Assembly: GCA_963797555.1 (NCBI GenBank)
Contig: CAWCPV010000020.1
Span: 32,001 to 96,000, forward strand
Origin: an uncultured Gammaproteobacteria bacterium
Lineage (GTDB): Bacteria; Pseudomonadota; Gammaproteobacteria; CAWCPV01
Length of the DNA: 64,000 nt
Direction: 5' to 3'
Numbering within the stretch: position 1 is the stretch's first letter; every line of letters begins with the position of its first letter. The notes under the pieces are model-generated. The model ran no database searches. It was given only the letters and a program-made list of their open reading frames with translations, and was not told the DNA's origin. The position numbers and the translations under genes were made by a program. This document shows positions 1-64,000 of the stretch, one piece after another.

Positions 1-118
1 CCCGTATCCGGAAGCCAAGCGGTTCGCGGCATCGCCGAGCGTTCCCGAACCGGCGCCCGATCCCGAGCCGATGGCGGCGGCCGGGGCGTGCGGATGACAC
101 GAAGCGCCCGTTTGCCGA

Positions 119-338
119 GAGCTTGTGAAGAAATCGTCGTGAGCGGCGCGAGAGCGAGGCGCACGGAGCGCAGGAACGGGGACATACCCGGTGGACAGGC
201 GGGGAAGCGAGCCGAATGGCAGGATAGCCATTCGGCACGTCCGCGGGACGCCCCAAAACCGGGTCGCGTACAGGGAAGTGCGCCAGAACACCGCGCAACG
301 CCGCTCGCGGGAGGCGCACCAGAGTTATTCACAGGCTC
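119..338. mobile_element. MITE-like element, long variant (TIR GAGCTTGTGAA...TTCACAGGCTC)
   Basis: Ends are inverted repeats matching the copy at 43171-43311. The internal sequence is shared, with an extra internal segment that includes the hairpin GCCGAATGGC-AGGATA-GCCATTCGGC. Confidence 0.7.
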
Positions 339-392
339 TGAGCCAATCCCCTTCTTAGCTGGACGCGATCAGCAACAGCGCTGGGAGGCGAC

Positions 393-2873
393 GTGAGTAT
401 GACGACCAAGCTGGGCACCCGACGTACCGTGAACTGGCGTACTCACCACGGCGCCGATCCAAGGCCGGAGTGCGTGATTTCGCTCGCCCATCTGGGCGCG
501 TCCGACGTGGCTCGGGTAGGGGGAAAAAACGCGTCGCTCGGCGAGATGATCGCACAGCTCGGCTCGGCAGGGGTCCGAGTGCCGGGAGGCTTTGCCACGA
601 CGGCCAAGGTCTACCGGGATTTTCTGGCCCAGGGTGGACTCGACCGCCGCATCTACGCAGTGCTGGACACCTTGGACACAGAGGACGTGAAGGCCTTGGC
701 GGCCAGTGGCGAGGCCATCCGCCAGTGGATCGTGCAGACACCATTTCCGGTGGCGCTGGAAGAGGCGATCGCCGAGGCGTACCAGACCATGCAACTGGCC
801 GTCCCCGGGGGATTCGCCGTGGCCGTGCGCTCCTCGGCGACCGCGGAGGATTTGCCCGAGGCCTCCTTTGCCGGTCAGCAGGAGACTTTCCTCAACGTGC
901 GCGGGCTGCCAGAGACCCTGGCCGCCATCAAGGACGTGTTCGCGTCTCTCTTCAACGACCGAGCCATCGCCTACCGTGTCCACCAGCGCTTCGCCCATCG
1001 CAATGTGGCGCTCTCGGCCGGTGTGCAGCGCATGGTCCGCAGCGACATCGGTGCGAGCGGGGTGATGTTCACCCTGGACACGGAGACCGGGTTCCGTGAC
1101 GCCGTGTTGATTACGGCAAACTATGGGCTAGGCGAAACCGTGGTCCAAGGTCAGGTCAATCCGGACGAGTTCTACGTATACAAGCCGTCTCTCGCCCAGG
1201 GACGCAAGGCGATCCTGCGCCGCCGCCTCGGCGCCAAGGCCATCCGCATGGTCTACAGCAGGACGCTGGGCCACGCCAAGGCCACAGCCGTTGAGTCGGT
1301 GCCCGATGGCGAGCGACTGCTGTTTTGCATTACCGATGCCGAGGTCGAGGAGTTGGCCCGCCAGGCAATCGTTATCGAACAGCACTACGGGTGTCCCATG
1401 GACATCGAGTGGGCGCGGGACGGCGAAGACGGCCGGCTGTACATCCTCCAGGCCCGTCCGGAAACAGTGCAGAGCCGGGCGAGCAGGATGAGCCGGGTGA
1501 TTGAGCACTACCAGCTCAAGGAGAGGTCGCCGGTGTTGTGCAGCGGACGCGCCGTTGGCCAGAGGATCGGCGCGGGCACGGCTCGCGTCATCCTCAACGT
1601 GAAGGAGATGGGGCGGGTGCGAGCAGGCGACGTGCTCGTCACGGATATGACCGACCCGGACTGGGAGCCCGTGATGAAGCGGGCCTCGGCCATCGTCACC
1701 AACCGCGGTGGCCGCACCTGCCATGCTGCCATCATCGCCCGCGAGCTCGGCATACCCGCGGTGGTCGGCTGCGGGGATGCTACGACCGCCGTCGGCGACG
1801 GTGCCGAGGTGACAGTGTCCTGCGCCGAGGGCGACACCGGCTTCATCTACGGAGGCATACTGGGCTTCGAGATTGGACGCACCGAGCTCGACCGGATGCC
1901 CGAGATCCCGGTGAAGATCATGATGAACGTGGGCAGCCCGGAACAGGCATTCGCCTTTGCGGATCTGCCCAATGCGGGGGTCGGACTGGCGCGCGTGGAG
2001 TTCATCATCGCCCGCGCCATCGGCGTGCATCCCCAGGCGCTGCTCGAGTATGACGCCCTGCCGCCGGAACTGCGCGCCGAGATCCACCCACACATCGCAG
2101 CCTATGCAGACCCGGTGAGCTTCTACGTGGAGAAGCTCACCGAAGGTATCGCCACCATCGCAGCGGCCTTTGCGCCGAACCCGGTCATCGTGCGCCTGTC
2201 CGACTTCAAGTCCAACGAATACGCCAACCTGCTGGGGGGCAAACGCTACGAGCCCGACGAGGAAAACCCCATGCTGGGCCTTCGAGGAGCGGGCCGTTAC
2301 GTGGCGGAGTGTTTCCGCCCCAGCTTCGAGCTGGAGTGCCGGGCGCTCAAGAAGGTACGCGAAGACATGGGTCTCACCAACGTGCAGGTCATGGTCCCCT
2401 TCGTGCGCACGGTGGCTCAAGGCAAGGCGGTCGTCGAGGCGCTCGCCGCGAACGGACTACGCCGGGGGGAGGATGGACTCCAGGTCATCATGATGTGCGA
2501 AGTGCCGTCCAATGCCATCCTGGCCGAGCAGTTTCTGGAGTCGTTTGACGGGTTCTCGATCGGCTCCAACGACCTGACACAGCTTACCCTCGGCCTGGAT
2601 CGGGACTCTGCTTTGGTGGCGGATCTGTTCGACGAGCGCGACGATGCGGTCAAGTTCTTGCTGGCCCGCGCCATCCAGGCCTGCCGCACCAAGGGCAAGT
2701 ACGTAGGCATCTGCGGTCAGGGCCCCTCCGACCATCCGGATCTCGCCCTCTGGCTGCTGGAGCAGGGTATCGAGAGCATGTCCCTGAACCCCGATACGGT
2801 CGTCAAGACTTGGCTGTACCTCGCTCAGCAGGCACTCAGCAGCGAGAATATGAGCCGATCCCAGAGCTCGTAA
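393..2873 (+). CDS. ppsA: Phosphoenolpyruvate synthase
   Basis: Motifs [23 protein letters not shown], phospho-His [26 protein letters not shown] and GICGQGPSD. The true start may be slightly downstream. Confidence 0.97.
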
Positions 2874-3002
2874 AGAAGCTGTCGCGAGCGGCCCGCGGGC
2901 AAGGCGCGCGGAGCGCAGCGACAAGGCGGATCAGGCAGGCGAGGAGCGAGCACCGCCTAGCGCGCCGCGACCGGGACGCACAGCAGATCTGCTCACAAGC
3001 TC
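2864..3002. mobile_element. MITE-like element, diverged copy overlapping the ppsA stop codon
   Basis: GAGCTCGTAAA...CTCACAAGCTC ends; the interior (gcgagcggccc, ggagcgcagcgac, ggcgaggagcgagcaccg) aligns with 43171-43311. Confidence 0.65.
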
Positions 3003-3206
3003 AGCGTGAGCTGCGCCTCCGCAACGCCGTTTCCTCAGATGCACCGACGTGCGGTCCCCGGGTGTGCCGGAGAACAGGTGCAGGATCTCCTCGCACCCCT
3101 GCTGGGGTATGAACGAGATCTGTCGCGGCCTGCGGATCTTCGGTAAGCTTGGCGTCGGGGACGCGACGGCAAGGGTCGCCGCCGGGGGCCCCACGGGAGG
3201 GCGTGT

Positions 3207-4495
<1,289 letters not shown>

Positions 4496-4503
4496 AGCCC
4501 TCG

Positions 4504-4590
4504 GAGCTTGTGCAGAAATCCCTCGCCGAGCGGCCCGAGAGCAACGACGAGACCAATCCGGTCGATAGGGGGAGTGAGCAGCGCGTCTCG
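4504..4590. repeat. Partial MITE-like copy just after gltA
   Basis: GAGCTTGTGCAGAAATC...GAGCGGCCCGAGAGCAA...CGACGAGAC matches the left half of 43171-43311. Confidence 0.55.
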
Positions 4591-4890
4591 CCCAGCGTGG
4601 CACTCCTGCCCCTGCTGCGCCCTCGCGGCATCGTCCGACGACGCCCCCCAGACACACCGCCCGATTCACGCCTGAAACCGCCGACCCCACTGCTCGCATT
4701 CGTGCAGAGGCGCCCCGGCCTCCAGACTCTGTCGCTCCGACTCGCATCCCACCGCCTCAACGTCGGATTGTTGCGAATTGGCAACCTAATGTTGCTGGCG
4801 GGGCTTCCGCCGACTACAATACAACTATCCAGCGGACCGCCAAATTCGGTAGGAGAAGCTGGGGATCAGGACCGTTCGGAGGAAAGTGCC

Positions 4891-5046
4891 ATGTATAAGG
4901 TGTATGGTCTGGGCTACACTGGGTCCCAACACGTGCCGCTGCCGATCGACTATGTCGTATGGGCCACGGGCTACGAGGATGCCATCCGAAAAGTGTGTCA
5001 GCTCGGCATCGTGGTAATCCAGTGTACTGTGGAGGCCATCGGCTAG
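4891..5046 (+). CDS. Small hypothetical protein (51 aa)
   Basis: GGAGG RBS before the ATG at 4891; protein-like composition (MYKVYGLGY...). Confidence 0.45.
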   Translation: MYKVYGLGYTGSQHVPLPIDYVVWATGYEDAIRKVCQLGIVVIQCTVEAIG

Positions 5047-5311
5047 AACGGATCCGGCTGATGGACTCTTTCCCCTCCTGCGCTGCACACGGATGCAAGA
5101 GCTAGGCTAGCGGAGAAAGTACTCTGCGGCTGACTCAACGCCGGGATCGAGGGCCGAGCTTGATCCCGTTCCCGCGGCACCCCGGCGAGCCTGCAACTCC
5201 GTCGCTCCTTGACCGGTCCACTGCGCCTGTGTGTGGCCGGTGGAAAATCCCCACTCCGCTCGGCCCCCGCCGGTCCCGCAGGGTTCCGGTCGGTCCGCAA
5301 TTGGGAGGTCA

Positions 5312-5428
5312 ATGATGTTCTCATTCGATGGTCTAACCATGGTGGGCATCGCCGTGGCAGTGCTCGTGACTATTGTCGTAGGCTGCTGCAGTCACCCGAA
5401 GTGTCCGTTCTGTAACAACGCGGAATAA
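5312..5428 (+). CDS. Small membrane peptide with a Cys-rich tail (38 aa)
   Basis: GGGAGG RBS; hydrophobic stretch VGIAVAVLVTIVV followed by CCSHPKCPFC. Confidence 0.45.
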   Translation: MMFSFDGLTMVGIAVAVLVTIVVGCCSHPKCPFCNNAE

Positions 5429-5727
5429 TGGCGCGCTGATAGCGACCAGGTTTCTCAGCGCCCCGGGCTTGTCTTGCCGGCAGGCGCGGTGGGCGCCAAA
5501 GTCACTTTGGGTCAGTAATCAGGGCGCCCGGCCCTTCCGCGACAGCCTGAGCAGTTGCGCCGAGGCATCTACCGGGGCCTGACGGATGCGGCAACTCCCG
5601 GACCGACCGGCTTCAAAGGGGCGGTGTGATTCCAAGAACAGGTCCGGGTGCAGGCGTCCCAGCCGGGAACCAGTGACTCAGTCTGTGCTACTCTGCGACA
5701 TGAATCTGCGGCAAGGACGGTGCATGA

Positions 5728-6012
5728 ATGAGCGAGTACGGCGGTGGCTACCTTGACTTGACTGAGGAGATGGCGTCTCTGCTCGTAAAGCTGACTGAAG
5801 CACTACCAGCAGATGCCACAGAGTCTCAACGAGAGCGATGGGCTCAAATGCGCAAGCTATGGATGCAAGATCTCCGCAAGCTCTGGAATAGCAGGGATAA
5901 AGGCGAAATCTCCAGACTCTGGGAGAAGCTCGGAGGCGATCCGCAGATCTTGGCTAACTTATGTGCAGATCCGACCGAAGCCGAGCAATGGATGCGGCCC
6001 GGTTCGGCCTAA
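5728..6012 (+). CDS. Hypothetical helical protein (94 aa)
   Basis: ATG-started ORF with protein-like composition; no recognised family. Confidence 0.5.
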   Translation: MSEYGGGYLDLTEEMASLLVKLTEALPADATESQRERWAQMRKLWMQDLRKLWNSRDKGEISRLWEKLGGDPQILANLCADPTEAEQWMRPGSA

Positions 6013-6538
6013 CGGAGATTGCTGCTTGGAACCAGCGGTGGTCGCCTCGCACGGCTGCTGACGGACGCTGGTGAGGTGTCGACGCCGGGTTGTCCGTCGG
6101 AAGACCTCGGACTTCACGGATTGTTGGCTCAGCCGACCTCGAGTTCTGAGTGCTTAATAAAAATCTGCTGCGCGTTCCAATAGGGGCGTTGGGCAGCGCT
6201 CACTCCTCGCCGATCTACTGGACATGTCTCGTCGTTGCGCTCCGTACACGGTGATCTCAGGCCGCTCGGGACGATTTCTCCGTAAGCTCTGAGCCTCGCA
6301 GCGCACTTGAATCGGCTGGCCACGGATCACCGACAACCTGTCAGCGCCACCCGAGGCAGCAGGGTAATGACCACCCGCGAGGAGGAAGGCGCGGCAATCC
6401 TGGGAGGCGGTCTCAGAAAACCAACACGCCGCCGGAGGGCGCCAATCCAGCGACTGTTCGTCTTCGGAGATAGCCAGCCCAGTCTTACGTCTGCAAATAC
6501 GGCAAGCACTGCAGTAACATAGCAAGAATCCGCGCGAG

Positions 6539-7159
6539 GTGAGTGGTGTGGCTAGCTCTGCAGGGGGCAACGTGACGACGCTACGGGAGACTATCCCGCT
6601 GCGTAAGCGGAAGATTCTGAAAAAGCTCTTCACATCCGCCGCGCGGCCGGTCCTCCCGTGGGCTGTCCTGCTGCTGTCGGCCCTGGGGTTCTTCTACATC
6701 GATCCCGGTAAGCTACCGCCCGCGTTGGCGGCTCATAAACCCGGGCTGTGGGCGCTTTGGCTCTCCCTAGCGGCGGTCCTCGTGCTCTGGAACCCCGTCT
6801 ATCAGGTGCTTTACTTCATTCGCTATTTCTATGACATTCAGGGGAGCAATATCGTCATCCGCAAAGGGGTGCTCACACGCCGGGAGATCACGTTGCCCTT
6901 CTCTCGCATCACGGATGTCTACGTAGACCAGGACTTCTTTGATGTCTTGTTTGGGCTCTATGACGTGCACATCTCGACCCCCACGCAGCAATCGGGTCTT
7001 TTCGCTCACATCGACGGCGTGGACAGGCAGGGCAGCGCCCGGCTGCGCCAGCTGATCCTCGACGCCATCAGCAAGACGGAGGGAGCTGAGGCGCGAGGGG
7101 TTGCCGTGGCTGCTGCGTTCCAGCCTCCTGCAGGTGAATCGCCTGCGCGGGATTATTGA
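6539..7159 (+). CDS. Membrane protein with a bacterial PH domain (YdbS/bPH_2-like)
   Basis: Two TM segments, then YDIQGSNIVIRKGVL...LPFSRITDVYVDQDFFDVLFGLYDVHIST. Confidence 0.8.
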   Translation: MSGVASSAGGNVTTLRETIPLRKRKILKKLFTSAARPVLPWAVLLLSALGFFYIDPGKLPPALAAHKPGLWALWLSLAAVLVLWNPVYQVLYFIRYFYDIQGSNIVIRKGVLTRREITLPFSRITDVYVDQDFFDVLFGLYDVHISTPTQQSGLFAHIDGVDRQGSARLRQLILDAISKTEGAEARGVAVAAAFQPPAGESPARDY

Positions 7160-7406
7160 GACGGCAGTGCGAGGTAGCGCCAGGGTTTGTCGTGCGCACT
7201 CTCGGCCCTTGAACGGCCGGCCAACAAGAGCATGAGAAAGGCGAGCGGGATCCCTTGAGCGCTGGGTTCAGCCATATTCCTCCGCGACAGCCTGCTTGCC
7301 CCCCACACTCAAGAACATGTTCGTTTGCCGATGCGTTCGGGCTTGATCCTGCACGTCTCCGAGTCCCTCCGGGGTCTGGCAGGGGATTCCAGCCCGTGCT
7401 CCTGTC

Positions 7407-9971
7407 TTAGGCCCATGGCGTTTTCTCTTCGCTTTCCAGCTTTTGTACCCGATCCTCCAACTTGCGGTGCTTTTCCTGCAGTTCTTCGAGCTGCTTCTGG
7501 AGCGCGGCCTGCCGCGGCGGCTTTTCGGCACGCAAGGTCTGTAGGATGCGGTCGACCTCCACCTGCTCCTGCACCGAGAGCGAACGGCGGTAGCGCTCGA
7601 GCTGTCCGGTGGCCTCTCGCGCCTCCACGGTCTTGAGTCCGTTGGCGGCGGCTTTGCGGACTCGCGGCTCGGGGTCGCGCAGCAGGTCCAGCAGTTGTTC
7701 CACTACCGGCTCGCGTCCCGGTTTCTCCTGTACGGTCCCAATGTCCGCAAGCGCCCCGACAGCGGCCGGCCGCGCGCGCTGGGGCAGGCACCCATAGCCG
7801 ACCTTCGCAAGCAGCATATCGAGCGCCTCCCGGCGCCGGGTGGCGGCCAAGCCCCGGAGGGCTCCCGACTGGCCGAAGCCGCTCCAGTCGGCCCGCTCCG
7901 CTGCTTCGCGCAGCACCGCCCAGGGAGCGTCCTGGCGCTGTGCTCCCAACGCCTCGTAGGCGGCCTGACTCGCACGGTAGGGCAAGCCAATCTGCAGACG
8001 CCCCAGGACGGCCTCCCCTATCCGCCGGTCCCGATACTTCCCGGCCGCGCGCATCACCGCTTCCAGCACGCGGGGGTCTTGCTCCTCCCGAATCATCTCG
8101 TGGATAGCCTCCACGGCCGGCTCCAATCCGGCGTCTCCGAGGGCCTTGGCCATCTGCTCGCGCACCCCCCAGAAGCGCTCGGTGCGATACGCCGCCGCAA
8201 CGGCCTCGATGTTGCCACGCTTGCCGCTCTTGACCAGCTCGCGGGCCGCGAGGATGCGCCCGATGACGTCGGGCGCGTCCGTCAACTGTTTTTTCAGCAT
8301 GGGGTCCCCGGGATTGAAGTCGAGCTTGTGGAGCATCTTGCATCGCGGGTCGAAGCGCACCTGCTCGGGGCGCACCGCCATGGGGATCGTGAACGTCTGA
8401 CGCGGCTGGCGAACCTCCACGGGCAGCACCTGTAGCTCACCTTCTGACACCCAGCCCAGCTCGGTGGAGAGATCGAAGGCAGGTACCCCCTTCTCCTTGT
8501 CTACCTGGGTCTGCTCGACCTCGAAGGTGCCGGCCTTCTTCTCCTCGTCGTAGCTGAACGTCACTTTGAGCGCCGGGTAGCCTGGGGTGAAGAACCACTG
8601 GTCGAACAACTTCCCGAGGGAGCGCCCGGAATGCTCCTCCAGCACTCGCCGGAAATCGTCCGTCTCCACCACCTGCCCGGCATGGCGGCCCAGGTAGTCG
8701 CGCACCGCTGTCCAGAATGTCTCGTCCCCCAGCAGACAGCGTAACGTGTGGAGACGGCAGGCGCCGCCCGGGTAGAGGTGGCGGTCGTACATCTGCCAGG
8801 ACGACTTGAACTGGCGCGTGACGATGGGGCGGCGGTAGCGCTCGTCAGCTTCGGTGAAGTAGGCCTGAGCGTTGCGGTGGAAATCGCAGAGCTTCTCGTC
8901 TTCCCCATAACGGTGCTCCAGCCAGCACTGCTCCATGTAGGTCGCCCAGGATTCCTTCAGCCAGGCATGGGCGAAGTCGCGGATCACGACCAAGTCGCCG
9001 AAATAACTGTGGGCCATCTCGTGGACGTTGACCTGGTCCACCAGCCACCCCCACTCCTCGGCCAGCCTCTCATCCAGTACAAAGATGTCATCCCAGCTGA
9101 CCAGCGAGATGTTCTCCATGGCGCCGCCGAAGCCGGGCAGCGCGAACTGGTAGTACTTCGGAAATGGAAAGGGCAGGGCCAGCTTGTCCGTCATCCATGC
9201 CAGCATGTCCTTGGTGCGCCCGAAGGTACGCTGCAGATGCTCGGGGGTGAAGCGGCGGGTGGCGAAGTAGGCGACCGGGATGCCCTGGAATTCGCCGTCG
9301 TCGTAACGCACGAAGTCGCCGATGGCGAAGCACACCAGATAGCTGGGGCAGCGCTGTTCCAGCCGCCAGCAGGCAGTCTTGGTGCCATCGCCGTGGTCGG
9401 TCTCTTCGAGCAGCTTGCCGTTGGCCAAGACGGTGAAGCGGCTGTTGGCCCGCAGGCGCAGCTCGAGAGTGGTACGCACGCTGGGCAGGTCCACGCACGG
9501 CAGCCAATGACGGGCGCGCTCGGTCTCGTGGTCGGTGGCAGCGAACCAGGGCGCGTCCGGGTAGGCATCGGTCGGCTTGGAGAAGAACAGGCCGCTCGCC
9601 GGCTTGACTACCCGATAGCTCAGCGCGAGCTTGCGGTCCTCGCCGCTGGCAAACGGTTCCTCCCAGACGACACTCAGCGTCTCGCCGTCGTAATGGTAGG
9701 ACAGCGGCCGACCATCAACGTCCCGCGCCGAGAGCTCCAGCAGGTCCACCGCATGGAGCTTGAGGGTGCGCGGGCCGCTCCGGCGGCTGACCACCGTGGT
9801 GACCACCGAGCCTTCGGCCTTCTGACCCTCCAGGTCGACATGCAGCTCAACGTCCAGGTGTCGCGGCTCGATCTCCAGATCCGGCGGGTAATGCGTCGGG
9901 GCGTCCGGGCCGGAGAACTCTGTGGGCGTGGCGGCGGGCTGGCAGACCTGATGCTCGTCGAGAAGCGGCAT
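7407..9971 (-). CDS. M1 family zinc aminopeptidase with C-terminal HEAT repeats and coiled coil
   Basis: GAMEN motif and HEMAH-x18-E (WLKE); HEAT-like repeats at the C-terminus. Confidence 0.92.
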   Translation of the reverse strand: MPLLDEHQVCQPAATPTEFSGPDAPTHYPPDLEIEPRHLDVELHVDLEGQKAEGSVVTTVVSRRSGPRTLKLHAVDLLELSARDVDGRPLSYHYDGETLSVVWEEPFASGEDRKLALSYRVVKPASGLFFSKPTDAYPDAPWFAATDHETERARHWLPCVDLPSVRTTLELRLRANSRFTVLANGKLLEETDHGDGTKTACWRLEQRCPSYLVCFAIGDFVRYDDGEFQGIPVAYFATRRFTPEHLQRTFGRTKDMLAWMTDKLALPFPFPKYYQFALPGFGGAMENISLVSWDDIFVLDERLAEEWGWLVDQVNVHEMAHSYFGDLVVIRDFAHAWLKESWATYMEQCWLEHRYGEDEKLCDFHRNAQAYFTEADERYRRPIVTRQFKSSWQMYDRHLYPGGACRLHTLRCLLGDETFWTAVRDYLGRHAGQVVETDDFRRVLEEHSGRSLGKLFDQWFFTPGYPALKVTFSYDEEKKAGTFEVEQTQVDKEKGVPAFDLSTELGWVSEGELQVLPVEVRQPRQTFTIPMAVRPEQVRFDPRCKMLHKLDFNPGDPMLKKQLTDAPDVIGRILAARELVKSGKRGNIEAVAAAYRTERFWGVREQMAKALGDAGLEPAVEAIHEMIREEQDPRVLEAVMRAAGKYRDRRIGEAVLGRLQIGLPYRASQAAYEALGAQRQDAPWAVLREAAERADWSGFGQSGALRGLAATRRREALDMLLAKVGYGCLPQRARPAAVGALADIGTVQEKPGREPVVEQLLDLLRDPEPRVRKAAANGLKTVEAREATGQLERYRRSLSVQEQVEVDRILQTLRAEKPPRQAALQKQLEELQEKHRKLEDRVQKLESEEKTPWA

Positions 9972-10161
9972 GATTTTGTTTCCCTGCGTGGGTGCGGCTC
10001 TATTGTCACCCCGTGCGGCGAAGGGTTGGAAGCATGACAGCCGGGCCTTCAGCAACCGTGTAGCGGTCGACGCAGGGGAAGTACCACGTCGTCGTCACCC
10101 ATCGCACCGCGAGCGGCCTTCGAGGCGGCGCGGCAACGTCTCCCGTTTGCTTGCGCTGATG

Positions 10162-10180
10162 AATGATAACGATTATCATT
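10162..10180. promoter_or_regulatory. Fur box
   Basis: AATGATAACGATTATCATT is a near-perfect match to the 7-1-7 TGATAATnATTATCA motif, about 50 bp upstream of iron-uptake genes. Confidence 0.88.
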
Positions 10181-10228
10181 GCTGACGTGTTCTGCCCCGT
10201 TCAAACCAGCTCACCAAGGTGATAGCTC

Positions 10229-10561
10229 ATGAAACCCGTCAGGCATCTGCTCCTCTCGGTCGCATTCCCGGCCCTGCTGTCCTTGTCCGCCCACGCTGAT
10301 GACTCCTACGCCCTGGCCATCAAGGACCATCGTTTCGACCCTGTCGAACTGGTCGTACCCGCCGGACAGAAAGTCAAGCTGCGAATCCTGAACCGCGATG
10401 GCACTCCAGAAGAGTTCGAGAGCTACGAGTTGAACCGAGAAAAGATCATTCCCGGCGGGCAGGAGGCCGTTGTGTTCATCGGTCCGCTGGATGCGGGCCG
10501 CTACTCCTTCTTCGGCGACTTCAATCGGGACACGGCCAACGGCGTCATCATCGCCAAGTGA
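10229..10561 (+). CDS. Periplasmic cupredoxin-domain protein (EfeO-cupredoxin/FtrB-like)
   Basis: Signal peptide (AHA), F.P..L.VPAG, EEFES, EKII, GPL..G.Y.FFGDF; lies next to FTR1. Confidence 0.88.
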   Translation: MKPVRHLLLSVAFPALLSLSAHADDSYALAIKDHRFDPVELVVPAGQKVKLRILNRDGTPEEFESYELNREKIIPGGQEAVVFIGPLDAGRYSFFGDFNRDTANGVIIAK

Positions 10562-10581
10562 CTACCGGAGAGATTCAGTCC

Positions 10582-12147
10582 ATGTTCGCTACCGCTCTGA
10601 TCGTATTTCGCGAAACGCTGGAGGCAGCCCTGATCGTCGGTATTGTGATGGCGGCCACGCGGGGCGCCGCGGGTCGGGGCCGCTGGGTCGGTGCCGGCAT
10701 CGTGGCAGGCACGGCCGGTGCGGCCGCCGTTGCTGCCTTCGCAGACGCCATCGCCACAGCCGTCTCGGGTATGGGTCAGGAACTCTTGAATGCTTGTGTG
10801 CTGTTCACCGCGGTGACCATGCTGGGCTGGCACAACGTCTGGATGAAACAGCACGGCCGCGAGCTAGCGGCCCGAATCAGTGGCATCGGGCGCGGCGTGG
10901 TGGAGGGGTCTCGGCCGCTGTATGCCCTCGCGGTCGTCGTGGGGCTTGCGCTCCTCAGGGAGGGATCGGAGGTCGTGCTGTTCCTCTACGGTGTCGTCTC
11001 ATCCCAGCGGGCCGGCACCCTGCCAATGCTCGCGGGCGGTATCATCGGGCTTGGGGGCGGTACCGCGGCGGGGTTTGCGATGTATCGGGGCCTGCTGCGC
11101 ATCCCAGCGCGTCATCTGTTCACGGTGACAGCGTGGATGATCCTCCTGCTCGCGGCGGGCATGGCGGCCCAGGGCGCCCGTTACCTGGTTCAGGCGGGCG
11201 TCCTTCCGCCGCTCGGCACGGCTCTTTGGAACACGTCGGCATTACTGCCCGAGCAAAGCCTGCCGGGACAGATCCTGCATGTATTGGTCGGCTACATGGC
11301 GCGTCCGGACGGCGTCCAAGTGCTGTTCTACACGGTCACATTGGTTCTGATAGGTGGGCTGATGAAGTGGAGCGGCCGGCGGACTGCGCGCCCGGCAGCG
11401 GCGCAGGCCGCCGCGATCGCGGTCTTGGTCTGCGGCGCGCTGACGTTGGGCGCTCCGCCCGAGGCACGGGCGAACTGCAAAGTGTACTCACCGCACGTCG
11501 AGACGGGTGAGCTGGAGTTGGAAGCGCGCGAGTGCCTGCTTCAGGATAGTAACCCCGAGGAAAGCGGTATCCGAACGGATACGTACGAGGTCGGTTACGG
11601 CTTTACCGATTGGTGGTCCTCGACCGCGGTGTTCGAGTACACGAACGAAGGAGAGGAAGGCTACCACCCGGCGGTGAGGGGGTGGGAGAACATTTTCCAG
11701 CTCACCGAGCCAGGCCGGTACTGGATGGACCTGGGCCTGTATCTGGAGTACGAGTGGGCCGTAGCTCATGACGAGTCGGACGGGGTCGAGGCGAAGATCC
11801 TCCTGGAGAAAAGTGTCGGTCGCTGGACGAATACCGCCAACGTCATCTTCGAGCGGCCGGTCGGCGGCGGCGCCGGCAACGACGTGGCGGTCAGCTACGC
11901 TTGGCGGACGCGCTATCGGTGGAGGCCCGAGTTCGAGCCTGCCATCGAGGCCTTTGGAGGGATCGGGAACACCGGCAACTTCGGGTTTAGCGGTCAATCC
12001 CAGACCCTCGGGCCCGTGGTCCTGGGTAAGGTCCGTCTCAACTCCAGGATGACGCTGGGCTATGAGGCGGGGTATCTCTTCGGTCTGACTTCCGGGAGTC
12101 CAGACGGAACCTTCAAATGGCTGCTGGAGCTGGAAGCGCGGATATGA
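10582..12147 (+). CDS. FTR1/EfeU-type iron permease fused to a probable outer-membrane beta-barrel domain
   Basis: Two RExxE motifs (RETLE, REGSE) and about 7 TM segments. An internal signal-like segment ends in ARA, followed by about 220 aa of aromatic/Gly-rich amphipathic beta strands. Confidence 0.85.
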   Translation: MFATALIVFRETLEAALIVGIVMAATRGAAGRGRWVGAGIVAGTAGAAAVAAFADAIATAVSGMGQELLNACVLFTAVTMLGWHNVWMKQHGRELAARISGIGRGVVEGSRPLYALAVVVGLALLREGSEVVLFLYGVVSSQRAGTLPMLAGGIIGLGGGTAAGFAMYRGLLRIPARHLFTVTAWMILLLAAGMAAQGARYLVQAGVLPPLGTALWNTSALLPEQSLPGQILHVLVGYMARPDGVQVLFYTVTLVLIGGLMKWSGRRTARPAAAQAAAIAVLVCGALTLGAPPEARANCKVYSPHVETGELELEARECLLQDSNPEESGIRTDTYEVGYGFTDWWSSTAVFEYTNEGEEGYHPAVRGWENIFQLTEPGRYWMDLGLYLEYEWAVAHDESDGVEAKILLEKSVGRWTNTANVIFERPVGGGAGNDVAVSYAWRTRYRWRPEFEPAIEAFGGIGNTGNFGFSGQSQTLGPVVLGKVRLNSRMTLGYEAGYLFGLTSGSPDGTFKWLLELEARI

Positions 12148-12399
12148 GTCCCCCGCAAGGGCTCGCCGAGGAGCGCATCGCCCACCACAGGCTTTTCTCG
12201 CTGCAGCGTGTGGGCGGGTTTGACTTTTGGTGACCGGTTGCCTGCTCGCCGGCATCGCAGAATGCTTCCACGGACTTGGCCATGACGCCTTGTGGTCGCG
12301 CCGCAGCGCCTCGTTCAGGAAGGCGGCCCCCTCGTCCGGATCCACGGTCTCGCTGCGCGCCAGAGCGGAAGGTTGGGACTCCGGGAGCGCCCGGAGCCC

Positions 12400-12992
12400 C
12401 AACGCGCCGGTGAGGTCGCTGCCGTCCAGTTAGAGGGAGTCGAAGAAGTACGCACTGAGCGGCACGGAGCCCCCGCACCGCCGCCGTCTGCTCCAGACGG
12501 CCGCAGTTACGTTGTTCCACCGGAACACCCGGACCGGGGTCCCCCGCCTTGTGCACCTGCATCCGGCCAGGCGATCCGCTTGGCCGAGGACGCTCCTGTC
12601 GCTACCGATTTCCACCAGCAGCATGGCCGTGCCGATGAGAGCGACGCCCGGCAGGGTTTTGAGCCAACAGGCGCCGGCTGGCCAACTGCAGGACCTCGTG
12701 GAGAGCGGCCCCCCTTGGATGAGGGCCTTGACCATGGCACAGGCCGATTGGCGCTGACCATTACCCCCAAACGGATGCTGCCATCGGTGAGCACCTTGTG
12801 CAGCCTCTTCTCCGAGGCAAGCTGCCCGACCAGCTTCTGGCGCTGCCGGGCGATCAGGCGCAACTCGCGCAGTTTGGCCGGGGGGACGAAGGAGCCGTGC
12901 CACAAACCGGCCAGAGCCAGCATGGCCAGCCACTGGGCATCACCGATGTCGGTCTTGCGCCCCGAGAACTATTTGACGTGGCGGGCGTTGAC
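12400..12992 (-). pseudogene. IS110-family transposase remnant
   Basis: VNARHVK*..GRKTDIGDAQWLA..GSFVPP..LRELRLIARQRQKL and TLPGV...LLVEIG segments, with stops and frameshifts. Confidence 0.8.
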
Positions 12993-13107
12993 CTCTCCCC
13001 GCCGTCTCCCACCCCTGAGTTTCTTTCATCCTCTGGGGTGGCGCCGGATGCAATGATCGTTGGGAGGGGAAGAGGGCAGCCTACGGTCGGGGCTGCCCGC
13101 GGGGCGA

Positions 13108-13425
13108 TTACTTCAGGCCCATGCAGTTGGCATAGTACGTCACCGTGGCGGGCCAGTCGGAGAAGATCCCCAGGATTTTCACCTTGCGGGCCAGCACGTC
13201 CAGGGCCTTGTACATGTCGCTGTCCTTTTTGATTGCCTTGCCTTCCGGATCGAACAAGTAGTATAAGCCGGCGTTTGCGGCGCCTTGGCGCAGGTCAGAG
13301 CGCTCGAAGGTCCAGGTGATGATGTCCAGGCCCGCTTTTTTGATGTCCGTTGCGTACTCGGATGGGACCACTTCGCCGGCATCGTTCACCGCGAGCAGCG
13401 CAAACATGGGCGGGGCGAAGACATC
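13108..13425 (-). pseudogene. C-terminal fragment of glycerophosphodiester phosphodiesterase
   Basis: VVPSEYA..IKKAGLDIITWTFERS...LDVLA..V.ILGIFSDWPATVTYYANCMGL; the N-terminus is missing. Confidence 0.75.
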
Positions 13426-13555
13426 GGCACTGAGCGAATCCGCCCGGCTACGGCGCAGACACAGCACGAATCCCTAGCGGCGTGGGGTGGTCGTCATCCC
13501 TGTTGGCCTCTCAGGCGCATCGGTCGGCTGGCGTCGCTGGCGTTATCGCCGCCGG

Positions 13556-13990
13556 TCAGTGCTGCAGCAACGTCAAGCGAGTTGCCTTCAGCAGGCGCCG
13601 AAAGCCCTTGTCGAAGCTCACGAGATGGCCGTGGTTCGACTCGACGGCGGCCGCGATCCAGGCATCCGGGATGTCATTGCCGGTCAGGCGGTGCCGCTCG
13701 CACAGATCCAGCAAGACCGGCCACTCCCGACCGAGCGGGGGCATATCGACGCCGGGGGACTCCAGCACGACGCGCAGGAACGTCACGGCGGCTTCCACCG
13801 GCGTGGGCTGGACGAAGACACGCGGATGCGTGACCAGGCGCAGGAATCCGGCGGCTACCATCGGCAAGACGGTCAGGGTCCGTCCCTCCGCGCACGCGTC
13901 CAGAGCCGAGTCCAGCCAGGCTCGCGCTGATTCGTGGTGCGGGTGGTCGGCGCGCGAGGCGGCGACCAGCACATTCACGTCGGGGGTCAT
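13556..13990 (-). CDS. vapC: VapC-family PIN toxin
   Basis: PDVNVLVAA, GFLRLVTHPRVF, GNDIPDAWIAA, LVSFDKGF. Confidence 0.9.
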   Translation of the reverse strand: MTPDVNVLVAASRADHPHHESARAWLDSALDACAEGRTLTVLPMVAAGFLRLVTHPRVFVQPTPVEAAVTFLRVVLESPGVDMPPLGREWPVLLDLCERHRLTGNDIPDAWIAAAVESNHGHLVSFDKGFRRLLKATRLTLLQH

Positions 13991-14250
13991 GTCCCCTCGT
14001 CCGCCTCGGTCCAGTCGTTAGTGGCGTCCAGCAGGGCACGGTGGCTGGTGGGGTCCGCAACCGCTGCTGTAAGTCCACCGACTCCTGCGAATACCGGGAG
14101 CGGGGGACGGGCACGTTGGAGTTTAGCCGGCGGCCGCAGCCGTAGCGCGAGCGCTTCCTCGATTAGACGGGTCAGGGTCGTGTGCTCCTGCGCGGCCACG
14201 GCCTTGGCCCGGGTCAGCAAGGCATCGTCGATGTCGAGGGTCGTTCTCAT
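13987..14250 (-). CDS. vapB: VapB-type antitoxin (RHH)
   Basis: MRTTLDIDDALL..AK..A......LT.LIEEAL; 4-bp overlap with vapC. Confidence 0.88.
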   Translation of the reverse strand: MRTTLDIDDALLTRAKAVAAQEHTTLTRLIEEALALRLRPPAKLQRARPPLPVFAGVGGLTAAVADPTSHRALLDATNDWTEADEGT

Positions 14251-15028
14251 GGGTGGAGCACCGATGCAGATTTCTGCATCATCCTATTATCGAGCGACGA
14301 CCCTGTCAATTCGGATCCCTGTTGCAGACAATGCCTGCTTCCGGTCGTTTTCGGACAGAGCGCCTGGACTATAGCCCGCTCCTCGCCCATGGTCAGCCCC
14401 TGGCGGCAGCGCGGCCAGGCCCAGAGTCAGGGCGAGAATGTGAGCGCTGTGGAACCACTCGGGGTCGAAGGCATGCGGCCAGGCGCAGCTCCAGCACCAA
14501 CCGCCCGTCGAAACCGGTGGCATGCAGCGCCACATCGAAAGCCGAACCGGGTGTCCACCAGCTTGCCACACAGCTCGTAGCGCTGCCCGCCGGCCCGCGC
14601 TGCAATGCGGCACAGGTAAACGAAGGCAGGCCAGGGAGGGGAGCCAGGGTGCGTCTGCGCGACCCATGCCCGGCGGTTGCTCAGGGCCTCCTGAGCGAAT
14701 CCCTTGTAGCCGTGGAAGCTGTTAGCGGGCCAGAGTGAGGGCGGCACCCAACAGCTCGGCCTCACCGACCTCGGGTCTGCCTGACCCGCTCCGGGCCGGG
14801 ACCGGAAGCCATTTGCGACCACTCGCTCCAGCGCCAAACGACATGCGGGGTGCCGACGCGAAAGATTCCACGCGCTGATCCTGATCGACCGCAGCCACCG
14901 CGCCGGGCGGGCCTCTATATCTCTCGCGTTCCCGGTCCTCCACCCCGACCCGGGCCGAAAGCTTGCGGCCCCGTCACCGCATATCCCCCGGGTGAGAGAA
15001 TCGAGCCCGGTCACCGGAGGAGCATCCC

Positions 15029-16174
15029 ATGGAAGTGTCTTTTTACCGGCTCACCTGGCACGCCCAGCTCGCGGCTGGCGCCTTGCTGTTCGTGTTGTCG
15101 CTCGCGATCGAGGCCGCCGTGCTTACCGAATACTTGACCAACGCGGTCCTCGCCGCGCCGCTCGCCCTCGGCCTGGAAGTCAGCAAGGCGGTGACCATCG
15201 TGCTCCACCGCTTCCTCACCGGGCAGGACCGGGGCAGCTACCCGGCGTCGGTACGCTCCATCGTTCTCGTTTTTCGAGCGGCCCTGCTGGTGCTGTCCGC
15301 TCTATGCTCGCTGATGTACCTCGCCCACAAGCTCGATCGCCCGCACCTGGAAGCGGTCCGCCAAGCCGACCTGGCGAGTATAGAACACGCCTATACGGCC
15401 GATCGCTCCCGCCTCGAGCGACAGTTCGCGCGCCAAGGGACCGAGACCGACAAGGTGGTCGCCGCCCGTTTCGCACAACTGCGGGAGCAGGCCGCAGACG
15501 GTTACCGGCCCGCCATCCGGGGCCTGCAAGCCCAGCTCACCGTGGAAATGGACAACTCCGTGAAAGGGAACTTCGTCGGCCCTCGCTACCGGACGATCGC
15601 TTCGCGCCTCGAGCAGGAGAAGTCCGCGTACCGGGAGCGCCTGGATGGACTCGCCGAGCGGGAGGCACGGGAGCGCGCCGAGAGCTTGGGCTCGCTCCGC
15701 GACGCGCAGGAGCGGGACCTGTCGCGGCTGCGCAGCGTCTTCGAGGCTCGTGCGGCGCATCTGCGCGGCGAAGATTATGCGGGAGATAGCCGGGTGGAGA
15801 ACCCCATGATCACCGCCTTCACTCGGGTGGTGCATCGGGTCACCGGCCTCGACCTGGACCCCCTGCTGTTCATCTTCCTGTTTTCGGTCTTTATCAGCCT
15901 CCTCATGGAGCTTGGCATCGTGGCGAGCTTCGAGACGCTCACCAGCTCCCACCTGCCGATCCTCTCTGCGGCCCACCGCATGAAGCTCCAGGTCACCAAG
16001 CACCGGATCGAGTCCGAGGGAGACTTGCAGACCGCCCGGATCGACGACGCGGCACAGCGCCAGAGAACGGCAGGATGGGTACGGGACATCGCTCGTTCAG
16101 TCGGCTTCGGCGCGGGCGGCCTCGACCGCAAGCTTGCGGATCCGGCGGAGCCCGGCGGATCTGGTTTCAAATAG
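15029..16174 (+). CDS. Uncharacterised membrane protein: 3 TM, long coiled coil, TM, tail (DUF4407-like architecture)
   Basis: GGAGGAG RBS; hydrophobic N-terminal helices; heptad-rich middle with GPRY motif; C-terminal TM LLFIFLFSVFISLLMELGIV. Confidence 0.75.
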   Translation: MEVSFYRLTWHAQLAAGALLFVLSLAIEAAVLTEYLTNAVLAAPLALGLEVSKAVTIVLHRFLTGQDRGSYPASVRSIVLVFRAALLVLSALCSLMYLAHKLDRPHLEAVRQADLASIEHAYTADRSRLERQFARQGTETDKVVAARFAQLREQAADGYRPAIRGLQAQLTVEMDNSVKGNFVGPRYRTIASRLEQEKSAYRERLDGLAEREARERAESLGSLRDAQERDLSRLRSVFEARAAHLRGEDYAGDSRVENPMITAFTRVVHRVTGLDLDPLLFIFLFSVFISLLMELGIVASFETLTSSHLPILSAAHRMKLQVTKHRIESEGDLQTARIDDAAQRQRTAGWVRDIARSVGFGAGGLDRKLADPAEPGGSGFK

Positions 16175-16210
16175 ACACGGATCACATCACAACTTGGAGG
16201 GACAGCAGCC

Positions 16211-16756
16211 ATGCCTGAAAACCGCGGGTCGGGAGACTCCCACACCGCCACCTACCACCCGGAGATCCTCCGGGCGCCGGTGGCGGACAACTCGGCGCTG
16301 GTCGACTCGGCGCTCGCCGCGCACCGGCAGAACTTCCTGCTCCGCCTGTTCCCGAACGACCAGGAGCGGGCGGTGCGCGGCCATGAGCTGGACCAGATCA
16401 AGGCCGGCTTCGAGTTCCGCCGCCGTGCCCTGCAGATGGCGGTGGAGACGAAGCTCCAGGCCATGGAGGAGATGTGCAACCACGTCCTGGTCACCGGCAA
16501 GAGCGAGATCCGCCGGCAGCGCCAGGAGTTCTTCGCCGAGCAGCAGCTCAAGCTGCAGACGGCCATGGACCAGCACGCGGAGCGCTTCAACACCCGCCTG
16601 GAGCGGCGTCTGGCGGAGCTTCAGCGTTACCAGAACCCGCAGCTCCGGCAGCGGGAGGAGCAGCGCCTGCTGCGGGCGCTGGATCAGTTCCACGAGATGA
16701 TCGAGCAGCTCTCCCAGGACTTCATGGCCATCATCCATGAAGGCGTCCACCGCTGA
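16211..16756 (+). CDS. Uncharacterised soluble alpha-helical/coiled-coil protein directly upstream of cas2
   Basis: GGAGG RBS; strong GC3 codon bias; rich in E/Q/R/L; 26 bp before cas2. Confidence 0.8.
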   Translation: MPENRGSGDSHTATYHPEILRAPVADNSALVDSALAAHRQNFLLRLFPNDQERAVRGHELDQIKAGFEFRRRALQMAVETKLQAMEEMCNHVLVTGKSEIRRQRQEFFAEQQLKLQTAMDQHAERFNTRLERRLAELQRYQNPQLRQREEQRLLRALDQFHEMIEQLSQDFMAIIHEGVHR

Positions 16757-16782
16757 GGGGCGCGGAGCCCGGAGGACGAAGC

Positions 16783-17067
16783 TTGACCACACAGCCCGCC
16801 ATCATCGCCTACGACATCGCGAGCGACGCCACCCGGCGGCGGGTGCGCCAGGTGGTCCAGGAGTGGCGCCTCGACGGCCAGAAGTCGGTGCACGAGTGCC
16901 TGCTGACGGAGGCCCAGGCGCAGGAGCTGTTCCTGCAGCTCGCCGAGACGTTGTCGGGCACTCGGGACCGGTTGCTGCTCGCCTGGGTGGCGCCTCACCG
17001 GGCGTGCATGGCGCGCGGGAAAGGCCGGATCGGCGGCCCGCCCTTCGGGGCGGCACGGGTGATATGA
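16783..17067 (+). CDS. cas2: CRISPR-associated Cas2 (first copy)
   Basis: IIAYDIAS..RRRV, QKSVHEC and DRL motifs; TTG start with GGAGG RBS. Confidence 0.9.
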   Translation: MTTQPAIIAYDIASDATRRRVRQVVQEWRLDGQKSVHECLLTEAQAQELFLQLAETLSGTRDRLLLAWVAPHRACMARGKGRIGGPPFGAARVI

Positions 17068-17071
17068 GGCG

Positions 17072-17432
17072 ATGGCCAAACGCGGCTGGTATCTGCTCGC
17101 CTACGACATCGCCTGCCCGCGCCGGCTGCAGAGGGTGCAGCGGCTCCTGAAGGGCGAAGGGCTCGCGGCGCAGCTCTCGGTGTTTTTCGTGTTCGGGTCG
17201 CAGGCCGAGGTCTCGGGGCTCCTCGACCGTGTGGCGGAGCGGATCCACGTCCGGGAAGACGATGTCCGCTGCTGGCCGATTCGACCATCCGGGGGCGGTG
17301 TGGTTCCACGGCGAGCCCCCAGTCAAAGGCCCCCTGGCACCGCCGGGCCGCAGACCTCGGCCCGAACAGGCGGAGAGCAAGAAACGGCGCGGCTCGGCGG
17401 TGCTCCGTATCCTGGGGAGGTGGCGGGCTTGA
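17072..17432 (+). CDS. cas2: CRISPR-associated Cas2 (second copy; probable single-base indel near 17280)
   Basis: YLLAYDIACPRRLQRV, QLSVF, EDDVR. Removing one base near 17280 gives ...WPIDHPGAVWFHG...RWRA ending at TGA 17432, which overlaps the cas1 TTG. Confidence 0.8.
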
Positions 17433-18469
17433 CCGGGGAGTTGCTGGTGGTGCTCGACCGTCGGGAAAGCACGGTTCGGCTCGAGGGTCGCGCCTTGCGC
17501 GTCCAGCATGCAGGCGGATGGGAGCGCATCCCCCTGGGGCTGGTGGGCCTGGTGGTGGTCCACGGGAGCCCCTCGGTGTCTTGCGACGTCTGGCGCGCCC
17601 TGGCGGAGCGCGGCGTGCCCGCGGTCATGCTGCCGTCGCGGGGCACCGGCGCGGCCGCCTGGGCCGGTGCCGGGCTGTCCACCAGCATCCAGGTACGGCG
17701 GCGCCAGCACCGGGCGGCCTCGGACCCTCCGCAACGCCTCGCGGTGGCGCGGGAGATTGTGCTGGCCAAGCTGTCTGCCCAGCGAGCCCTCGTACAGGGA
17801 CTGGGTTCCGGCACGATCCCGGTCCTGTTCGACACGGGGGGGACCGCCGCCCTGGTGGCGACGCTGGACAGCCAGTTGGCCGCGGCCCGCACGGCTCCCG
17901 ACCCAACCACCCTCATGGGGGCCGAAGGGGCAGCCGCCTCAGCCTGGTACCAATGGCTCTGCGAACATTTGCCGGGCCGCTGGCGCTTCAGCGGCCGCAA
18001 CCGCCGCCCACCGCGCGACCCGGTCAACGCACTGCTCTCCCTCACCTACACCCTCGCCATGACCGAGGCCCGGTACCAGCTCGAAGCCGCCGGGCTGGAC
18101 CCCGCCTTGGGCTTCCTGCATGGGGTGGTGCCCGGAAGAGACTCCCTGATGCTGGACGTGGTGGAGCCGCTGCGTCCAGGTGTCGACGCTTTCGTGCTGC
18201 GCCTGCTCGAACGGGTGGTCGAGCCGCGGGACTTTCACTACAGCCAGCGGGACGGCTGCCGGCTCAACAAAGCGGCGCGGGGAACGTATTACCAGGCGTG
18301 GGCCGCCTATCGCCTGGAATGGCCGGACCTCGAAGCGCGCGCTGCCGCCGGCAGCGAAGAAGAAGCGCCTGCTTACGCAGGCACGCTCTCCGGTGCCGCC
18401 TGGCGGGTCGTCCAATCCTTGCGGCGTCTCCTGCCCGACTTGGGCGACGAGCCCCAGTCCGATGGGTAA
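17429..18469 (+). CDS. cas1: CRISPR-associated integrase Cas1
   Basis: LMGAEGAAA, FSGRNRRPPRDPVNALLSLTY, GLDPALGFLH and SLMLDVVEPLRP; catalytic E, H and D/E are present. Confidence 0.93.
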   Translation: MTGELLVVLDRRESTVRLEGRALRVQHAGGWERIPLGLVGLVVVHGSPSVSCDVWRALAERGVPAVMLPSRGTGAAAWAGAGLSTSIQVRRRQHRAASDPPQRLAVAREIVLAKLSAQRALVQGLGSGTIPVLFDTGGTAALVATLDSQLAAARTAPDPTTLMGAEGAAASAWYQWLCEHLPGRWRFSGRNRRPPRDPVNALLSLTYTLAMTEARYQLEAAGLDPALGFLHGVVPGRDSLMLDVVEPLRPGVDAFVLRLLERVVEPRDFHYSQRDGCRLNKAARGTYYQAWAAYRLEWPDLEARAAAGSEEEAPAYAGTLSGAAWRVVQSLRRLLPDLGDEPQSDG

Positions 18470-19296
18470 GCTGCTGGACCGGGCACTGACGCCCGATGCC
18501 GTCAACCGCGCCTGGAAGAGCGTCCGAAACGACCGCGCACCGTGGCATGTCGGGATGAGCAGGACGGAAATGGAACGGAATCTTGCGACCCACCTGCTGC
18601 GCCTGGTCGATGATCTGCGACAGGGCCGGTACCGCCCCGATGCCATGAGGCAATTTACGATCGCCAAGGGAGACGGCCGCCAGCGCGTGCTCTCCGCCCT
18701 CACCCTGCGGGACAAGCTGGCGCAGCGCGCGGTCCTGTCGGTTCTCGAGCCCATCGGCGAACAACTGTTCCACCACGACAGCTTCGGCTACCGGGCCGGG
18801 CGCAACGTCGCCATGGCGCTGGCACGGGTCCGGGAGCGGGTGCACTGCGGTCTTCCCTGGCTGGTGGACGCGGACATTCGGGCGTTCTTCGATAACATCC
18901 CCCACCGCCCGCTGCGCAAGGCGCTGGCGCGTGTCGTCCCGGACCGGGAGGTCCTGCACCTCATCGACCAGTGGCTCGAGGTCGGCACGTACCACACCGG
19001 CATCCTCACCGGCCCCCGGGGGGTCCCCCAGGGGGCTGTCATCTCTCCGTTTCTCTGCAACGTCTACCTGCACCAGCTCGACGGACGGCATGCGCGAAGC
19101 GGCGTACCCTTCGTTCGTTATGCCGACGACTTCCTGCTGTTCGCTCCCGACGAGCGGACGGCCGCCAAGGCCCTGAAGCTCGTCGGCGTATACCTGCGGG
19201 AGTCTCGACCTCGAGCTCCACCCCGAAAAGACCCGGGTAGTGCTCTCCGGACCCCAGGTCAGCTTCCTCGGACAACCGCTGCCTGCGCCGCCGTGA
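18462..19296 (+). CDS. Stand-alone CRISPR-associated reverse transcriptase (group II intron-like, short; probable indel near 19199)
   Basis: SFGYR.GR, DADIRAFFDNIPH, GVPQGAVISPFLCNVYLHQLD and FVRYADDF. The shifted frame supplies LELHPEKT..SFLG and stops at 19296. The ATG overlaps the cas1 end. Confidence 0.9.
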
Positions 19297-19663
19297 CATC
19301 GTACGAGCCTAGCTAGCCTACCGCCCCCGCGCCATCCTCAAGCGCCGCAGGCGCTCTCTGCCCCCGCGCGCCCCCATCCCTACCCCTGCTCCCCGCGGCA
19401 GATGAAAACGGCCGCTGCGCCCACCACGACCGTGGACAGCGGCCGGGGGTCAGCTACGAAAGGGAGGAGTGACGCAACCCGTGATGGCGAGCAAGCGCCC
19501 ACATATCCCGATCTGCCAAACATCGCCAACATGGTCTACACTACACTTGGTTTCCAACCGAGACCGTACCGACATGCGTGTAGCTAACTCCCTCGAACAG
19601 TTTCCGTGTCGCCGCGGCAACGCCCAACCGCCTGCTGGCCGTGGCTGTCTCGCGGCAGGGGGG
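19297..19663 (+). promoter_or_regulatory. Probable CRISPR leader
   Basis: Non-coding stretch between the RT gene and the first intact repeat; the degenerate repeats lie at the opposite end of the array. Confidence 0.6.
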
Positions 19664-21894
19664 GGCAGAACGCAGACCTGATGAAGAAGGGATTGAGACA
19701 AGCCTAAACTTCCGCTTTCACTCCCCACGTCGGCAGAACGCAGACCTGATGAAGAAGGGATTGAGACTTGACAAGAAGAGCTATTGCCGCATTATGCCAG
19801 AGGCAGAACGCAGACCTGATGAAGAAGGGATTGAGACATCGGCTGCCGCGCATATCCAACTTCCCGATCTCGGGCAGAACGCAGACCTGATGAAGAAGGG
19901 ATTGAGACATGGACGCCCTGAACGGCGCCGTCAACTCCACGGGCAGAACGCAGACCTGATGAAGAAGGGATTGAGACCGGAACAGCCCGGGGACGCCCAT
20001 CGGGATCAGGTGGCAGAACGCAGACCTGATGAAGAAGGGATTGAGACCGTAGCGTTGGGTGACATACTGCACGATGTCAGGGGCAGAACGCAGACCTGAT
20101 GAAGAAGGGATTGAGACCCGAGAGCCTGCTCTATCGGACTTACATCCCCCGGCAGAACGCAGACCTGATGAAGAAGGGATTGAGACACTGGGCGCGCATC
20201 CCGGCCTACACGCGGTAATAGGGCAGAACGCAGACCTGATGAAGAAGGGATTGAGACCTCACCTCTTTCGATACTGGTAAGGTCATCGAGGGCAGAACGC
20301 AGACCTGATGAAGAAGGGATTGAGACTTCCGTGATACCCGCAATAGAGCGTCATCGCCAGGCAGAACGCAGACCTGATGAAGAAGGGATTGAGACGCGTA
20401 TAGAACCTACCGAACGAGATGATCTTTCCGGCAGAACGCAGACCTGATGAAGAAGGGATTGAGACATGAGCCGGCGTAGTCAGCTATCTGTAGGGCAGAA
20501 CGCAGACTGATGAGGGATCAGAACGCAGCACCTGATGACGAAGGGAATGCAGACCTGATGAAGAAGGGATTGAGACTTGCCACTGACACTCGCAGGATCG
20601 ACGGGCAGAACGCAGACCTGATGAAGAAGGGATTGAGACGACTTGGAGCGCCGCATATTCCGCCAATGTGAGGGCAGAACGCAGACCTGATGAAGAAGGG
20701 ATTGAGACCGATGCGATCCATCTCCTCAAAGCGCGCCTCGAGGGCAGAACGCAGACCTGATGAAGAAGGGATTGAGACTTCCCGAAGGCGGACGGACCAT
20801 CCTGTGTACGCCGGCAGAACGCAGACCTGATGAAGAAGGGATTGAGACCTCCCGAAAGAGCTACCAGCGCTGTTCGCCTCCGGCAGAACGCAGACCTGAT
20901 GAAGAAGGGATTGAGACAGATACAACCTCGGCGGTGCGTCGATCAGGACTTGGCAGAACGCAGACCTGATGAAGAAGGGATTGAGACCCATACGTGATTG
21001 CCGCTAGTAATAGATCAATGAAGGCAGAACGCAGACCTGATGAAGAAGGGATTGAGACCGCCTAAGGTAGTCCTCTGTGCTCTCCTTTCCCTGGCAGAAC
21101 GCAGACCTGATGAAGAAGGGATTGAGACAACGTCGCGAAAATCGTGAACGCTCCGGTTGGGGGCAGAACGCAGACCTGATGAAGAAGGGATTGAGACTCC
21201 AGTCCTTTGATGTAATCGCATGGTGCTAACAGGCAGAACGCAGACCTGATGAAGAAGGGATTGAGACAATTTGAGCAAGGCAGGGTCAAACCATTATCTT
21301 GCGGCAGAACGCAGACCTGATGAAGAAGGGATTGAGACGCTATTCGAAGTCGCATTTGACCACCTCCTCGAGGGCAGAACGCAGACCTGATGAAGAAGGG
21401 ATTGAGACACGTGGACGCAGAGCGACACAGTCGAATTGCCAGGGCAGAACGCAGACCTGATGAAGAAGGGATTGAGACGCCGTGATTCCAGCTACCGCCG
21501 TCAATTTCTTGTGGCAGAACGCAGACCTGATGAAGAAGGGATTGAGACCACCTGTCCGGCAGGTAACTGCTAAGGCTTATGGGCAGAACGCAGACCTGAT
21601 GAAGAAGGGATTGATACTGGAGAAAGAGCGGCACACCTCACTTCACCAGCGGCAGAACGCAGACCTGATGAAGAAGGGATTGAGACATGTTCCTCCCGCG
21701 TTATCAGTGGATTGGCGTGGCAGAACGCAGACCTGATGAAGAAGGGATTGAGACCTGTAGGGATGTGGTCGTTTGGATAGAGAGCCGTAGGCCGAACGGA
21801 GACCTGATGAACAAGGGATTACGACGGCGACCGGAAGGTCACCGTGGCCATGTCCCTTGGCGGGACGGGGATCTGGTGAAGAAGGAGTTAGGAC
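19664..21894 (+). CRISPR. CRISPR array with 36-bp repeat GGCAGAACGCAGACCTGATGAAGAAGGGATTGAGAC; about 32 repeats, spacers mostly 32-35 bp
   Basis: Counted by eye: 29 near-identical repeats, one garbled block (20494-20576) and two degenerate terminal repeats (21790-21825, 21859-21894). The ATTGAGAC 3' end fits the 8-nt type III crRNA tag. Confidence 0.98.
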
Positions 21895-21995
21895 GACATT
21901 TTCGACAGCCGATGCGGTCAGCGCGGCGCTGATGTGCCATGGGGGCGGTGGGTGTTGCGAATATCAACGTCACAACGTGGAAAGGAGAAAGCGCC

Positions 21996-22871
21996 ATGGG
22001 TAAGAGCCGCAAGAAGGCGCGGTCTGGGCCGCCGGCCATCCAGGCCGAGCGTGCCTTCGCCGCTATCAAACAGACATTCGGCTCGAACAAACCGCTGGCC
22101 ATCGGTCTAGCGGCCTTGCTGCTACTGACCTTTGGCTGGTTCGTGAATGCGACTTACGACCTGCCCCTTTTGCTGGATGGAAACACTGCCTTGGGGTTTC
22201 GGCTGCGGGTGGTGGGGGGCCTTTTGGCCTTTCTCCTTGTGTCCGTCTGGCTGGTCTGGATGGCTAGCCGTGCGAACGTGACTGTCCCAGTGATCGTGGT
22301 GCAGACACCCGACCCGCCCAAGGTCGCAGGCCTTATCACGTTTCTGAGCCCGCCCGGCGCCGATAGGGCGCAGATCGAGACCTTTGCGGCCAGCACCGTT
22401 GGCGAAGCAGAGCCACCCGACCCCCGTGCGTCTCTGAAGGGCTCGTGGCGAATGCCCCTTGAGGCCCTGGCCTACCACGCAGAGCGGCTCAAGTACCTGG
22501 TGGTCATCCCCTCCGCCGATGACCCCAGAGACCCGCAGGGCAAACCTGGAACTTGGCGGGACATGGAACTGTTCAAGGCCGTGGTCGCGCGGTATAGCGG
22601 GGGTCGGGTTGCCGCGGAATGCCTACCCGACTGCCACCAGGGTGTGGATTACGAAGATGCCCGCGCCGCAAAGGATGGCGTGGATAGCGCCTATGCGTCG
22701 CTTCTGCAACGCGGACTTAAAACCTGCGATATCCTGGTGGACATCACCGCCGGACAGAAACCCACCACGATTGCCGGCGCCGCAGTGGCGCTCGTGGAAG
22801 ATCGTCAGTTCCAGTACGTCAGCACCCGCGACTACCGCGTAGTGACCTACAACATCACCTATCAGAGCTGA
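21996..22871 (+). CDS. TM-CARF effector (Cam1-like cyclic-oligoadenylate-activated membrane protein)
   Basis: Two N-terminal TM helices, then a Rossmann-like CARF (ITFLS...LVVIPS...GVDYED...ILVDITAGQKPTTIA...QYV); AGGAG RBS. Confidence 0.75.
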   Translation: MGKSRKKARSGPPAIQAERAFAAIKQTFGSNKPLAIGLAALLLLTFGWFVNATYDLPLLLDGNTALGFRLRVVGGLLAFLLVSVWLVWMASRANVTVPVIVVQTPDPPKVAGLITFLSPPGADRAQIETFAASTVGEAEPPDPRASLKGSWRMPLEALAYHAERLKYLVVIPSADDPRDPQGKPGTWRDMELFKAVVARYSGGRVAAECLPDCHQGVDYEDARAAKDGVDSAYASLLQRGLKTCDILVDITAGQKPTTIAGAAVALVEDRQFQYVSTRDYRVVTYNITYQS

Positions 22872-22873
22872 CC

Positions 22874-23197
22874 ATGGGCACCATTTATGTCATCAACTCC
22901 CCCGTCCTCACCGACTACGGGTTCTGGCGCTTCCGTGGCCCATTATCCGTGGACGAGGCCCGCGACATGCTTGCGGGCGGTTTCGTGTCCGCCATCGGCC
23001 ATGAATCGGCGGCCCAGTTCCTGTCCCGACGCCTCGGGGTGACCGTCCCGCACAACCGGGTGCGCGTGAGCATGGCGCCGGGTGACCGAGCGCTGGTGCT
23101 GCGGCTGGGCGCCCGTCTGCCCGAAGGGCGGCAACTGACCGATGAGGACATGGAGCAACTTCCGTTCGAGCTGGGGCTGATGGAGCGGGAGGGATAG
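22874..23197 (+). CDS. crn2: DUF1874 / AcrIII-1-family ring nuclease (Crn2)
   Basis: Y..NS, FVSAIGHESAA, NR, RLPEG..L motifs typical of the STIV B116/AcrIII-1 family. Confidence 0.85.
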   Translation: MGTIYVINSPVLTDYGFWRFRGPLSVDEARDMLAGGFVSAIGHESAAQFLSRRLGVTVPHNRVRVSMAPGDRALVLRLGARLPEGRQLTDEDMEQLPFELGLMEREG

Positions 23198-23524
23198 CCG
23201 GCCACCTGGCACGGACGGGAGTCCGGGACGTCCGAGTCGGCCCGAGAACGCGGACAGGTGTTACGGTGGTTCCTTGCTTGCTGGAACGTCATCAGAGCAA
23301 ACCGGCCTGGAACGTCTGGCGCCGGGCCCCGTTATCGGGTGACGCGATGAACCTCAGTCCTGCCGTCGGCGCCTACCCCGGGGGGCGAGCCACGCGAACA
23401 GCAGCCGATCCCGGCTCAAGTCGACGGACTCCACCAACTGCAGGAATAGCTCCTCCGCCTCGGGTTCGGTAGGCGGGTACTGCACACCCTGCGCGAGTGG
23501 CGGCTGGATCTGCAGGAATCGGTT

Positions 23525-23745
23525 CACGAGTCCAGATTCCGCGCGAGATATACTGTATGACGGAGCACGCCACCGAGAGCAGCAGCAACGCTACTCGGAA
23601 CGACAGCACCATGGAGGACGGAACCGAGGCAGTCGCCACCGCATGGGTCTTCATGAAGCGGTACACGACGATGGCGAACGCCTTACTCAGCTCCAAGCCG
23701 CCGGAGAGGGCAAGAGCGAGCACCGCGCTATCGAGGAACGGTAAT
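23525..23745 (-). pseudogene. Degenerate fragment paralogous to the membrane protein at 15029
   Basis: AVLALALSGGLELSKAFAIVVYRFM...LSFRVALLLLSVACS..YLARNLD aligns with AVLAAPLALGLEVSKAVTIVLHRFL...LVFRAALLVLSALCSLMYLAHKLD. Confidence 0.75.
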
Positions 23746-23799
23746 CCGGGGTTCTAGCCCGTGTTACACTGTCTTACGCTATACGGAGCGGAGGATTCC

Positions 23800-24015
23800 A
23801 TGAGCACTCTGACCATCCGCATCGACGACAAGCTCGATGCCGAGCTCGAGCAGCTCGCGAGGATCACACAGCGCACCAAGAGCGATCTCGCGCGCGAGAT
23901 GCTGCGCCGGCAGGTCGCCATCGCTCGATTCCGGGAGCTGCGCAGAAAGGCCATGCCGTTTGCGGAGGCAGCGGGCTACCTGACGGATGAGGACGTGTTC
24001 CGCGACATCTCGTGA
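23800..24015 (+). CDS. RHH/CopG-family antitoxin
   Basis: MSTLTIRIDDKL..L..LA....TKSDLAREML; C-terminal GYLTDEDVF; overlaps the PIN gene. Confidence 0.85.
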   Translation: MSTLTIRIDDKLDAELEQLARITQRTKSDLAREMLRRQVAIARFRELRRKAMPFAEAAGYLTDEDVFRDIS

Positions 24016-24416
24016 GGGTATTTTTGGACACCAACGTGCTCGCAAGTGCATTGACCGCCCGCGGCCTGTGCGCCGATGTCCTGCAGACGGTCCTTGCTGA
24101 CCACCAGCTTCTGTTCTCCGCCCAGGTTCTCGCCGAGCTCGCCGATGTCTTGCCACGCAAGTTCGGCCTCCCGTCCGCCGTGGTAGATGAATTCCTCACT
24201 CTTCTTACGGACGAAGGAACGCTGTCCGCCGCACCCGGCCCATGTCCGATCCTGCCTGATAACCCAGCCGATGCCGTCATCGTCGCCAGCGCGCTGGCGG
24301 GCGGGGCGGAAGTCTTCGTCACCGGGGACAAGGAACTGTTGGATCTCGGGAAGGCCGAAGGCGTGCCCATGCTGTCGCCGCGGCAGTTCTGGGAGCGGTT
24401 GGCCGCGGGCACGTGA
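24012..24416 (+). CDS. PIN-family toxin (VapC-like)
   Basis: VFLDTNVLASAL, EL..VL..KF, D.PAD, FVTGDKELL, LSPRQF. Confidence 0.88.
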   Translation: MRVFLDTNVLASALTARGLCADVLQTVLADHQLLFSAQVLAELADVLPRKFGLPSAVVDEFLTLLTDEGTLSAAPGPCPILPDNPADAVIVASALAGGAEVFVTGDKELLDLGKAEGVPMLSPRQFWERLAAGT

Positions 24417-24658
24417 GTGTCCCCAGTCCGCGCAACCGCGGCGGACTGCTTGGTCCAGCACGGCCGCGCCTGGGCCGCTGAAACGCGGATACGCAGGAGA
24501 GCCTAACCGAAAGAAGGAGGAATCACTGGGCTGGCAAATTTGCCGAGGGGTACGTTGAATAGCGACCGATGACGGCTCTCGTCAATGCCCGCCGTTCAGG
24601 GCAAAGAACACTTGGTGAGGCCAGGACGGCCCACGGAGGAGGCCGACGGGAGGACCCG

Positions 24659-25768
24659 TTACAGCTTTTTGTCGAGTCGGTCGAGAACAAATATCTCGCC
24701 CTCAAAGTGGCCGAACAGCCGCTTCGCGTCTTGGTCGGCCCAGGCATCGCATTCGTGGGTGCTGTCATCCACCGGATTCTTGAGGATCTTGAAATCGAGG
24801 CTGCTCAAAGCGATCTGCTGATTCGATTCCAGGTACCGAGCCAGTTGATCTACACGCTCATTCACCAAGCGCAGCCGCTCCCCCGCGAGGGTGCGGATGC
24901 TGCGTTCAAAGCCGGAGCCGAAGCGTAGCCGGCGCGAGGGTGAGTCCCAAAGGCGTTCCTCGTAGATCCGTGGGCAGGCTTCCCGCCAGACGATCTCACC
25001 CCAGGCTGAAAGAGTAGCCTGTCCCCCGTCGACGAACAGCAGGGTATCCGGGATTCCAGCCACTTCCGCCGCCGCCACCGCAAGCTGTGCCCCCATCCGG
25101 CGGAAGGCGGCAAGATGGGCCCGCACGGTCGCCTCTGCATCGAGCTTGAGCGGGAGACGCGGCAAGCGCAGCAGCTCGTGACCCGATTCGAAGACATATA
25201 CGCTCTCGTCCGCATAAAGCATCGCGAGGGCCTGCATGAACCCTTGTACGCTCTTGAACCCACCGGTGAGGTTGAAGACTACACGGTAGCCTTGCCGCGA
25301 ATACTTCCGAAGGGTTCCGGCACACCAGGTGGCAAGTTCGGTCATGGCAGCCTGGAAACCAGGCAGCTCCTCTGTCTGCAAGTCCTTGACCCGGTAAACT
25401 TCTGCTCCCAAGCCGGCCTGCTGCAGTATGTCTGCGATTATCCGTGCGCCATTCTCTCCTAACCAGGTATCTGTACAGAGCAGCACATGGTGATCGGGCG
25501 CACGGGCAGGGAACCTTCCGTGATACCAGCGCAGCAGGCCATTCAGCTCGGCGCTCAGGGCCATCAATATCGCGGGTTCCCTCCGATCGACAAGTTCCTC
25601 GCGCCGTTTCTGGATGTGCGGCTCGATTAACTCTCGTACCTCGGTTGGGATCTGTTCCGCGGAAACTGCATTTGCATACTTGGTAAGTAGCTTTCGCAAC
25701 TCATCCTGAACCTGATTGGTAAACAGGCTGGTCCCGCAGGTGGAAACGATGAGGTGTCGCTGCGCCAT
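24659..25768 (-). CDS. CARF (APE2256-like)-wHTH-RelE effector, Cami1-like mRNA interferase
   Basis: STCGTSL, SAELNGL, TDT..G, FNLTGGFK and YVFE CARF motifs; C-terminal RelE-like region (FERSI...LDFKIL...THECDAW...KRLFGHFE). Confidence 0.8.
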   Translation of the reverse strand: MAQRHLIVSTCGTSLFTNQVQDELRKLLTKYANAVSAEQIPTEVRELIEPHIQKRREELVDRREPAILMALSAELNGLLRWYHGRFPARAPDHHVLLCTDTWLGENGARIIADILQQAGLGAEVYRVKDLQTEELPGFQAAMTELATWCAGTLRKYSRQGYRVVFNLTGGFKSVQGFMQALAMLYADESVYVFESGHELLRLPRLPLKLDAEATVRAHLAAFRRMGAQLAVAAAEVAGIPDTLLFVDGGQATLSAWGEIVWREACPRIYEERLWDSPSRRLRFGSGFERSIRTLAGERLRLVNERVDQLARYLESNQQIALSSLDFKILKNPVDDSTHECDAWADQDAKRLFGHFEGEIFVLDRLDKKL

Positions 25769-25799
25769 ATTCCTCTCCGAACTGGTCAAAAGCATCGCG

Positions 25800-26119
25800 G
25801 ACCGGAGTGCGAGCTGATGTGTCCATCGCGCCCATCCGCAAGACCTTGTACTCCTCGACCCGCGCCCCGAGAGCGCGCATGTCCTCGGCCGTCAGCTCCT
25901 TGCCGCGCAAGTCCGGGGCAGCTCCAGGGCCAGGTGCAGGTAGCGCCCGCCCCGCTCGCCCACGTCGGCAGCGAGGTTGACCGGCAGCGAGCCGATCACT
26001 ACGTCGGCGGCCTCGATCCGCGCCACGTCCAGGTGATCCACGATCTGGTCTACTCGAATCCCCCCGTCCTGCGTCCAGTTGCGGGCACCGGGGTGGCGGG
26101 TAACGAAGTAGGTGGTCAT
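25800..26119 (-). CDS. csx16: Csx16 (VVA1548 family) putative ring nuclease; frameshift near 25915, 3' end uncertain
   Basis: YFVTRHPGA..W, HLD, DVVIGSLPVNLAA.V...G.RY.HL.L, continuing in another frame as RGKELTAEDM...GA.VEEY.V. Confidence 0.85.
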
Positions 26120-26153
26120 AGCTGTCGCTCGCTTTCTCGTAGTGCATAGTTAC

Positions 26154-28265
26154 CTAACCGCCTTTGGGATCGATCTTGATGATTTTCCAGTTGGGTCCGC
26201 CCCGGTGCTCCACGGTGATGTCCGCCCTGAGCCTGCCCTGCTGCAAACGCTTAAGTGCAGCGGGGTCCAGGGAAGCTAGGAGCGAATCAGCCTCAGCGCC
26301 CATCACAAAGGCACGTTCCTTTTCTTTAGAGGCGGAAATCTCCCTCTTTCCTTTGTTGAAGACCAGAGGCACGCCTAGCCAACGGTCAGTGCCCCCGGGT
26401 GATGAAGTTTTCAGACCTGAAGCACCACGCTGAGGATATGCTGCCAACACGAGTCGGTCCTTCTTCGCTTTCACGAAGTCGTTGCGACCATCCTCCTGAG
26501 CAAGAACCATGTGTCGCAGATCGCCCCGGAATGCCCGCGCACTCGCTGCATCAGCCATTCCTCGAAGGGCCCTCATTTGAGGGCTCTTTGCCCACCCCTG
26601 CACCTGTTTTTCCATAAAGCTCACGAATTTTTCCATACAGTTGCTGAGGCTGAGAGGCGTAGTAATTGGATCATTACTGACGACGTGGCTCGACTCGATC
26701 TGAACGCTCGCTTGCCCATATCCATATGGTTTGCCCATTCCGATTGAATGATGCATCGCTTCGTCACCACCCCAGGTAAGCGCCCAAATTAATGCTCCTA
26801 ATTCTTCGGGCTTAAGATTATGAAACACAACTCTGCCGGAGAATTGAGCACCCCCGTCGATCGGAAATAGGTTTACCGAAACTGCATCGGTTCCTTCTGA
26901 GGAGTGCGTCAATGCAGGTCGCACAGGATAGCGCTTCCAGCCCCGTATCTCGGAATCTTTGTCCATATAAGTCTTATAGGTGTCCCGAGCGAGCGTCGTA
27001 CCGTCCACGGTCGGTTGTGCGACATAATTCGGGTAATAGGTCGGCTTCGGCGAATTCAGCACTACCCTTCGTGCATCCAATTCCAGGACTCCCGCCCTCT
27101 CAGTGCAGGGTTCGAACCATACCCGTCCCTTTAGTGGCGTAAGGCCATCTACCACATCGGTCATACCGAACATTAGGCAAGCGAAATCATCGGGACGCTT
27201 CTCGGCGTGGGATGAAGATGTGTGTTTGATGGTCTCTACGATCGAGTGCGGATATGCAAGCTTGAACATAAGCGCCAAGCCTAGAGAAGCGATCGTCCCC
27301 CCGAGGTCGGTCAAGAAGAATATTGGTATGCGGGCACGGCTTTTCCAGTAGGCCCACTCGTCGGTTTCCGCGTGGATGTGCATAAAGTCCCGCATCACCG
27401 CCTCAGGCACTTCAACCTGTCGGGTCGTGGGCACATCGTAAAACACGAACTCCAGATGCTTCTTGCCCGCCGCAGGCGGGACGCGGGCCGCAGGTTGGCC
27501 GGTGAAAACGAGCATACCCTCGACTGCACCTCTCCCCACGTCGGCCGCCTTACTGTATACCAGCATCTTGCCGCCGCTGTGCGGGTGGGCTTCCTGTAGG
27601 CCAGGAGTGAACCGGATGTCGAGGGAACGGGGCCGCCATCGACTATATTTTTCACGGGCACAGACACGGGGCACTGCACGCCACCAGCGATCCCCGGAGA
27701 GTACAGCGAGTTCATCGTGATCGATACGGGAGTAAGCACAAGGTGTGACAAACCACCGATCACCTTGGAAGCTCAGCCAGCCTGCCTGCGAAAGAGGTCG
27801 GTACATGTTCTCGCCGACTTTCTCGGTCATGAATCTCCCATAGAAGCCACGCGCCGGATTGGTCAGGTCGCGCACCGAGTAGCGTGCATCATCCACCATC
27901 CCCATCCTTGAGAAAGTGATAATCTCCAGCACGTTCCGGACCATGCCCTTTAGGCTCGATCCGGGGATGGCGTAGCCGTCCGGCGTCTGGAAAAACCGCA
28001 CCTCGCCGGGTGCCTGTTGGCTCGCCTTGGTCTGCTGTCCACCGACCAGGATCGGGGTGTGCGCGGTAAGGGTGAAGGCGATCTCGCCGCTCAAGCCGTC
28101 CTTGAACGGGACGTCGTGAGAAACGAGGTGTGCCCAATCGGGGACTACAACCTGCTCCGAAAGAGGGACGAAGTTGTAAGGGGAGTTAATCGCCTGCATC
28201 GCTGGCTCTTGGGGCCGATTAGCGCCCGGTGGGCGAGGGTTGTTCCGGTGGTGCTGTCTGGGCAT
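26154..28265 (-). CDS. cas7: Type III-D Cas7 with large insertion (TIGR03986-like RAMP)
   Basis: SPYNFVPL, IPGSSLKGMVR, LNSPKPTYYPNY, RGWKRY, FHNL..ELGAL, IGMGKPYGYG. Confidence 0.88.
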   Translation of the reverse strand: MPRQHHRNNPRPPGANRPQEPAMQAINSPYNFVPLSEQVVVPDWAHLVSHDVPFKDGLSGEIAFTLTAHTPILVGGQQTKASQQAPGEVRFFQTPDGYAIPGSSLKGMVRNVLEIITFSRMGMVDDARYSVRDLTNPARGFYGRFMTEKVGENMYRPLSQAGWLSFQGDRWFVTPCAYSRIDHDELAVLSGDRWWRAVPRVCAREKYSRWRPRSLDIRFTPGLQEAHPHSGGKMLVYSKAADVGRGAVEGMLVFTGQPAARVPPAAGKKHLEFVFYDVPTTRQVEVPEAVMRDFMHIHAETDEWAYWKSRARIPIFFLTDLGGTIASLGLALMFKLAYPHSIVETIKHTSSSHAEKRPDDFACLMFGMTDVVDGLTPLKGRVWFEPCTERAGVLELDARRVVLNSPKPTYYPNYVAQPTVDGTTLARDTYKTYMDKDSEIRGWKRYPVRPALTHSSEGTDAVSVNLFPIDGGAQFSGRVVFHNLKPEELGALIWALTWGGDEAMHHSIGMGKPYGYGQASVQIESSHVVSNDPITTPLSLSNCMEKFVSFMEKQVQGWAKSPQMRALRGMADAASARAFRGDLRHMVLAQEDGRNDFVKAKKDRLVLAAYPQRGASGLKTSSPGGTDRWLGVPLVFNKGKREISASKEKERAFVMGAEADSLLASLDPAALKRLQQGRLRADITVEHRGGPNWKIIKIDPKGG

Positions 28266-28276
28266 GACCGTTCTCC

Positions 28277-28765
28277 TCATTCTTCTCCGAAGCCTATGAA
28301 GCAAGCGGCAAAGGGCTCCGCGCCGCGCTCCCGGTCGATCCGCCAATAGCGGCGGTAGCGCAGGCGATTCAGTTCGTCATCAATGGCGATCAGGGCCACC
28401 GTGTCGCAGAGGTATTGATATTCACCCCCTGCCGCCGGGGTATATCGGGTGGCGATCCAATTGCCCGTGCCGCCGTAACGGATGTGCAGGGATTCGCCTG
28501 CCGCATTGACGGCCTCAGCGGCTAGCATCATGCCGGTCGTGTGGTCCATCGCAGGGGGAGTCTCGGTGAAGGTCCGGTTAGCCGACTGAAAGCCGGCCCA
28601 GCCCTCCTTCGGCCCGAAAGCCACAAGCCGCGCGAGCGCATCCTCAGCGGAAGCCAGGCGCTCGGGCTTGGCCTCAAGCGAGGTGGTGTTGGGATGGATG
28701 GACGGCAGGCGGCTCTTGCCTCTGCGCACCCGATTGTAAAGATCAAGTAGTGTGGTCGCATCCAT
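28277..28765 (-). CDS. csx19: Type III-D signature subunit Csx19
   Basis: About 160 aa, between the cas7-cas7 and cas7-insertion genes; ends with the YRRYW...FIGF pattern. Confidence 0.72.
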   Translation of the reverse strand: MDATTLLDLYNRVRRGKSRLPSIHPNTTSLEAKPERLASAEDALARLVAFGPKEGWAGFQSANRTFTETPPAMDHTTGMMLAAEAVNAAGESLHIRYGGTGNWIATRYTPAAGGEYQYLCDTVALIAIDDELNRLRYRRYWRIDRERGAEPFAACFIGFGEE

Positions 28766-30225
28766 TACGCGGCCTCCAGCCTTGCCTTGCCTTCGATCCA
28801 GGCGCCCTGGTCCGACCATTGGATTTCGCCATCGAAAAACCCATGTCCTTTGCCTGCGCCACCTCCCAGGGCGAGCCGCCCGACGCACAGATCTTGGAGA
28901 GCACACCGTAGTGCCTTGCGCGCTGTATCCGGGGCGCCGCCCGTATCGATGGTGACTTGAAGCTCAATGCCCTTGCCCCAAACCAGTTCCTCCATGAACA
29001 GCATGTGTTCCCGCACCCCGCCGGTGAACCGATCGATAGCGTTGTGCATCATGAGCTGGAGGTCTTCCTTCCGGAACGCTACGAAGGTGTCGTCGATGAA
29101 GACCCGGCCGGCTCGGCCTCTCTCGTCTTCTCGCGCGTGTTCCTTGCCGTCGCGGGCATAGCCGAAGAGCGCCCGCACTTCTGGACAGCGATCCGACTTG
29201 TCGTAGCTGACGAGGTCTTCCATCTCGTTTGCCCAGCGCCCGGCCAGGCGATTGGCGTGGAAGGCCACCCGGTGTGCGATCGCTCCCTTGACCGAGGAGG
29301 CGGGGATCAGCAGTTGGGCGGCAATCGGCTCGGCTTTATTGTCGTTCCAGATCACCCGCTGCTCCAACTTGGGCAGCAGGTCTGCCGGCTTGCCCTCGCT
29401 GTCCCTTCTAGTGGGCGTATCGCCCTGGCCGATGCGCCAGAAGGCTCGGGGTTTCAATTTGAGTGTGGCGATCACGAAGCGAGTGACGGTATCCGTGCCT
29501 GCTCGGCCGGGGTTCACCTCGCTCAACCCCGTGGTATTGTCAAGCCTGCGCGACTGGGCGGCAAAGCGGCGCCGTCCCTCTGCTGTTCGGAGGTTGAACT
29601 GACCTGAGTGCACCCGAACGACCCTTAGCCGACCGAGTCCGGCCCGAACCGCACCACCCAGGCGAAACACGGGATGGGCCAGCAGGTCCAGCAACTGGTT
29701 CCAACGTAGATCGTCCGCCCGGTCGCTCCACAGAGACAGCTCAGTGCTGAAGCGGTAGCCGGCCGGCAACACGGCTCGGTCGAACTTGCCGGTGTCGGTC
29801 GCCGCGCCCCGGTGGCCGATGCGCACCCGGTCACGATGGACAGGCGCAGCTTCCGCCTCGTAGGCAGCGCGCAGTAGGGCATCGGTTTCCAACCGCTCAC
29901 GGTCCCGCCCGGGCAGCAAGCCCTCCACAGGGCGTCCCTGGCTGTCCTGGATGGCTCCCCAGGACACATGCAGCCGCGACGGCTCGCCTTCGTCCTTCTC
30001 CTGAAAACCGAACAGCGCTTGCATTGACGCCTTATCGTGCAGGTCCCAAAAAAGATGCCGCAACACCCCGGCAAGCGCGGAACCCGGCAGGGCTGGAAAG
30101 CCGTTGGCGTCCCGCACCAGAATCACATCGAACACCCCGTCTGCGCCGCCCGCAGCGATGGACAGGGGCGTGGCCGCTTCGAGGGTTATGCGTGCCAGGT
30201 AGTAGTGGGGAACGTTGGGGGTCAT
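28765..30225 (-). CDS. cas7: Tandem Cas7-Cas7 (Csm3-group) RAMP fusion
   Basis: Two RAMP repeats: RDANGFPALPGSALAGVLR...LGGAVRAGLG and IPASSVKGAIAHR...HNAIDRFTGG...LGGGAGKGHG. Confidence 0.9.
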   Translation of the reverse strand: MTPNVPHYYLARITLEAATPLSIAAGGADGVFDVILVRDANGFPALPGSALAGVLRHLFWDLHDKASMQALFGFQEKDEGEPSRLHVSWGAIQDSQGRPVEGLLPGRDRERLETDALLRAAYEAEAAPVHRDRVRIGHRGAATDTGKFDRAVLPAGYRFSTELSLWSDRADDLRWNQLLDLLAHPVFRLGGAVRAGLGRLRVVRVHSGQFNLRTAEGRRRFAAQSRRLDNTTGLSEVNPGRAGTDTVTRFVIATLKLKPRAFWRIGQGDTPTRRDSEGKPADLLPKLEQRVIWNDNKAEPIAAQLLIPASSVKGAIAHRVAFHANRLAGRWANEMEDLVSYDKSDRCPEVRALFGYARDGKEHAREDERGRAGRVFIDDTFVAFRKEDLQLMMHNAIDRFTGGVREHMLFMEELVWGKGIELQVTIDTGGAPDTARKALRCALQDLCVGRLALGGGAGKGHGFFDGEIQWSDQGAWIEGKARLEAA

Positions 30226-31748
30226 CGGCGGGTCTCCTGTTTAATGACGGCCATCACCTCGCGCGCCAGCAGTTGAACGAAACGGGGGTCCGGCTCGGTG
30301 CCGAGGACCTCACGCAGCCAAGCGGCGAAGCTGCGGGTGGGATGATTTCGGTCGTCCCAGTGCTCGTCACTCCAGCCGGGCGCGGAGGGCTTGCAGACGC
30401 CGTTGTTCTCGTCGAATAGTTTCCGGGCCAAGTCTCCGCGCGCGGCCTTGGCCTCTGCCAGTGCGCTGCCCCACTGACTCGCCGAGGGACCGATCTCCGC
30501 CCTGTCCGCTAGACCCTTGAGACGGCGGGCTGAGCCGAGCAGTGCTCGGTATTCGTGGGCGAGCTCGCGCGCACGGGTAGCGCTATCTTGGCGGACCGAC
30601 TGACTCTTCCATCGTTCCTCCAACCACTCGACGAGCGGGCTGACCGGACGTTGTGGCTTTGCAGGTTCTGCGGCAGCCTTCGCCGGTGTGGCGAAGTGTG
30701 GCTGCTCGGTCGCCAGCAATGGCGAGTCAAGCGAAACCTGTCCCAGACCTGCCTCCCGGTGGGCGCCGAGTCCGGCGGCAATGCGTGCTCGCTCCATCTC
30801 GTTGAGTGAGCGTTCGAGCTGAAAAACTAGGACGCTGCCTTGGGCGAGCACCTGGCGTTCCAGATCCGGCCCGCCTCGGTGAGCATTCCAAGGGGAGTAG
30901 CGGCGCACCCGCACGAAGCTCTTATTCGCCAGCAGATCGCCCCGTGGCAGGCCCAGCGACTCTGGTCGCGGCGTCAGGGTGGGCTGACCGAAGTCGTCCA
31001 GGGCGGCCAAGTCAGAGAGCAGCCACATGATTGTCTCCTTCATCTTGGCCCCATCTCCGAGTGGGAGAGGAAGGTCCAGTGCCGCTCCAGGATCAGCCAC
31101 GATTTCTCGGATCTCGACACCGGCACGGCCGTACTCGGCACTCCGGGAGCGGCCTAGAAGGACCTCTTGCATCAGTACCTCTCCAAGCTTGTCAAGCAGC
31201 CCGTCGGAAACGTCAGCATCGGCGGTAACCCGTGAGGCGAAACGCTGCCCCGCCGAGAGGGAGTCGTAGCCGAACAGGGCCGCCTCACGGGCCCTGCCGG
31301 TCGTCGGGTCAATGGCGGTCTTGAGGCGCAACGCCTGGGTGGGCACGCATAGCTCTCCGCCAGCCGTGACATAGCCTCGCCGCAATTGCTGTGGTTGGTG
31401 CCCGTGAGGAAGTTCGTCCAGCAGCCCCAGGTGCCAGATGCGCTCGCCGACGAGCCGGCCACCTTCCTCTGCGCGCTCACCCTTGATATGGTGCCAGCAG
31501 AACGGCACGGGCCAGGCGCGTTCACCGTCCTCGGCGATAGGCAGGCCGTTGCCGAAACGGACCCTGCCGGAGTGAAACAGCAGAAAGGCATCCACAGTCG
31601 GGAGCGTGCGGTAGAGCTGTGCCGCGGCAGCGCCGAGGATGGCGCCTCCCGGAATGTAATCGAGTCCGCGATGCCCCCCCTCAGTGGCGGCCCGCTCACT
31701 GAAGACGCAGTCGTCCTTCAAGGTCAGGAACAGGTCGAAACCCTTCAC
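30222..31748 (-). CDS. csx10: Csx10 (Cas5) with a probable C-terminal Cas11-like domain
   Basis: LDYIPGGAILG, TAIDP.TG.A, LGRSRSAEYG and GLG..REAGLG, then a helical tail with PSASQWG. Confidence 0.82.
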   Translation of the reverse strand: MKGFDLFLTLKDDCVFSERAATEGGHRGLDYIPGGAILGAAAAQLYRTLPTVDAFLLFHSGRVRFGNGLPIAEDGERAWPVPFCWHHIKGERAEEGGRLVGERIWHLGLLDELPHGHQPQQLRRGYVTAGGELCVPTQALRLKTAIDPTTGRAREAALFGYDSLSAGQRFASRVTADADVSDGLLDKLGEVLMQEVLLGRSRSAEYGRAGVEIREIVADPGAALDLPLPLGDGAKMKETIMWLLSDLAALDDFGQPTLTPRPESLGLPRGDLLANKSFVRVRRYSPWNAHRGGPDLERQVLAQGSVLVFQLERSLNEMERARIAAGLGAHREAGLGQVSLDSPLLATEQPHFATPAKAAAEPAKPQRPVSPLVEWLEERWKSQSVRQDSATRARELAHEYRALLGSARRLKGLADRAEIGPSASQWGSALAEAKAARGDLARKLFDENNGVCKPSAPGWSDEHWDDRNHPTRSFAAWLREVLGTEPDPRFVQLLAREVMAVIKQETRR

Positions 31749-32347
31749 GACGCACCCTCCAGGGTCAGAACGGCTCGCCCGAGCCCACGCGAGCGACGTG
31801 CCCCCACTCCCTGCACCAGCGGCAACGCCATCTTGACCAATTCCGGCCAGCGCGACGCCAGATCAGCATAGCGAGCGCCAAGCACGATATGCACCTGCGC
31901 GTACAGGGTGAGGGGCACCACCATCTCGATGCCACGCAGGGTCTTCTCCCTGGCGGTGCCCGTCTCGTGCTCGATCCCGGTACTAAAATGGCTGCGATAG
32001 AGCCCCTGGGCAAGATCTCGATGCTCTGAGAGGTAGGCTGCCTCATCCTTCGGGAGGGCGGCGTCGGAGAAGCGCAACAGCCCAGGCCAAGTCTTGGCGC
32101 CTTCCCGGCCATAGGGACCGAATAGCTGATCGGCGACGCTTGCCGCGTCCGCCGGAACATCAGGGTAACCACCAAAGACTTCCCAGCGGTGTACTGCATT
32201 GCGCAGCAGGCCCTTGACCGTGCGTCCGGGCAATGCAGGTAACCCTCGCGCATTGCGATGGGTGGTGGCGTCCAGATAACTGCCCTGGCCGCGCCCGGTG
32301 CCAGGATGCCAGTAGCTCACGATCTCAATGCGCAAGCGGCAGCTCAT
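31745..32347 (-). CDS. csm3: Cas7 (Csm3-like) RAMP
   Basis: YWHPGTG.G, GLPALPGRTVKGLLR, TGI..ETGTA...TLR.IE, VGARRSRGLG. Confidence 0.88.
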   Translation of the reverse strand: MSCRLRIEIVSYWHPGTGRGQGSYLDATTHRNARGLPALPGRTVKGLLRNAVHRWEVFGGYPDVPADAASVADQLFGPYGREGAKTWPGLLRFSDAALPKDEAAYLSEHRDLAQGLYRSHFSTGIEHETGTAREKTLRGIEMVVPLTLYAQVHIVLGARYADLASRWPELVKMALPLVQGVGARRSRGLGRAVLTLEGAS

Positions 32348-33948
32348 GGGGTCACCTCCCGTGTCTGAAGACTCCGTCCATTGTTCAGAGCGTTGCCGAC
32401 GGAACGCAGCATGACAACGTCGCCCAGTGGCGAGCGGCGTAATCCCTTTGCACCTGCCGGTCCATATGGCAGGTCGTTCGTGGGCTCTACCTGGGCGAGG
32501 CGTTTTAGCAGGCTATCGAATCTGTCCAGGGACTCGCCCAGCTTCTCCGCCATCACCTCGCGCCAGCGGGCATAGTGGCGCACTGCTTGATCCGGGGCGC
32601 GGCCGAGCAGCCCCAGCAGCTCGCGAGCAGCACCACGGGCCATCCGCGGCTCATTGAGGAGCCGCTGCAGTGCCAGCAACTCATCCAGGACTGGCAGTCC
32701 TTTCCCCGGCTCGATCGCGTAGCATTCGAGGGTCTGGCATAGACGACCAGTGGTCAACTCGCGGTCTAGGACCGTCTCGAAATCATCTAGGAGGGTCGTG
32801 GTGACCCGGTGGAAGGTGAGGGCAGATGGCACTGCATCACAGTCTGGCGCATGCTTAGCCCAGCGCTTGGCATGCTTGCACAGGTCCTCGGCCAGTTCAT
32901 GGAGCAGGTAGAAAGGTTGGCTCGCGTTGGCATAGGCGATACCAGCACAGGCCGTGAGCTGCTTGGGCAGTTGCTCCAGCGCGTGTTCACCGCGCAGTTT
33001 TCCTAGACTCTTCTCGCTCTCAGCGGCAAAGGCTGCCAGGAAGCGGCGGGTGAAATCGAGGGCCAGATCGGCCCGCACAATGATAGTGAGATCATCGCCC
33101 CCTAGTACGATGGGGCGAGCCGGATACACCCCATCCTGACCTCTTGATGGCGCAAGCACCTCCTGCGTCGCCGCCTGGGCGGCGCGGCGAGTCGCATCCG
33201 TTACGGCAGCCGAGAAGGCATGAAAGATCTGCACGTAGTCATTCGGTCGGCTCTTGGCAACTTGACCTAGCTTCATTAGGAGCTGGCCCAGCCCGTTGCC
33301 GTCGGCATGGACCAGGGCGATGGTGCGTTCCTCCTCTGTAAAGGGGAAGTTGCGTTCCCTGCCCTCCCCCTCTTCGGGGCTGAGGTTCAGCGGCCATGCG
33401 TCCCGGTCGTCATCTGGTGCAAAGCGGGCAGCTATTTCCCTCCCCTGGGCAAAGTCAAGCTTGCGCCGGGTAGCGGCATCCACAGGCTCCTTGTCCGAAC
33501 TGCCTTTCTTGGTGGCAAACCCGCTCGCGGAGTCCCCGGTGCGGCGACTGCGCACCGCGAAGGGGCCGGCTTGGGGCAGGCGCATGACCGGCCGGTTGCG
33601 GTCGGCAAGGAGGAGACGCTGTGCCTGATCGAATGCCTCGTGCGCCGTGCCCCCCTGCCCCTGTGCTTGAACGAATTCTAAATCGGGGGCGTATTGGCGC
33701 ACCACCAGAGGCCATAGCATGGCAAGCCGCTCGATGGTCTCCGCGTCGGTGCTGAAAGCATAGAATGCTCCGCCACCGCGGCGGGAAAACCGAATCTCGC
33801 CGTCCACCGCTTCGAGAACGTCTTCCAGAAGCGAGCCAGTCAGGCCCTCGACTAGCTCGCTCCCCCCGACAATCTCCTTCAATCGGTTAGTCGCCAGAAT
33901 ATAGGACTGAATGGACTTAGCTTCGAACAGGTAAGAATGGTTCGCCAT
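32344..33948 (-). CDS. cas10: Cas10, HD-less type III-D form with intact Palm
   Basis: Starts directly at EAKSIQSYI (no HD domain); contains GGG, HADGNGLG and RPIVLGGDDL. Confidence 0.93.
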   Translation of the reverse strand: MANHSYLFEAKSIQSYILATNRLKEIVGGSELVEGLTGSLLEDVLEAVDGEIRFSRRGGGAFYAFSTDAETIERLAMLWPLVVRQYAPDLEFVQAQGQGGTAHEAFDQAQRLLLADRNRPVMRLPQAGPFAVRSRRTGDSASGFATKKGSSDKEPVDAATRRKLDFAQGREIAARFAPDDDRDAWPLNLSPEEGEGRERNFPFTEEERTIALVHADGNGLGQLLMKLGQVAKSRPNDYVQIFHAFSAAVTDATRRAAQAATQEVLAPSRGQDGVYPARPIVLGGDDLTIIVRADLALDFTRRFLAAFAAESEKSLGKLRGEHALEQLPKQLTACAGIAYANASQPFYLLHELAEDLCKHAKRWAKHAPDCDAVPSALTFHRVTTTLLDDFETVLDRELTTGRLCQTLECYAIEPGKGLPVLDELLALQRLLNEPRMARGAARELLGLLGRAPDQAVRHYARWREVMAEKLGESLDRFDSLLKRLAQVEPTNDLPYGPAGAKGLRRSPLGDVVMLRSVGNALNNGRSLQTREVTP

Positions 33949-34217
33949 GCATTGACTCTCCCTCGTTTAGGTATTCGTGATAACCGCGCGCTTACGTCGC
34001 CTCGGATCATGTGAAGGGTTTTAATCCTTCATCACATCATTGATGGACGATCGGGACAGATATTGTCCATTACACCCCCCTGTTGCGTGCGGCCTCTATC
34101 ATGGCATCAACACCCGCTGGTAGTAGTAATGGAATAGGCCTCGGCACATTCCAGAGGATTCGATCCGTCCAGCGAACCATGGCCCCACGATACGATATAT
34201 CGCTCGAATCTCCTCTG
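33949..34217 (-). promoter_or_regulatory. AT-richer intergenic region upstream of cas10; probable promoter with an imperfect inverted repeat
   Basis: Visibly less GC-rich than its flanks; ATGTGAAGG-GTTTTAAT-CCTTCATCACAT near 34009-34037. Confidence 0.45.
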
Positions 34218-35398
34218 TCATCGCGTTTCTCCTCCTCCTTCGTGGTCTCCAGAAACGCTTACCCACCGGATAGCCTCCGGCTGGAGCTTCAACCCGTACC
34301 GGGTCCGCGGGCGATCCCCGAAAGCGTGGATCTTATAGGGCTGAGCGCCCGGGCCAAGCATGGCGCCGAGGCGGGAGTGCAGCTCGGACTTGCGCTCCAT
34401 GAAGGTCCCGCCGTCCATTCCTTTCTGCAATCGCTGTCTGGCGCGGTCGTCGTCGCCCATCTCGCCGATGATCGCCCGGTACTCGCGCAGGAAGGCTTCT
34501 GCGAGGGGGACCTCGGCGCTACGCTTCTCGTCGTCTTTCGGCGGGCAGGGCACGGGCGGCAGCCCCTGCGCGCGGCGGCGGGCGAATAGGCTCAGGAAGG
34601 CCAGCTCCGTGGGTGGCAATTCGACGATCACCCCGCTCGCGCGGACCCGCCGACCCGGCAAGTCTATCAGGAGCTCTGCTGGCCCGAACGCCCGTTGTGC
34701 CGCGGCTACCGTCTCGCATAACGTAGCGCGGCCCGCCAGCAAGGCATTGGGCATCCCATGGCGCAGGCTGTAGAAGGGGATGTCGGCCAGCGTGACGCGG
34801 GCGGCGGCCGTGTCAGCCAGCTTGTTCTCGCGCACGCTGATGACGCGGCTGTAGGGAGTAGGGTAGAAGAAATCCCAGCTCGACTCGAAGGCTCGCTCAC
34901 GAGGCAGTGGGAGAGCCGGTCCTGGGGTCGGCCGAACAGGGAGATCGCATATCCCAGGTAGAAGCCCATGGTCTTGCGCCCGCCGGCAATGGAGCAATGG
35001 AGGGCCCAGTCGGGATCGGCGGTCAGCTCGCGGACGTTCTCGGTGATGAAATCGGCGGCCAGGCGGTTCTCCTCGGGGCTGCGATTGTCGTCGAGGGGCC
35101 GTCCCCGCGGATCGGTCAGCACGTGGATATGGTCGGCCCCAAAGGCGCTCGGAGGCAGATGGTAGTCCCGGATGAGGCGGCGAAACCAGCCCGGGTCCTC
35201 GGAGACCAGGGCAAGCCGTGCCCGCTCGGCCCCTTCGAGGGTGGTGATGAGGTGCACCTCCGTGGGGACGAACGGCGGCTCGGAACACACCGCCAGTGCA
35301 TATAGCGTCTCGGTCACCACCTGGGGCGTGAGCCCAGTGACGGCCAGCAGAACGCGCCGCGCATAGGTCTCAGGTCGAGCTCGGTCGTAGGTGTCCAT
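34218..35398 (-). CDS. NE0113-family CARF protein with C-terminal winged-helix-like domain; frameshift near 34900
   Basis: VLLAVTGLTPQVVTETLYAL, SIAGGRKTMGFY and GRPQDRLSH in one frame; FESSWDFFYP, LADIPF and ELPPTELAF in the next. Confidence 0.85.
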
Positions 35399-35454
35399 GG
35401 CGGCTACTATAAGCGGAGGCCGGCTTGCCGGTCCGCTCCCGCAAGCTTGCCGGC

Positions 35455-35550
35455 CTGGCTCGCGGGTGACGCAGACCGTGCGCTTGAGGACGTGCCCAAA
35501 GGCTGCCTTCCCTCGTGCACAATAATCGCGCCAGCGGTCCGGCGAAAAGG
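35455..35550 (-). pseudogene. Short degenerate cas6 fragment
   Basis: Encodes AFGHVLKRTVCVTR, matching ALGHSLRRTVCVTR in the full cas6. Confidence 0.65.
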
Positions 35551-35908
35551 TGCGACTGTCGCTTATCGCCCGGGTTGGCCGGCGTAATGCAAGCGCCGAA
35601 AGCTCCAACTCTTTGCAACTCTGCTACCAAGCCGCGGAGGAGGCCTGATGCCCCCCGGCGACCATCCGCGTGTTCCTCGCGGGCGATCCATCCACGCATC
35701 GGTGATTGTCAAGCTGCCTTCGGCTGCCAGACGTTCCGCAAAGCCGCAACTGGTGTAGTGGTCCATGCCTCTCAGCCCACGTGGAACACCGTGATGATTA
35801 CGACATAGCTGCCCCGATCGTCCTGATCGCCACCCCGATGCGCTGACGCCAAGCCAAAGAACTCCGGCGGAAGCGAGCGGCATGCGCCGCTGTGCGAAGA
35901 AGGGATGC

Positions 35909-36865
35909 CTACGACTCCGCGATGGCGTAGCGGCCGAGCCCCATGCTGGTCCCCTTGCCGGCGTGGGTCCACTGCCCTAACCAGAGATAGGGCCAGAAGG
36001 GCTCCATGCCGGTCATGTCCAGATCGACGGTGCCGAGCAGCCCGCCCATCTCCATGGTCGTCCCCTGACGGGAGGAGTAGCGCGTCCAGTCTTGCCACCG
36101 CAGCGCCGTGGAGGGCCGCGGAACCCGGCGGGCGGCGGTCATGAGGCCGGCGAAGTCGGTCTTGAGAGGCGTGTCGGTATGGAAGTAGGTCAGCATGGAG
36201 ATGCGCCGCAGCAGGCTACCGAACAGGTCTCGAAGGTCGAAGTTGTCCGGCCCGACGAAATGGCCGTCGCGCTTGATCCGCAGTGGGGTTTCGAGATGCA
36301 GGCGGACCTTCTGCGGCATCTCCGGCGGCATCGGGACCTGGGGCGGCTGGGCGCGGAGCGCGTCACCCGGCCGATAGACCCATTCCCAGGAATCCGGCGA
36401 GCCCGTCTGCTGCCAGACCTGATCCAGATGGAACGGCGTCCGTGCGCTCCCCAAGCCCTCTTCCCCCGCCTGCTGCAGCGCGTGTACCAGGTAAGGGAGG
36501 TACTGATTGCCGCGCCCGAAAAGCACGAGGCCCAGGGGATACGGGACGCCCCCACCGGTCTCCTCGGGCGTGGGCATCTCCAGGACGAACGGGTGCGGCG
36601 CCGCGTTGTAGCGGCGCATCTTCTGCGCCTGCGGCGGAGGTGGCGTCTCGAAGACGTAGGGGTAGGCGCAGGAGCCGATGAGCAGGCAGCCGGCGCACGT
36701 GGGCAGGCGGGTGACGCACACGGTGCGCCTGAGGGAGTGACCCAAGGCGCCGCGCCAGGCCGATCCCGCGTACGCGGGCAGCCTGGGCTGGCCGGCGGTC
36801 ACGAACTCCAGACGGTAGCGACCGACGGGCAGCTCGGGAGCTACCGCATAGGGTGAGGGTGGCAA
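35909..36865 (-). CDS. cas6: Cas6 crRNA-processing endoribonuclease
   Basis: GSAWRGALG..L, Cys cluster, HPFVL, TPLRIK, DWTRYSSRQ and C-terminal GKGTSMGLG loop; TTG start with GGAGG RBS. Confidence 0.92.
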   Translation of the reverse strand: MPPSPYAVAPELPVGRYRLEFVTAGQPRLPAYAGSAWRGALGHSLRRTVCVTRLPTCAGCLLIGSCAYPYVFETPPPPQAQKMRRYNAAPHPFVLEMPTPEETGGGVPYPLGLVLFGRGNQYLPYLVHALQQAGEEGLGSARTPFHLDQVWQQTGSPDSWEWVYRPGDALRAQPPQVPMPPEMPQKVRLHLETPLRIKRDGHFVGPDNFDLRDLFGSLLRRISMLTYFHTDTPLKTDFAGLMTAARRVPRPSTALRWQDWTRYSSRQGTTMEMGGLLGTVDLDMTGMEPFWPYLWLGQWTHAGKGTSMGLGRYAIAES

Positions 36866-37136
36866 GATTTCCTCCCTGATGTGCGATGCGCGGCCCCGCG
36901 CTCTTGGAATAGGTCCCGAGGGCAGCGCAAGCACAGTGTAGACCACGGAGCCGGGAGTGCAGGAGCCGCATGCTTGCCGCAGCGGCCGTCGGCCGCGCCT
37001 CCGCCAGCGGTGCTGCGGCGCACCCTTGACTTGCCTGGGAGGGCGTCCCATAGTGGCTCGCCACAAATCGAGGGGTCAGGTTCCGGCATCCTGGAGCCAC
37101 GGCCGAGCCCGCTAGAGATGTCAGCAGGAGGTCACC

Positions 37137-37766
37137 ATGAACCTGGTGCAGCGCGCCAAGAACATCATCCTGAATCCCGCCGAGGAGTGGCCGGTCATCG
37201 AAGCCGAGCAGGCGGACATGGCCGGACTCTACAAGAGCTATATCATTCCGCTGGCCGCTATCGCACCGGTCTGCTCGCTGATTGGCATGTGGCTCGTCGG
37301 CATCCGCATACCGATCGTCGGCACGGTATTTCACGTCTCGTTCGGCCATGCTCTGGTCTACAGCGTGATCTCCTACCTGCTCACCCTCGCCGGGGTGTTC
37401 GTCGTCTCGCTCATCGTCAATGGCGTCGCCCCCTACTTCGTGGGCGTGCCGGACCGCATCCAGTCCCTCAAGGTCGTGGCTTACGCGAGCACACCCGGCT
37501 GGGTGGCTGGCGTGCTGCAGCTAGTGCCAATGCTGGGGCTGGCGACCCTGCTGCTGTCCCTTTACGGCCTCTATCTGCTCTACAAGGGGCTGCCGGTCCT
37601 CATGAAGTCGCCCCCCGAGAAGGCCCTGGGCTACACGGCGGTCGTGGTCGTCGGGGCGGTCATCGTGTTCTTGGTCATCGGCTCCATCACACACTCGTTC
37701 ATCCGCCTGCCCGCACCCGATCTCCACATGACGCCGTCCCAGCTCCCGTCCGAGCTGACGCAGTAA
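37137..37766 (+). CDS. Yip1-family membrane protein
   Basis: RAKNIILNP.EEW..I..E, about 5 TM segments, AYASTPGWV, LYGLYLLY.GLP.LM. Confidence 0.85.
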   Translation: MNLVQRAKNIILNPAEEWPVIEAEQADMAGLYKSYIIPLAAIAPVCSLIGMWLVGIRIPIVGTVFHVSFGHALVYSVISYLLTLAGVFVVSLIVNGVAPYFVGVPDRIQSLKVVAYASTPGWVAGVLQLVPMLGLATLLLSLYGLYLLYKGLPVLMKSPPEKALGYTAVVVVGAVIVFLVIGSITHSFIRLPAPDLHMTPSQLPSELTQ

Positions 37767-37788
37767 GCGATCGGGTGAAGCGGCCGCC

Positions 37789-38065
37789 CTCAGGTCGCCT
37801 GCTTCAGCGCGCGCAGCTCCGCCAGCAGGGGCATCTCCTGGTACGCTTCGTCGGGCACACGTTCCCAATCGATACCGGACGGAGGCAAGGGCGGCTAGTC
37901 CACCCGGATGACCTCGTCCGGGGTGACGATGACGGCCACCGGGAGGTCGTGGGGATGCGTCGGGAAGCCGCGCACCACTTGCAGAGGATGGACCGTGGTG
38001 AGCACCGGCACCGGCGGGTGGCCGAGCTCCCGGAGGATGGCATATTCCAGGTCGGTGAGGGGCCC
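37789..38065 (-). pseudogene. C-terminal fragment of a 5-formyltetrahydrofolate cyclo-ligase-like protein
   Basis: DLEYAILRELG...TTVHPLQVV..FP...HDLPV..IVTPDEVI, internal stop, GIDWE; N-terminus absent. Confidence 0.7.
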
Positions 38066-38169
38066 ATGCGGTGCACGGCCGGCTGACGCAAATCAGAGCG
38101 CCTGGCCGAGCGTGCCGGGCCACTTCCGCAGATGGCACCGCAGGCGGCCCCAGGGCACGCCCGGCCGTC

Positions 38170-39387
38170 TCACCCGCCGGCCGCCAGCTTGCGCTCCAGG
38201 CGCGTCACCCGGTGTCTGTGCACCGCCTGATGCGGCTCCAGGCTCACCAGCCGCTGCGCCAGGTCCAGGGCGGTGCCGGGGTCCCGACGCCGGTGCTCGT
38301 GATACTTCGCCAGGCAGAGAAGGGCGTCCGGATTGCCGCTGACAGCCAGCGCCTCCCAGATCGCCGCAGCAGCCTCCCACGCGTCGCGGCTGCAGTGCAG
38401 GCGCGCGAGCAGAAGCCGTCCCGGAGCATCCAGGTCCGCTGCATGGGCGCAGAGGCAGCCGTAGGCCGCGTCGGGCTTCCCCTCCCGCAGGTGGCCGCGG
38501 GCAATGGCGCAGAGGTCGGCCTGCGCCTCCCCCGGCCTCGTGTACACCGCGGCCAACACCGGCAACAGCGTCGCCAGCGACACCAGGTCCCAGCAGTTGT
38601 GCTCGACGACACCGGGCAGCAGTTGGGTCGCCCCGCGCCGCACCCAGTCGAACCACGCCTCCGGGACCTGCCAGGAAGGCAAGTCCCCGGCGCGCAGGAA
38701 CCGCAGCAGAAGTGCCTCGGCCGTCTGCAGCCGGCAATCGGGCCAGCGGCTCGCGAAGGCGCGGCGCACCGGGTACAGCAGGTCTGCATGGGGGAGACCG
38801 GACAGCGGGTCGCTCATCCCGGCCAGACGATAGCGGGCCGCCAGGAGCGGTGCGTCGAAGCACTTCCCGTTGAAGGTCACCACGCGTTGCGCGTGTCCCA
38901 GCCACTCGCGCGCCGTCTCTAGCAGGTGCGGCTCACCGCCGAACGTGGTGACGAATAGCTGACGCACCCGAAGGCCCGGCGGCTCCAGGCGCGCCAGCCC
39001 GATGAGGAATACCAGGGTTCCGGTCCCCCCCGCCAGACCGGTGGTCTCGGTATCCAGGAACACGTCCCCCGCCTGCGCAGCGGCGACGTGCCCGCCACGG
39101 CTCTGCGTCCTCCAAGACGAAAGCTCCGAGAGGAGGTAATCCCCGTGGCGGTGAGAGAGGGGGAACAAGCGCTCCACCACGATGAGCCCCGGCGTCAGAC
39201 ATCGACCGCGCAGCAGGCCGGCCAGCTCCGCATCGCTCGGGCGTCCCGGCGCGCCGGGGCGTGCCGGCCGCAGACGATCGAGGCGTTCTGCGAGCGTCAC
39301 CTGCCTCGGCGATCCCGGCGCACCGCACCCGTTCTGCCGGCGCAGCAGGGCGAGCCGCTGCCTCAGGGGCGGGCGCTCTGTCTCCAC
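38170..39387 (-). CDS. RNase H-like DEDDh exonuclease with TPR tail (MrfB/YprB-like)
   Basis: FLDTETTGL.GG.GT, VTFNGKCFD, HADLL, HNCWDL, LAKYHEH; lies next to a DUF1998 helicase. Confidence 0.87.
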   Translation of the reverse strand: METERPPLRQRLALLRRQNGCGAPGSPRQVTLAERLDRLRPARPGAPGRPSDAELAGLLRGRCLTPGLIVVERLFPLSHRHGDYLLSELSSWRTQSRGGHVAAAQAGDVFLDTETTGLAGGTGTLVFLIGLARLEPPGLRVRQLFVTTFGGEPHLLETAREWLGHAQRVVTFNGKCFDAPLLAARYRLAGMSDPLSGLPHADLLYPVRRAFASRWPDCRLQTAEALLLRFLRAGDLPSWQVPEAWFDWVRRGATQLLPGVVEHNCWDLVSLATLLPVLAAVYTRPGEAQADLCAIARGHLREGKPDAAYGCLCAHAADLDAPGRLLLARLHCSRDAWEAAAAIWEALAVSGNPDALLCLAKYHEHRRRDPGTALDLAQRLVSLEPHQAVHRHRVTRLERKLAAGG

Positions 39388-39430
39388 GGGTGCTCCCTCC
39401 CGGGATGCGCGCAGGGCTGTGCTCGGCGGC

Positions 39431-41894
39431 TCACCGCTGCGCGGCCTCGGACGCCGCGGGGCTGGACCCTGCCAGCAGCCCGAGCACCGTGAGCGCGGCC
39501 GCCTTCGGGGCGTGTCGGCCCTGCTCATCGATGGCCAGCACCGGCCCGACACAGGCCGGACAACCGTGCGGACAGGTGCAGCCGCGCACCAGCTCATGGG
39601 CGCGTCCCACGACCTGCTCCCGCATATCGTACAGAGGCGTGGAGAGGCCGACGCCGCCGGGGTGGTTGTCGTACAGAAACAGCGTCGGGTGGAAGACGTC
39701 CGCCAAGCCCTCCGGGGCCATGGGCTCACCGTTCGGGGCACGCAACTGCCCGCGGCCGTCCAACCCCGTGGCAGCAAACCACTCCCCCATGCCGTCTCCC
39801 ACGGACCGTCCCAAGTCGTGGCGCTCCGCCATGCTGAGCAGCGCGGCCACGAGATGCATGGCGTGGGCGGCCCCCAGAAAGCCGTCCAGTGCCGTCCAGC
39901 GATCGGCGAATGCCTGTTCGAGCCGGCCGGGTTCCAGCCGCCACCACACGGCGGTGGTGTGCATTTCCTGGTCCGGTAGACGCACGTTGCCGTAGCCGAC
40001 GTTCTCGTGGGTGTAGTAGCGGATCTTCTTGTAGCCGGCCACGCGCCTCAACAGGTGCACTTCGCCGCGGGCGCAGGACCGGTTGCCGGCGCGGTCCTCC
40101 TCGAACCGATCCAGGATCTTGAGGCGCGTGTAGTCGATGGCCTCCGTGTAGTAGTCGGCGCGCGTCTGGCGCACGAATGCCTTGCGCCCGGGCCAATCGA
40201 GCTTCTCCACCTGATGGGGTCGCGCCTGCAACAGGTAGATGGCGCCCTCGTAGAGGGTCATGGCCGCACCCGAGTAGTCCACCTCCCCCAGGATGTCCTG
40301 CCGCCCGTCGGTGACGTCCACCACCACGAAGTTGCCCTCGGCCACCGAGCGCAGAGCTCACGCTGTTGGCGGGATAGCTGTCCGCCATCCAGTGCCAGCG
40401 CTCGCCCTCGTGATGCAGGACCTGCTCTTGCTCCAGGTAGGCGAGGATCTCGCCGAGGTCTTCCTTGCCGAAGCGCTCACCATCCCGGAACGCCAGCTCG
40501 AAGGCCGCGCAACGGACGTGGTCCATGAGAATCAGCAGTTGGTCCGGATCGATGCGTGCATGCTCCGGCGACGCCCCCAGAAAGAAGTCCGGGTGACGCA
40601 CGATGTACTGATCCAGCGCCTCACTGGTGGCGACCAACACCCCCAGCGAGGGCCGTTGGCGGCGCCCAGCCCTGCCCAGGCGCTGCCAGGTGCCGGCAAT
40701 GGTCCCGGGATAGCCGCACAGGACGCACACGTCCAGTGCGCCGATGTCCACACCCAGCTCCAGCGCGGAGGTCGATATCACGCAGTCGATGTCACCGGCA
40801 CGCAGCTTGGTCTCGGTGGCGCGCCGCTCGTTCGGCAGGTAGCCGCCCCGGTACCCGCTGATGCGCGCAGGCCGGCGCGGGTCGCGATCGAACACGTCCT
40901 TGAGGTACTTGGTGAGCACCTCCACCATCAGGCGCGTCTGGGCGAAGATGATGGTCTTGAGGCCGGCGGTAATGGCCAGCCGGGCGACGCGTGTGGACTG
41001 GGAGCGGGCGGAGGCGCGGATCTGCAGCTCGGGATTTACCACCGGCGGGTTCCATAGCAGGAGATGGCGCTCCCCCTGGGGCGCTCCGCTCTCCTCGATG
41101 GCATGCACGGGCGAGCCGACGAGCTGGCGGGCGAGATCTTCGGGGTTCGCGATGGTCGCCGAACAGAGGATGAACACCGGCTCGGATCGATAGAAGCGGC
41201 ACACCCGGCGCAGCCGCCGGATGACGTTGGCGACGTGGGATCCGAATACGCCGCGATAGCTGTGCATCTCGTCGATGACCACGAAGCGCAGCGCCTCGAA
41301 GAACTGAGCCCACTTGGTATGGTGCGGCAGGATCCCTTGATGCAGCATGTCGGGGTTGGACACGACGACATCGCCGTGCACTCGCACTGCCCGCCGCGCA
41401 TCCCCGGGAGTGTCGCCGTCGAAGGTGGCGGCCCGCACGCCGAGGTCCCCGGCACGGTTCAGGGCGAGCAGCTCCGTCACCTGGTCCTGGGACAGGGCCT
41501 TGGTGGGGAACAGATACAGCGCTTTGGCCCGCTCCTGGAGCACTGCGGCGAGCACCGGGAGGTTGTAGCACAGAGTCTTGCCCGAGGCGGTCGGCGTGAC
41601 GATGACGGCATGACGCCCCGCTGTTATCGTTTCCCACGCCTCCCGCTGGTGCGCGTACAGCCTCTGGATGCCGCGCTGGGCGAGCGCGTTGCGCAGCCGG
41701 GGATCGAGGTCGCCGGGCAGGTCGGCGTAGCGGGCCGGGCGGGCTGGAATCACCAGCTCGCCGGTGATGCGCCCGGCGTAGCGGCGTCGCAAATGTGCCG
41801 CGATGGCGGGGACGTCCCGCATGCCGCGCTCTGGCTCACTGACCTGTTGCGCCGCAGGCGGCTGCTCGCGGGAGGGGTGCGGCGACGAGGCCAT
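39431..41894 (-). CDS. DEAH-box helicase with DUF1998 (MrfA/YprA/Hrq1-like); frameshift near 40355
   Basis: TPTASGKT, DEMH, SATIANP, STSALELGVDIG, QRLGRAGR; C-terminal LYD..PGG.G and CTCPHGCPAC. Confidence 0.92.
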
Positions 41895-42111
41895 GCCCTG
41901 AAGTCCTGCCTGCCATGCGGGAAGACCGAGCTGATGGTAAATAACGCCGCGCACTTAAGCAAGCGGCGCGAGGCCATGACCGGAGCCTGGGTCAGGTGCC
42001 GGGGCAAGTCCCCGGCCCTTCTCGCGTTTACACTGGCGCGAGCAGCCTCTATAGTAAAATTCCGCCTTGTAGATGGCCCGCGGCAGCGGCAAGGTGGGTG
42101 GACCGTGAGAC

Positions 42112-42954
42112 ATGAGCGATTCCCCCAAAAAGCGGCTCGCGCGCCTCCTCAGCGCCCCCGACGAGGAGATGGACCTGGCGGAGGCCGCCCTGCTCATTGC
42201 ACAGCACGAATATCCGAACCTCGATATCCTCAGCTACCTGAAGCGCCTGGACCGGATGGCCGCCGAGGTCAAGTCGCGCATACCCCAGCATGCCGCGCCG
42301 GGCATCCTGGTGTCCGAGCTGAACCAGTTCCTGTTCGAGGAGCAGGGGTTCGCCGGCAACGTGGAGGATTACTACGACCCCCGCAACAGCTATCTCAATG
42401 AGGTGCTGGACCGGCGGCTCGGCATCCCCATCACGCTCTGCCTCGTCTACATGGAAGTGGCGCGGCGCGTGGGACTGCCGGTGGAAGGCGTGTCCTTCCC
42501 TGGCCATTTCCTGGTGAAATTTCCGGTTCCGGGGGGCGAGGTCGTTCTGGACCCGTTCGCCGGCGGCGTCTCGCTGGCCGAGGAGGATCTCGAGTCCCGC
42601 ATCGAGCAGGTCTACGGCGATCAGGCGGCGGCGCGCATGCCTGTCCGGCGTTTCCTGGGCGCGGCGCACAAGCGGGACATGCTGGCACGGATGCTGCGCA
42701 ACCTGAAGAGCATTTATATGCACCAGGGCAAGTGGGGGAAGGCTCTGGCCATCCTAGAGCAGATCCTGCTCATCGACCCGGAGGAAGCGCCCGAGTGGCG
42801 AGACCGGGGGCAGGTTTATGAGCGCCTGGAATGTTTCCGCTTCGCGCTGATGGACTACCAACGCTATCTCGAGCTGCAGCCGGACGCCGATGATGCGGAA
42901 GATATCCGCAAACGCGTTATCACGCTGCAGCGGTCCGCCGGGCAGCTCCACTAG
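42112..42954 (+). CDS. SirB1-family transglutaminase-like/TPR protein
   Basis: GFAGN..DYYDPRNSYLNEVLDRRLGIPITL, GVSFPGHFL, RMLRNLK, RDRG. Confidence 0.9.
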   Translation: MSDSPKKRLARLLSAPDEEMDLAEAALLIAQHEYPNLDILSYLKRLDRMAAEVKSRIPQHAAPGILVSELNQFLFEEQGFAGNVEDYYDPRNSYLNEVLDRRLGIPITLCLVYMEVARRVGLPVEGVSFPGHFLVKFPVPGGEVVLDPFAGGVSLAEEDLESRIEQVYGDQAAARMPVRRFLGAAHKRDMLARMLRNLKSIYMHQGKWGKALAILEQILLIDPEEAPEWRDRGQVYERLECFRFALMDYQRYLELQPDADDAEDIRKRVITLQRSAGQLH

Positions 42955-43009
42955 GGGGTGCCGGGGAGCCGTCTAGCTTCTCGCCGGCGCAGTCGATCAG
43001 CCCCCGCGC

Positions 43010-43350
43010 ATGGAGACATCGACTAACCGGCCGGTCGCCGACAAGCTGCGTGAGGCCGCACAACTGCTGGAGCAGCAGGGCGCCAATCCGTTTCGTGCGG
43101 GGCTTACCGGCGTGCCGCGGACAGTATCGATGGGCTGGAGCGGGATCTGAAGGACATCGTGGAGGACTCAGAGCTTGTGAAGAAATCGTCGCGAGCGGCC
43201 CGAGAGCAAGGCGCACGGAGCGCAGCGACGAGACATATCAAGTAGATAGGCGAGGAGCGAGCACCGCGCAACGCCGCTATCGGGACGCGCAGCAGATTTA
43301 TTCACAAGCTCTCAGGGCCGGGCGCCCTCGTGGACACACCGACGTAGGCC
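43010..43350 (+). pseudogene. PolX N-terminal HhH-domain gene remnant interrupted by the MITE-like element
   Basis: NRPVADKLREAAQLLEQQGANPFR..AYRRAADSI..L before the element; a plausible SGPGALVD continuation after it. Confidence 0.7.
43171..43311. mobile_element. MITE-like element, 141 bp, perfect 11-bp TIR, TCA target duplication
   Basis: TCA-GAGCTTGTGAA...TTCACAAGCTC-TCA; no transposase inside. Confidence 0.8.
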
Positions 43351-43531
43351 TGTGCTCAACCGCATGAACAGGCTTGGTATGCCCAAACGCGCCTCATAGG
43401 GGTGAAGCCCAGCCTGAACCTCCCACTGTACTTAATGCGCCCATAGATTTATTTGATTCACAAGGCCCTTCGCCGGTGTCCAACCAGCTCGGGGCCTCAG
43501 CCGGGGCGTTGAATTTCCTATCCTGCCTTTC

Positions 43532-44245
43532 TTATCCTCTTCCTTGGGTGGCGCGCCACTGCTCGGCGAGGTGGAGGGCGAAGCGCGTCCCCAGCGCTTC
43601 GTCTTCGTGCATGAAATAGACGTAGGTGCGGGTCAGGGCTTTTGCCGCGATGCGCTCGGCCCAGGCGCGCAGTTCGGCCTCGTCATAGTGGGTCCGCCGC
43701 AGGCGAATATAGCCGCAATCGGACGTGGCCACGTACGGGGTGTCGCCCTGGTCGGTGTCGGTGACACAGAGCATCGCGGCGTGCTCGCGCAGCGTTTCGT
43801 ACACCTCGTTGTCCTGCCACGTGGAGTTGCGGAACTCGAAGGCGGCGCGGGTGCCCGAGGGCAGCAGGCTTAGGAAATCCCGCAGCCGGGGGAGATCCTT
43901 CTTCAGGTATGGCGGCAACTGGAAGAGGAGCACGCCGAGCTTGTGCCCCAGCACCGTGGCGCGCCGCAGGAACTCGGCCACGTTCTGCTCAGCATCGCGC
44001 AGGCGGTTGTCGTGGGTGATGCGGCGCGGCGCCTTGACGCTGAAGGCGAAATGCTCGGGCACTTCCTCGGCCCAGCGCGCGAGCATGGCCTCGTCCGGCA
44101 TCCGATAGAAGGTGTTGTTGATCTCCACCGTCGGGAGACGCTCGGCGTAGTAGCGCAGCATCTCGCGCGCGGGGAGCTTGTCCGGATAGAAATGGCCCAG
44201 CCATTCCTTGAAGGAATAGCCGCTCGTTCCCGCGAACATCTGCAT
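43532..44245 (-). CDS. DUF72 protein
   Basis: GTSGYS..EW.G.FYP, TVEINNTFYR.P, F.VKAPRRITH, LFQLPP, FEFR, YIRLR. Confidence 0.92.
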   Translation of the reverse strand: MQMFAGTSGYSFKEWLGHFYPDKLPAREMLRYYAERLPTVEINNTFYRMPDEAMLARWAEEVPEHFAFSVKAPRRITHDNRLRDAEQNVAEFLRRATVLGHKLGVLLFQLPPYLKKDLPRLRDFLSLLPSGTRAAFEFRNSTWQDNEVYETLREHAAMLCVTDTDQGDTPYVATSDCGYIRLRRTHYDEAELRAWAERIAAKALTRTYVYFMHEDEALGTRFALHLAEQWRATQGRG

Positions 44246-44268
44246 CGGTGTTTGCTCCTACAATGGGC

Positions 44269-46969
44269 ATGGCCAAAAACGAGGCTCAGCGAATACTCCG
44301 CCAAGCGGACCTTCGGCGCCACGCCTGAGCCGCCGCCGGCGCTGCCGGAGGCGCGCAGCGGGCCGCTGCTGTTCGTCATCCAGCAGCATTCGGCCCGGGC
44401 GCTGCATTACGACTTCCGGCTCGAATGCGAGGGCGTGCTGAAGTCCTGGGCGGTGCCGAAAGGCCCGTCGCTCGATCCTAGCAAGAAGCGACTCGCCGTG
44501 CAGACCGAAGATCATCCGTACGAGTACGCCTCGTTCGAGGGCGTCATTCCGCCCGGACAGTACGGCGCGGGCGAGGTGATCGTCTGGGATTGCGGCGTTT
44601 ATTCTCCGGACGAAGGCCACGAGTACTGGTTCCACGACCGCCCGCAAGCGGAGCGGCGGGTGCGGGAGGCCCTCCAGAAAGGCAAGCTCGGCCTCCTGCT
44701 TTGCGGAGAGAAGGTGAAAGGCTCTTTTGCGCTCGTCCGCAGCTCGGACGGTAAGAATTGGCTCCTGATCAAGCACAAGGACCGATACGCGGCGGAGACC
44801 GATATCGCCAGTCAGAACCGCTCGGTGCTGTCGGGAATGGTGGTCGAGGACCTCAAGGTTCTCCCGGCCCATCCCATTCCCGCTTCGCGGCTCGTGCCCG
44901 CGGGCGGGATCGAGGCGATGCCCGCGAAGCTCTTGCCGATGCTCGCCGAATCGGGCGATGCCCCATTCAACGATGCGGACTGGGTGTGGGAGCCGAAGCT
45001 CGACGGCTATCGGGTGCTGGCCTTCGTGGGCGAAGACGGCGTGAGGCTTCGTTCGCGGCGGGGCCTGGAATTGACCGCTGCTTTCCCCCGGTTGAGCGCG
45101 GAGCTCGCTCAGCAGGCCGCGAGCATGGTCCTGGACGGGGAGATCGTGGCCTTCGACGCGAGCGGCAAGCCGTCGTTCGGTGCCCTGCAGAATCGCGTTC
45201 AATTGAAGACCGAGCGGGAGATCGCGGCGGCCGACCGGAACGCGCCCGCGGTCTTCTGCTGCTTCGATCTGCTGCACTTCGCCGGCCTCGACCTGCGCAA
45301 GGCGCCGTATCGGGACCGGCGGCGCTACCTCGCGCAGTGCCTGCTGCCTTCCCCACTCGTGCAGCGCGTGCACTCCCAGGAAGACGGCGTCGCCCTGCAT
45401 GCGGCGGCGCTCGCGAGCGGCTTCGAGGGAGTCGTCGGCAAGCGCAAGGACAGCCGCTACGAAAGCGGCCGGCGCTCGGCGGCGTGGCTCAAGATCAAGT
45501 CGATGAACAGCGCGGAATTCGTCGTCGGCGGCTACACGAAGGGGAAGGGCTCGCGCGCGCCGCTCGGGGCGCTGCTGGTCGGCTACTGGGACGAAGGAAA
45601 GCTGCGCTATGCGTCGCACGTCGGGTCGGGCTTCGATGGGGACAGCCTGGCGGAGATGAAGGCGCGGCTGGACCCCCTGCGCAGGGATACCTGCCCGTTC
45701 GCCGAGAAGCCGGAGCTACACAGTCCGACCACCTGGGTCGAGCCCGAAGTCGTCGCCGAGGTGAAGTTCCAGAACTGGACCGACGACGGCTTCCTGCGCG
45801 CGCCGGTCTTCCTGCGGCTGCGGGACGACATCGATCCGAAGACCGTGCGGCGCCCCGGACGCGGCCAGGCAGCGGCGCCCGCGGCTGCAAGCGCCGGCGG
45901 AGAGATCGACGACATCCTGCGGCAACTGGAGAGCAGGAAGGCGGCGTTCACCCTCGCAGTCGGTGCGCACCAGATCCGGCTGACGCATCTCGACCGCGTG
46001 TACTGGCCGGCCGATCCCGCTCTCGCGCAGCCCGCCTTGACCAAGCGCGACCTGCTGCGTTATTTCGCGCAAGTATCTGCCTTCATGCTGCCGCATCTCG
46101 CGGACCGGCCCCTCACCATGATCCGCATGCCAGACGGCATTTACGGGCAGCGTTTTTTCCAGAAGCACTGGGAGCAGCAGCGTCCCGAGTTCGCCGAGAC
46201 GATCACCGTGTTTTCGGAGCACAAGGACGAAATCCACCAGTATCTGCTGTGCAATAACTTGCCGACGCTCCTGTGGCTCGCGCAGTCCGGGTCGATCGAG
46301 TTCCACGTCTGGCATTCGCGTGCCAAGCCCGGCCCGGACGCGGCGAGCCGGAGCACCGACTACGCCGCCTCGGCCGCCGCGCTGGAGGGCTCGGTGCTCA
46401 ACTATCCCGACTATGTCGTGTTCGACCTCGACCCGTACATCTATTCCGGCAAGGAGGCGCCGGGCGCCGAGCCCGAGCTGAACACGGTCGCCTTCGAGAA
46501 GGGCAAGGAGGTGGCGTTCCAACTGCGCGAGCTGCTGCAGAGCATGTCCATCGAGCCCATCGTCAAGACCTCGGGCAAGACCGGACTGCACGTTTTCGTG
46601 CCGGTCGAGCGGACGCTCGATTTCGATGCCGCGCGGCAAGTGAGCGAGCTGATCGGCCGGCATCTGGTACGCCGCCACCCGAAAGACATCACGATGGAGT
46701 GGAGCATTCCCAAGCGAAGCGGGAAGATCTTCCTCGACTATACTATGAACGTTCGCGGCAAGACGCTGGCCGCTGCCTACTCGCCGAGAGGCGCGGCCGG
46801 CGCGCCGGTGTCGATGCCGCTCACGTGGGAACAGCTCGCCGGTGCGCACCCGCTCGACTTCAGGATCAGCAACGTCGCGCACCGCCTGGCGGAAACGGGC
46901 GATCCCTGGCGCGACGCCCTGAGGCACAAGCAGAGCTTCGAGCGCGCCCTGGGACGCGCCAAGGCTTAA
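44269..46969 (+). CDS. ligD: NHEJ DNA ligase D (phosphoesterase-ligase-polymerase); start codon out of frame by one base in an A run
   Basis: PE domain (HYDFRLE, SWAVPKGPS); ligase domain (EPKLDGYR, LDGE, EGVVGK); polymerase domain (FDLDP, KTSGKTGLH). Confidence 0.95.
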
Positions 46970-47027
46970 CCGGTCATGGCGATGATCGCCACCCCAGAGC
47001 ATGAAGACCCCTGCGTCATGACCGGTT

Positions 47028-47062
47028 CCCTCACCCCTCCCTCTCCCGCACGCGGGCGAGGG
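47028..47062. repeat. REP-like GC-rich palindrome
   Basis: CCCTCACCCCTCCCTCTCCCGCACGCGGGCGAGGG between ligD and ku, resembling a common proteobacterial intergenic palindrome. Confidence 0.5.
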
Positions 47063-47114
47063 TGAGGAGGAGCGCCTACGGCGTGTTTTCACAGTAATGG
47101 GATCGGAGGCAAGC

Positions 47115-47942
47115 ATGGCTGCACGGTCGATTGCGTCGTTGACGGTTTCCTTCGGACTGGTGGCTATCCCGGTGAAGCTTTATTCCGCCACCGAGGCGAG
47201 CCGGGCGATCTCGTTCAACCTCCTGCACAAGACGTGCGGATCGCGCCTCAAGCAGCAGTACGTCTGCGTCAAGGAGGAGGTCGTGGTGCCCCGCGAGGAC
47301 ATGGTGAAGGGGTATGAATTCGCCAAGGAGCAGTACGTGACGTTCGCGCCCGAGGAGCTGCAGGCGCTCGAGGAGGCGGGTACGCACAGCGCCGAGATCA
47401 CGGAGTTCGTGCCCATCGAGGCGATCGACCCGGTGTTCTTCGACAAGGCCTACTACCTCGCTCCCGACAGGGGCGGCGCCAAGCCCTACGCGCTGCTCGC
47501 GCGAGCCTTGCGCGAATCGAAGCGTTGCGCGGTCGGCCGCTGGGCCGCGCGCGGCAAGCAGTACATCGTGATGATCCGCCCGGTCGAGGACGGTCTCGCC
47601 ATGCAGCAGCTCCTCTACGCCGCCGAGGTGAGGTCGATCAAGGACCTCGACATCCCGAAGACCGACGTGAAGGACGCCGAGCTGAAGCTCGCGCACCAGC
47701 TCATCGAGCAGCAGGCCTCCGACAAGTTCGAGCCCGCCGCCTACACGGACGAGGTGCGGGCGCGCATCGAGGCCGCGGTGGAGAAGAAAGTGCAGGGCCA
47801 GGAGATCACGATGGCGGAGGAGCCCGCAGGCGGCGCGCAGGTCATCGACCTGATGGAGGCGCTGCGCGCGAGCCTGGAGAAGAAGCCGGCCAAGCGCGCA
47901 CAGCCGGCCAAACCGGGTGCCCGGAAGGCTGGCAAGAAATAA
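47115..47942 (+). CDS. ku: NHEJ Ku protein
   Basis: SFGLVAIPVKLYSAT, VKGYE, YYLAP, VIDLMEALRASL and a basic tail. Confidence 0.95.
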   Translation: MAARSIASLTVSFGLVAIPVKLYSATEASRAISFNLLHKTCGSRLKQQYVCVKEEVVVPREDMVKGYEFAKEQYVTFAPEELQALEEAGTHSAEITEFVPIEAIDPVFFDKAYYLAPDRGGAKPYALLARALRESKRCAVGRWAARGKQYIVMIRPVEDGLAMQQLLYAAEVRSIKDLDIPKTDVKDAELKLAHQLIEQQASDKFEPAAYTDEVRARIEAAVEKKVQGQEITMAEEPAGGAQVIDLMEALRASLEKKPAKRAQPAKPGARKAGKK

Positions 47943-47962
47943 CGCCGGCAAGCAGCGGCGCC

Positions 47963-48784
47963 ATGCACCACTATGGCACGGGCGAAGTCGAAAGGCTGCT
48001 TCGCCTGCCGCGCAGCACCATCCGTGCGTTGATCCAGGCCGGTTTCGTAGCGCCCGCCCGCGGGCCGCGCGGGGCCTGGCGGTTCTCGTTCCAGGACCTG
48101 GTCGTCCTGCGCACCGCACAGGCGCTCGCCGCGGCCAAGGTACCGCGCCGGCGGATCACGCGCTCCATCCAGGAACTCCGCCGCCACCTTCCCGAGTCCA
48201 TGCCGCTGTCCGGACTGAGCATCTGCGCCGTCGCCGACCGCGTCGTCGTCAAGGAAGGCGGCGGCTGCTGGCAGGCGGACTCCGGCCAATACCTGCTCGC
48301 GTTCGAGGGCGACTCCGCCGACGGCTCCTTGCGCGTGATCGAGCGGCCTGGCCCGGCGCCGTCATCGAGCGCAGAAGACTGGTTCGACCAGGGGGCCGCC
48401 CTGGAGAACGAGGACGCAGAGGCCGCGCTGCGCGCCTACGAGCAAGCTGTCGCGGCGGACCCGACGCTGCTCGATGCGCGGATCAACATGGGATGGCTCC
48501 TGCACCAAGCCGGGCGTCTCGCCGAGGCCGAACGCGTCTACCGCGACGCGATCCGAGCCTGCGGCAACGATGCCATGCTGCTATATAACCTCGGCGTTCT
48601 CCTCGATGACATGGACCGCAAGGGCGAGGCGGTGCAAGCGTATGAGGAGGCCCTGCGCGGCAATCCCGAGCTGGCGGACTGCCACTACAACCTGGCGCTG
48701 CTGTGCGAAGCGCTCGACAAGCCGAAGGACGCGATCCGGCATATGGCGCAGTATCGGCGGCTCATGGAGAAGGCGGGCGGATGA
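47963..48784 (+). CDS. MerR-like HTH plus TPR protein
   Basis: Y...EV..LL.L....IR....GFV.P.R...FSFQDLVVLR, then several TPRs (YNLGVLL, HYNLALL). Confidence 0.8.
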   Translation: MHHYGTGEVERLLRLPRSTIRALIQAGFVAPARGPRGAWRFSFQDLVVLRTAQALAAAKVPRRRITRSIQELRRHLPESMPLSGLSICAVADRVVVKEGGGCWQADSGQYLLAFEGDSADGSLRVIERPGPAPSSSAEDWFDQGAALENEDAEAALRAYEQAVAADPTLLDARINMGWLLHQAGRLAEAERVYRDAIRACGNDAMLLYNLGVLLDDMDRKGEAVQAYEEALRGNPELADCHYNLALLCEALDKPKDAIRHMAQYRRLMEKAGG

Positions 48785-48932
48785 GGGGCAAACTACGGCA
48801 CCCGGCGGGCGTATTCGCAGCATGGCTCGTCGGTGGCTGCGCGACTCCGGGCCGACTAAAGGGCTACACCACCACTGACCAGCACCTGGATACCGAAGGT
48901 GCGAACCGCCCGCTGTTCCTCCGTCCCCTTCA

Positions 48933-49259
48933 TCAAACGCCAACTTCCTTTAGCTCGCCGGCCTTCACGTGTGATAAGACACGCTCTAGTTCCGGAACAA
49001 GGGGCCGAAGAAACTCTAGCTTGTTTCTCGGGGCCACCAACACCACCACGGCGATGTTCCGACCCGAGACCGGCTGCTGGTACTTGAGCTTTTGATCAGT
49101 AGTAATGAGAACATCGAAATGGGACTCGGCAAGCTGAAGCAGTTCGCCGTTCTCCTTCGCCGCCCAGCCCATCTCTGGGACGGTTCGCACCTCATGGTTC
49201 GGCAGCTCTCGCCGAAGACGGCGTGGTACGCATTCGTCAAGCAGCAGTCGCACGCTCAA
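48933..49259 (-). CDS. DUF5615/VapC45-like PIN toxin
   Basis: LLLDECVP, GW...NGELL, LITTD; overlaps the DUF433 gene. Confidence 0.85.
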   Translation of the reverse strand: MSVRLLLDECVPRRLRRELPNHEVRTVPEMGWAAKENGELLQLAESHFDVLITTDQKLKYQQPVSGRNIAVVVLVAPRNKLEFLRPLVPELERVLSHVKAGELKEVGV

Positions 49260-49461
49260 TCAGGGAGTCCTTGGCCGCCTGCAGAACCGCAACCGCATGC
49301 TCGCGGCTCACCGTGGGAAAGTCCTCCAGGAACTCGTCTAAGGAACTACCTTCTTCTAGATAGTCCATGAGGGTCTGCACCGGCACCCGCGTGCCCGTGA
49401 ATACGACGGCCCCACTCATGACCGTTTTCGAGCTGCTTATCAGGGGATCCGGAACACTCAT
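49237..49461 (-). CDS. DUF433 antitoxin
   Basis: MSGAVVFTGTRVPV..L.DYL..G.SLDEFLEDFPTV. Confidence 0.9.
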   Translation of the reverse strand: MSVPDPLISSSKTVMSGAVVFTGTRVPVQTLMDYLEEGSSLDEFLEDFPTVSREHAVAVLQAAKDSLIERATAA

Positions 49462-49555
49462 CCCATTCCTCCCATTTTCCCAACGCCAGCGGCTCATTCC
49501 AAAGCTCAGGGGTGCGCGGCTGTCCGATCGCCCGCCTTGAGCTGCGGGAGACGCG

Positions 49556-49792
49556 TCACTCCCGTACGCCGACCGTAAGTTGTTCGGCGTGCACCAAGTG
49601 CTCATTGTCAGGAATCGGCTGGCTGTGGGCAAGCAAGGCATCGATGTGCTGTGAGACGCCAGCCGCATGTTCCGCTTGGCTTCCTATCGTCTTGCCTTTG
49701 CCAAAACATCCGGGCAGGGTTCGGCTGTAGGCGTAATAGTCTTCGTCCTCGGGTTCCTTCTCGATAAGAATTTCGAAGGTGTAATAGTTCAT
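49556..49792 (-). pseudogene. HicB-like antitoxin, probably degenerate
   Basis: YTFEILIEKE.ED..YYAY...LPGC...GKTI, then a disrupted helix; no hicA seen. Confidence 0.6.
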
Positions 49793-50004
49793 CGCTGCAT
49801 CGCTGGCCCATTTGCTTATTATCGATCATGGCACGCTGGCAAGCCGTCGAGCAACTCCCGCCTTAATGGTGTGTGCCGCCTTTGCTCGGCGGGGCGGGAT
49901 AAGGCCGACCGCCCCGATTGTATGCACAGGCGAAGCACGACGCCCGCGGCCGTGCGCTTCGCAGATGCAGGAACGTCAACCCGTGGGGATACCTCAGAGT
50001 CAGG

Positions 50005-50110
50005 GCCGGTTGAGTTGCCGCCAAGCACTGCGGTCATCGTCATTGTGTAGAGGTCCTCCCATCGGTCGCCCCGCGAGGTGACGTGATAGAGCCTGCCGGC
50101 CAGCTCTATC
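50005..50110 (-). pseudogene. Y1/RAYT (IS200-like) transposase N-terminal remnant
   Basis: Encodes GRLYHVTSRGDR.EDLY followed by a DDDR-like segment. Confidence 0.6.
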
Positions 50111-50242
50111 CCAAGAGGGGTTGCCCCGCGCGCCGTGTAGCCCTCAGATGTGGTAGCGCAGGCATGGTACCGTTCCCGAATTGTTTACCGAGTTTGCTAC
50201 CTGCATTACAATGCACATGTGTATATTGCGGGAGCTGAGACG

Positions 50243-50536
50243 ATGAAGAGCGAGCGTATGACCATCCTGGTGACTCCGGAGCAGAAGGCCGCGATTCTGG
50301 CGCGTGCCGAGCGCCTCGGTGTGAGCGCTGGGGAGATGGTGCGCCGTGCGGTGGAGTCCTACGATCCCGCGGCGGGCTCGGATGAGGATCAGGCGGTTCT
50401 CGAGGCACTGGCCGACGAGCTGGTCACGGCGGCCGAGGCCGCGCGGACGGCGCTCCGAGAGGCCAACGAGGAGTTGCAGTCCACCCTAAAGCAGCTCGCC
50501 CAGCGCAGAGAGGCAGCGGAGAATGTCGGCGTTTGA
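50243..50536 (+). CDS. RHH/CopG-like DNA-binding protein with coiled-coil tail
   Basis: ERMTILVTPEQKAAI..RA..LGVS.GEMVRRAV; palindrome-like GCACATGTGT upstream. Confidence 0.72.
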   Translation: MKSERMTILVTPEQKAAILARAERLGVSAGEMVRRAVESYDPAAGSDEDQAVLEALADELVTAAEAARTALREANEELQSTLKQLAQRREAAENVGV

Positions 50537-50732
50537 ACGTGTGCTGCAGGGCGTCAAGCAGGTGCTGCTGGTGGCCGAGGACGTGAAGCGGCTATCCGAG
50601 ACCGTGAGGACCCTCGGCATCGAGGTGCGCAACGTCAATCGCAGGCTCGCCCGCCTCGAAGGCGTGGTTGCGGTCGCGGCGGCACAGACCGGCCACACTC
50701 CACGCAAACGGCTGACGAAGAGAGGGAGCTGA
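50523..50732 (+). CDS. Small coiled-coil hypothetical protein overlapping the RHH gene
   Basis: 69 aa, overlapping start, RRLARLEG motif. Confidence 0.6.
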   Translation: MSAFERVLQGVKQVLLVAEDVKRLSETVRTLGIEVRNVNRRLARLEGVVAVAAAQTGHTPRKRLTKRGS

Positions 50733-51084
50733 CAAAGAGCGAAGGCTCTCCAGACGCGCTGGCCCCGCATCCAACCCTTCGGCGTTGTAATGGTGATGAA
50801 CAACGGGGTCGAACCTTGCGGTCAAGCGTGATTGATTGCAGATGCGGGGTCGAGGCGAACAGGCAGGTTCGAGCATTGCCCGCCGACATCTTTGAGCTAC
50901 GCTGAGATGCCTGATTGCAAGACCTGACGCCGTGGTTTCCGCATGCCGGGTCACGCCTTCTTTTAGGTGTTCCTTTCTCGCTGCCTCAAGGTAGAACGTG
51001 TCGTCGTGAGCGCTCCTTGCGTAATTAGCTCCCACCCCCGGACCTCCCCACGTTCTGACTGTCCTCAGCCTTGACGCCCCCTAG

Positions 51085-52610
51085 CAGCCTGTCGGACTTA
51101 GCCCTGTACAATAGCGGCCACTGCCCCGAGGAGTTTTGAGATGAGCCGCTTTCGCCCGATTGACCGTGACACGGACTTTCTGTTGCCGCCGTCGGTGCAG
51201 GACTGGCTGCCCGAGGCCCACCTGGCGCGCTACGTAGTGGAGGTGGTCGAAGGACTGGCCCTTGGCGAGCTGGAGCGCGCCTATGCCGGCAACGGAAGCG
51301 CGGCCTACCACCCGGCGCTGCTGCTGTCGCTGCTGATATACGGTTATGCCACGGGCAGCTTCTCCAGCCGCAAGATCGAGCGGGCGACCTACGATTCGCT
51401 GGCCTTTCGGTTCATCGCCTGTAACCAGCATCCCGACCACGACACCCTGGCGAGTTTTCGGCGGCGCTTTGGCAAGCAATTCGAAGCGGCCTTTGTGCAG
51501 GTCCTGCAAGTGGCACGAGAGAACCAGATCAGCCGCTTCGGCACGGTCAGCCTGGACGGCACCAAGCTGCACGCCAACGCCAGCCGGCACAGTGCCTTGT
51601 CTTACGGCCACGCCGAGCAGATCGAGGCCCAACTCAAGGCCGAGGTCCAAGAGCTGCTCGCACTGGCCGAACAAGCTGACCAAACGGCGGTGGCGGACGG
51701 GATGAGCCTTCCGGAAGAACTGCAGCGCCGGCAGGACCGTCTTGCGGCCATCGCCGAGGCCAAGGCCAAGATCGAGGCACGCGCCCAGGAACGTTTCGCG
51801 CGCGAGCAGGCCGACTATGAAGCCAAGGTGGCCGCCCGTGCGGCCAAGGCCGCGGCAAGCGGCAAGAAACCCGCTGGCAAGGAGCCGAAGCCGCCCCAGC
51901 CCGGGCCACGTGCCGAAGACCAGATCAACCTGACCGACCAAGAATCCCGCATCATGCCCGTGGCGGGCGGCGGCTTCGAGCAGAGCTACAACGCCCAAGC
52001 GCTGGTGGACAGCGAGACGATGCTGGTGGTTCTCGCCCACGTCACCCAAGCGGCCAACGACAAAGAGCAGGTCGAGCCGATGGTCGGAAAACTCCAAGCC
52101 CTGCCCGAGGGGCTGAATCAGCCCGAGAAGCTTCTGGCCGACGCCGGTTACTTCAGCGAGCACAACGTTGCCGCTTGCCAGCAGGCTGAGATCCAACCGC
52201 TCATCGCGGTAGGCCGGGAGGGGCATCATCCCCATTGGACGGAACGCTTCAGCGAGCCGCCGCCACTGCCGGAAAAGGCGGGGCCGCTGGAGACGATGAA
52301 GCACAGGCTCAAGACACGCCAAGGCAAAGCGGACTATGCCCTACGCAAGCAAACCGTGGAGCCGGTCTTCGGTATCATCAAGTCGGTGATGGGATTTCGC
52401 CAATTCCTGCTGCGTGGCCTGCAAAACGTCCAAGCCGAATGGACGCTGGTGTGTCTCGCCTGGAATCTAAAACGCATGGCCGCATTGCGTCTGTAACCGG
52501 GAAGTTGGCGGAAAAATGGCCAAATTCCGGCCCTAAATCGCCCATTTTGGTGCCAAAGCAACACTGAAACGGTTTGGGATGGTCTTGGGAAGCTCAAGTC
52601 CGACAGGCTG
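51085..52610 (+). mobile_element. IS1182-family insertion sequence, apparently intact
   Basis: Perfect 15-bp TIR CAGCCTGTCGGACTT / AAGTCCGACAGGCTG, flanked by CTAG on both sides. Confidence 0.92.
51141..52496 (+). CDS. IS1182-family DDE transposase
   Basis: LLPPSV.DWLPE.HLA, SSRKIE, PDHDT, LDGTK, TD.ESRIM, YNAQ, ADAGY, RKQTVEPVFG.IK. Confidence 0.95.
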   Translation: MSRFRPIDRDTDFLLPPSVQDWLPEAHLARYVVEVVEGLALGELERAYAGNGSAAYHPALLLSLLIYGYATGSFSSRKIERATYDSLAFRFIACNQHPDHDTLASFRRRFGKQFEAAFVQVLQVARENQISRFGTVSLDGTKLHANASRHSALSYGHAEQIEAQLKAEVQELLALAEQADQTAVADGMSLPEELQRRQDRLAAIAEAKAKIEARAQERFAREQADYEAKVAARAAKAAASGKKPAGKEPKPPQPGPRAEDQINLTDQESRIMPVAGGGFEQSYNAQALVDSETMLVVLAHVTQAANDKEQVEPMVGKLQALPEGLNQPEKLLADAGYFSEHNVAACQQAEIQPLIAVGREGHHPHWTERFSEPPPLPEKAGPLETMKHRLKTRQGKADYALRKQTVEPVFGIIKSVMGFRQFLLRGLQNVQAEWTLVCLAWNLKRMAALRL

Positions 52611-52716
52611 CTAGTGCCTGGCACAGGATTGTGCTCGGGCAGGGCCAACGGCAGGGCACCGCGCCCGCCCTATGACAAGAATCATGGCGAAATCCATGGA
52701 TGCTCGGGAGGCCAGC

Positions 52717-55641
52717 ATGACCGCGCAACCTTCACACGCCGCACCACCCCTGCCGGTACGCGTCTTTCTCGCCTCGCCGGGCGACGTGACCGACGAGCGG
52801 GCGCTGGCCCTGATAGCCTTGGGGCGTCTCCCCTACGACGTGTTCCTGCGCGGCCGAATTGCCGTGGAGACCATCGCCTGGGACAAGCCGGGGGCCGACA
52901 CCCCGATGCTGGCCACCCTGACGCCCCAGGAGGCCATTGCCCAGCAGCGGCCCAAGCCCTCCGAGTGCGACATCGTCATCGTGATCTTCTGGTCGCGCAT
53001 GGGGACGCCGCTACCGCCCGAGTATGTCAAGCCCGATGGCAGCGCCTACCTCTCCGGCACCGAGTGGGAGTACCTCGACGCCCTCGAAGCGTCGCGGCAA
53101 GAGGGCCGGCCGAAGGTGCTGGTCTACCGCCGCACCGAGGAGCCGCGCTTCGGGGCCGACGATCCGGGCATTGGGGGGAAGCTTGAGCAATGGCACCTCG
53201 TCAAGACCTTCTTCGCGTCCTTCCGCAACCCCGACGGCTCGATTCGCAGTGGTGTCAACGAGTATGACACCCCCGACGCCTTCGACAAGAAGCTCACCGA
53301 GCACCTGAGAGAGATCGTCCAGATGCTGCTCACCGAGCACCAGGCCGAATTAGAGGTGCCGGCGGCCGCGAAGAGCCCCGAGGCGGTGCAGGCGTCCGAA
53401 GGTCCCGAGCAGCCGCCGCTTTGGAAAGGCTCCCCGTTTCCGGGGCTGCGCGCCTTCGGCGAGGAAGATGCGCCGATCTACTTCGGCCGGGGGAGGGAGA
53501 CCGACGGGCTGATTCGCCGCCTGGCCGAGGGCGAGCGGTTCATCACCGTGGTGGGCGCCTCCGGCTCCGGCAAGTCATCGCTGGTGGCGGCGGGCTTGCT
53601 GCCGCGACTCAAGGACAACGCCATCCCCGGAAGCCGCGACTGGGACCGGGTGCGCTTCACGCCCGGTGAGCTGGCGGAGAACCCCTTCATCGCCTTGGTC
53701 TCCGGCTTCAAGCCGGCGCTGGAACGGCACGCGCGGCAAGTGCGCGAGGAGGCAAAGAAGCTGGAAGCCGATCCCGGCGCGCTCGGCGAGCTGGTCGGGC
53801 TGATGCTCGCGGGCCAGCCCGAGTGGTCGGAGCTGCTGCTCTTCGTCGACCAGTTCGAGGAGCTGTTCACGGTCGCTGATGCGAAGTACCGCGACCGCTT
53901 TAGCGAGCTGCTCGCGTGCGCGGCCAAGCTGCCGCGGCTGCGCATGGTGGCGACCCTGCGCGCCGATTTCTACCACCGCTGCGTCGAGCAGCCCGCGCTG
54001 GCCGAGCTGCTGCGCACCGGCTCCTACCCTCTGGCGGCACCGGGTGTCGGGGCGCTCCACGAGATGATCACCCGGCCCGCGGGGCGTGCGGGCCTCTCGT
54101 TCGAGGCGGAACTGCCGGAGCGTATTCTGGACGACACCGGTGCGGAGCCCGGCGCCCTGCCGTTGATGGCCTTCGCCTTGCAGCAGCTCTACGACAGGCG
54201 CACCCCCGAAGGGCAGCTCACCCACGCCGCCTATGAGACCTTCGGTGGGGTGAAAGGCGCGATCAGCCAGCGTGCCGAGGACACCTTCCGGGCACTGGGC
54301 GCGGACGCCAAGGCGGCGTTCGCTGCCGTGTTCGGGGAGCTTGTGGGTGTGGACGCAACCGAAGCGGGTTGGGTGGCCACCCGACGGCGCACACCGCTGG
54401 CGAAAGTGGCACCGACGCCCGGGGCGCAGAAACTGGTTGCGGGGTTCACCGACGCGCGGCTGCTGCTGCAGGGCAAGGGAGAGGACGATGCCCCTGTGGT
54501 GCAGGTGGCTCACGAGGCGCTGCTGCGCAACTGGCCGCGGCTGATGGACTGGATCGCAAAGACCGGCGAGGATCTGGCGATTCTTGGGCAGCTCCGGCGC
54601 GCTGCGGACGAGTGGCAGCAGCAGGATCGCCGAGGCGATCTGCGCTGGCCGTGGGGGCGCTGGAAGCAGGCCGAGGGCGTGCTCGGTCGGTTGCAGGTGA
54701 CCCTGGACGAACCAGGGCGGTCCTTTCTTGGTGCGAGCCGCAGGCGCACGCGGCGGCAGACCGCGTTGCTCGGCCTCGTTCTCGCCGTCTTTAGCCTGTC
54801 GGGCTGGTTCGGGATCTTCCTATATCGGGAAGGCGTCACTTTCAGGTACGCCCTCAGTGTGCCGACCGAGTGGGTGCGCTACAGGCTAAGGGTGTCTGAC
54901 CTCAGGGAGCCGGCGATGGTGGACATCCGCCCCGGGCAGGTCCCCTTCCCGCGGTCTTTCCAGATGGGTTCCGGCGACGATGAACCGGAAGCCGCAGAGT
55001 TCGAAAAGCCGCGCCACGAGGTGAGCTTCTTCCGGCCCTTCGCCATCGGTAAGTTCGAGGTGACCTGTGAGGAGTACGCGTACTTTGTGGGTAAGGCGGG
55101 GGCTCGCAAACCTATCGACTCTGGTTGGGGGTGCGGGAGGCGGCCGGTGATCGACGTTTCCTGGGAAGAGGCCCGGGACTATGCGCACTGGCTCTCGCTA
55201 GTGACCGGCAAGGTCTATCGGCTGCCTACGGAGGCGGAGTGGGAGTATGCGGCGCGCGCCGGAACACACACGCAGTACTGGTGGGGCAACGATCTTGAGG
55301 AGGGCGGCAAGGTGTGGGCGAACTGCGTCGGGTGCGGCAGCCAATGGGTTGGGATGGAGACCGCGCCGGTGGGCTCCTTTGTGGCTAACCCGTGGGGGTT
55401 GTACGACACGGCGGGCAACGTCTGGGAGTGGGTGCAGGACTGCTGGCACGACAAGTACAAGGGTGCGCCGTGCGACGGTGCCGTGTGGCTGGAGGCCGAT
55501 GGCGGCGACTGCGGTCGGCGCGTGGTCCGCGGCGGCTCCTGGGGCTACGCACCGAGGTACGTGCGCTCGGCGGTGCGTGACAGGAACCCGGCCGGCGACC
55601 GGCACTTCGCCCTCGGTTTCCGCCTCGCCCAGGACCCCTGA
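52717..55641 (+). CDS. DUF4062-like + STAND (nSTAND1-like) NTPase + TM + FGE-sulfatase (CLec-fold) protein; putative DGR target
   Basis: VFLASPGDV..ER, SPFPGLRAF, GASGSGKSS, LFVDQFEELFT, PGALPL, VAHEALL, a TM segment, RLPTEAEWEYAAR, GNVWEW, RGGSW...GFRLA. Confidence 0.9.
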   Translation: MTAQPSHAAPPLPVRVFLASPGDVTDERALALIALGRLPYDVFLRGRIAVETIAWDKPGADTPMLATLTPQEAIAQQRPKPSECDIVIVIFWSRMGTPLPPEYVKPDGSAYLSGTEWEYLDALEASRQEGRPKVLVYRRTEEPRFGADDPGIGGKLEQWHLVKTFFASFRNPDGSIRSGVNEYDTPDAFDKKLTEHLREIVQMLLTEHQAELEVPAAAKSPEAVQASEGPEQPPLWKGSPFPGLRAFGEEDAPIYFGRGRETDGLIRRLAEGERFITVVGASGSGKSSLVAAGLLPRLKDNAIPGSRDWDRVRFTPGELAENPFIALVSGFKPALERHARQVREEAKKLEADPGALGELVGLMLAGQPEWSELLLFVDQFEELFTVADAKYRDRFSELLACAAKLPRLRMVATLRADFYHRCVEQPALAELLRTGSYPLAAPGVGALHEMITRPAGRAGLSFEAELPERILDDTGAEPGALPLMAFALQQLYDRRTPEGQLTHAAYETFGGVKGAISQRAEDTFRALGADAKAAFAAVFGELVGVDATEAGWVATRRRTPLAKVAPTPGAQKLVAGFTDARLLLQGKGEDDAPVVQVAHEALLRNWPRLMDWIAKTGEDLAILGQLRRAADEWQQQDRRGDLRWPWGRWKQAEGVLGRLQVTLDEPGRSFLGASRRRTRRQTALLGLVLAVFSLSGWFGIFLYREGVTFRYALSVPTEWVRYRLRVSDLREPAMVDIRPGQVPFPRSFQMGSGDDEPEAAEFEKPRHEVSFFRPFAIGKFEVTCEEYAYFVGKAGARKPIDSGWGCGRRPVIDVSWEEARDYAHWLSLVTGKVYRLPTEAEWEYAARAGTHTQYWWGNDLEEGGKVWANCVGCGSQWVGMETAPVGSFVANPWGLYDTAGNVWEWVQDCWHDKYKGAPCDGAVWLEADGGDCGRRVVRGGSWGYAPRYVRSAVRDRNPAGDRHFALGFRLAQDP
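55519..55641 (+). other. Putative DGR variable region (VR)
   Basis: Most positions that are Asn (AAC) in typical CLec template repeats are occupied by NNC codons: GGC TAC, TAC, GAC, AAC, GAC-CGG-CAC-TTC-GCC. Confidence 0.65.
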
Positions 55642-55677
55642 TCCTCTATGCTTTATTCTTTTACCCTTTGCGGGGGT

Positions 55678-55697
55678 CCAGGGGGCTTGCCCCCTGG
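55678..55697. promoter_or_regulatory. GC-rich hairpin downstream of the VR (DGR cis-acting stem-loop candidate)
   Basis: CCAGGGGG-CTTG-CCCCCTGG, a perfect 8-bp stem about 37 bp after the stop codon. Confidence 0.65.
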
Positions 55698-55796
55698 TCG
55701 CGCGCTGCGCGCGCCCGGGAACACGACCCCTGGCGTACCGGGTCGGCGCCAAACGGTTCTCTCCGGCGCCTGCCCACGATTGAAATCCTCGAAAAC

Positions 55797-55895
55797 GTGA
55801 GCGACGGCACACGGCAAGCGGTCCACGCGTGCCATGGGCTGATCCGCTGGCTGATTCCGCAGCTCGACAAGTTCCCGCGGGTTCGTCGCAGGTTC
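55797..55895 (+). pseudogene. avd: Truncated DGR accessory protein Avd
   Basis: QAVHACHGLIRWLIPQLDKFPRVRR matches the Avd N-terminal W..P...KFPR pattern, then similarity is lost. Confidence 0.7.
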
Positions 55896-56110
55896 GATGT
55901 TGCGGTGTTCTGGTTGCAAGACCGCGATTCGGCTACCGATTATGAAGCCCTGCACGTGAAACGCAACGCTCCGCGCTGGATCGAGGCCCTGAGGCGCGAC
56001 GGCTTGCTGCCAGCCGCCGCCTGCATGCTTCTTCCCCCATCCTATGGCCTTCGTGGGTCAGGCCCCGTCACGCCGGGGAAGCCGGTTCTTTCACGTTAAA
56101 GCAATCTGCG

Positions 56111-57134
56111 ATGCAGCATGCACTCTCCCGCTTCTCACCATCTGCGTCTCGGGGTGACGGCCGAGCGGAAACCGGCCGGGGGAGGCAGCAGCCTGCGAAG
56201 ATTCCGGTCGGCATCAGCAGTTGCCTGTTGGGGGCGGGGGTGCGCTACGACGGCGGGCACAAGCACGACGCGTACGTCAATGGCACGTTGGGACGGTATT
56301 TCGAATTCTTCCCGGTCTGTCCCGAGGTGGCCATCGGTCTCGGAACCCCGCGGCATCCGATCCGACTGGTCGGCGACCCGGATCACCCGCGGGCGGTCGG
56401 CGTACGCGATCCCGGCCTTGACGTCACGGAAAAGCTGGCCCTCCACGGAGCCGAGATGGGACGGGCGCTCTCGGGCATCAGCGGCTACCTGTTCAAGAGC
56501 GCATCGCCTAGCTGCGGCATGGAGCGCGTGAAGGTCCACAGCGGCAAAGGCCTGGCGACTCCAAGGGGGGTCGGAATATATGCCCGGGCCTTCATGGCGC
56601 AGCAGCCGCTCCTGCCGGTGGAGGAGGAGGGTCGTCTGGGGGACCCGGTGCTGCGCGAGAGCTTCATCGAACGGGTGTTCGTCTACCACCGCTGGCAGGA
56701 GCTGGTCGGTCGGGGCCTCACGCCGGGCGGGTTGGTGGATTTTCACACCGAGCACAAGCTCCTCGTGATGGCCCACAGCCGGGCCGCCTATCAGCGTCTG
56801 GGGCGGCTGGTGGCCAGGGCCGGACTGACGCCGATGGGGGAGCTAGGCCGCGAGTATGTGACCGAACATGGGTGCGCTCAAGCGCAAAGTGAGCCGCGGC
56901 CGCCACGCCGACATCCTCATGCATCTGCTCGGCTATCTGAAGCGAGCGTTGGATGCGGCCGACAAGGACGAGGTGCTGTCCAGCATCGACGACTATCGCA
57001 AGGGTCCAGTGCCGCTTATCGTACCCATCGCCCTGCTCGATCACCATTTCCGCCGCCACCCCGATCCGTATGTTGCGCGTCAGCACTACCTGAATCCCTA
57101 TCCCGATGACCTCATGCTCAGAAACACCGTTTGA
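56111..57134 (+). CDS. DUF523-DUF1722 (YbgA-like) protein; frameshift near 56865
   Basis: GISSCLLG..VRYDGGHK, VCPEV.IGL, SPSCG, EEEGRL; second frame H..GYLK...Q.YLNPYP..LMLRN. Confidence 0.88.
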
Positions 57135-57139
57135 GGCTT

Positions 57140-57490
57140 GCGCTCAGGCCGCGCGTCCCGGCCGCGCTTCCAACCACGCGCCGAACTGCCTCGATGGCCC
57201 GGGCACGGCTGGATGAGAGGTCCACGATGGGCGACGGGTAGCTGTGGCCGAGCATGACGCCGGCGGTTTTCAGCAGCGCGGCAGGCGCTTGCCAAGGCCG
57301 GTGAAGGTATCTCACGGGCCGGTCGGAGATCTCGGAGCCCATCGGCGCACGTACCGGCCCTCGGGGTCGAACCGCTCCCCCTGGAGCACCGGCTTGAAGA
57401 TCCGGAAGTACGGGACAACGTCAGCGCCGCAGGCCGCAGTCCGCTGCCAGCCGAGGGGGTTGCTGGCCAGGTCGGCGTCGACCAAGGGAC
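57140..57490 (-). pseudogene. Deoxyribodipyrimidine photolyase C-terminal remnant
   Basis: DADLASN..GWQ..A..G.D..PYFRIF.P..QGERFDPEG.YVRRW and H.PW...YP.PIVD, in broken frames. Confidence 0.8.
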
Positions 57491-57707
57491 TCCCCGGAGT
57501 TTTCACCGGCCGGTCGAAGCTGCTAACCTTCGCAGGACCAGTGTAAGCGAGGTGATGCCCAGACCGTCGTCGCTGCCGCCGCTCGGCGGCCCCGATGCGC
57601 CCAGCGCACCCACGGCCCGAGTCACCGTCGTCGCACATCGCGGATTGATGATCGGCTGCGCGGTCCGGAACGGGGACGGACGTGGCTGCCCAAATCAGGA
57701 GGTGTAC

Positions 57708-58547
57708 GTGCTATATCCAGAGCTTTTCCGTTCGTTGGAACGGGTGCGGTGGTCACTCGACAAGGACATCCCGTGGGGGCGCTTCGACGCCGAGAGTTTG
57801 AGCGACGAACAGGCCTATACGGTCAAGATGAACGCGATCACGGAGTGGTCCGCCCTGCCCGCTACGGAGATGTTCCTGAGGGATAACCGACACGACTCGG
57901 ACTTCTCCGCCTTCATGTCGGTGTGGTTCTATGAGGAGCAGAAGCACGCACTGGTGCTGATGGAATATCTGCGGCGTTTCCGCCCCGACCTGACGCCGAA
58001 CGAGGAAGAGCTGCACGCGGTGAGGTTCGAATTCGACTCGGCGCCGGCGCTGGAGACGCTGATGCTTCACTTTTGCGGAGAGGTGCGGCTGGCGCACTGG
58101 TACCGGCGGGCGGCCGAATGGCACCGCGAGCCGGTGATCACGGCGATCTACGAAACCATTGCTCAGGACGAGGCGCGCCACGCCGGTTGCTACATGCGCT
58201 ACATGAGGGAGGCTGTCGAGCAGCGCGAAGATGAGGCCCGGGCCGCGTTTGCGCGCATTGGTGTGCTCATGGCCAAGGGCAGAAGCGCCCGTGCCCTGCA
58301 TCCCACGAACCTGCACGTGAACCAGTCCCTCTATCCGCAAGACACTGTGCAGAGCAAGCTTCCTGACCCGCAGTGGCTGGAGCGCTGGCTGGACCAGCAG
58401 ATCGGTTTCGACGCCGGCTGCGAGGCGAAGGTGGTGAGCAGCATTCTGCGCAAGCTCTCTGGGCTGTTCGGCGTCCCCTTGGCATCGGCGAGAGACCTGC
58501 GCCGTTATCGCAAGGAGGTCGAGACCCGGCTGCCGACTGGTCCCTGA
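57708..58547 (+). CDS. Ferritin-like di-iron protein
   Basis: ITE, EEQKH, GE and DEARH di-iron ligands; GTG start with AGGAGG RBS. Confidence 0.85.
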   Translation: MLYPELFRSLERVRWSLDKDIPWGRFDAESLSDEQAYTVKMNAITEWSALPATEMFLRDNRHDSDFSAFMSVWFYEEQKHALVLMEYLRRFRPDLTPNEEELHAVRFEFDSAPALETLMLHFCGEVRLAHWYRRAAEWHREPVITAIYETIAQDEARHAGCYMRYMREAVEQREDEARAAFARIGVLMAKGRSARALHPTNLHVNQSLYPQDTVQSKLPDPQWLERWLDQQIGFDAGCEAKVVSSILRKLSGLFGVPLASARDLRRYRKEVETRLPTGP

Positions 58548-58599
58548 CCAGCGAATGCCGGAGCGAGCGACCTGACGGTATAATCGGGGCTGCGCCCAA

Positions 58600-60852
58600 G
58601 TGCAGCCTGCGCCGCTCGGGTTCGTGTTGCGCCCCCCCTGGAAACCTGTCCCCGCTCGGCCCCCCAGTCGCGTGCGCTTCGGTGCCCGGCTGCGCGGCGC
58701 AGCGCTCGTCACGGTCGGGCTGGCCGCACTGACCGGCTGTGGGCCGCCCCCGTGGAACAGTCCTTATCCGGCGTCCGAGGAGGGCAAGAACATCCTCTAC
58801 AGCTCTTTCGATCAGCGCCCCAAGCACCTGGATCCGGCGCGTTCGTACAGTGCCGACGAGGCCGTCTTCACCGGGCAGATCTACGAGCCGCCCCTTCAGT
58901 ATCACTACCTGCTAAGGCCTTACACCGTGGTGCCCCTCACCGCCGGGGAGGTGCCGCAGCCCATCTACCTGGACGGAGACGGACGGGTGTTGCCTGCAGA
59001 CGCACCCGCAGACAAAGTGGCATACAGCGTCTACGAGGTCCATATCCGGCCGGGAATCTTCTACCAGCCCCACCCGGCATTCGCCCGGGACGAGCGCGGG
59101 GCTTATCGTTACCAGCACCTGGGGCGGGCCGACTTGGAGGGCGTTCGTTCGTTGAACGACTTCCCGGATCGGGGGACGAGGGAGTTGGTGGCCGCGGATT
59201 ACGTCTACGAGATCCAACGGCTGGCGCACCCCGCCCTGCAATCTCCCATCCTCGGCGTTATGGCGGAGCATATCGTGGGCCTGAAGGCGTATGCGGAGCG
59301 CCTCGCCGCGATTTACGAGCACCTCAAGGCGAGCCAAGGGGAGAGCGCGTTCCTCGACTTGGCCCAATATCCCCTGGAAGGCGTCCAGGTGGTGGATCGC
59401 TACACCTACCGCGTCAAGCTCTACGGGCGCTACCCCCAGTTCCTGTACTGGTTGGCCATGCCCTTCTTCGCGCCCGTCCCGCCTGAGGCCGACCGCTTCT
59501 ATGCGCAGCCCGGCATGGCGGAACGCAACTTGACGTTGGACTGGGAGCCCGTGGGGACAGGGCCCTACATGCTCACCGTCAACAATCCCAGCCTGCGCAT
59601 GGTGTTGGAGCGTAACCCCAATTTCCACGGAGAGAGCTACCCCACGCGCGGGGAGCCCGAGGACGTCAAGACCGGCCTGCTGGCGGATGCAGGCAAGCCG
59701 CTGCCGTTCGTGCGCCAGATCGTATTCAGCCTGGAGAAGGAGGACATCCCCCGCTGGAACAAATTCCTCCAGGGCTACTACGACACCTCAGGCATCTCCT
59801 CGGATGCCTTCGACCAAGCGGTGCGCCTCAGCGGCCAAGGGGAAGCCGCTCTATCCGACGCGATGCGCCAGAGAGGCATTCACCTGCTCACCAGCGTCGC
59901 CACGAGCATCCTCTATCTCGGCTTCAACATGCTGGACCCGGTGGTGGGAGGGTTGGACGAGCGGACGCGCAAGCTGCGCCAGGCCATCTCCATTGCCGTC
60001 GACTACGAAGAGTACGTCGCCATCTTCCGCAATGGTCGCGGTATCCCGGCGCAGGGTCCGCTGCCGCCGGGGATTTTCGGCCATGTGGAGGGCAAGCGCG
60101 GCATCGATCCGTACGTCTATGACTGGGTGCAGGGCGAGCCGCGCCGCAAGTCCATCGCGGTGGCGCGGCGTCTGCTGGCGGAGGCAGGCTACCCGGACGG
60201 TCGCGATGCGAAGACCGCCAAACCGCTGCTGCTCTATCTGGATGTCAGCGCCACCGGGCCGGACGCCAAGGCGTTTCTGGACTGGATGCGCAAGCAGTTC
60301 GCCAAGCTGGACATCCAGCTAGTCGTCCGCAACACCGACTACAACCGCTTTCAAGACAAGATCGCCAAAGCCAACGCTCAGATCTTCATGTGGGGATGGA
60401 ACGCCGACTATCCCGACCCGGAGAACTTCCTGTTCCTGCTCTATGGCCCGAACAGCCGGGCGAAGCACGGAGGCGAGAACGCTGCGAACTATACGAGCCC
60501 GGAATACGACGCGCTATTCGAGCGCATGAAGGACATGGACAACACCCCGGAGCGCCTGGCCATCATGGAGCGCATGGTGGGAATCGTCCAGCGCGACGCC
60601 CCTTGGGTGTTCGGCTTCTACCCGAAGGACTTCGTCCTGTACCACGCCTGGTACCAGAACGCCAAGTCCAACCTCATGGCCAACAACACCCTGAAATACA
60701 AACGCATCGACCCGGTCCTGCGCCGTGTCGAGCGGCGCGCCTGGAACCAGCCCGAGCTGTGGCCCTTGGGTGTGGTCGGCGGCCTGCTCGTCCTGATACT
60801 GCTGCCGGCGCTCGTCTCGTACCGGCGACAGGAGATCCACCCGCCCCGATGA
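58600..60852 (+). CDS. Oligopeptide-type ABC transporter substrate-binding lipoprotein
   Basis: Lipobox LTGC, KHLDPA, PVGTGPY, KLRQAIS.A.D, GWNADYPDPENF, C-terminal TM. The start codon is uncertain. Confidence 0.9.
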   Translation: MQPAPLGFVLRPPWKPVPARPPSRVRFGARLRGAALVTVGLAALTGCGPPPWNSPYPASEEGKNILYSSFDQRPKHLDPARSYSADEAVFTGQIYEPPLQYHYLLRPYTVVPLTAGEVPQPIYLDGDGRVLPADAPADKVAYSVYEVHIRPGIFYQPHPAFARDERGAYRYQHLGRADLEGVRSLNDFPDRGTRELVAADYVYEIQRLAHPALQSPILGVMAEHIVGLKAYAERLAAIYEHLKASQGESAFLDLAQYPLEGVQVVDRYTYRVKLYGRYPQFLYWLAMPFFAPVPPEADRFYAQPGMAERNLTLDWEPVGTGPYMLTVNNPSLRMVLERNPNFHGESYPTRGEPEDVKTGLLADAGKPLPFVRQIVFSLEKEDIPRWNKFLQGYYDTSGISSDAFDQAVRLSGQGEAALSDAMRQRGIHLLTSVATSILYLGFNMLDPVVGGLDERTRKLRQAISIAVDYEEYVAIFRNGRGIPAQGPLPPGIFGHVEGKRGIDPYVYDWVQGEPRRKSIAVARRLLAEAGYPDGRDAKTAKPLLLYLDVSATGPDAKAFLDWMRKQFAKLDIQLVVRNTDYNRFQDKIAKANAQIFMWGWNADYPDPENFLFLLYGPNSRAKHGGENAANYTSPEYDALFERMKDMDNTPERLAIMERMVGIVQRDAPWVFGFYPKDFVLYHAWYQNAKSNLMANNTLKYKRIDPVLRRVERRAWNQPELWPLGVVGGLLVLILLPALVSYRRQEIHPPR

Positions 60853-61826
60853 TCGCCTACATCTTCAGGCGACTCCTCTACGCCGTGCCTATCCTGATCG
60901 GCGTGAACCTCCTCACGTTCGTTCTGTTCTTCGTAGTCAACACGCCCGACGACATGGCGCGTATCCACCTGGGAGTCAAGTACGTGACGCCCGAGGCCAT
61001 GGCGCAGTGGAAGCACGCCCATGGCTACGACAAGCCGTTGCTGTGGAACGGACAAGCGCAAGGCGTGGGGCAGGTCACCGACACTATTTTCTTCCAGAAG
61101 TCGTTGCGTCTGTTCGCTTTTGACTTCGGGGCGTCGGACGACGGCCGCGACATCGGTTACGAGATTCGCTCACGCATGTGGCCCAGCCTATCCATCGCGA
61201 TGCCCATCTTTCTGATGGGCATCGCAGCGAATATCACCACCGCACTGATGCTGGTGCTGTTCCGCGCCACCTACGTGGACCTAGGCGGTGTCGTGGGGGC
61301 CGTAGTGATGATGTCCATTTCCAGTCTGTTCTACATCATCACGGGCCAATACCTGATCAGCAAGCTCTGGTCGCTCACGCCGATCTCCGGCTACCAGCCG
61401 GGATTGGCGGCGGCCAAGTTCGTCATTGTGCCGGTAGTGGTGGGGGTTGTGAGCGGAATGGGGTCCGCGACTCGCTGGTACCGCACCATCTTCCTCGAAG
61501 AGATGGGCAAGGACTACGTACGCACGGCACGCGCCAAGGGCTTGTCGCGCCAATATGTGCTGTTTCGCCACGTGCTGCCGAATGCGCTCGTCCCCATTCT
61601 CACCGGGGCCGTCGTCATCTTGCCCCTGCTGTTCATGGGAAGCCTCATCCTGGAGTCGTTCTTCGGCATCCCGGGACTCGGCCGCTACACCATCGACGCC
61701 ATCGACGCTCAGGATTTCGCCATCGTGCGCGCCATGGTGTTCCTCGGGTCCGTGCTCTACATCGGGGGGCTCATCCTGACCGACATCTCGTACACCCTGG
61801 TCGACCCGCGCATCCGGTTCCAGTAG
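60849..61826 (+). CDS. ABC transporter permease (OppB-like)
   Basis: YIFRRLL, DYVRTARAKGL, HVLPNA, ESFFGIPGLG, LVDPRI. Confidence 0.93.
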   Translation: MIAYIFRRLLYAVPILIGVNLLTFVLFFVVNTPDDMARIHLGVKYVTPEAMAQWKHAHGYDKPLLWNGQAQGVGQVTDTIFFQKSLRLFAFDFGASDDGRDIGYEIRSRMWPSLSIAMPIFLMGIAANITTALMLVLFRATYVDLGGVVGAVVMMSISSLFYIITGQYLISKLWSLTPISGYQPGLAAAKFVIVPVVVGVVSGMGSATRWYRTIFLEEMGKDYVRTARAKGLSRQYVLFRHVLPNALVPILTGAVVILPLLFMGSLILESFFGIPGLGRYTIDAIDAQDFAIVRAMVFLGSVLYIGGLILTDISYTLVDPRIRFQ

Positions 61827-61828
61827 TC

Positions 61829-63256
61829 ATGGGCAAGCTCGTGATCCTGTGGACCGATGCACTGGTCTACCTGCTGGTCGTCGTGGTGGTCGGCTTCGCC
61901 TTCGTCGCCCGCCGCCACGAGCATCTGCGGGCGCCCTGGCGCAAGGTGGTTCAAAGCCGACTGGCCATGGCGTCGACCGTGGTGCTCGCGGTATACGTAG
62001 CCATCGGGCTGCTGGATTCGGTGCACATCCGGCCCTCGCTCGATGCTCCGGGTGCGAACGGGCAGGCTCTTCACAGCGGCGATACCCTGAGCCTCCTCGA
62101 TCTGCTGGCGACGCCGTTGCGTACACGAGTCGAGCGGACCTACTCGGCACCCTTCGCGCTTCATTTGTACACCAAGGAGACCGTCGAGATCCCCGGAGGC
62201 AAGCTGGTGCGGGAGTATCCCCGCCTCAAGTACGGGGGCGTTGGGGTGAGAAGTCCCGCAGAGCGGGCGCGGGACATTCTCTGGACTTCGCTTGCGGCGA
62301 CCGCCGAGGGCGGCGTCGTGTGGCTCGTGCTGGCCGCGCTGATCACGTGGCGGCTCGCCGGCTCGCGCCGGGTGCCGGTGACGGTGATGGCCGAACGCCT
62401 GTCGCGGGGGCAGACCGGCGCCTCGCCTGACGAGCGCGGGGTTCCCTGGCGCGTCGTCCTGATCACAGCCGGCGCCATGCTGCTGCTGCTATTCCTGTGC
62501 GCGCACCTGGGGATGAAGTATCACCTGCTGGGCACCGACAAGGTCGGGCAGGATGTGTTCTACCAGAGCGTGAAGAGCATCCGCACCGGGCTCATCATCG
62601 GCACTCTGACGACCCTGGTCATGCTGCCCTTCGCCATCCTGCTCGGAGTCATGGCCGGTTACTTCGGCGGCTGGGTGGATGACGTGATCCAGTACCTGTA
62701 CACCACCTTGAATTCAATCCCCGGAGTGCTCCTCATCGCGGCTGCCATCCTGCTCCTGCAGGTCTACATGGACAGCCACCCCGAGCTGTTCGACACCGTG
62801 GCCGCGCGGGCCGACCTGCGGTTGCTCTTTCTGTGCATGATCCTCGGCGTGACGAGTTGGACGACCCTCTGCCGCCTGCTCCGAGGGGAAGCTTTGAAGC
62901 TGCGCGAGACGGAGTACATCCAGGCCGCCGTGGCCCTGGGGGCCAGGCACTACCGAGTGCTGGCGCGGCATGTGGTCCCGAACGTGATGCACATCGTGCT
63001 TATCACGGTGGTGCTCGACTTCAGCGGGCTGGTGTTGGCGGAGGCCGTGCTCTCCTACGTCGGAGTCGGGGTAGACCCCACCATGAACAGTTGGGGCAAT
63101 ATGATCAACCGAGCGCGTCTGGAGCTAGCCCGCGATCCGATGGTGTGGTGGACTCTGGCCGCGGCGTTCGCGTTCATGCTGGCCTTGGTCCTCTCGGCCA
63201 ACTTGGTCGCCGACGCGGTGCGCGACGCCTTCGATCCACGCGCCAGCCACGGCTGA
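61829..63256 (+). CDS. ABC transporter permease (OppC-like)
   Basis: HLLGTDKVGQDV, AGYFGGWVD, EYIQAA.ALGA, HVVPN, SWGNMI, DAVRDAFDP. Confidence 0.93.
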   Translation: MGKLVILWTDALVYLLVVVVVGFAFVARRHEHLRAPWRKVVQSRLAMASTVVLAVYVAIGLLDSVHIRPSLDAPGANGQALHSGDTLSLLDLLATPLRTRVERTYSAPFALHLYTKETVEIPGGKLVREYPRLKYGGVGVRSPAERARDILWTSLAATAEGGVVWLVLAALITWRLAGSRRVPVTVMAERLSRGQTGASPDERGVPWRVVLITAGAMLLLLFLCAHLGMKYHLLGTDKVGQDVFYQSVKSIRTGLIIGTLTTLVMLPFAILLGVMAGYFGGWVDDVIQYLYTTLNSIPGVLLIAAAILLLQVYMDSHPELFDTVAARADLRLLFLCMILGVTSWTTLCRLLRGEALKLRETEYIQAAVALGARHYRVLARHVVPNVMHIVLITVVLDFSGLVLAEAVLSYVGVGVDPTMNSWGNMINRARLELARDPMVWWTLAAAFAFMLALVLSANLVADAVRDAFDPRASHG

Positions 63257-63330
63257 GAGCTTGTGAGGAAAATCGTCGCGAGGGGCTCGCGGGTTGAGAT
63301 AATAGGCGGGCGAGGAGCGAGCAAGGGAGA
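63257..63330. repeat. Partial MITE-like copy starting immediately after the permease TGA stop
   Basis: TGA-GAGCTTGTGAGGAAAATCGTCGCGAG...GGCGAGGAGCGAGCA. Confidence 0.6.
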
Positions 63331-63369
63331 GGACTTCGGTTCCGGCGACGCCCGCCGCGCGCCGCAAGA

Positions 63370-64000
63370 CTACGCCGGAGCAGATCCCTGTGAGGTGGAC
63401 TCCCCCATCATAGGGGTCGAATTCCAACGCTCGCGCAGTGCGGCCAAATGCTCCCGTCGCGTGATCAATATCACCTCGTCATTTCGTTTCAAGCGAGTCT
63501 CCGGCGCGGCGATCACCAGCCGGTCGGCCCGGTAGAGGTAGATGACGCGAGAGTCCCCCGGGAGCTTCAGCTCGTCCGCCGGACCTTCGTCCTCCTCTCG
63601 CGCCACGAACGCAAAGAACCTGGCGTCACCCTTCACCATGGAGGACAGCTCCAGGATGTCTTGTCCGGATATCAGGTCGGCCAGGTAGCGGGTGATGGTT
63701 CGGGTGGGGATGATGGTGTCTTCGAGACCGAGTTCGATGCAGATGTGCTCGAACTCGGGGTCCTCGATCTTGGTGACGGTGCGCTTGAACCCCAGCGACC
63801 GGCCCACCAGGCTCGCGATGATGTTGGCTTGATCGTTGCCCGTGAGACAGCACAGCAGGTCTGTCTCTTGGGGGCCAAGCTCGCGCAAGATCGCCGGCTT
63901 GCTGCCGTCGCCATGCAGGAAGCCGCAGTCCAGCTCGTCCCCCAGCTCCTCGATGGTCGCCCTGTCGCGCTCGATGATGACGACCTGCTGGCCTCGCTCG
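63370..64000 (-). CDS. trkA: TrkA-family potassium uptake protein (5' end outside the window)
   Basis: V.IIERD, FLHGDGS, LTGNDQANII, TrkA-C domain (IYLYR...AP...L..NDEV). Confidence 0.88.
   Translation of the reverse strand, partial: ERGQQVVIIERDRATIEELGDELDCGFLHGDGSKPAILRELGPQETDLLCCLTGNDQANIIASLVGRSLGFKRTVTKIEDPEFEHICIELGLEDTIIPTRTITRYLADLISGQDILELSSMVKGDARFFAFVAREEDEGPADELKLPGDSRVIYLYRADRLVIAAPETRLKRNDEVILITRREHLAALRERWNSTPMMGESTSQGSAPA

Follow-up and report, generated by a model that had tools for sequence, protein, structure and literature searches.

Two conserved genes at the head of an RT-linked type III-D CRISPR adaptation operon as candidate cas genes

Introduction

CRISPR adaptation modules linked to a reverse transcriptase (RT) can record RNA into DNA, and their choice of substrate is poorly understood. 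The window analyzed here, a 64,000-nt stretch of a contig from an uncultured gammaproteobacterium, contains such a module, and the genes for a membrane protein (memCC) and a small soluble protein (sol181) lie at the head of its operon. This arrangement raises the question of whether the two genes belong to the adaptation machinery or only travel with it. No printed description of the memCC-sol181 pair was found; two bulk catalogues lay outside that search.

Results

Layout of the locus

The operon, its leader, and the array run in one direction, and the type III-D effector module is situated past the array.

15029-16174, plus strand: memCC, 381-aa membrane protein (open reading frame with GGAGGAG ahead of the ATG)
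16211-16756, plus strand: sol181, 181-aa all-helical soluble protein (open reading frame with GGAGGGA ahead of the ATG)
16783-17067, plus strand: cas2a, TTG start (PF09827; PADLOC Cas2 models)
17072-18469, plus strand: cas2b (residues 6-71) and cas1 (residues 127-411) in a single open frame (PF09827, PF01867, translation)
18462-19316, plus strand: stand-alone group-II-intron-like RT with YADD motif (RVT_1; PADLOC RT)
19317-19664, plus strand: leader, between the RT and the first repeat (sequence)
19665-21754, plus strand: CRISPR array of 29 repeats, GCAGAACGCAGACCTGATGAAGAAGGGATTGAGAC
21939-37066, mixed strands: type III-D interference and signalling module (Pfam, PADLOC), with the following parts
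21939-22871, plus strand: TM-CARF protein (Pfam/PADLOC)
22874-23197, plus strand: B116-like protein (Pfam/PADLOC)
24659-25795, minus strand: CARF-RelE (Pfam/PADLOC)
26154-33948, minus strand: three Cas7_IIId, Cas5_IIId, a weak Csx19-like match, and Cas10 (Pfam/PADLOC)
34218-35288, minus strand: CARF protein (Pfam/PADLOC)
35909-37066, minus strand: Cas6 (Pfam/PADLOC)
23381-23741, minus strand: relic of a second adaptation operon, memCC and cas2a fragments (tblastn, HMM)

An earlier note on this DNA had placed a 381-aa protein with four transmembrane segments and a 181-aa helical protein, co-oriented and each with its own ribosome-binding site, ahead of the cas genes, and the open reading frames, their spacing, and both sites were confirmed. 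The gaps were 36 nt between memCC and sol181, 26 nt between sol181 and cas2a, and 4 nt between cas2a and the next frame, followed by an 8-nt overlap of the RT, with its ATG at 18462, and the cas1 stop (18467-18469), the same spacing as had been described. The operon genes of the window are not set apart by any convincing terminator-like site, and a search for separate promoter-like sites between them, a weak test in a G+C-rich genome, gave none. The proposed order cas2-cas2-cas1-RT held for the genes themselves (Pfam), but the second Cas2 and Cas1 share one uninterrupted open frame, in which they are joined via a Pro/Gly-rich linker; in most related loci cas2b and cas1 are separate, overlapping frames.

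The neighboring genes were readily assigned. Both cas2a (35.7 bits) and cas2b (37.7 bits) scored above the Pfam cutoff of PF09827 (23.8), and cas1 matched PF01867 at 226.4 bits over profile positions 2-282 of 283. The RT (RVT_1, 114.4 bits; PADLOC RT, E 6.7e-82) carries YADD and adjoins cas1 and the array, which identifies it as a CRISPR-associated, group-II-intron-like RT. In this assembly it contains a frameshift at about 19199-19201: the frame as assembled extends to 19316, and the conserved C terminus lies in another frame with its stop at 19294-19296, the point at which the earlier note had ended the region. Of the 29 array repeats, 28 are identical, and 100 shuffles gave 0 matches; the array follows the RT in many related loci as well. 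The module past the array is type III-D by its Cas10 (E 9.3e-78) and its III-D-type Cas7 (E 2e-138, 2.4e-107, and 1.3e-37) and Cas5 (Csx10; E 4e-59) profiles, with a weak Csx19 match (E 1.1e-4; all PADLOC). The suggestion of a new system goes too far: an RT-linked type III-D adaptation module with two Cas2 proteins is of a known kind, and this one carries two extra uncharacterized genes.

The suggestion of a decayed membrane-gene paralogue across the array also needed modification. The paralogue is real: a fragment of memCC (residues 34-96) lies at 23741-23556 on the minus strand (tblastn E 5.7e-8, 48% identity over 64 aa; HMM E 3.3e-11). However, a cas2a fragment (residues 42-71) adjoins it at 23470-23381 (tblastn E 3.6e-9), so what remains here is a degraded second adaptation operon rather than a membrane gene alone. 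sol181 is missing from the relic.

Linkage to RT-CRISPR adaptation genes

The two genes proved to be linked to cas1, cas2, and RT far beyond chance, as the earlier note had anticipated. First, in genomes found through sol181, cas2a was directly downstream at 12 of 12 loci. Among the first 11 of these, Cas1 was present in 11, cas2b in 10, and RT in 10; the locus from which RT was missing reaches a contig end there. The 12th genome had the same gene order up to cas1, where the fetched stretch ends. Second, an independent sample of metagenome loci was retrieved by the DNA motif of the memCC hairpin tip, giving 41 loci, 40 of which encoded memCC (34 clusters at ≥90% identity). Where 600 nt or more followed memCC (34 loci), sol181 was the next gene in 33; the exception (L031) has 2,446 nt downstream of memCC without sol181 or cas genes. 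Among the memCC-found loci bearing sol181, cas2a was present in 31 of 34, the remaining three stopping at contig edges, and cas2a-cas2b-cas1-RT came after sol181 wherever the contig went on. The estimated median gaps were about 65 nt for memCC-sol181 (n = 44) and about 22 nt for sol181-cas2a (n = 42). Third, memCC and sol181 were each single-copy in five whole genomes, where both lay at the CRISPR locus; the window's own genome has Cas1 matches on five contigs but the pair only at the locus described here. There were no extra copies in these six genomes, contrary to what would be found if the homologues occurred mostly away from CRISPR loci. Finally, memCC turned up in none of 400 further genomes sampled from the phylum.

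The layout memCC-sol181-cas2a-cas2b-cas1-RT-leader-array is a conserved one, the order reflecting shared descent in part since the linked loci are kin. They range from 34 to 70% G+C, and in these diverse genomes both genes consistently and specifically accompany cas genes. That memCC and sol181 are real conserved protein families tied to cas2-cas2-cas1-RT is strongly supported.

The memCC protein

In the AlphaFold2 model of memCC (mean pLDDT, 90.2), three membrane helices at the N terminus precede a helical hairpin, which is followed by a fourth membrane helix and then by a long C-terminal helix that extends to about residue 358. The hairpin (residues 107-247) is about 95 Å long, with two helices of about 65 residues each and a conserved motif at its tip (residues 173-187), and charge counts favor its placement in the periplasm. 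Across 32 sequences, E50, K53, L86, S90, P105, G184, and E294 are invariant. At E ≤ 1e-3, memCC has 175 representative relatives.

Among the first 11 sol181-selected loci, memCC is broken in three (L001, L002, and L003), although its frameshifts may be errors of assembly, the genomes being metagenome-assembled, and four others (L005, L007, L009, and L010) carry a hairpin-less "mini" form. All seven retain sol181, which argues that sol181 is the core factor and that full-length memCC is dispensable. In the mini forms an arginine-rich short loop replaces the hairpin, which is awkward for a periplasmic hairpin.

As had been suspected of both proteins, memCC belongs to no named Cas family: Pfam, NCBIfam, and PADLOC gave no match, nor did any solved structure. 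Two candidate identities did not hold for the window protein. DUF4407 (PF14362) matched 3 of 32 memCC relatives (best E, 3.4e-6), but the window protein (P0001) had no family match at E ≤ 1; a distant relationship is possible, and a DUF4407 cluster is among the nearest Pfam-bearing ESM-Atlas clusters (score, 0.80). The dynamin-like protein LeoBC (PADLOC PDLC03841), also without a match to the window protein, was weakly matched in the stalk and membrane part of its model by 5 of the 32 relatives (best E, 9.4e-6); in P0092, the one relative whose match was examined, only the C-terminal part of the profile is covered (positions 313-549 of 601), whereas a LeoBC protein should match over the full length, GTPase part included.

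Eight uncharacterized phage proteins of similar size share the predicted architecture of memCC (Foldseek against BFVD; E 2e-6 to 7e-4, TM-score 0.31-0.38), and viral members make up 81% of one of the three nearest ESM-Atlas clusters. No relatives were found in phage records when memCC and its distant relative P0145 served as tblastn queries, or in PHROGs scans of 32 memCC relatives.

The sol181 protein

sol181 is predicted to be all-helical (AlphaFold2 mean pLDDT, 67.7), and its relatives form 80 clusters at E ≤ 1e-3, including its own. Part of its conserved core is the motif EEMCNHVLVTGKSEIRRxRQEFFAEQ, located where one long helix turns into the next, and the hairpin tip is conserved and basic (C89, N90, H91, K97, R101, R102, and R104). 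In 10 six-gene loci, mean identity to the window protein was 49.7% for sol181, compared to 47.7% for Cas1 and 45.5% for Cas2b.

No Pfam or NCBIfam family and no solved structure matched sol181. Its predicted structure had no recognizable nucleic-acid-binding or enzymatic fold, no nuclease or polymerase motifs were present, and viral contigs scanned for it contained no relatives. PADLOC returned only two weak ZorA3 coiled-coil matches (the better one at E 2.6e-4, 17.6 bits, profile positions 360-474 of 780). The better match lies in the coiled-coil tail alone; sol181 has no membrane domain, whereas the ZorA of Zorya combines a MotA/ExbB-like membrane domain with its tail, and sol181 does not qualify as a ZorA.

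Discussion

Relation to known adaptation modules

The closest described module, from Vibrio vulnificus YJ016, likewise belongs to type III-D; its adaptation is RT-assisted, it has two distinct Cas2 proteins, and its operon adjoins the array. A pair of Cas2 proteins is described as typical of RT-CRISPR clades 6 and 13 (PMC6821258). There, however, RT is fused to Cas1 in a three-gene operon, whereas here it is separate and follows cas1, the order is cas2a-cas2b-cas1-RT, and memCC and sol181 head the operon. The accessible part of that report describes acquisition of spacers in Escherichia coli by RT-Cas1/Cas2A/Cas2B from an operon without memCC- or sol181-like partners (PMC6821258). On that account, such factors are not generally needed for RT-linked adaptation.

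Integral membrane proteins are encoded at other CRISPR loci, chiefly of type III, and a membrane-CRISPR link has been proposed. Compared by description, as far as the accessible accounts go, those of known role act downstream of interference or signalling, whereas memCC lacks a CARF or sensor domain and is tied to adaptation genes. In the accessible text of the literature found, DUF4407 is mentioned only in passing.

Cas4 and Csn2 are accessory factors of adaptation, a class into which sol181 would fall. Csx18 and PrimPol are further genes other than cas1 and cas2 that occur in adaptation operons and are specific to module lineages (PMC6546367). None of the Pfam, NCBIfam, or PADLOC models of these four matched sol181.

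Proposed role

We consider it somewhat probable that memCC and sol181 are dedicated accessory genes of one RT-linked type III-D adaptation lineage and thus candidate cas genes. The earlier note had offered two hypothetical mechanisms, tethering of RT-Cas1-Cas2 to the membrane and a defense/dormancy pair coupled to acquisition. In an accessory role, sol181 would assist both the Cas2a/Cas2b-Cas1 integrase and the unfused RT as a soluble cofactor; it may link one to the other, or it may hold nucleic acid via its basic hairpin tip. With its membrane helices and C-terminal helix, memCC would anchor the adaptation machinery to the inner membrane or regulate it there, with the hairpin as a putative optional module serving as a sensor or a spacer.

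A bolder form of this proposal, that adaptation in this lineage is both located at and gated by the membrane, seems to us rather unlikely. The periplasmic hairpin of memCC would then sense envelope disturbance or nucleic-acid entry, and the cytoplasmic helix together with sol181 would bring in the integrase and the free RT or switch them on. Spacers would be drawn from invader RNA that is entering the cell or is transcribed early, rather than from host transcripts. If true, this would be a spatial answer to self/non-self discrimination in the capture of spacers from RNA.

Alternative explanations

The pair could instead be a membrane-acting defense module that rides with the adaptation operon and takes no part in spacer integration. 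It could work through abortive infection, through exclusion of superinfection, or as an addiction pair of the toxin-antitoxin type, with memCC disturbing the membrane or barring entry under the control of sol181. Membrane effectors are already known as CRISPR accessories, with Csx28 and CorA named in the accessible part of one report (PMC12669027). The invariant charged residues within the memCC membrane helices (E50, K53, and E294) are of a kind common in pore and channel proteins, and decay of memCC with persistence of sol181 is expected if the former is costly and the latter protective. The phage proteins of memCC-like architecture, the 81% viral cluster, and the weak DUF4407 and LeoBC matches among relatives point the same way. 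However, the pair keeps to the adaptation genes rather than to the cOA-signalling or effector genes, which already hold CARF effectors, and it was never found alone in the six whole genomes. Antitoxins evolve fast, and the conservation of sol181 at the level of Cas1 and Cas2b is taken as unlike them. Apart from the ZorA3 coiled-coil matches, the window proteins matched no PADLOC defense model, and the searches by tblastn, in PHROGs, and in viral contigs yielded no phage or viral relatives. We judge a pure defense role improbable.

Less probable still is a sensor-regulator pair that switches on the operon or the array, for example, under envelope stress, and stands outside the integration machinery. 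Membrane location, first place in the operon, and a long hairpin with a conserved tip would suit a sensor, and a membrane anti-sigma/ECF sigma pair is described, in the accessible text, as controlling a CRISPR-Cas system (PMC6061681). Against this, sol181 is without any DNA-binding, sigma, kinase, or receiver domain, loci with the mini forms retain sol181 although the hairpin that would act as sensor is absent, and no promoter-like site of its own separates the genes, subject to the weakness of that test. Finally, that the two are chance neighbors or mobile-element cargo with no functional CRISPR tie is scarcely credible, L031 being the one locus in its favor against linkage in 12 of 12 and 33 of 34 loci of widely differing G+C content and single copies at the CRISPR locus in the genomes examined.

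Implications

Two conserved proteins, one of them membrane-bound, locked to an operon of unfused RT, Cas1, and two Cas2 proteins would be new components of RT-linked adaptation. They are small, clonable, and testable in the published heterologous acquisition assay for the related module, and they may matter for RNA-recording tools based on such operons. Through memCC and sol181, the place and timing of spacer capture from RNA would become directly accessible to study.

Organization of the adaptation operon and its array

The adaptation operon is headed by memCC, a 381-aa membrane protein with a helical hairpin, and sol181, a 181-aa all-helical soluble protein. The features of the region are as follows.

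15029-16174, + strand: memCC, ORF of 381 aa with a Shine-Dalgarno-like sequence
16211-16756, + strand: sol181, ORF of 181 aa with a Shine-Dalgarno-like sequence
16783-17067, + strand: cas2a, directly 3′ of sol181
17072-18469, + strand: cas2b and cas1 in a single ORF (second Cas2, residues 6-71; Cas1, residues 127-411)
From 18462, + strand: RT, its ATG overlapping the cas1 stop by 8 nt
After RT and before the array, + strand: leader, ∼345 nt
After the leader, + strand: CRISPR array, 29 repeats (28 identical)
23381-23741, − strand: relic of a second adaptation operon, a memCC fragment adjoining cas2a fragments, sol181 absent

The earlier note's intergenic distances (36, 26, and 4 nt) and Shine-Dalgarno-like sequences were all seen in the window sequence. 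A PIN-domain ORF (PF01850, E 1.4e-11), probably a VapC-like toxin gene, lies upstream on the opposite strand (13556-13990, −) and shows memCC to be the gene that opens the + strand operon. Further upstream is an FTR1-family iron permease gene (PF03239, E 1.8e-29; 10558-12147, +), which appears unrelated to the CRISPR island. No promoter-like site turned up on the + strand 5′ of memCC in a sigma-70 scan, a result that is uninformative at the window's G+C content of ∼65%, and Rfam showed no family within 12000-24500.

Two features of the coding region allow more than one reading. First, cas2b and cas1 are joined in the window by a Pro/Gly-rich stretch (residues ∼72-125 of the 17072-18469 ORF) and are separate, overlapping ORFs in most related loci; the window ORF is either a true fusion or contains a Cas1 with its own internal start. 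Second, RT carries a frameshift at ∼19199-19201, and its frame as it stands ends at 19316. In seven of the eight homologous RTs tested, the last ∼30 residues align in the other frame (19201-19293), which reads SLDLELHPEKTRVV... and reaches a stop at 19294-19296. This frameshift is either an assembly error (the genome is 84.6% complete) or a real lesion.

The array is interrupted for ∼140 nt at 20466-20604, where Tandem Repeats Finder lists a stretch resembling a degenerate repeat (row 20521-20576), and it therefore consists of two blocks, of 12 and 17 repeats. The 3′ end of the repeat is ATTGAGAC, which we take to be the sort of end that gives rise to type III crRNA tags; if so, the array and the operon are read in the same direction.

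memCC and sol181 are linked to adaptation genes

Linkage was assessed in two samples of related loci (L001 to L053). Sample 1 was found through sol181 by scanning one genome per GTDB species and comprised 11 loci, whose record titles name Ectothiorhodospiraceae, Competibacteraceae, Thiohalocapsa, Lysobacteraceae, a "Phycisphaerales" MAG, and unclassified Gammaproteobacteria. A tie of the pair to cas genes is supported here: cas2a lay immediately 3′ of sol181 in 11 of 11 loci, with Cas1 in 11, cas2b in 10, and RT in 10, the locus without RT stopping at a contig edge. A 12th genome, 1 of 60 examined from the same class, has the order memCC-sol181-cas2a-cas2b-cas1, the fetched stretch ending inside cas1.

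Sample 2, independent of sol181, was obtained from metagenomes through a degenerate DNA motif of the memCC hairpin tip, which is blind to the hairpin-less mini forms and to distant memCC subfamilies (20-26% identity). It gave 41 loci, 40 of which encode memCC (34 clusters at ≥90% identity); L016 was rejected as a chance match of the motif. The next gene after memCC was sol181 in 34 of the 40. The loci without it have ≤209 nt (L018, L039, L045, and L046), 359 nt (L053), or 2446 nt (L031) downstream, and among the memCC loci with ≥600 nt downstream sol181 was present in 33 of 34. The only memCC locus with downstream room but neither sol181 nor cas genes was L031 (934-3721, −), where memCC is followed by two other helical ORFs (199 and 218 aa) on a contig of 36.9% G+C. 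Of the 34 sol181-bearing loci, 31 have cas2a and the other three reach contig edges; cas2b, cas1, and RT come next wherever the contig continues. An array follows RT in many related loci, with III-D genes nearby. Across these loci, the median estimated gaps are ∼65 nt (memCC to sol181) and ∼22 nt (sol181 to cas2a), and the G+C content ranges from 34 to 70%.

In five whole genomes, memCC and sol181 are each single-copy and lie at the CRISPR locus; one of these genomes, G405, the source of L003, is flagged unpublished. In the window's own genome, sol181 occurs once, memCC occurs once besides the relic, and five contigs show Cas1 matches. Four more Cas1-matching loci, several split over frames, lie on its contigs C2, C4, C7, and C9 and have neither memCC nor sol181. 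A further 400 genomes sampled from the phylum yielded no memCC. By tblastn, neither protein matched plasmids, and neither memCC nor a distant relative of it matched phage records; PHROGs gave single marginal matches only, and no sol181 relatives were found in viral contigs.

sol181 is retained where memCC varies

sol181 is intact in all 11 sample 1 loci, and memCC in 3 (L004, L006, and L008). memCC is broken by a stop or frameshift in L002 and L003 and internally deleted in L001. L005, L007, L009, and L010 have, upstream of sol181, a mini form of ∼210 aa with four membrane helices and a C-terminal helix and no hairpin. These mini forms retain an equivalent of E294 and have lost that of E50. 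In L011 the memCC position is occupied by a hydrophobic ORF with a charged C-terminal helix (marginal match, E 0.006). Judged from these sequences, the conserved part of memCC is the membrane helices and the C-terminal helix, the hairpin being optional.

In the ten loci with all six genes, the mean identities to the window proteins were 38.9%, 49.7%, 54.7%, 45.5%, 47.7%, and 54.7% for memCC, sol181, Cas2a, Cas2b, Cas1, and RT, respectively. With 49.7% compared to 47.7% for Cas1 and 45.5% for Cas2b, sol181 behaves like a core component.

Predicted structures of the two proteins

Neither protein has a Pfam or NCBIfam match, in line with the earlier note, which had recognized no named Cas family in the pair. 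memCC also had no match in PADLOC. A search at E ≤1e-3 gave 175 representative relatives of memCC, the majority 350-380 aa long and aligned over their full length. In a 32-sequence alignment, the invariant residues are E50 and K53 in the second membrane helix, L86 and S90 in the third, P105, G184, and E294 (fourth membrane helix), and a motif, EMDNVVNGxFxGPRY, spans residues 173-187. AlphaFold2 models memCC with confidence (mean pLDDT 90.2). Residues 2-36, 39-65, and 73-102 form helices; next comes a hairpin made up of helices 107-174 and 185-247, followed by a short helix (259-272) and one spanning 278-358. This puts the conserved 173-187 motif at the hairpin tip. The Lys+Arg count over the alignment is low in loop 1 (0.16) and higher at the N-terminus (1.2) and in loop 2 (1.9), from which we infer that a topology with the N-terminus inside, the hairpin outside, and the C-terminal helix inside is favored; the short, arginine-rich loop that the mini forms have speaks against it. 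Structural candidates were rejected: Foldseek against the PDB returned only ABC-exporter rows (TM-scores ∼0.1), and generic antiparallel coiled-coil hairpins (SMC, EmrA, HlyD, and others) reached Z ≤10.4, the range expected for long helices (VIA-align wide).

For sol181, PADLOC gave only weak ZorA3 matches, the better one (17.6 bits) to the coiled-coil tail of the model. A word-index search gave 80 clusters at E ≤1e-3, including the query's own, with full-length matches 45-70% identical and a strongly conserved core (P48, R70, E86, C89, N90, K97, R101, R104, and others). Its model is all-helical and of middling confidence (mean pLDDT 67.7; helices 50-93, 98-137, and 143-180), and places a CNH...GK...RRxR motif at the turn joining the first two long helices. 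Foldseek found nothing in the PDB at E ≤0.001. Longer or fused forms were sought and none found, a search that is weak evidence. Profile searches of PDB sequences with the sol181 alignment A1 and the memCC alignment A2 gave nothing below E 0.06, and the ESM Atlas held unnamed clusters only for both. hhalign showed no relation between the two proteins (probability 1.2%). A prediction of their complex, run without controls from alignments A6 (memCC) and A5 (sol181), scored 0.03 against a mark of 0.32, a result that speaks neither for nor against an interaction.

Type III-D surroundings and comparison with known systems

Past the array lies a type III-D module encoding a membrane CARF protein, an STIV B116-like protein, CARF-RelE, three Cas7_IIId, Cas5_IIId, a weak Csx19-like match, Cas10, a second CARF protein, and Cas6. 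The membrane CARF and B116-like genes come after the array (21939-23197, +). B116-like homologues also occur upstream of memCC in L006, L008, L038, and L042, no more than ∼20 nt from the memCC frame in L008. The decayed memCC paralogue reported beyond the array was borne out as the relic at 23381-23741 (−), where memCC (48% identity over 64 aa) is again joined to a cas2a fragment; one cas2a fragment is inverted (23471-23533, +).

RT-linked type III adaptation is established, and PMC6821258 describes two Cas2 proteins for RT-CRISPR clades 6 and 13, both being required in the Vibrio vulnificus module. In V. vulnificus, RT is fused to Cas1 in a three-gene operon (PMC6821258), whereas in the window RT is a separate gene and memCC and sol181 lead the operon. 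Literature searches and text passages of PMC5513706, PMC6013744, PMC5541045, PMC8632793, PMC6821258, PMC12669027, PMC10910872, PMC6546367, and bioRxiv 10.1101/270033 gave no description of either protein. Of two bulk surveys, one (bioRxiv 10.1101/270033, Fig. 3C) notes uncharacterized membrane proteins in type III loci and the other (PMC10910872, Fig. 6B/S14) links adaptation modules to transmembrane domain proteins; it is possible that memCC or sol181 was catalogued before in such surveys.

Candidate roles

The strongest rival to a role in adaptation is that the pair forms a membrane-acting defense or addiction module. Such a module would fit the buried charged residues of memCC and its decay while sol181 stays intact, as well as eight phage proteins built along similar lines (TM-score 0.31-0.38, E 2e-6 to 7e-4 in Foldseek BFVD) and weak links of memCC to DUF4407 and to LeoBC, in the latter case to its stalk and membrane part. 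However, the pair is tied exclusively to adaptation genes, not to signaling genes, and sol181 is conserved at a Cas-like level. We read memCC and sol181 as candidate adaptation accessory factors. As adaptation factors, sol181 would act with the Cas2a/Cas2b-Cas1 integrase and the unfused RT, and memCC would position or control this integrase/RT machinery at the membrane. The window system is of a known kind, with memCC and sol181 as two candidate new cas accessory families.

Follow-up and report, generated by a model that had tools for sequence, protein, structure and literature searches.

A predicted single-pass STAND receptor with a DGR-written variable region beside a ruined cassette in an uncultured gammaproteobacterium

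Layout of the locus and architecture of the receptor

The window, by which we mean the whole stretch of 64,000 nucleotides analyzed from an uncultured Gammaproteobacteria bacterium, contains an open frame at 52672-55641 (+ strand, 989 aa in the ORF list) that encodes a multidomain receptor, with an insertion sequence (IS) upstream and the remains of a DGR cassette downstream. The features are the following.

51080-52614, + strand: complete IS with a DDE transposase ORF at 51141-52496 (Pfam DDE_Tnp_1, DDE_Tnp_1_6, DUF772)
52717-55641, + strand: receptor gene, 974 codons from M16 with no stop or frameshift, in a frame open from 52672
52744-53346, + strand: DUF4062/NIR-like (TIR/NDT-fold) N-terminal domain, residues ~25-225, with the invariant motif G129-T130-x-x-E133
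53434-54633, + strand: nSTAND1 STAND NTPase, residues 255-654 (Pfam PF20703, E 1.3e-108)
54760-54828, + strand: single transmembrane (TM) helix, residues ~697-719 (hydropathy maximum 2.2)
54910-55629, + strand: FGE-sulfatase/C-type-lectin-fold (CLec) sensor domain, residues 747-986 (Pfam PF03781, 4.3e-52)
55516-55635, + strand: core of the DGR variable region (VR), the last 40 codons, from comparison with a sister VR on contig C7 and a homologous template repeat (TR) on contig C14
55656-55697, + strand: conserved T-rich motif (…TTCTTTTACCCTTTGCGGGGGT) and, behind it, a GC hairpin with an 8-bp stem, which together form the cis element of the target 3′ end, from folding and conservation
55791-55889, + strand: truncated avd stub, encoding ~33 N-terminal residues of the DGR accessory protein, from BLASTP to the Avds of the genome
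55921-56102, + strand: 3′-terminal relic of an IS110-family element, comprising the last transposase codons and the element end (…TTTCACGTTAA), from copies in the genome

As the initial annotation had proposed, one ORF joins a DUF4062-like N-terminal domain, a STAND NTPase, a TM helix and an FGE-sulfatase/CLec domain, and each of these parts was verified, the DUF4062 match being sub-threshold and backed by homologues. Similarly, the proposed start at 52717 (M16) is likelier than one at 52672, since a GGGAGG site lies 6 nt before the ATG and homologues begin at the same Met. The gene is intact, with 974 open codons, the Walker motifs and the invariant GTxxE; its GC3 is 0.85, as in other genes, and its full-length relatives are 53-72% identical. 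The nSTAND1 match scores 364 bits against a cut-off of 27.1 and covers profile positions 1-377 of 379, and the translation contains GASGSGKS as Walker A, with the P-loop intact, and FVDQFEE as a Walker B-like motif.

Only one strongly hydrophobic 19-mer is found, starting at residue 699 (KD 2.2), with RRRTRR directly before it. Given these five Arg just before the helix, we predict that its N-terminal side is cytoplasmic; the FGE-sulfatase/CLec domain is predicted to lie outside the cytoplasm. Of 77 full-length relatives, 29 have a TM-like segment at the equivalent position, and the closest ones listed are among them. The C-terminal domain matches the sequences of PvdO (5.5e-42), FGE and the DGR variable protein TvpA (2y3c, 4.7e-15) in the PDB, and its NCBIfam matches are all far under their cut-offs (167 versus 500 bits for PvdO).

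The N-terminal domain matches DUF4062 (PF13271) at residues 30-137 with 16.1 bits, under the cut-off of 24.7, yet the match extends over the whole profile (1-82). Indeed, 27 of 30 aligned homologous N-domains match DUF4062 at E ≤0.01 (best 8.5e-7), and the domain also matches PADLOC PDC-S60 at 1.3e-9. Structure prediction gives a TIR/NDT-like fold: the AF2 model (pLDDT 85.3), compared by VIA-align with ~48,000 representative PDB chains, matches the TIR domains of TIRAP (Z 10.3), MAL (9.9) and SfSTING (9.7), with further matches to MilB (9.3) and RCL (8.7). These results are clearer than those from Foldseek against the PDB, which returned weak matches (E ~6e-5, TM-score 0.35-0.53) to TIR and flavodoxin-like folds. 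Residue E133, which lies inside the G-T-x-x-E motif, is invariant in 30 of 30 sequences and would be the catalytic residue. DUF4062 domains, including one in an Avs2 STAND protein, are described in the available text of two preprints as NADases with a catalytic Glu (10.64898/2026.05.01.722283; 10.64898/2026.09.04.749371). On this experimental precedent, we predict that the N-domain is likewise an NAD+-cleaving effector, and this chemistry is uncertain because the Pfam score is sub-threshold and because the fold matches, of moderate strength (Z ~10), extend to NDT, MilB and flavodoxin-like folds as well.

The variable region and the remains of the cassette

DGRs diversify CLec variable regions, in some cases at remote targets, by error-prone reverse transcription of a TR, which puts any base at the template adenines of the VR. 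The last 40 or so codons of the receptor had been described as DGR-type because NNC codons stand at most Asn-type positions, and this description is borne out by comparison with related repeats. The VR core is identical to the sister VR on C7 at 106 of 120 bases, and all 14 mismatches lie at would-be template adenines (AAC-type codons), 13 of them at codon positions 1-2 and one at position 3. The homologous TR on C14 has an adenine at 13 of these 14 sites (Fisher p=6e-9). For example, the codons GAC CGG CAC TTC GCC (55597-55611) align to AAC CGG AAC AAC AAC of this genuine TR (C14:7804-7928) from the same genome. Orthologues are hypervariable at the same positions. These comparisons show that the VR was written by a DGR, as judged from sequence. 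Outside the VR core, the window and C7 are 66-68% identical (66-67% in upstream coding DNA, 68% in the avd stubs). Because all 106 non-variable positions are shared and the flanks have diverged, both VRs must have been written from a TR that lies outside one or both loci. The identity at these positions argues that homing was very recent and is perhaps ongoing.

The 8-bp hairpin that had been noted behind the VR is present and intact at 55678-55697 (CCAGGGGG-CTTG-CCCCCTGG), and it is kept, with compensatory change, behind active VRs of the genome. Likewise, the T-rich motif and the hairpin together stand behind the VRs of active DGRs here and behind orthologues from other organisms. One such orthologue, L154, has kept both the motif and a GC hairpin with no cassette within 6 kb, and another, L033, has kept the hairpin only, with no cassette in 2 kb. 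This retention in L154, and in part in L033, fits receptors that are still served in trans. If they are, remote DGR targets could simply be recognized in genomes by the conserved T-rich motif and hairpin that follow their stop codons.

Downstream of the hairpin, the proposed N-terminus of avd stood in part: in BLASTP, the stub shares 75% identity with the C14 DGR Avd over 24 aa and 61% with the C7 relic over 33 aa, but it has no Pfam or NCBIfam match and so fails the Avd HMMs. It also aligns to the C4 and C3 Avds, and all of the alignments break off at one residue (nt 55889), covering no more than 24-33 residues of the N-terminus. The full four-helix bAvd is absent, whereas the C14 Avd matches Pfam bAvd (PF22296) at 1.2e-16. 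The stub is in frame with the IS110-family relic in a chimeric ORF (55668-56099). Nine copies of this relic are found elsewhere in the genome, 76-81% identical over ~180 nt, along with three shorter partial matches; the aligned copies have a common 3′ end, and seven stand directly 3′ of Transposase_20 (PF02371) matches. The next gene downstream, a DUF1722 gene, is split by a frameshift.

The window had been said to contain neither a TR nor a DGR reverse transcriptase (RT), and this was confirmed. A search with the VR on contig C20, which carries the window, returned only the VR itself, and a search of C20 with a DGR RT query returned a single match, at 18180-19316. This RT was rejected as a DGR RT, as its neighbors are a Cas2-Cas1 fusion and a CRISPR array and its identity to the query is only 30%, compared with 39-52% for the DGR RTs of the genome. 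Thus, the cassette of the locus itself is dead: avd is cut to 33 codons, an IS110-family fragment stands next to it, TR and RT are absent and the TRs of the genome are not cognate. On the other side of the gene, the complete IS ends ~100 bp before the receptor start codon. It has a 100% identical 1535-bp copy at C2:81503-83037, which indicates recent insertion, and an 84% identical copy on C3. Scanning 52400-52800 for promoters gave no sigma-70-like site between the IS and the start codon, a result that is weak either way because the scan used a simple consensus.

Template repeats in the genome and loci of relatives

The assembly (20 contigs, 5.35 Mb, 84.6% complete) contains five complete DGRs, and the targets of two of these (C4:372694-375029 and C4:377258-379522) align to the STAND region and CLec domain of the receptor. 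None of the five TRs is cognate: they differ from the VR by 16-28 non-adenine mismatches, compared with 2-6 in eight true pairs. Similarly, 55400-55760 has no additional TR-like copy on any of the 20 contigs in a word-7 BLAST, so that comparison of the VR with the genome recovered the sister VR on C7 but no cognate TR in 5.35 Mb. A cognate TR and RT may exist unseen, because the assembly is only 84.6% complete. The VR was probably last rewritten from a TR that it has in common with the C7 paralog and that lies outside the five assembled TRs. The initial annotation had offered two origins, a remote DGR target or the relic of a deleted cassette; we find both the relic of a local cassette and the mark of an outside TR on at least one VR, but not the cognate TR itself.

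Among public reads, three soil-metagenome runs from one study contain 9-22% of the sampled words, and the Logan contigs from these runs are 150-500 bp long with a depth of 2-4 over the site. Two of the contigs (55237-55544 and 55428-55578) match the window exactly over part of the VR and may come from the source sample. These contigs are silent on diversification of the VR, because of this possible origin and because rare variants are invisible at a depth of 2-4.

Relatives of the receptor were considered in several sets. In 40 relatives of the same class, we found weak FGE-domain matches in seven and no orthologous locus; one of these genomes is unpublished, and none of our claims draws on it. 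Avd and RT matches were present in 8 and 6, respectively, of 78 metagenome loci, many of them too short to judge, and 13 loci with an RT and 8 with a TR were counted among 76 loci from species-representative genomes, 59 of them informative; these counts say little about the orthogroup of the receptor, because most of the loci match the CLec domain only. Three full-length relatives, L033, L111 and L154, have 2 kb or more of downstream sequence, and none of them has a cassette there. In its own genome (G041), the VR of L154 has seven VR-like matches with 74-90% identity, six of which are sister VRs with the same scaffold as the L154 VR. A 58-nt match, L194, was considered as a TR for L154 and rejected, since it lies in another FGE-domain gene. 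There was no TR among the seven matches, no Avd or RT within ~1.5 kb of any of them, and no TR matching the L154 VR within 3.6 kb at two DGR-like RT loci of G041.

Interpretation and comparison with known systems

Our preferred reading, to which we assign a probability of roughly 0.55, is that the gene is intact, that its product is an NLR/STAND-type receptor which crosses the membrane once and whose tip was written by a DGR, and that this receptor has lost its own cassette and is now an orphan with frozen specificity acting in NAD+-depleting abortive infection. Orphan status is the most likely because the TR shared with the C7 paralog is not among the five assembled TRs. In such a receptor, a cytoplasmic DUF4062/NIR TIR-like effector would be joined to an nSTAND1 NTPase acting as an oligomerization switch, and the TM helix would set the CLec (FGE-sulfatase) domain outside the cytoplasm, with the VR as its ligand-binding tip. 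Binding of an extracytoplasmic ligand, a component of a phage or other invader, would cluster the receptor, the STAND module would oligomerize, and the N-domain would deplete NAD+, leading to abortive infection. In this scheme, both the identity of the ligand and the passage of a signal through one TM helix are conjectural.

It is very improbable that the receptor was never a DGR target and is instead a STAND ATPase carrying an ordinary enzyme domain like that of FGE or PvdO, with NNC codons arising from high GC3 alone. By sequence, the C-terminal domain does match PvdO and FGE enzymes best in both the PDB and NCBIfam, and a GC3 of 0.85 makes NNC codons common anyway. However, the NCBIfam scores are far too low for membership, and the pattern of mismatches against the sister VR and the homologous TR contradicts this explanation, as do the avd stub, the conserved hairpin element and the sequence match to the DGR protein TvpA. 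We also give little credence to a decaying gene that, having lost its cassette and acquired an IS ~100 bp upstream, is unexpressed and becoming a pseudogene. The IS (51080-52614) is recent, as its identical second copy attests, no promoter-like site was seen from its end to the start codon, and both downstream neighbors (the avd stub with the IS relic and the frameshifted DUF1722 gene) are broken. Against this stand the frame of 974 codons free of stops and frameshifts, a GC3 like that of other genes, and the retention of the P-loop and of all invariant N-domain residues; moreover, the promoter evidence is weak, and IS elements often supply outward promoters.

A more serious competitor, which we nevertheless hold to be distinctly less probable than an orphan, is that the receptor is still an active remote DGR target, and that the VRs of both the window and C7 are rewritten by a TR-RT-Avd set belonging to the unassembled 15%, to a plasmid left unbinned or to a variant of the strain. 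The 106 of 106 identical non-variable positions, despite the diverged avd stubs and upstream coding DNA, favor this explanation, as do the intact cis element, its retention in the cassette-less L154 and in part in L033, and the incompleteness of the assembly. Thiohalocapsa PB-PSB1 is a documented case both of service in trans and of structural variants whose cassettes are intact (PMC10907252, in the portion available). Conversely, no such TR was found in 5.35 Mb and 20 contigs, either at word size 7 or by comparison with the five TRs, and the sole public contigs over the VR, possibly from the source sample, are identical to the window. Put tentatively, the window receptor and its C7 paralog might be orphan antennae of a DGR hub, in which the cassettes of both loci have decayed and one unassembled TR-RT unit rewrites both VRs in trans via the motif and hairpin. 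If so, the cell would retain a sensor that faces the periplasm, can be programmed and sets off a DUF4062/NIR NADase on the other side of the membrane; this would be a transmembrane NLR with an adaptive-like ectodomain. If instead the receptor is an orphan with frozen specificity, the locus preserves a DGR-diversified immune receptor soon after its diversifier was lost, with breakpoints that can still be read in the avd stub with its IS110-family relic and in the fresh upstream IS. The same genome offers five working DGRs and several further orphans for comparison with this locus.

The prototype DGRs are those of Bordetella phage BPP-1 (mtd-avd-TR-brt) and Treponema denticola TvpA. In these, the VR lies at the extreme C-terminus of a CLec fold and changes are adenine-specific at AAC-type codons; a GC hairpin stands just 3′ of the VR and avd lies immediately downstream. 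The receptor locus resembles the prototypes in all of these respects, including the match to TvpA. Unlike the prototypes, the target here is cellular and is fused to a signaling ATPase and effector, and the locus has only a truncated avd and neither TR nor RT.

Closer parallels are found among the STAND NTPase-FGS (CLec) counter-invader proteins, which are linked to DGRs either locally or elsewhere in the genome (Kaur 2021, PMC8195603), and among the targets in Thiohalocapsa PB-PSB1 of DGR 6 (nSTAND1), DGR 3 (NACHT) and DGR 1 (a STAND NTPase system) (Doré 2024, PMC10907252), as far as the available text of each describes them. As in those systems, a central nSTAND1 is combined with a C-terminal FGE-sulfatase/CLec domain bearing the VR and with an N-terminal effector of the nucleotide- or NAD+-processing type; an RT and a four-helix accessory gene adjoin the target or lie elsewhere, several paralogs occur per genome, and loci may be disrupted by transposons. 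The effectors named in the accessible parts of those papers are TIR, DRHyd, calcineurin, EAD8 and others, whereas that of our receptor is a divergent DUF4062/NIR domain, which may differ from DRHyd in no more than name. A TM helix with the CLec domain outside the cytoplasm is seen for one target in PB-PSB1 and is not the rule there, according to the same partial text. Moreover, DGR 1 of PB-PSB1 is reported to match the TR of DGR 3, whereas the VR in the window has no cognate TR in the assembly. Incomplete, transposon-disrupted and trans-served DGR loci are also in print, some with VRs that no longer vary (PMC10907252, in the sections available).

With the DUF4062/NIR effectors described in the available preprint text (PsAvs2, Swarozyc (KpSwz), Vulcan, Vesta and human TEP1), the receptor shares an N-terminal TIR-like domain with a conserved Glu, predicted here to be catalytic, and with PsAvs2 in particular it shares the placement of that domain ahead of a STAND NTPase. 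The fold-search profile is also as in the preprints, with TIR domains, a CMP hydrolase and deoxyribosyltransferases. Unlike these effectors, the receptor has as its sensor a DGR-written lectin fold across the membrane rather than TPR or other repeats, its own Pfam score is sub-threshold and its NADase activity is only predicted. The main texts of the three 2026 preprints, in the form available, do not contain the words sulfatase or retroelement, and lectin, looked for in the third of them, is absent there. Because the literature already describes both the architecture and incomplete or trans-served DGR loci (Kaur 2021; Doré 2024), the locus adds a well-documented case and leaves the existing picture unchanged. 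What it appears to join, in a membrane-spanning arrangement, are the DUF4062/NIR NADase effectors characterized in 2026 and the DGR-written lectin-fold sensors, which are separate in the accessible text of Kaur, Doré and the preprints.

Variable region and the search for its template

The last 40 codons of the receptor align codon-for-codon with the variable regions (VRs) and template repeats (TRs) of diversity-generating retroelements (DGRs) elsewhere in the source genome (20 contigs, 5.35 Mb, 65% G+C, completeness 84.6%). Scanning 3.5 kb either side of 19 matches to reverse transcriptase (RT) or to the accessory protein Avd, we found five DGR loci with eight TR-VR pairs, in which mismatches are adenine-specific; C14:9492-9617 is one of these eight VRs. 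The RTs of these loci are 39-52% identical to the RT on contig C14, or are that RT itself, and two DGR targets, on contig C4, are nSTAND1-FGE proteins like the receptor. The RT on contig C3 is found as two adjacent HSPs and may carry a frameshift.

Complete DGR loci of the source genome with their template repeats, and the sister VR
C14, ~8 kb: complete DGR, TR at C14:7804-7928
C6, ~61 kb: complete DGR, TR at C6:61146-61272
C4, ~376 kb: complete DGR, TR at C4:376905-377038
C14, ~228 kb: complete DGR, TR at C14:227735-227860
C3, ~47 kb: complete DGR, TR at C3:47664-47783
C7:535041-535341: sister VR, at the paralog locus on contig C7

The comparison with the C7 paralog provides the strongest evidence for a DGR origin of the receptor VR. 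The two proteins are 38% identical over the STAND region, and identity drops no lower than 66% and rises no higher than 67% in the DNA 5' of the VR (55340-55399, 55450-55490); in the VR core (55516-55635, with C7:535157-535276 as its counterpart), 106 of 120 positions are identical. The 14 mismatches fall on codon positions 1, 2 and 3 in the ratio 6/7/1, compared to 13/9/17 for the flank 5' of the VR (Fisher p=0.02), and all but one of them (13/14) lie at sites where the homologous C14 TR has an adenine (p=6e-9). Protein-level selection cannot explain the identity of the scaffold because its synonymous sites are identical too; two VRs written from one TR would look like this pair, as the pair of VRs on C14 illustrates. 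Orthologues that are 53-72% identical over their full length are hypervariable at the same VR positions and keep the scaffold RV.RGGSW..P...RSA.R……GFRLAQD. The initial annotation had described a DGR-type hypervariable C-terminus with substituted Asn-type codons, and indeed GAC CGG CAC TTC GCC (55597-55611) stands opposite AAC CGG AAC AAC AAC of the C14 TR; the mismatch pattern relative to the C7 VR and the C14 TR identifies this C-terminus as a DGR product. VR-like C-termini that have no cognate TR also occur at C7:535k, C4:546k, C14:445k, C3:802-805k (three) and C2:191k.

When all contigs were searched with 55400-55760 by BLASTN at word size 7, the matches were other VRs and a single TR (C14:7807-7929, 71.5%). 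The receptor VR differs from each of the five TRs by 16-28 non-adenine mismatches, compared to 2-6 in the eight cognate pairs; therefore, no assembled TR can have written it. Thus, the cognate TR is absent from the assembly, as judged from the five TRs and from word-7 BLASTN of the 20 contigs, which are 84.6% complete. The absence of a TR or DGR RT from the window, noted at the outset, also holds: the VR matches only itself on contig C20, and the sole RT in the window is Cas-linked. In public reads, the organism occurs in three runs of one study, at a depth of 2-4 as contigs, and is identical to the window wherever these cover it.

We rejected the window RT (18180-19316; RVT_1, 7.5e-33) as a DGR RT: it follows a Cas2-Cas1 fusion, precedes a CRISPR array of 32 repeats, and shares 30% identity with a DGR RT. 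The fusion ORF (17072-18469) overlaps that of the RT, and the overlap and change of frame may reflect a frameshift. The array begins at 19664 with copies of a 36-nt repeat (GGCAGAACGCAGACCTGATGAAGAAGGGATTGAGAC) at a spacing of ~70 nt, and the region as a whole (17072-21800) resembles a CRISPR adaptation module linked to an RT.

An intact cis element and a destroyed cassette

The cis element behind the receptor VR is intact. A T-rich stretch, atypical for a genome of 65% G+C, lies 3' of the receptor stop codon and is followed by the hairpin that had been reported after the VR (CCAGGGGG-CTTG-CCCCCTGG, 55678-55697). The T-rich motif and hairpin are also present behind the C7 VR and the VRs of the complete C14 DGRs, with a variant form on C6, and the hairpins behind these complete-DGR VRs (C14, C6) include a compensatory stem change (CCAAGGGGG/CCCCCTTGG). 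Among relatives from other organisms, both are found behind L056 and, with another hairpin sequence, behind L154, and in part behind L033.

The local cassette has been destroyed, and a fragment of an IS marks the break. The translation of 55791-55889, ENVSDGTRQAVHACHGLIRWLIPQLDKFPRVRR, matches residues 17-40 of the C14 DGR Avd (75% over 24 aa), as well as the C7 relic (61% over 33 aa) and the Avds of C4 and C3, and every one of these alignments ends at the same residue of the stub. The earlier identification of an avd N-terminus thus stands on alignment to genuine Avds but finds no backing from profiles: the C14 Avd matches Pfam bAvd at 1.2e-16, whereas the stub has no Pfam HMM match. This is formally one of the outcomes that were to refute the initial annotation, but it arises only because 33 codons are too few. 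Downstream, 55921-56102 corresponds, at 76-81% identity, to the final ~180 nt of nine further elements of the source genome, with three shorter partial matches; the aligned copies end alike (…TTTCACGTTAA), and seven lie directly 3' of Transposase_20 (IS110-family) matches. An avd stub followed by an IS110-family fragment, with neither TR nor DGR RT at the locus, bears out the proposal of a relic of a deleted cassette. Since the stub and the transposase tail share one frame, they form a chimeric 143-codon ORF (55668-56099), and annotating it as a gene would be a mistake. At the C7 locus, avd is frameshifted and truncated, and neither TR nor RT is found.

A complete IS lies upstream of the receptor:
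51080-52614: complete IS with DDE_Tnp_1 and DUF772 domains

This IS has a 100% identical copy on contig C2, and therefore inserted recently. It ends ~100 bp before the receptor start codon, and no sigma-70-like site was found between its end (52614) and that codon. The neighbours of the receptor are LigD/Ku, a DUF433 and PIN-like pair, a NikA/RHH-like gene, a split DUF1722 gene and an ABC transporter; partner genes (EAD pairs, proteases etc.) are absent nearby.

Several observations concern the stubs and these neighbours. A second solo avd stub, at C2:16273-16374 (-), …LCHELLGWPIPQLDKFPRVRR, has no VR or hairpin 5' of it and is cut off at the very codon where the stub of the receptor locus ends; this shared breakpoint could have been inherited from a common ancestor or could mark a hot spot of recombination. 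The upstream flank of the C2 stub (C2:16395-16625) shares 89.5% identity with C4:543187-543420, which lies immediately 5' of a full-length paralog on C4. Just 3' of the C7 avd relic (C7:~535.9-536.2 kb), an ORF starting MNRPLCFVLMPFGKKPDAGGSVVDFDAVYRELIAPAIEE… resembles, by eye, TIR/NDT-like nucleotide-processing domains. The 2-thiouracil desulfurase/DUF1722 gene (56111-57134) is split into an ORF (56111-57109) with PF04463 and the first 36 DUF1722 positions, and DUF1722 positions 39-117 in a different frame (56868-57134), a frameshift that is either real or an assembly error. The NHEJ pair comprises LigD, with ligase, phosphoesterase and primase-polymerase domains, and Ku, and is adjoined on the opposite strand by the DUF433 and PIN-like (DUF5615) pair, which is of toxin-antitoxin type; together these genes occupy 43943-47942 and 48933-49668.

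Orphan locus or target in trans

The avd stubs of the receptor and C7 loci are 68% identical, whereas the scaffolds of their VRs are 100% identical, which suggests that one TR rewrote both VRs after the cassettes had diverged; in that case, at least one of the two loci would have been served in trans. The 85% of the genome that is assembled lacks the shared TR, and ISs are highly active at the receptor locus. The reading we favour, with a probability of roughly 55%, is that the receptor was recently orphaned and its specificity is now frozen. That its VR is still being served in trans seems to us the less likely alternative. It gains from L154, a full-length relative that keeps the T-rich motif and GC hairpin with Avd, RT and TR all absent within 6 kb, and from L033, which keeps the hairpin alone with the cassette absent in 2 kb. 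At L111, neither motif nor hairpin is clear, and the cassette is absent in about 2.9 kb.

In G041, the genome that carries L154 as a 54%-identical orthologue, at least six further VR-like sequences (L188-L193) share one common scaffold, being 74-82% identical. A T-rich stretch comes after most of them, and in three cases a clear GC hairpin does; no Avd or RT lies within about 1.5 kb of them, and no TR was found for the family. Such a set resembles a family of several targets that are served in trans.

Receptor architecture and relation to known systems

The receptor gene is intact, a single ORF of 989 aa (52672-55641, + strand). The start at 52717 (M16) in the initial annotation is likelier than the first codon of this ORF, as GGGAGG lies 6 nt 5' of it and its Met aligns with the starts of homologues.

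Pfam domains of the receptor
Residues 255-654: nSTAND1, E 1.3e-108
Residues 747-986: FGE-sulfatase, E 4.3e-52

The FGE-sulfatase domain matches the DGR variable protein TvpA by sequence (4.7e-15). Between the two domains lies the sole strongly hydrophobic segment, a 19-mer from residue 699 (Kyte-Doolittle 2.2) directly preceded by five Arg. By the positive-inside rule, the positively charged flank of a transmembrane helix marks its cytoplasmic side; thus, the ~700 N-terminal residues are predicted to be cytoplasmic, and the lectin-fold domain outside. A rough tally places a TM-like segment between the STAND and CLec domains in 29 of 77 full-length relatives, among them the closest ones listed.

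Residues 1-255 match the entire DUF4062 profile at 16.1 bits, below the cut-off of 24.7, and match the N-terminus of PDC-S60, a candidate defence protein in PADLOC (1.3e-9). When the receptor was aligned with 29 short homologues, DUF4062 was matched at E<=0.01 by 27 of these 30 sequences, and the invariant columns include E42, R43, W70, C99, R109, G129, T130, E133 and Y152. The domain is very widespread: a word-indexed search found 1203 proteins at E<=0.001 among 4823 candidates, and an exhaustive search found 3939 50%-identity representatives at E<=0.001 (667 at 1e-30). Most of the 120 matches listed from the word-indexed search combine the N-domain with nSTAND1 and FGE-sulfatase in about 950-1000 aa, and others are fusions to WD40, NACHT or TIR. 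The AlphaFold2 model (pLDDT 85.3, pTM 0.78) alternates beta and alpha elements in a Rossmann-like manner. Foldseek gave weak TIR and flavodoxin-like matches; in VIA-align (48,161 chains), TIR domains ranked first (TIRAP Z 10.3, MAL 9.9, SfSTING TIR 9.7, RPS4/RRS1 9.7), followed by the CMP hydrolase MilB (9.3), RCL (8.7) and deoxyribosyltransferases (about 8). This is the fold-match profile given for DUF4062 domains in a 2026 preprint. That preprint and a companion one (10.64898/2026.09.04.749371 and 10.64898/2026.05.01.722283) show DUF4062 domains, including that of an Avs2 STAND protein, to be NADases with an essential Glu, and E133, in a G-T-x-x-E motif, is predicted to be the corresponding residue.

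Judging from these families, a ligand would be bound by the extracytoplasmic lectin-fold tip and would cluster the single-pass receptor; the nSTAND1 module would then oligomerise, and the DUF4062/NIR domains thus brought together might cleave NAD+ and stop the cell.

The words 'sulfatase' and 'retroelement' are absent from the main texts of the three 2026 DUF4062 preprints, whose supplements might list such architectures, and the combination of a DUF4062 effector with a DGR-written FGE-sulfatase sensor is not covered by the passages considered here. In the sections of Kaur et al. 2021 (PMC8195603) that define nSTAND1, the combination of a STAND NTPase with FGS is described, with N-terminal effectors that include TIR, DRHyd and calcineurin. 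The relevant parts of Doré et al. 2024 (PMC10907252) report nine DGR loci in one bacterium, PB-PSB1, with targets predicted on both sides of the membrane; some loci are incomplete, transposon-disrupted or served in trans, and in one case variation has ceased. For DGR 3 and DGR 7 of PB-PSB1, structural variants with an intact cassette were observed. The receptor locus agrees with the picture drawn in these parts of both papers.
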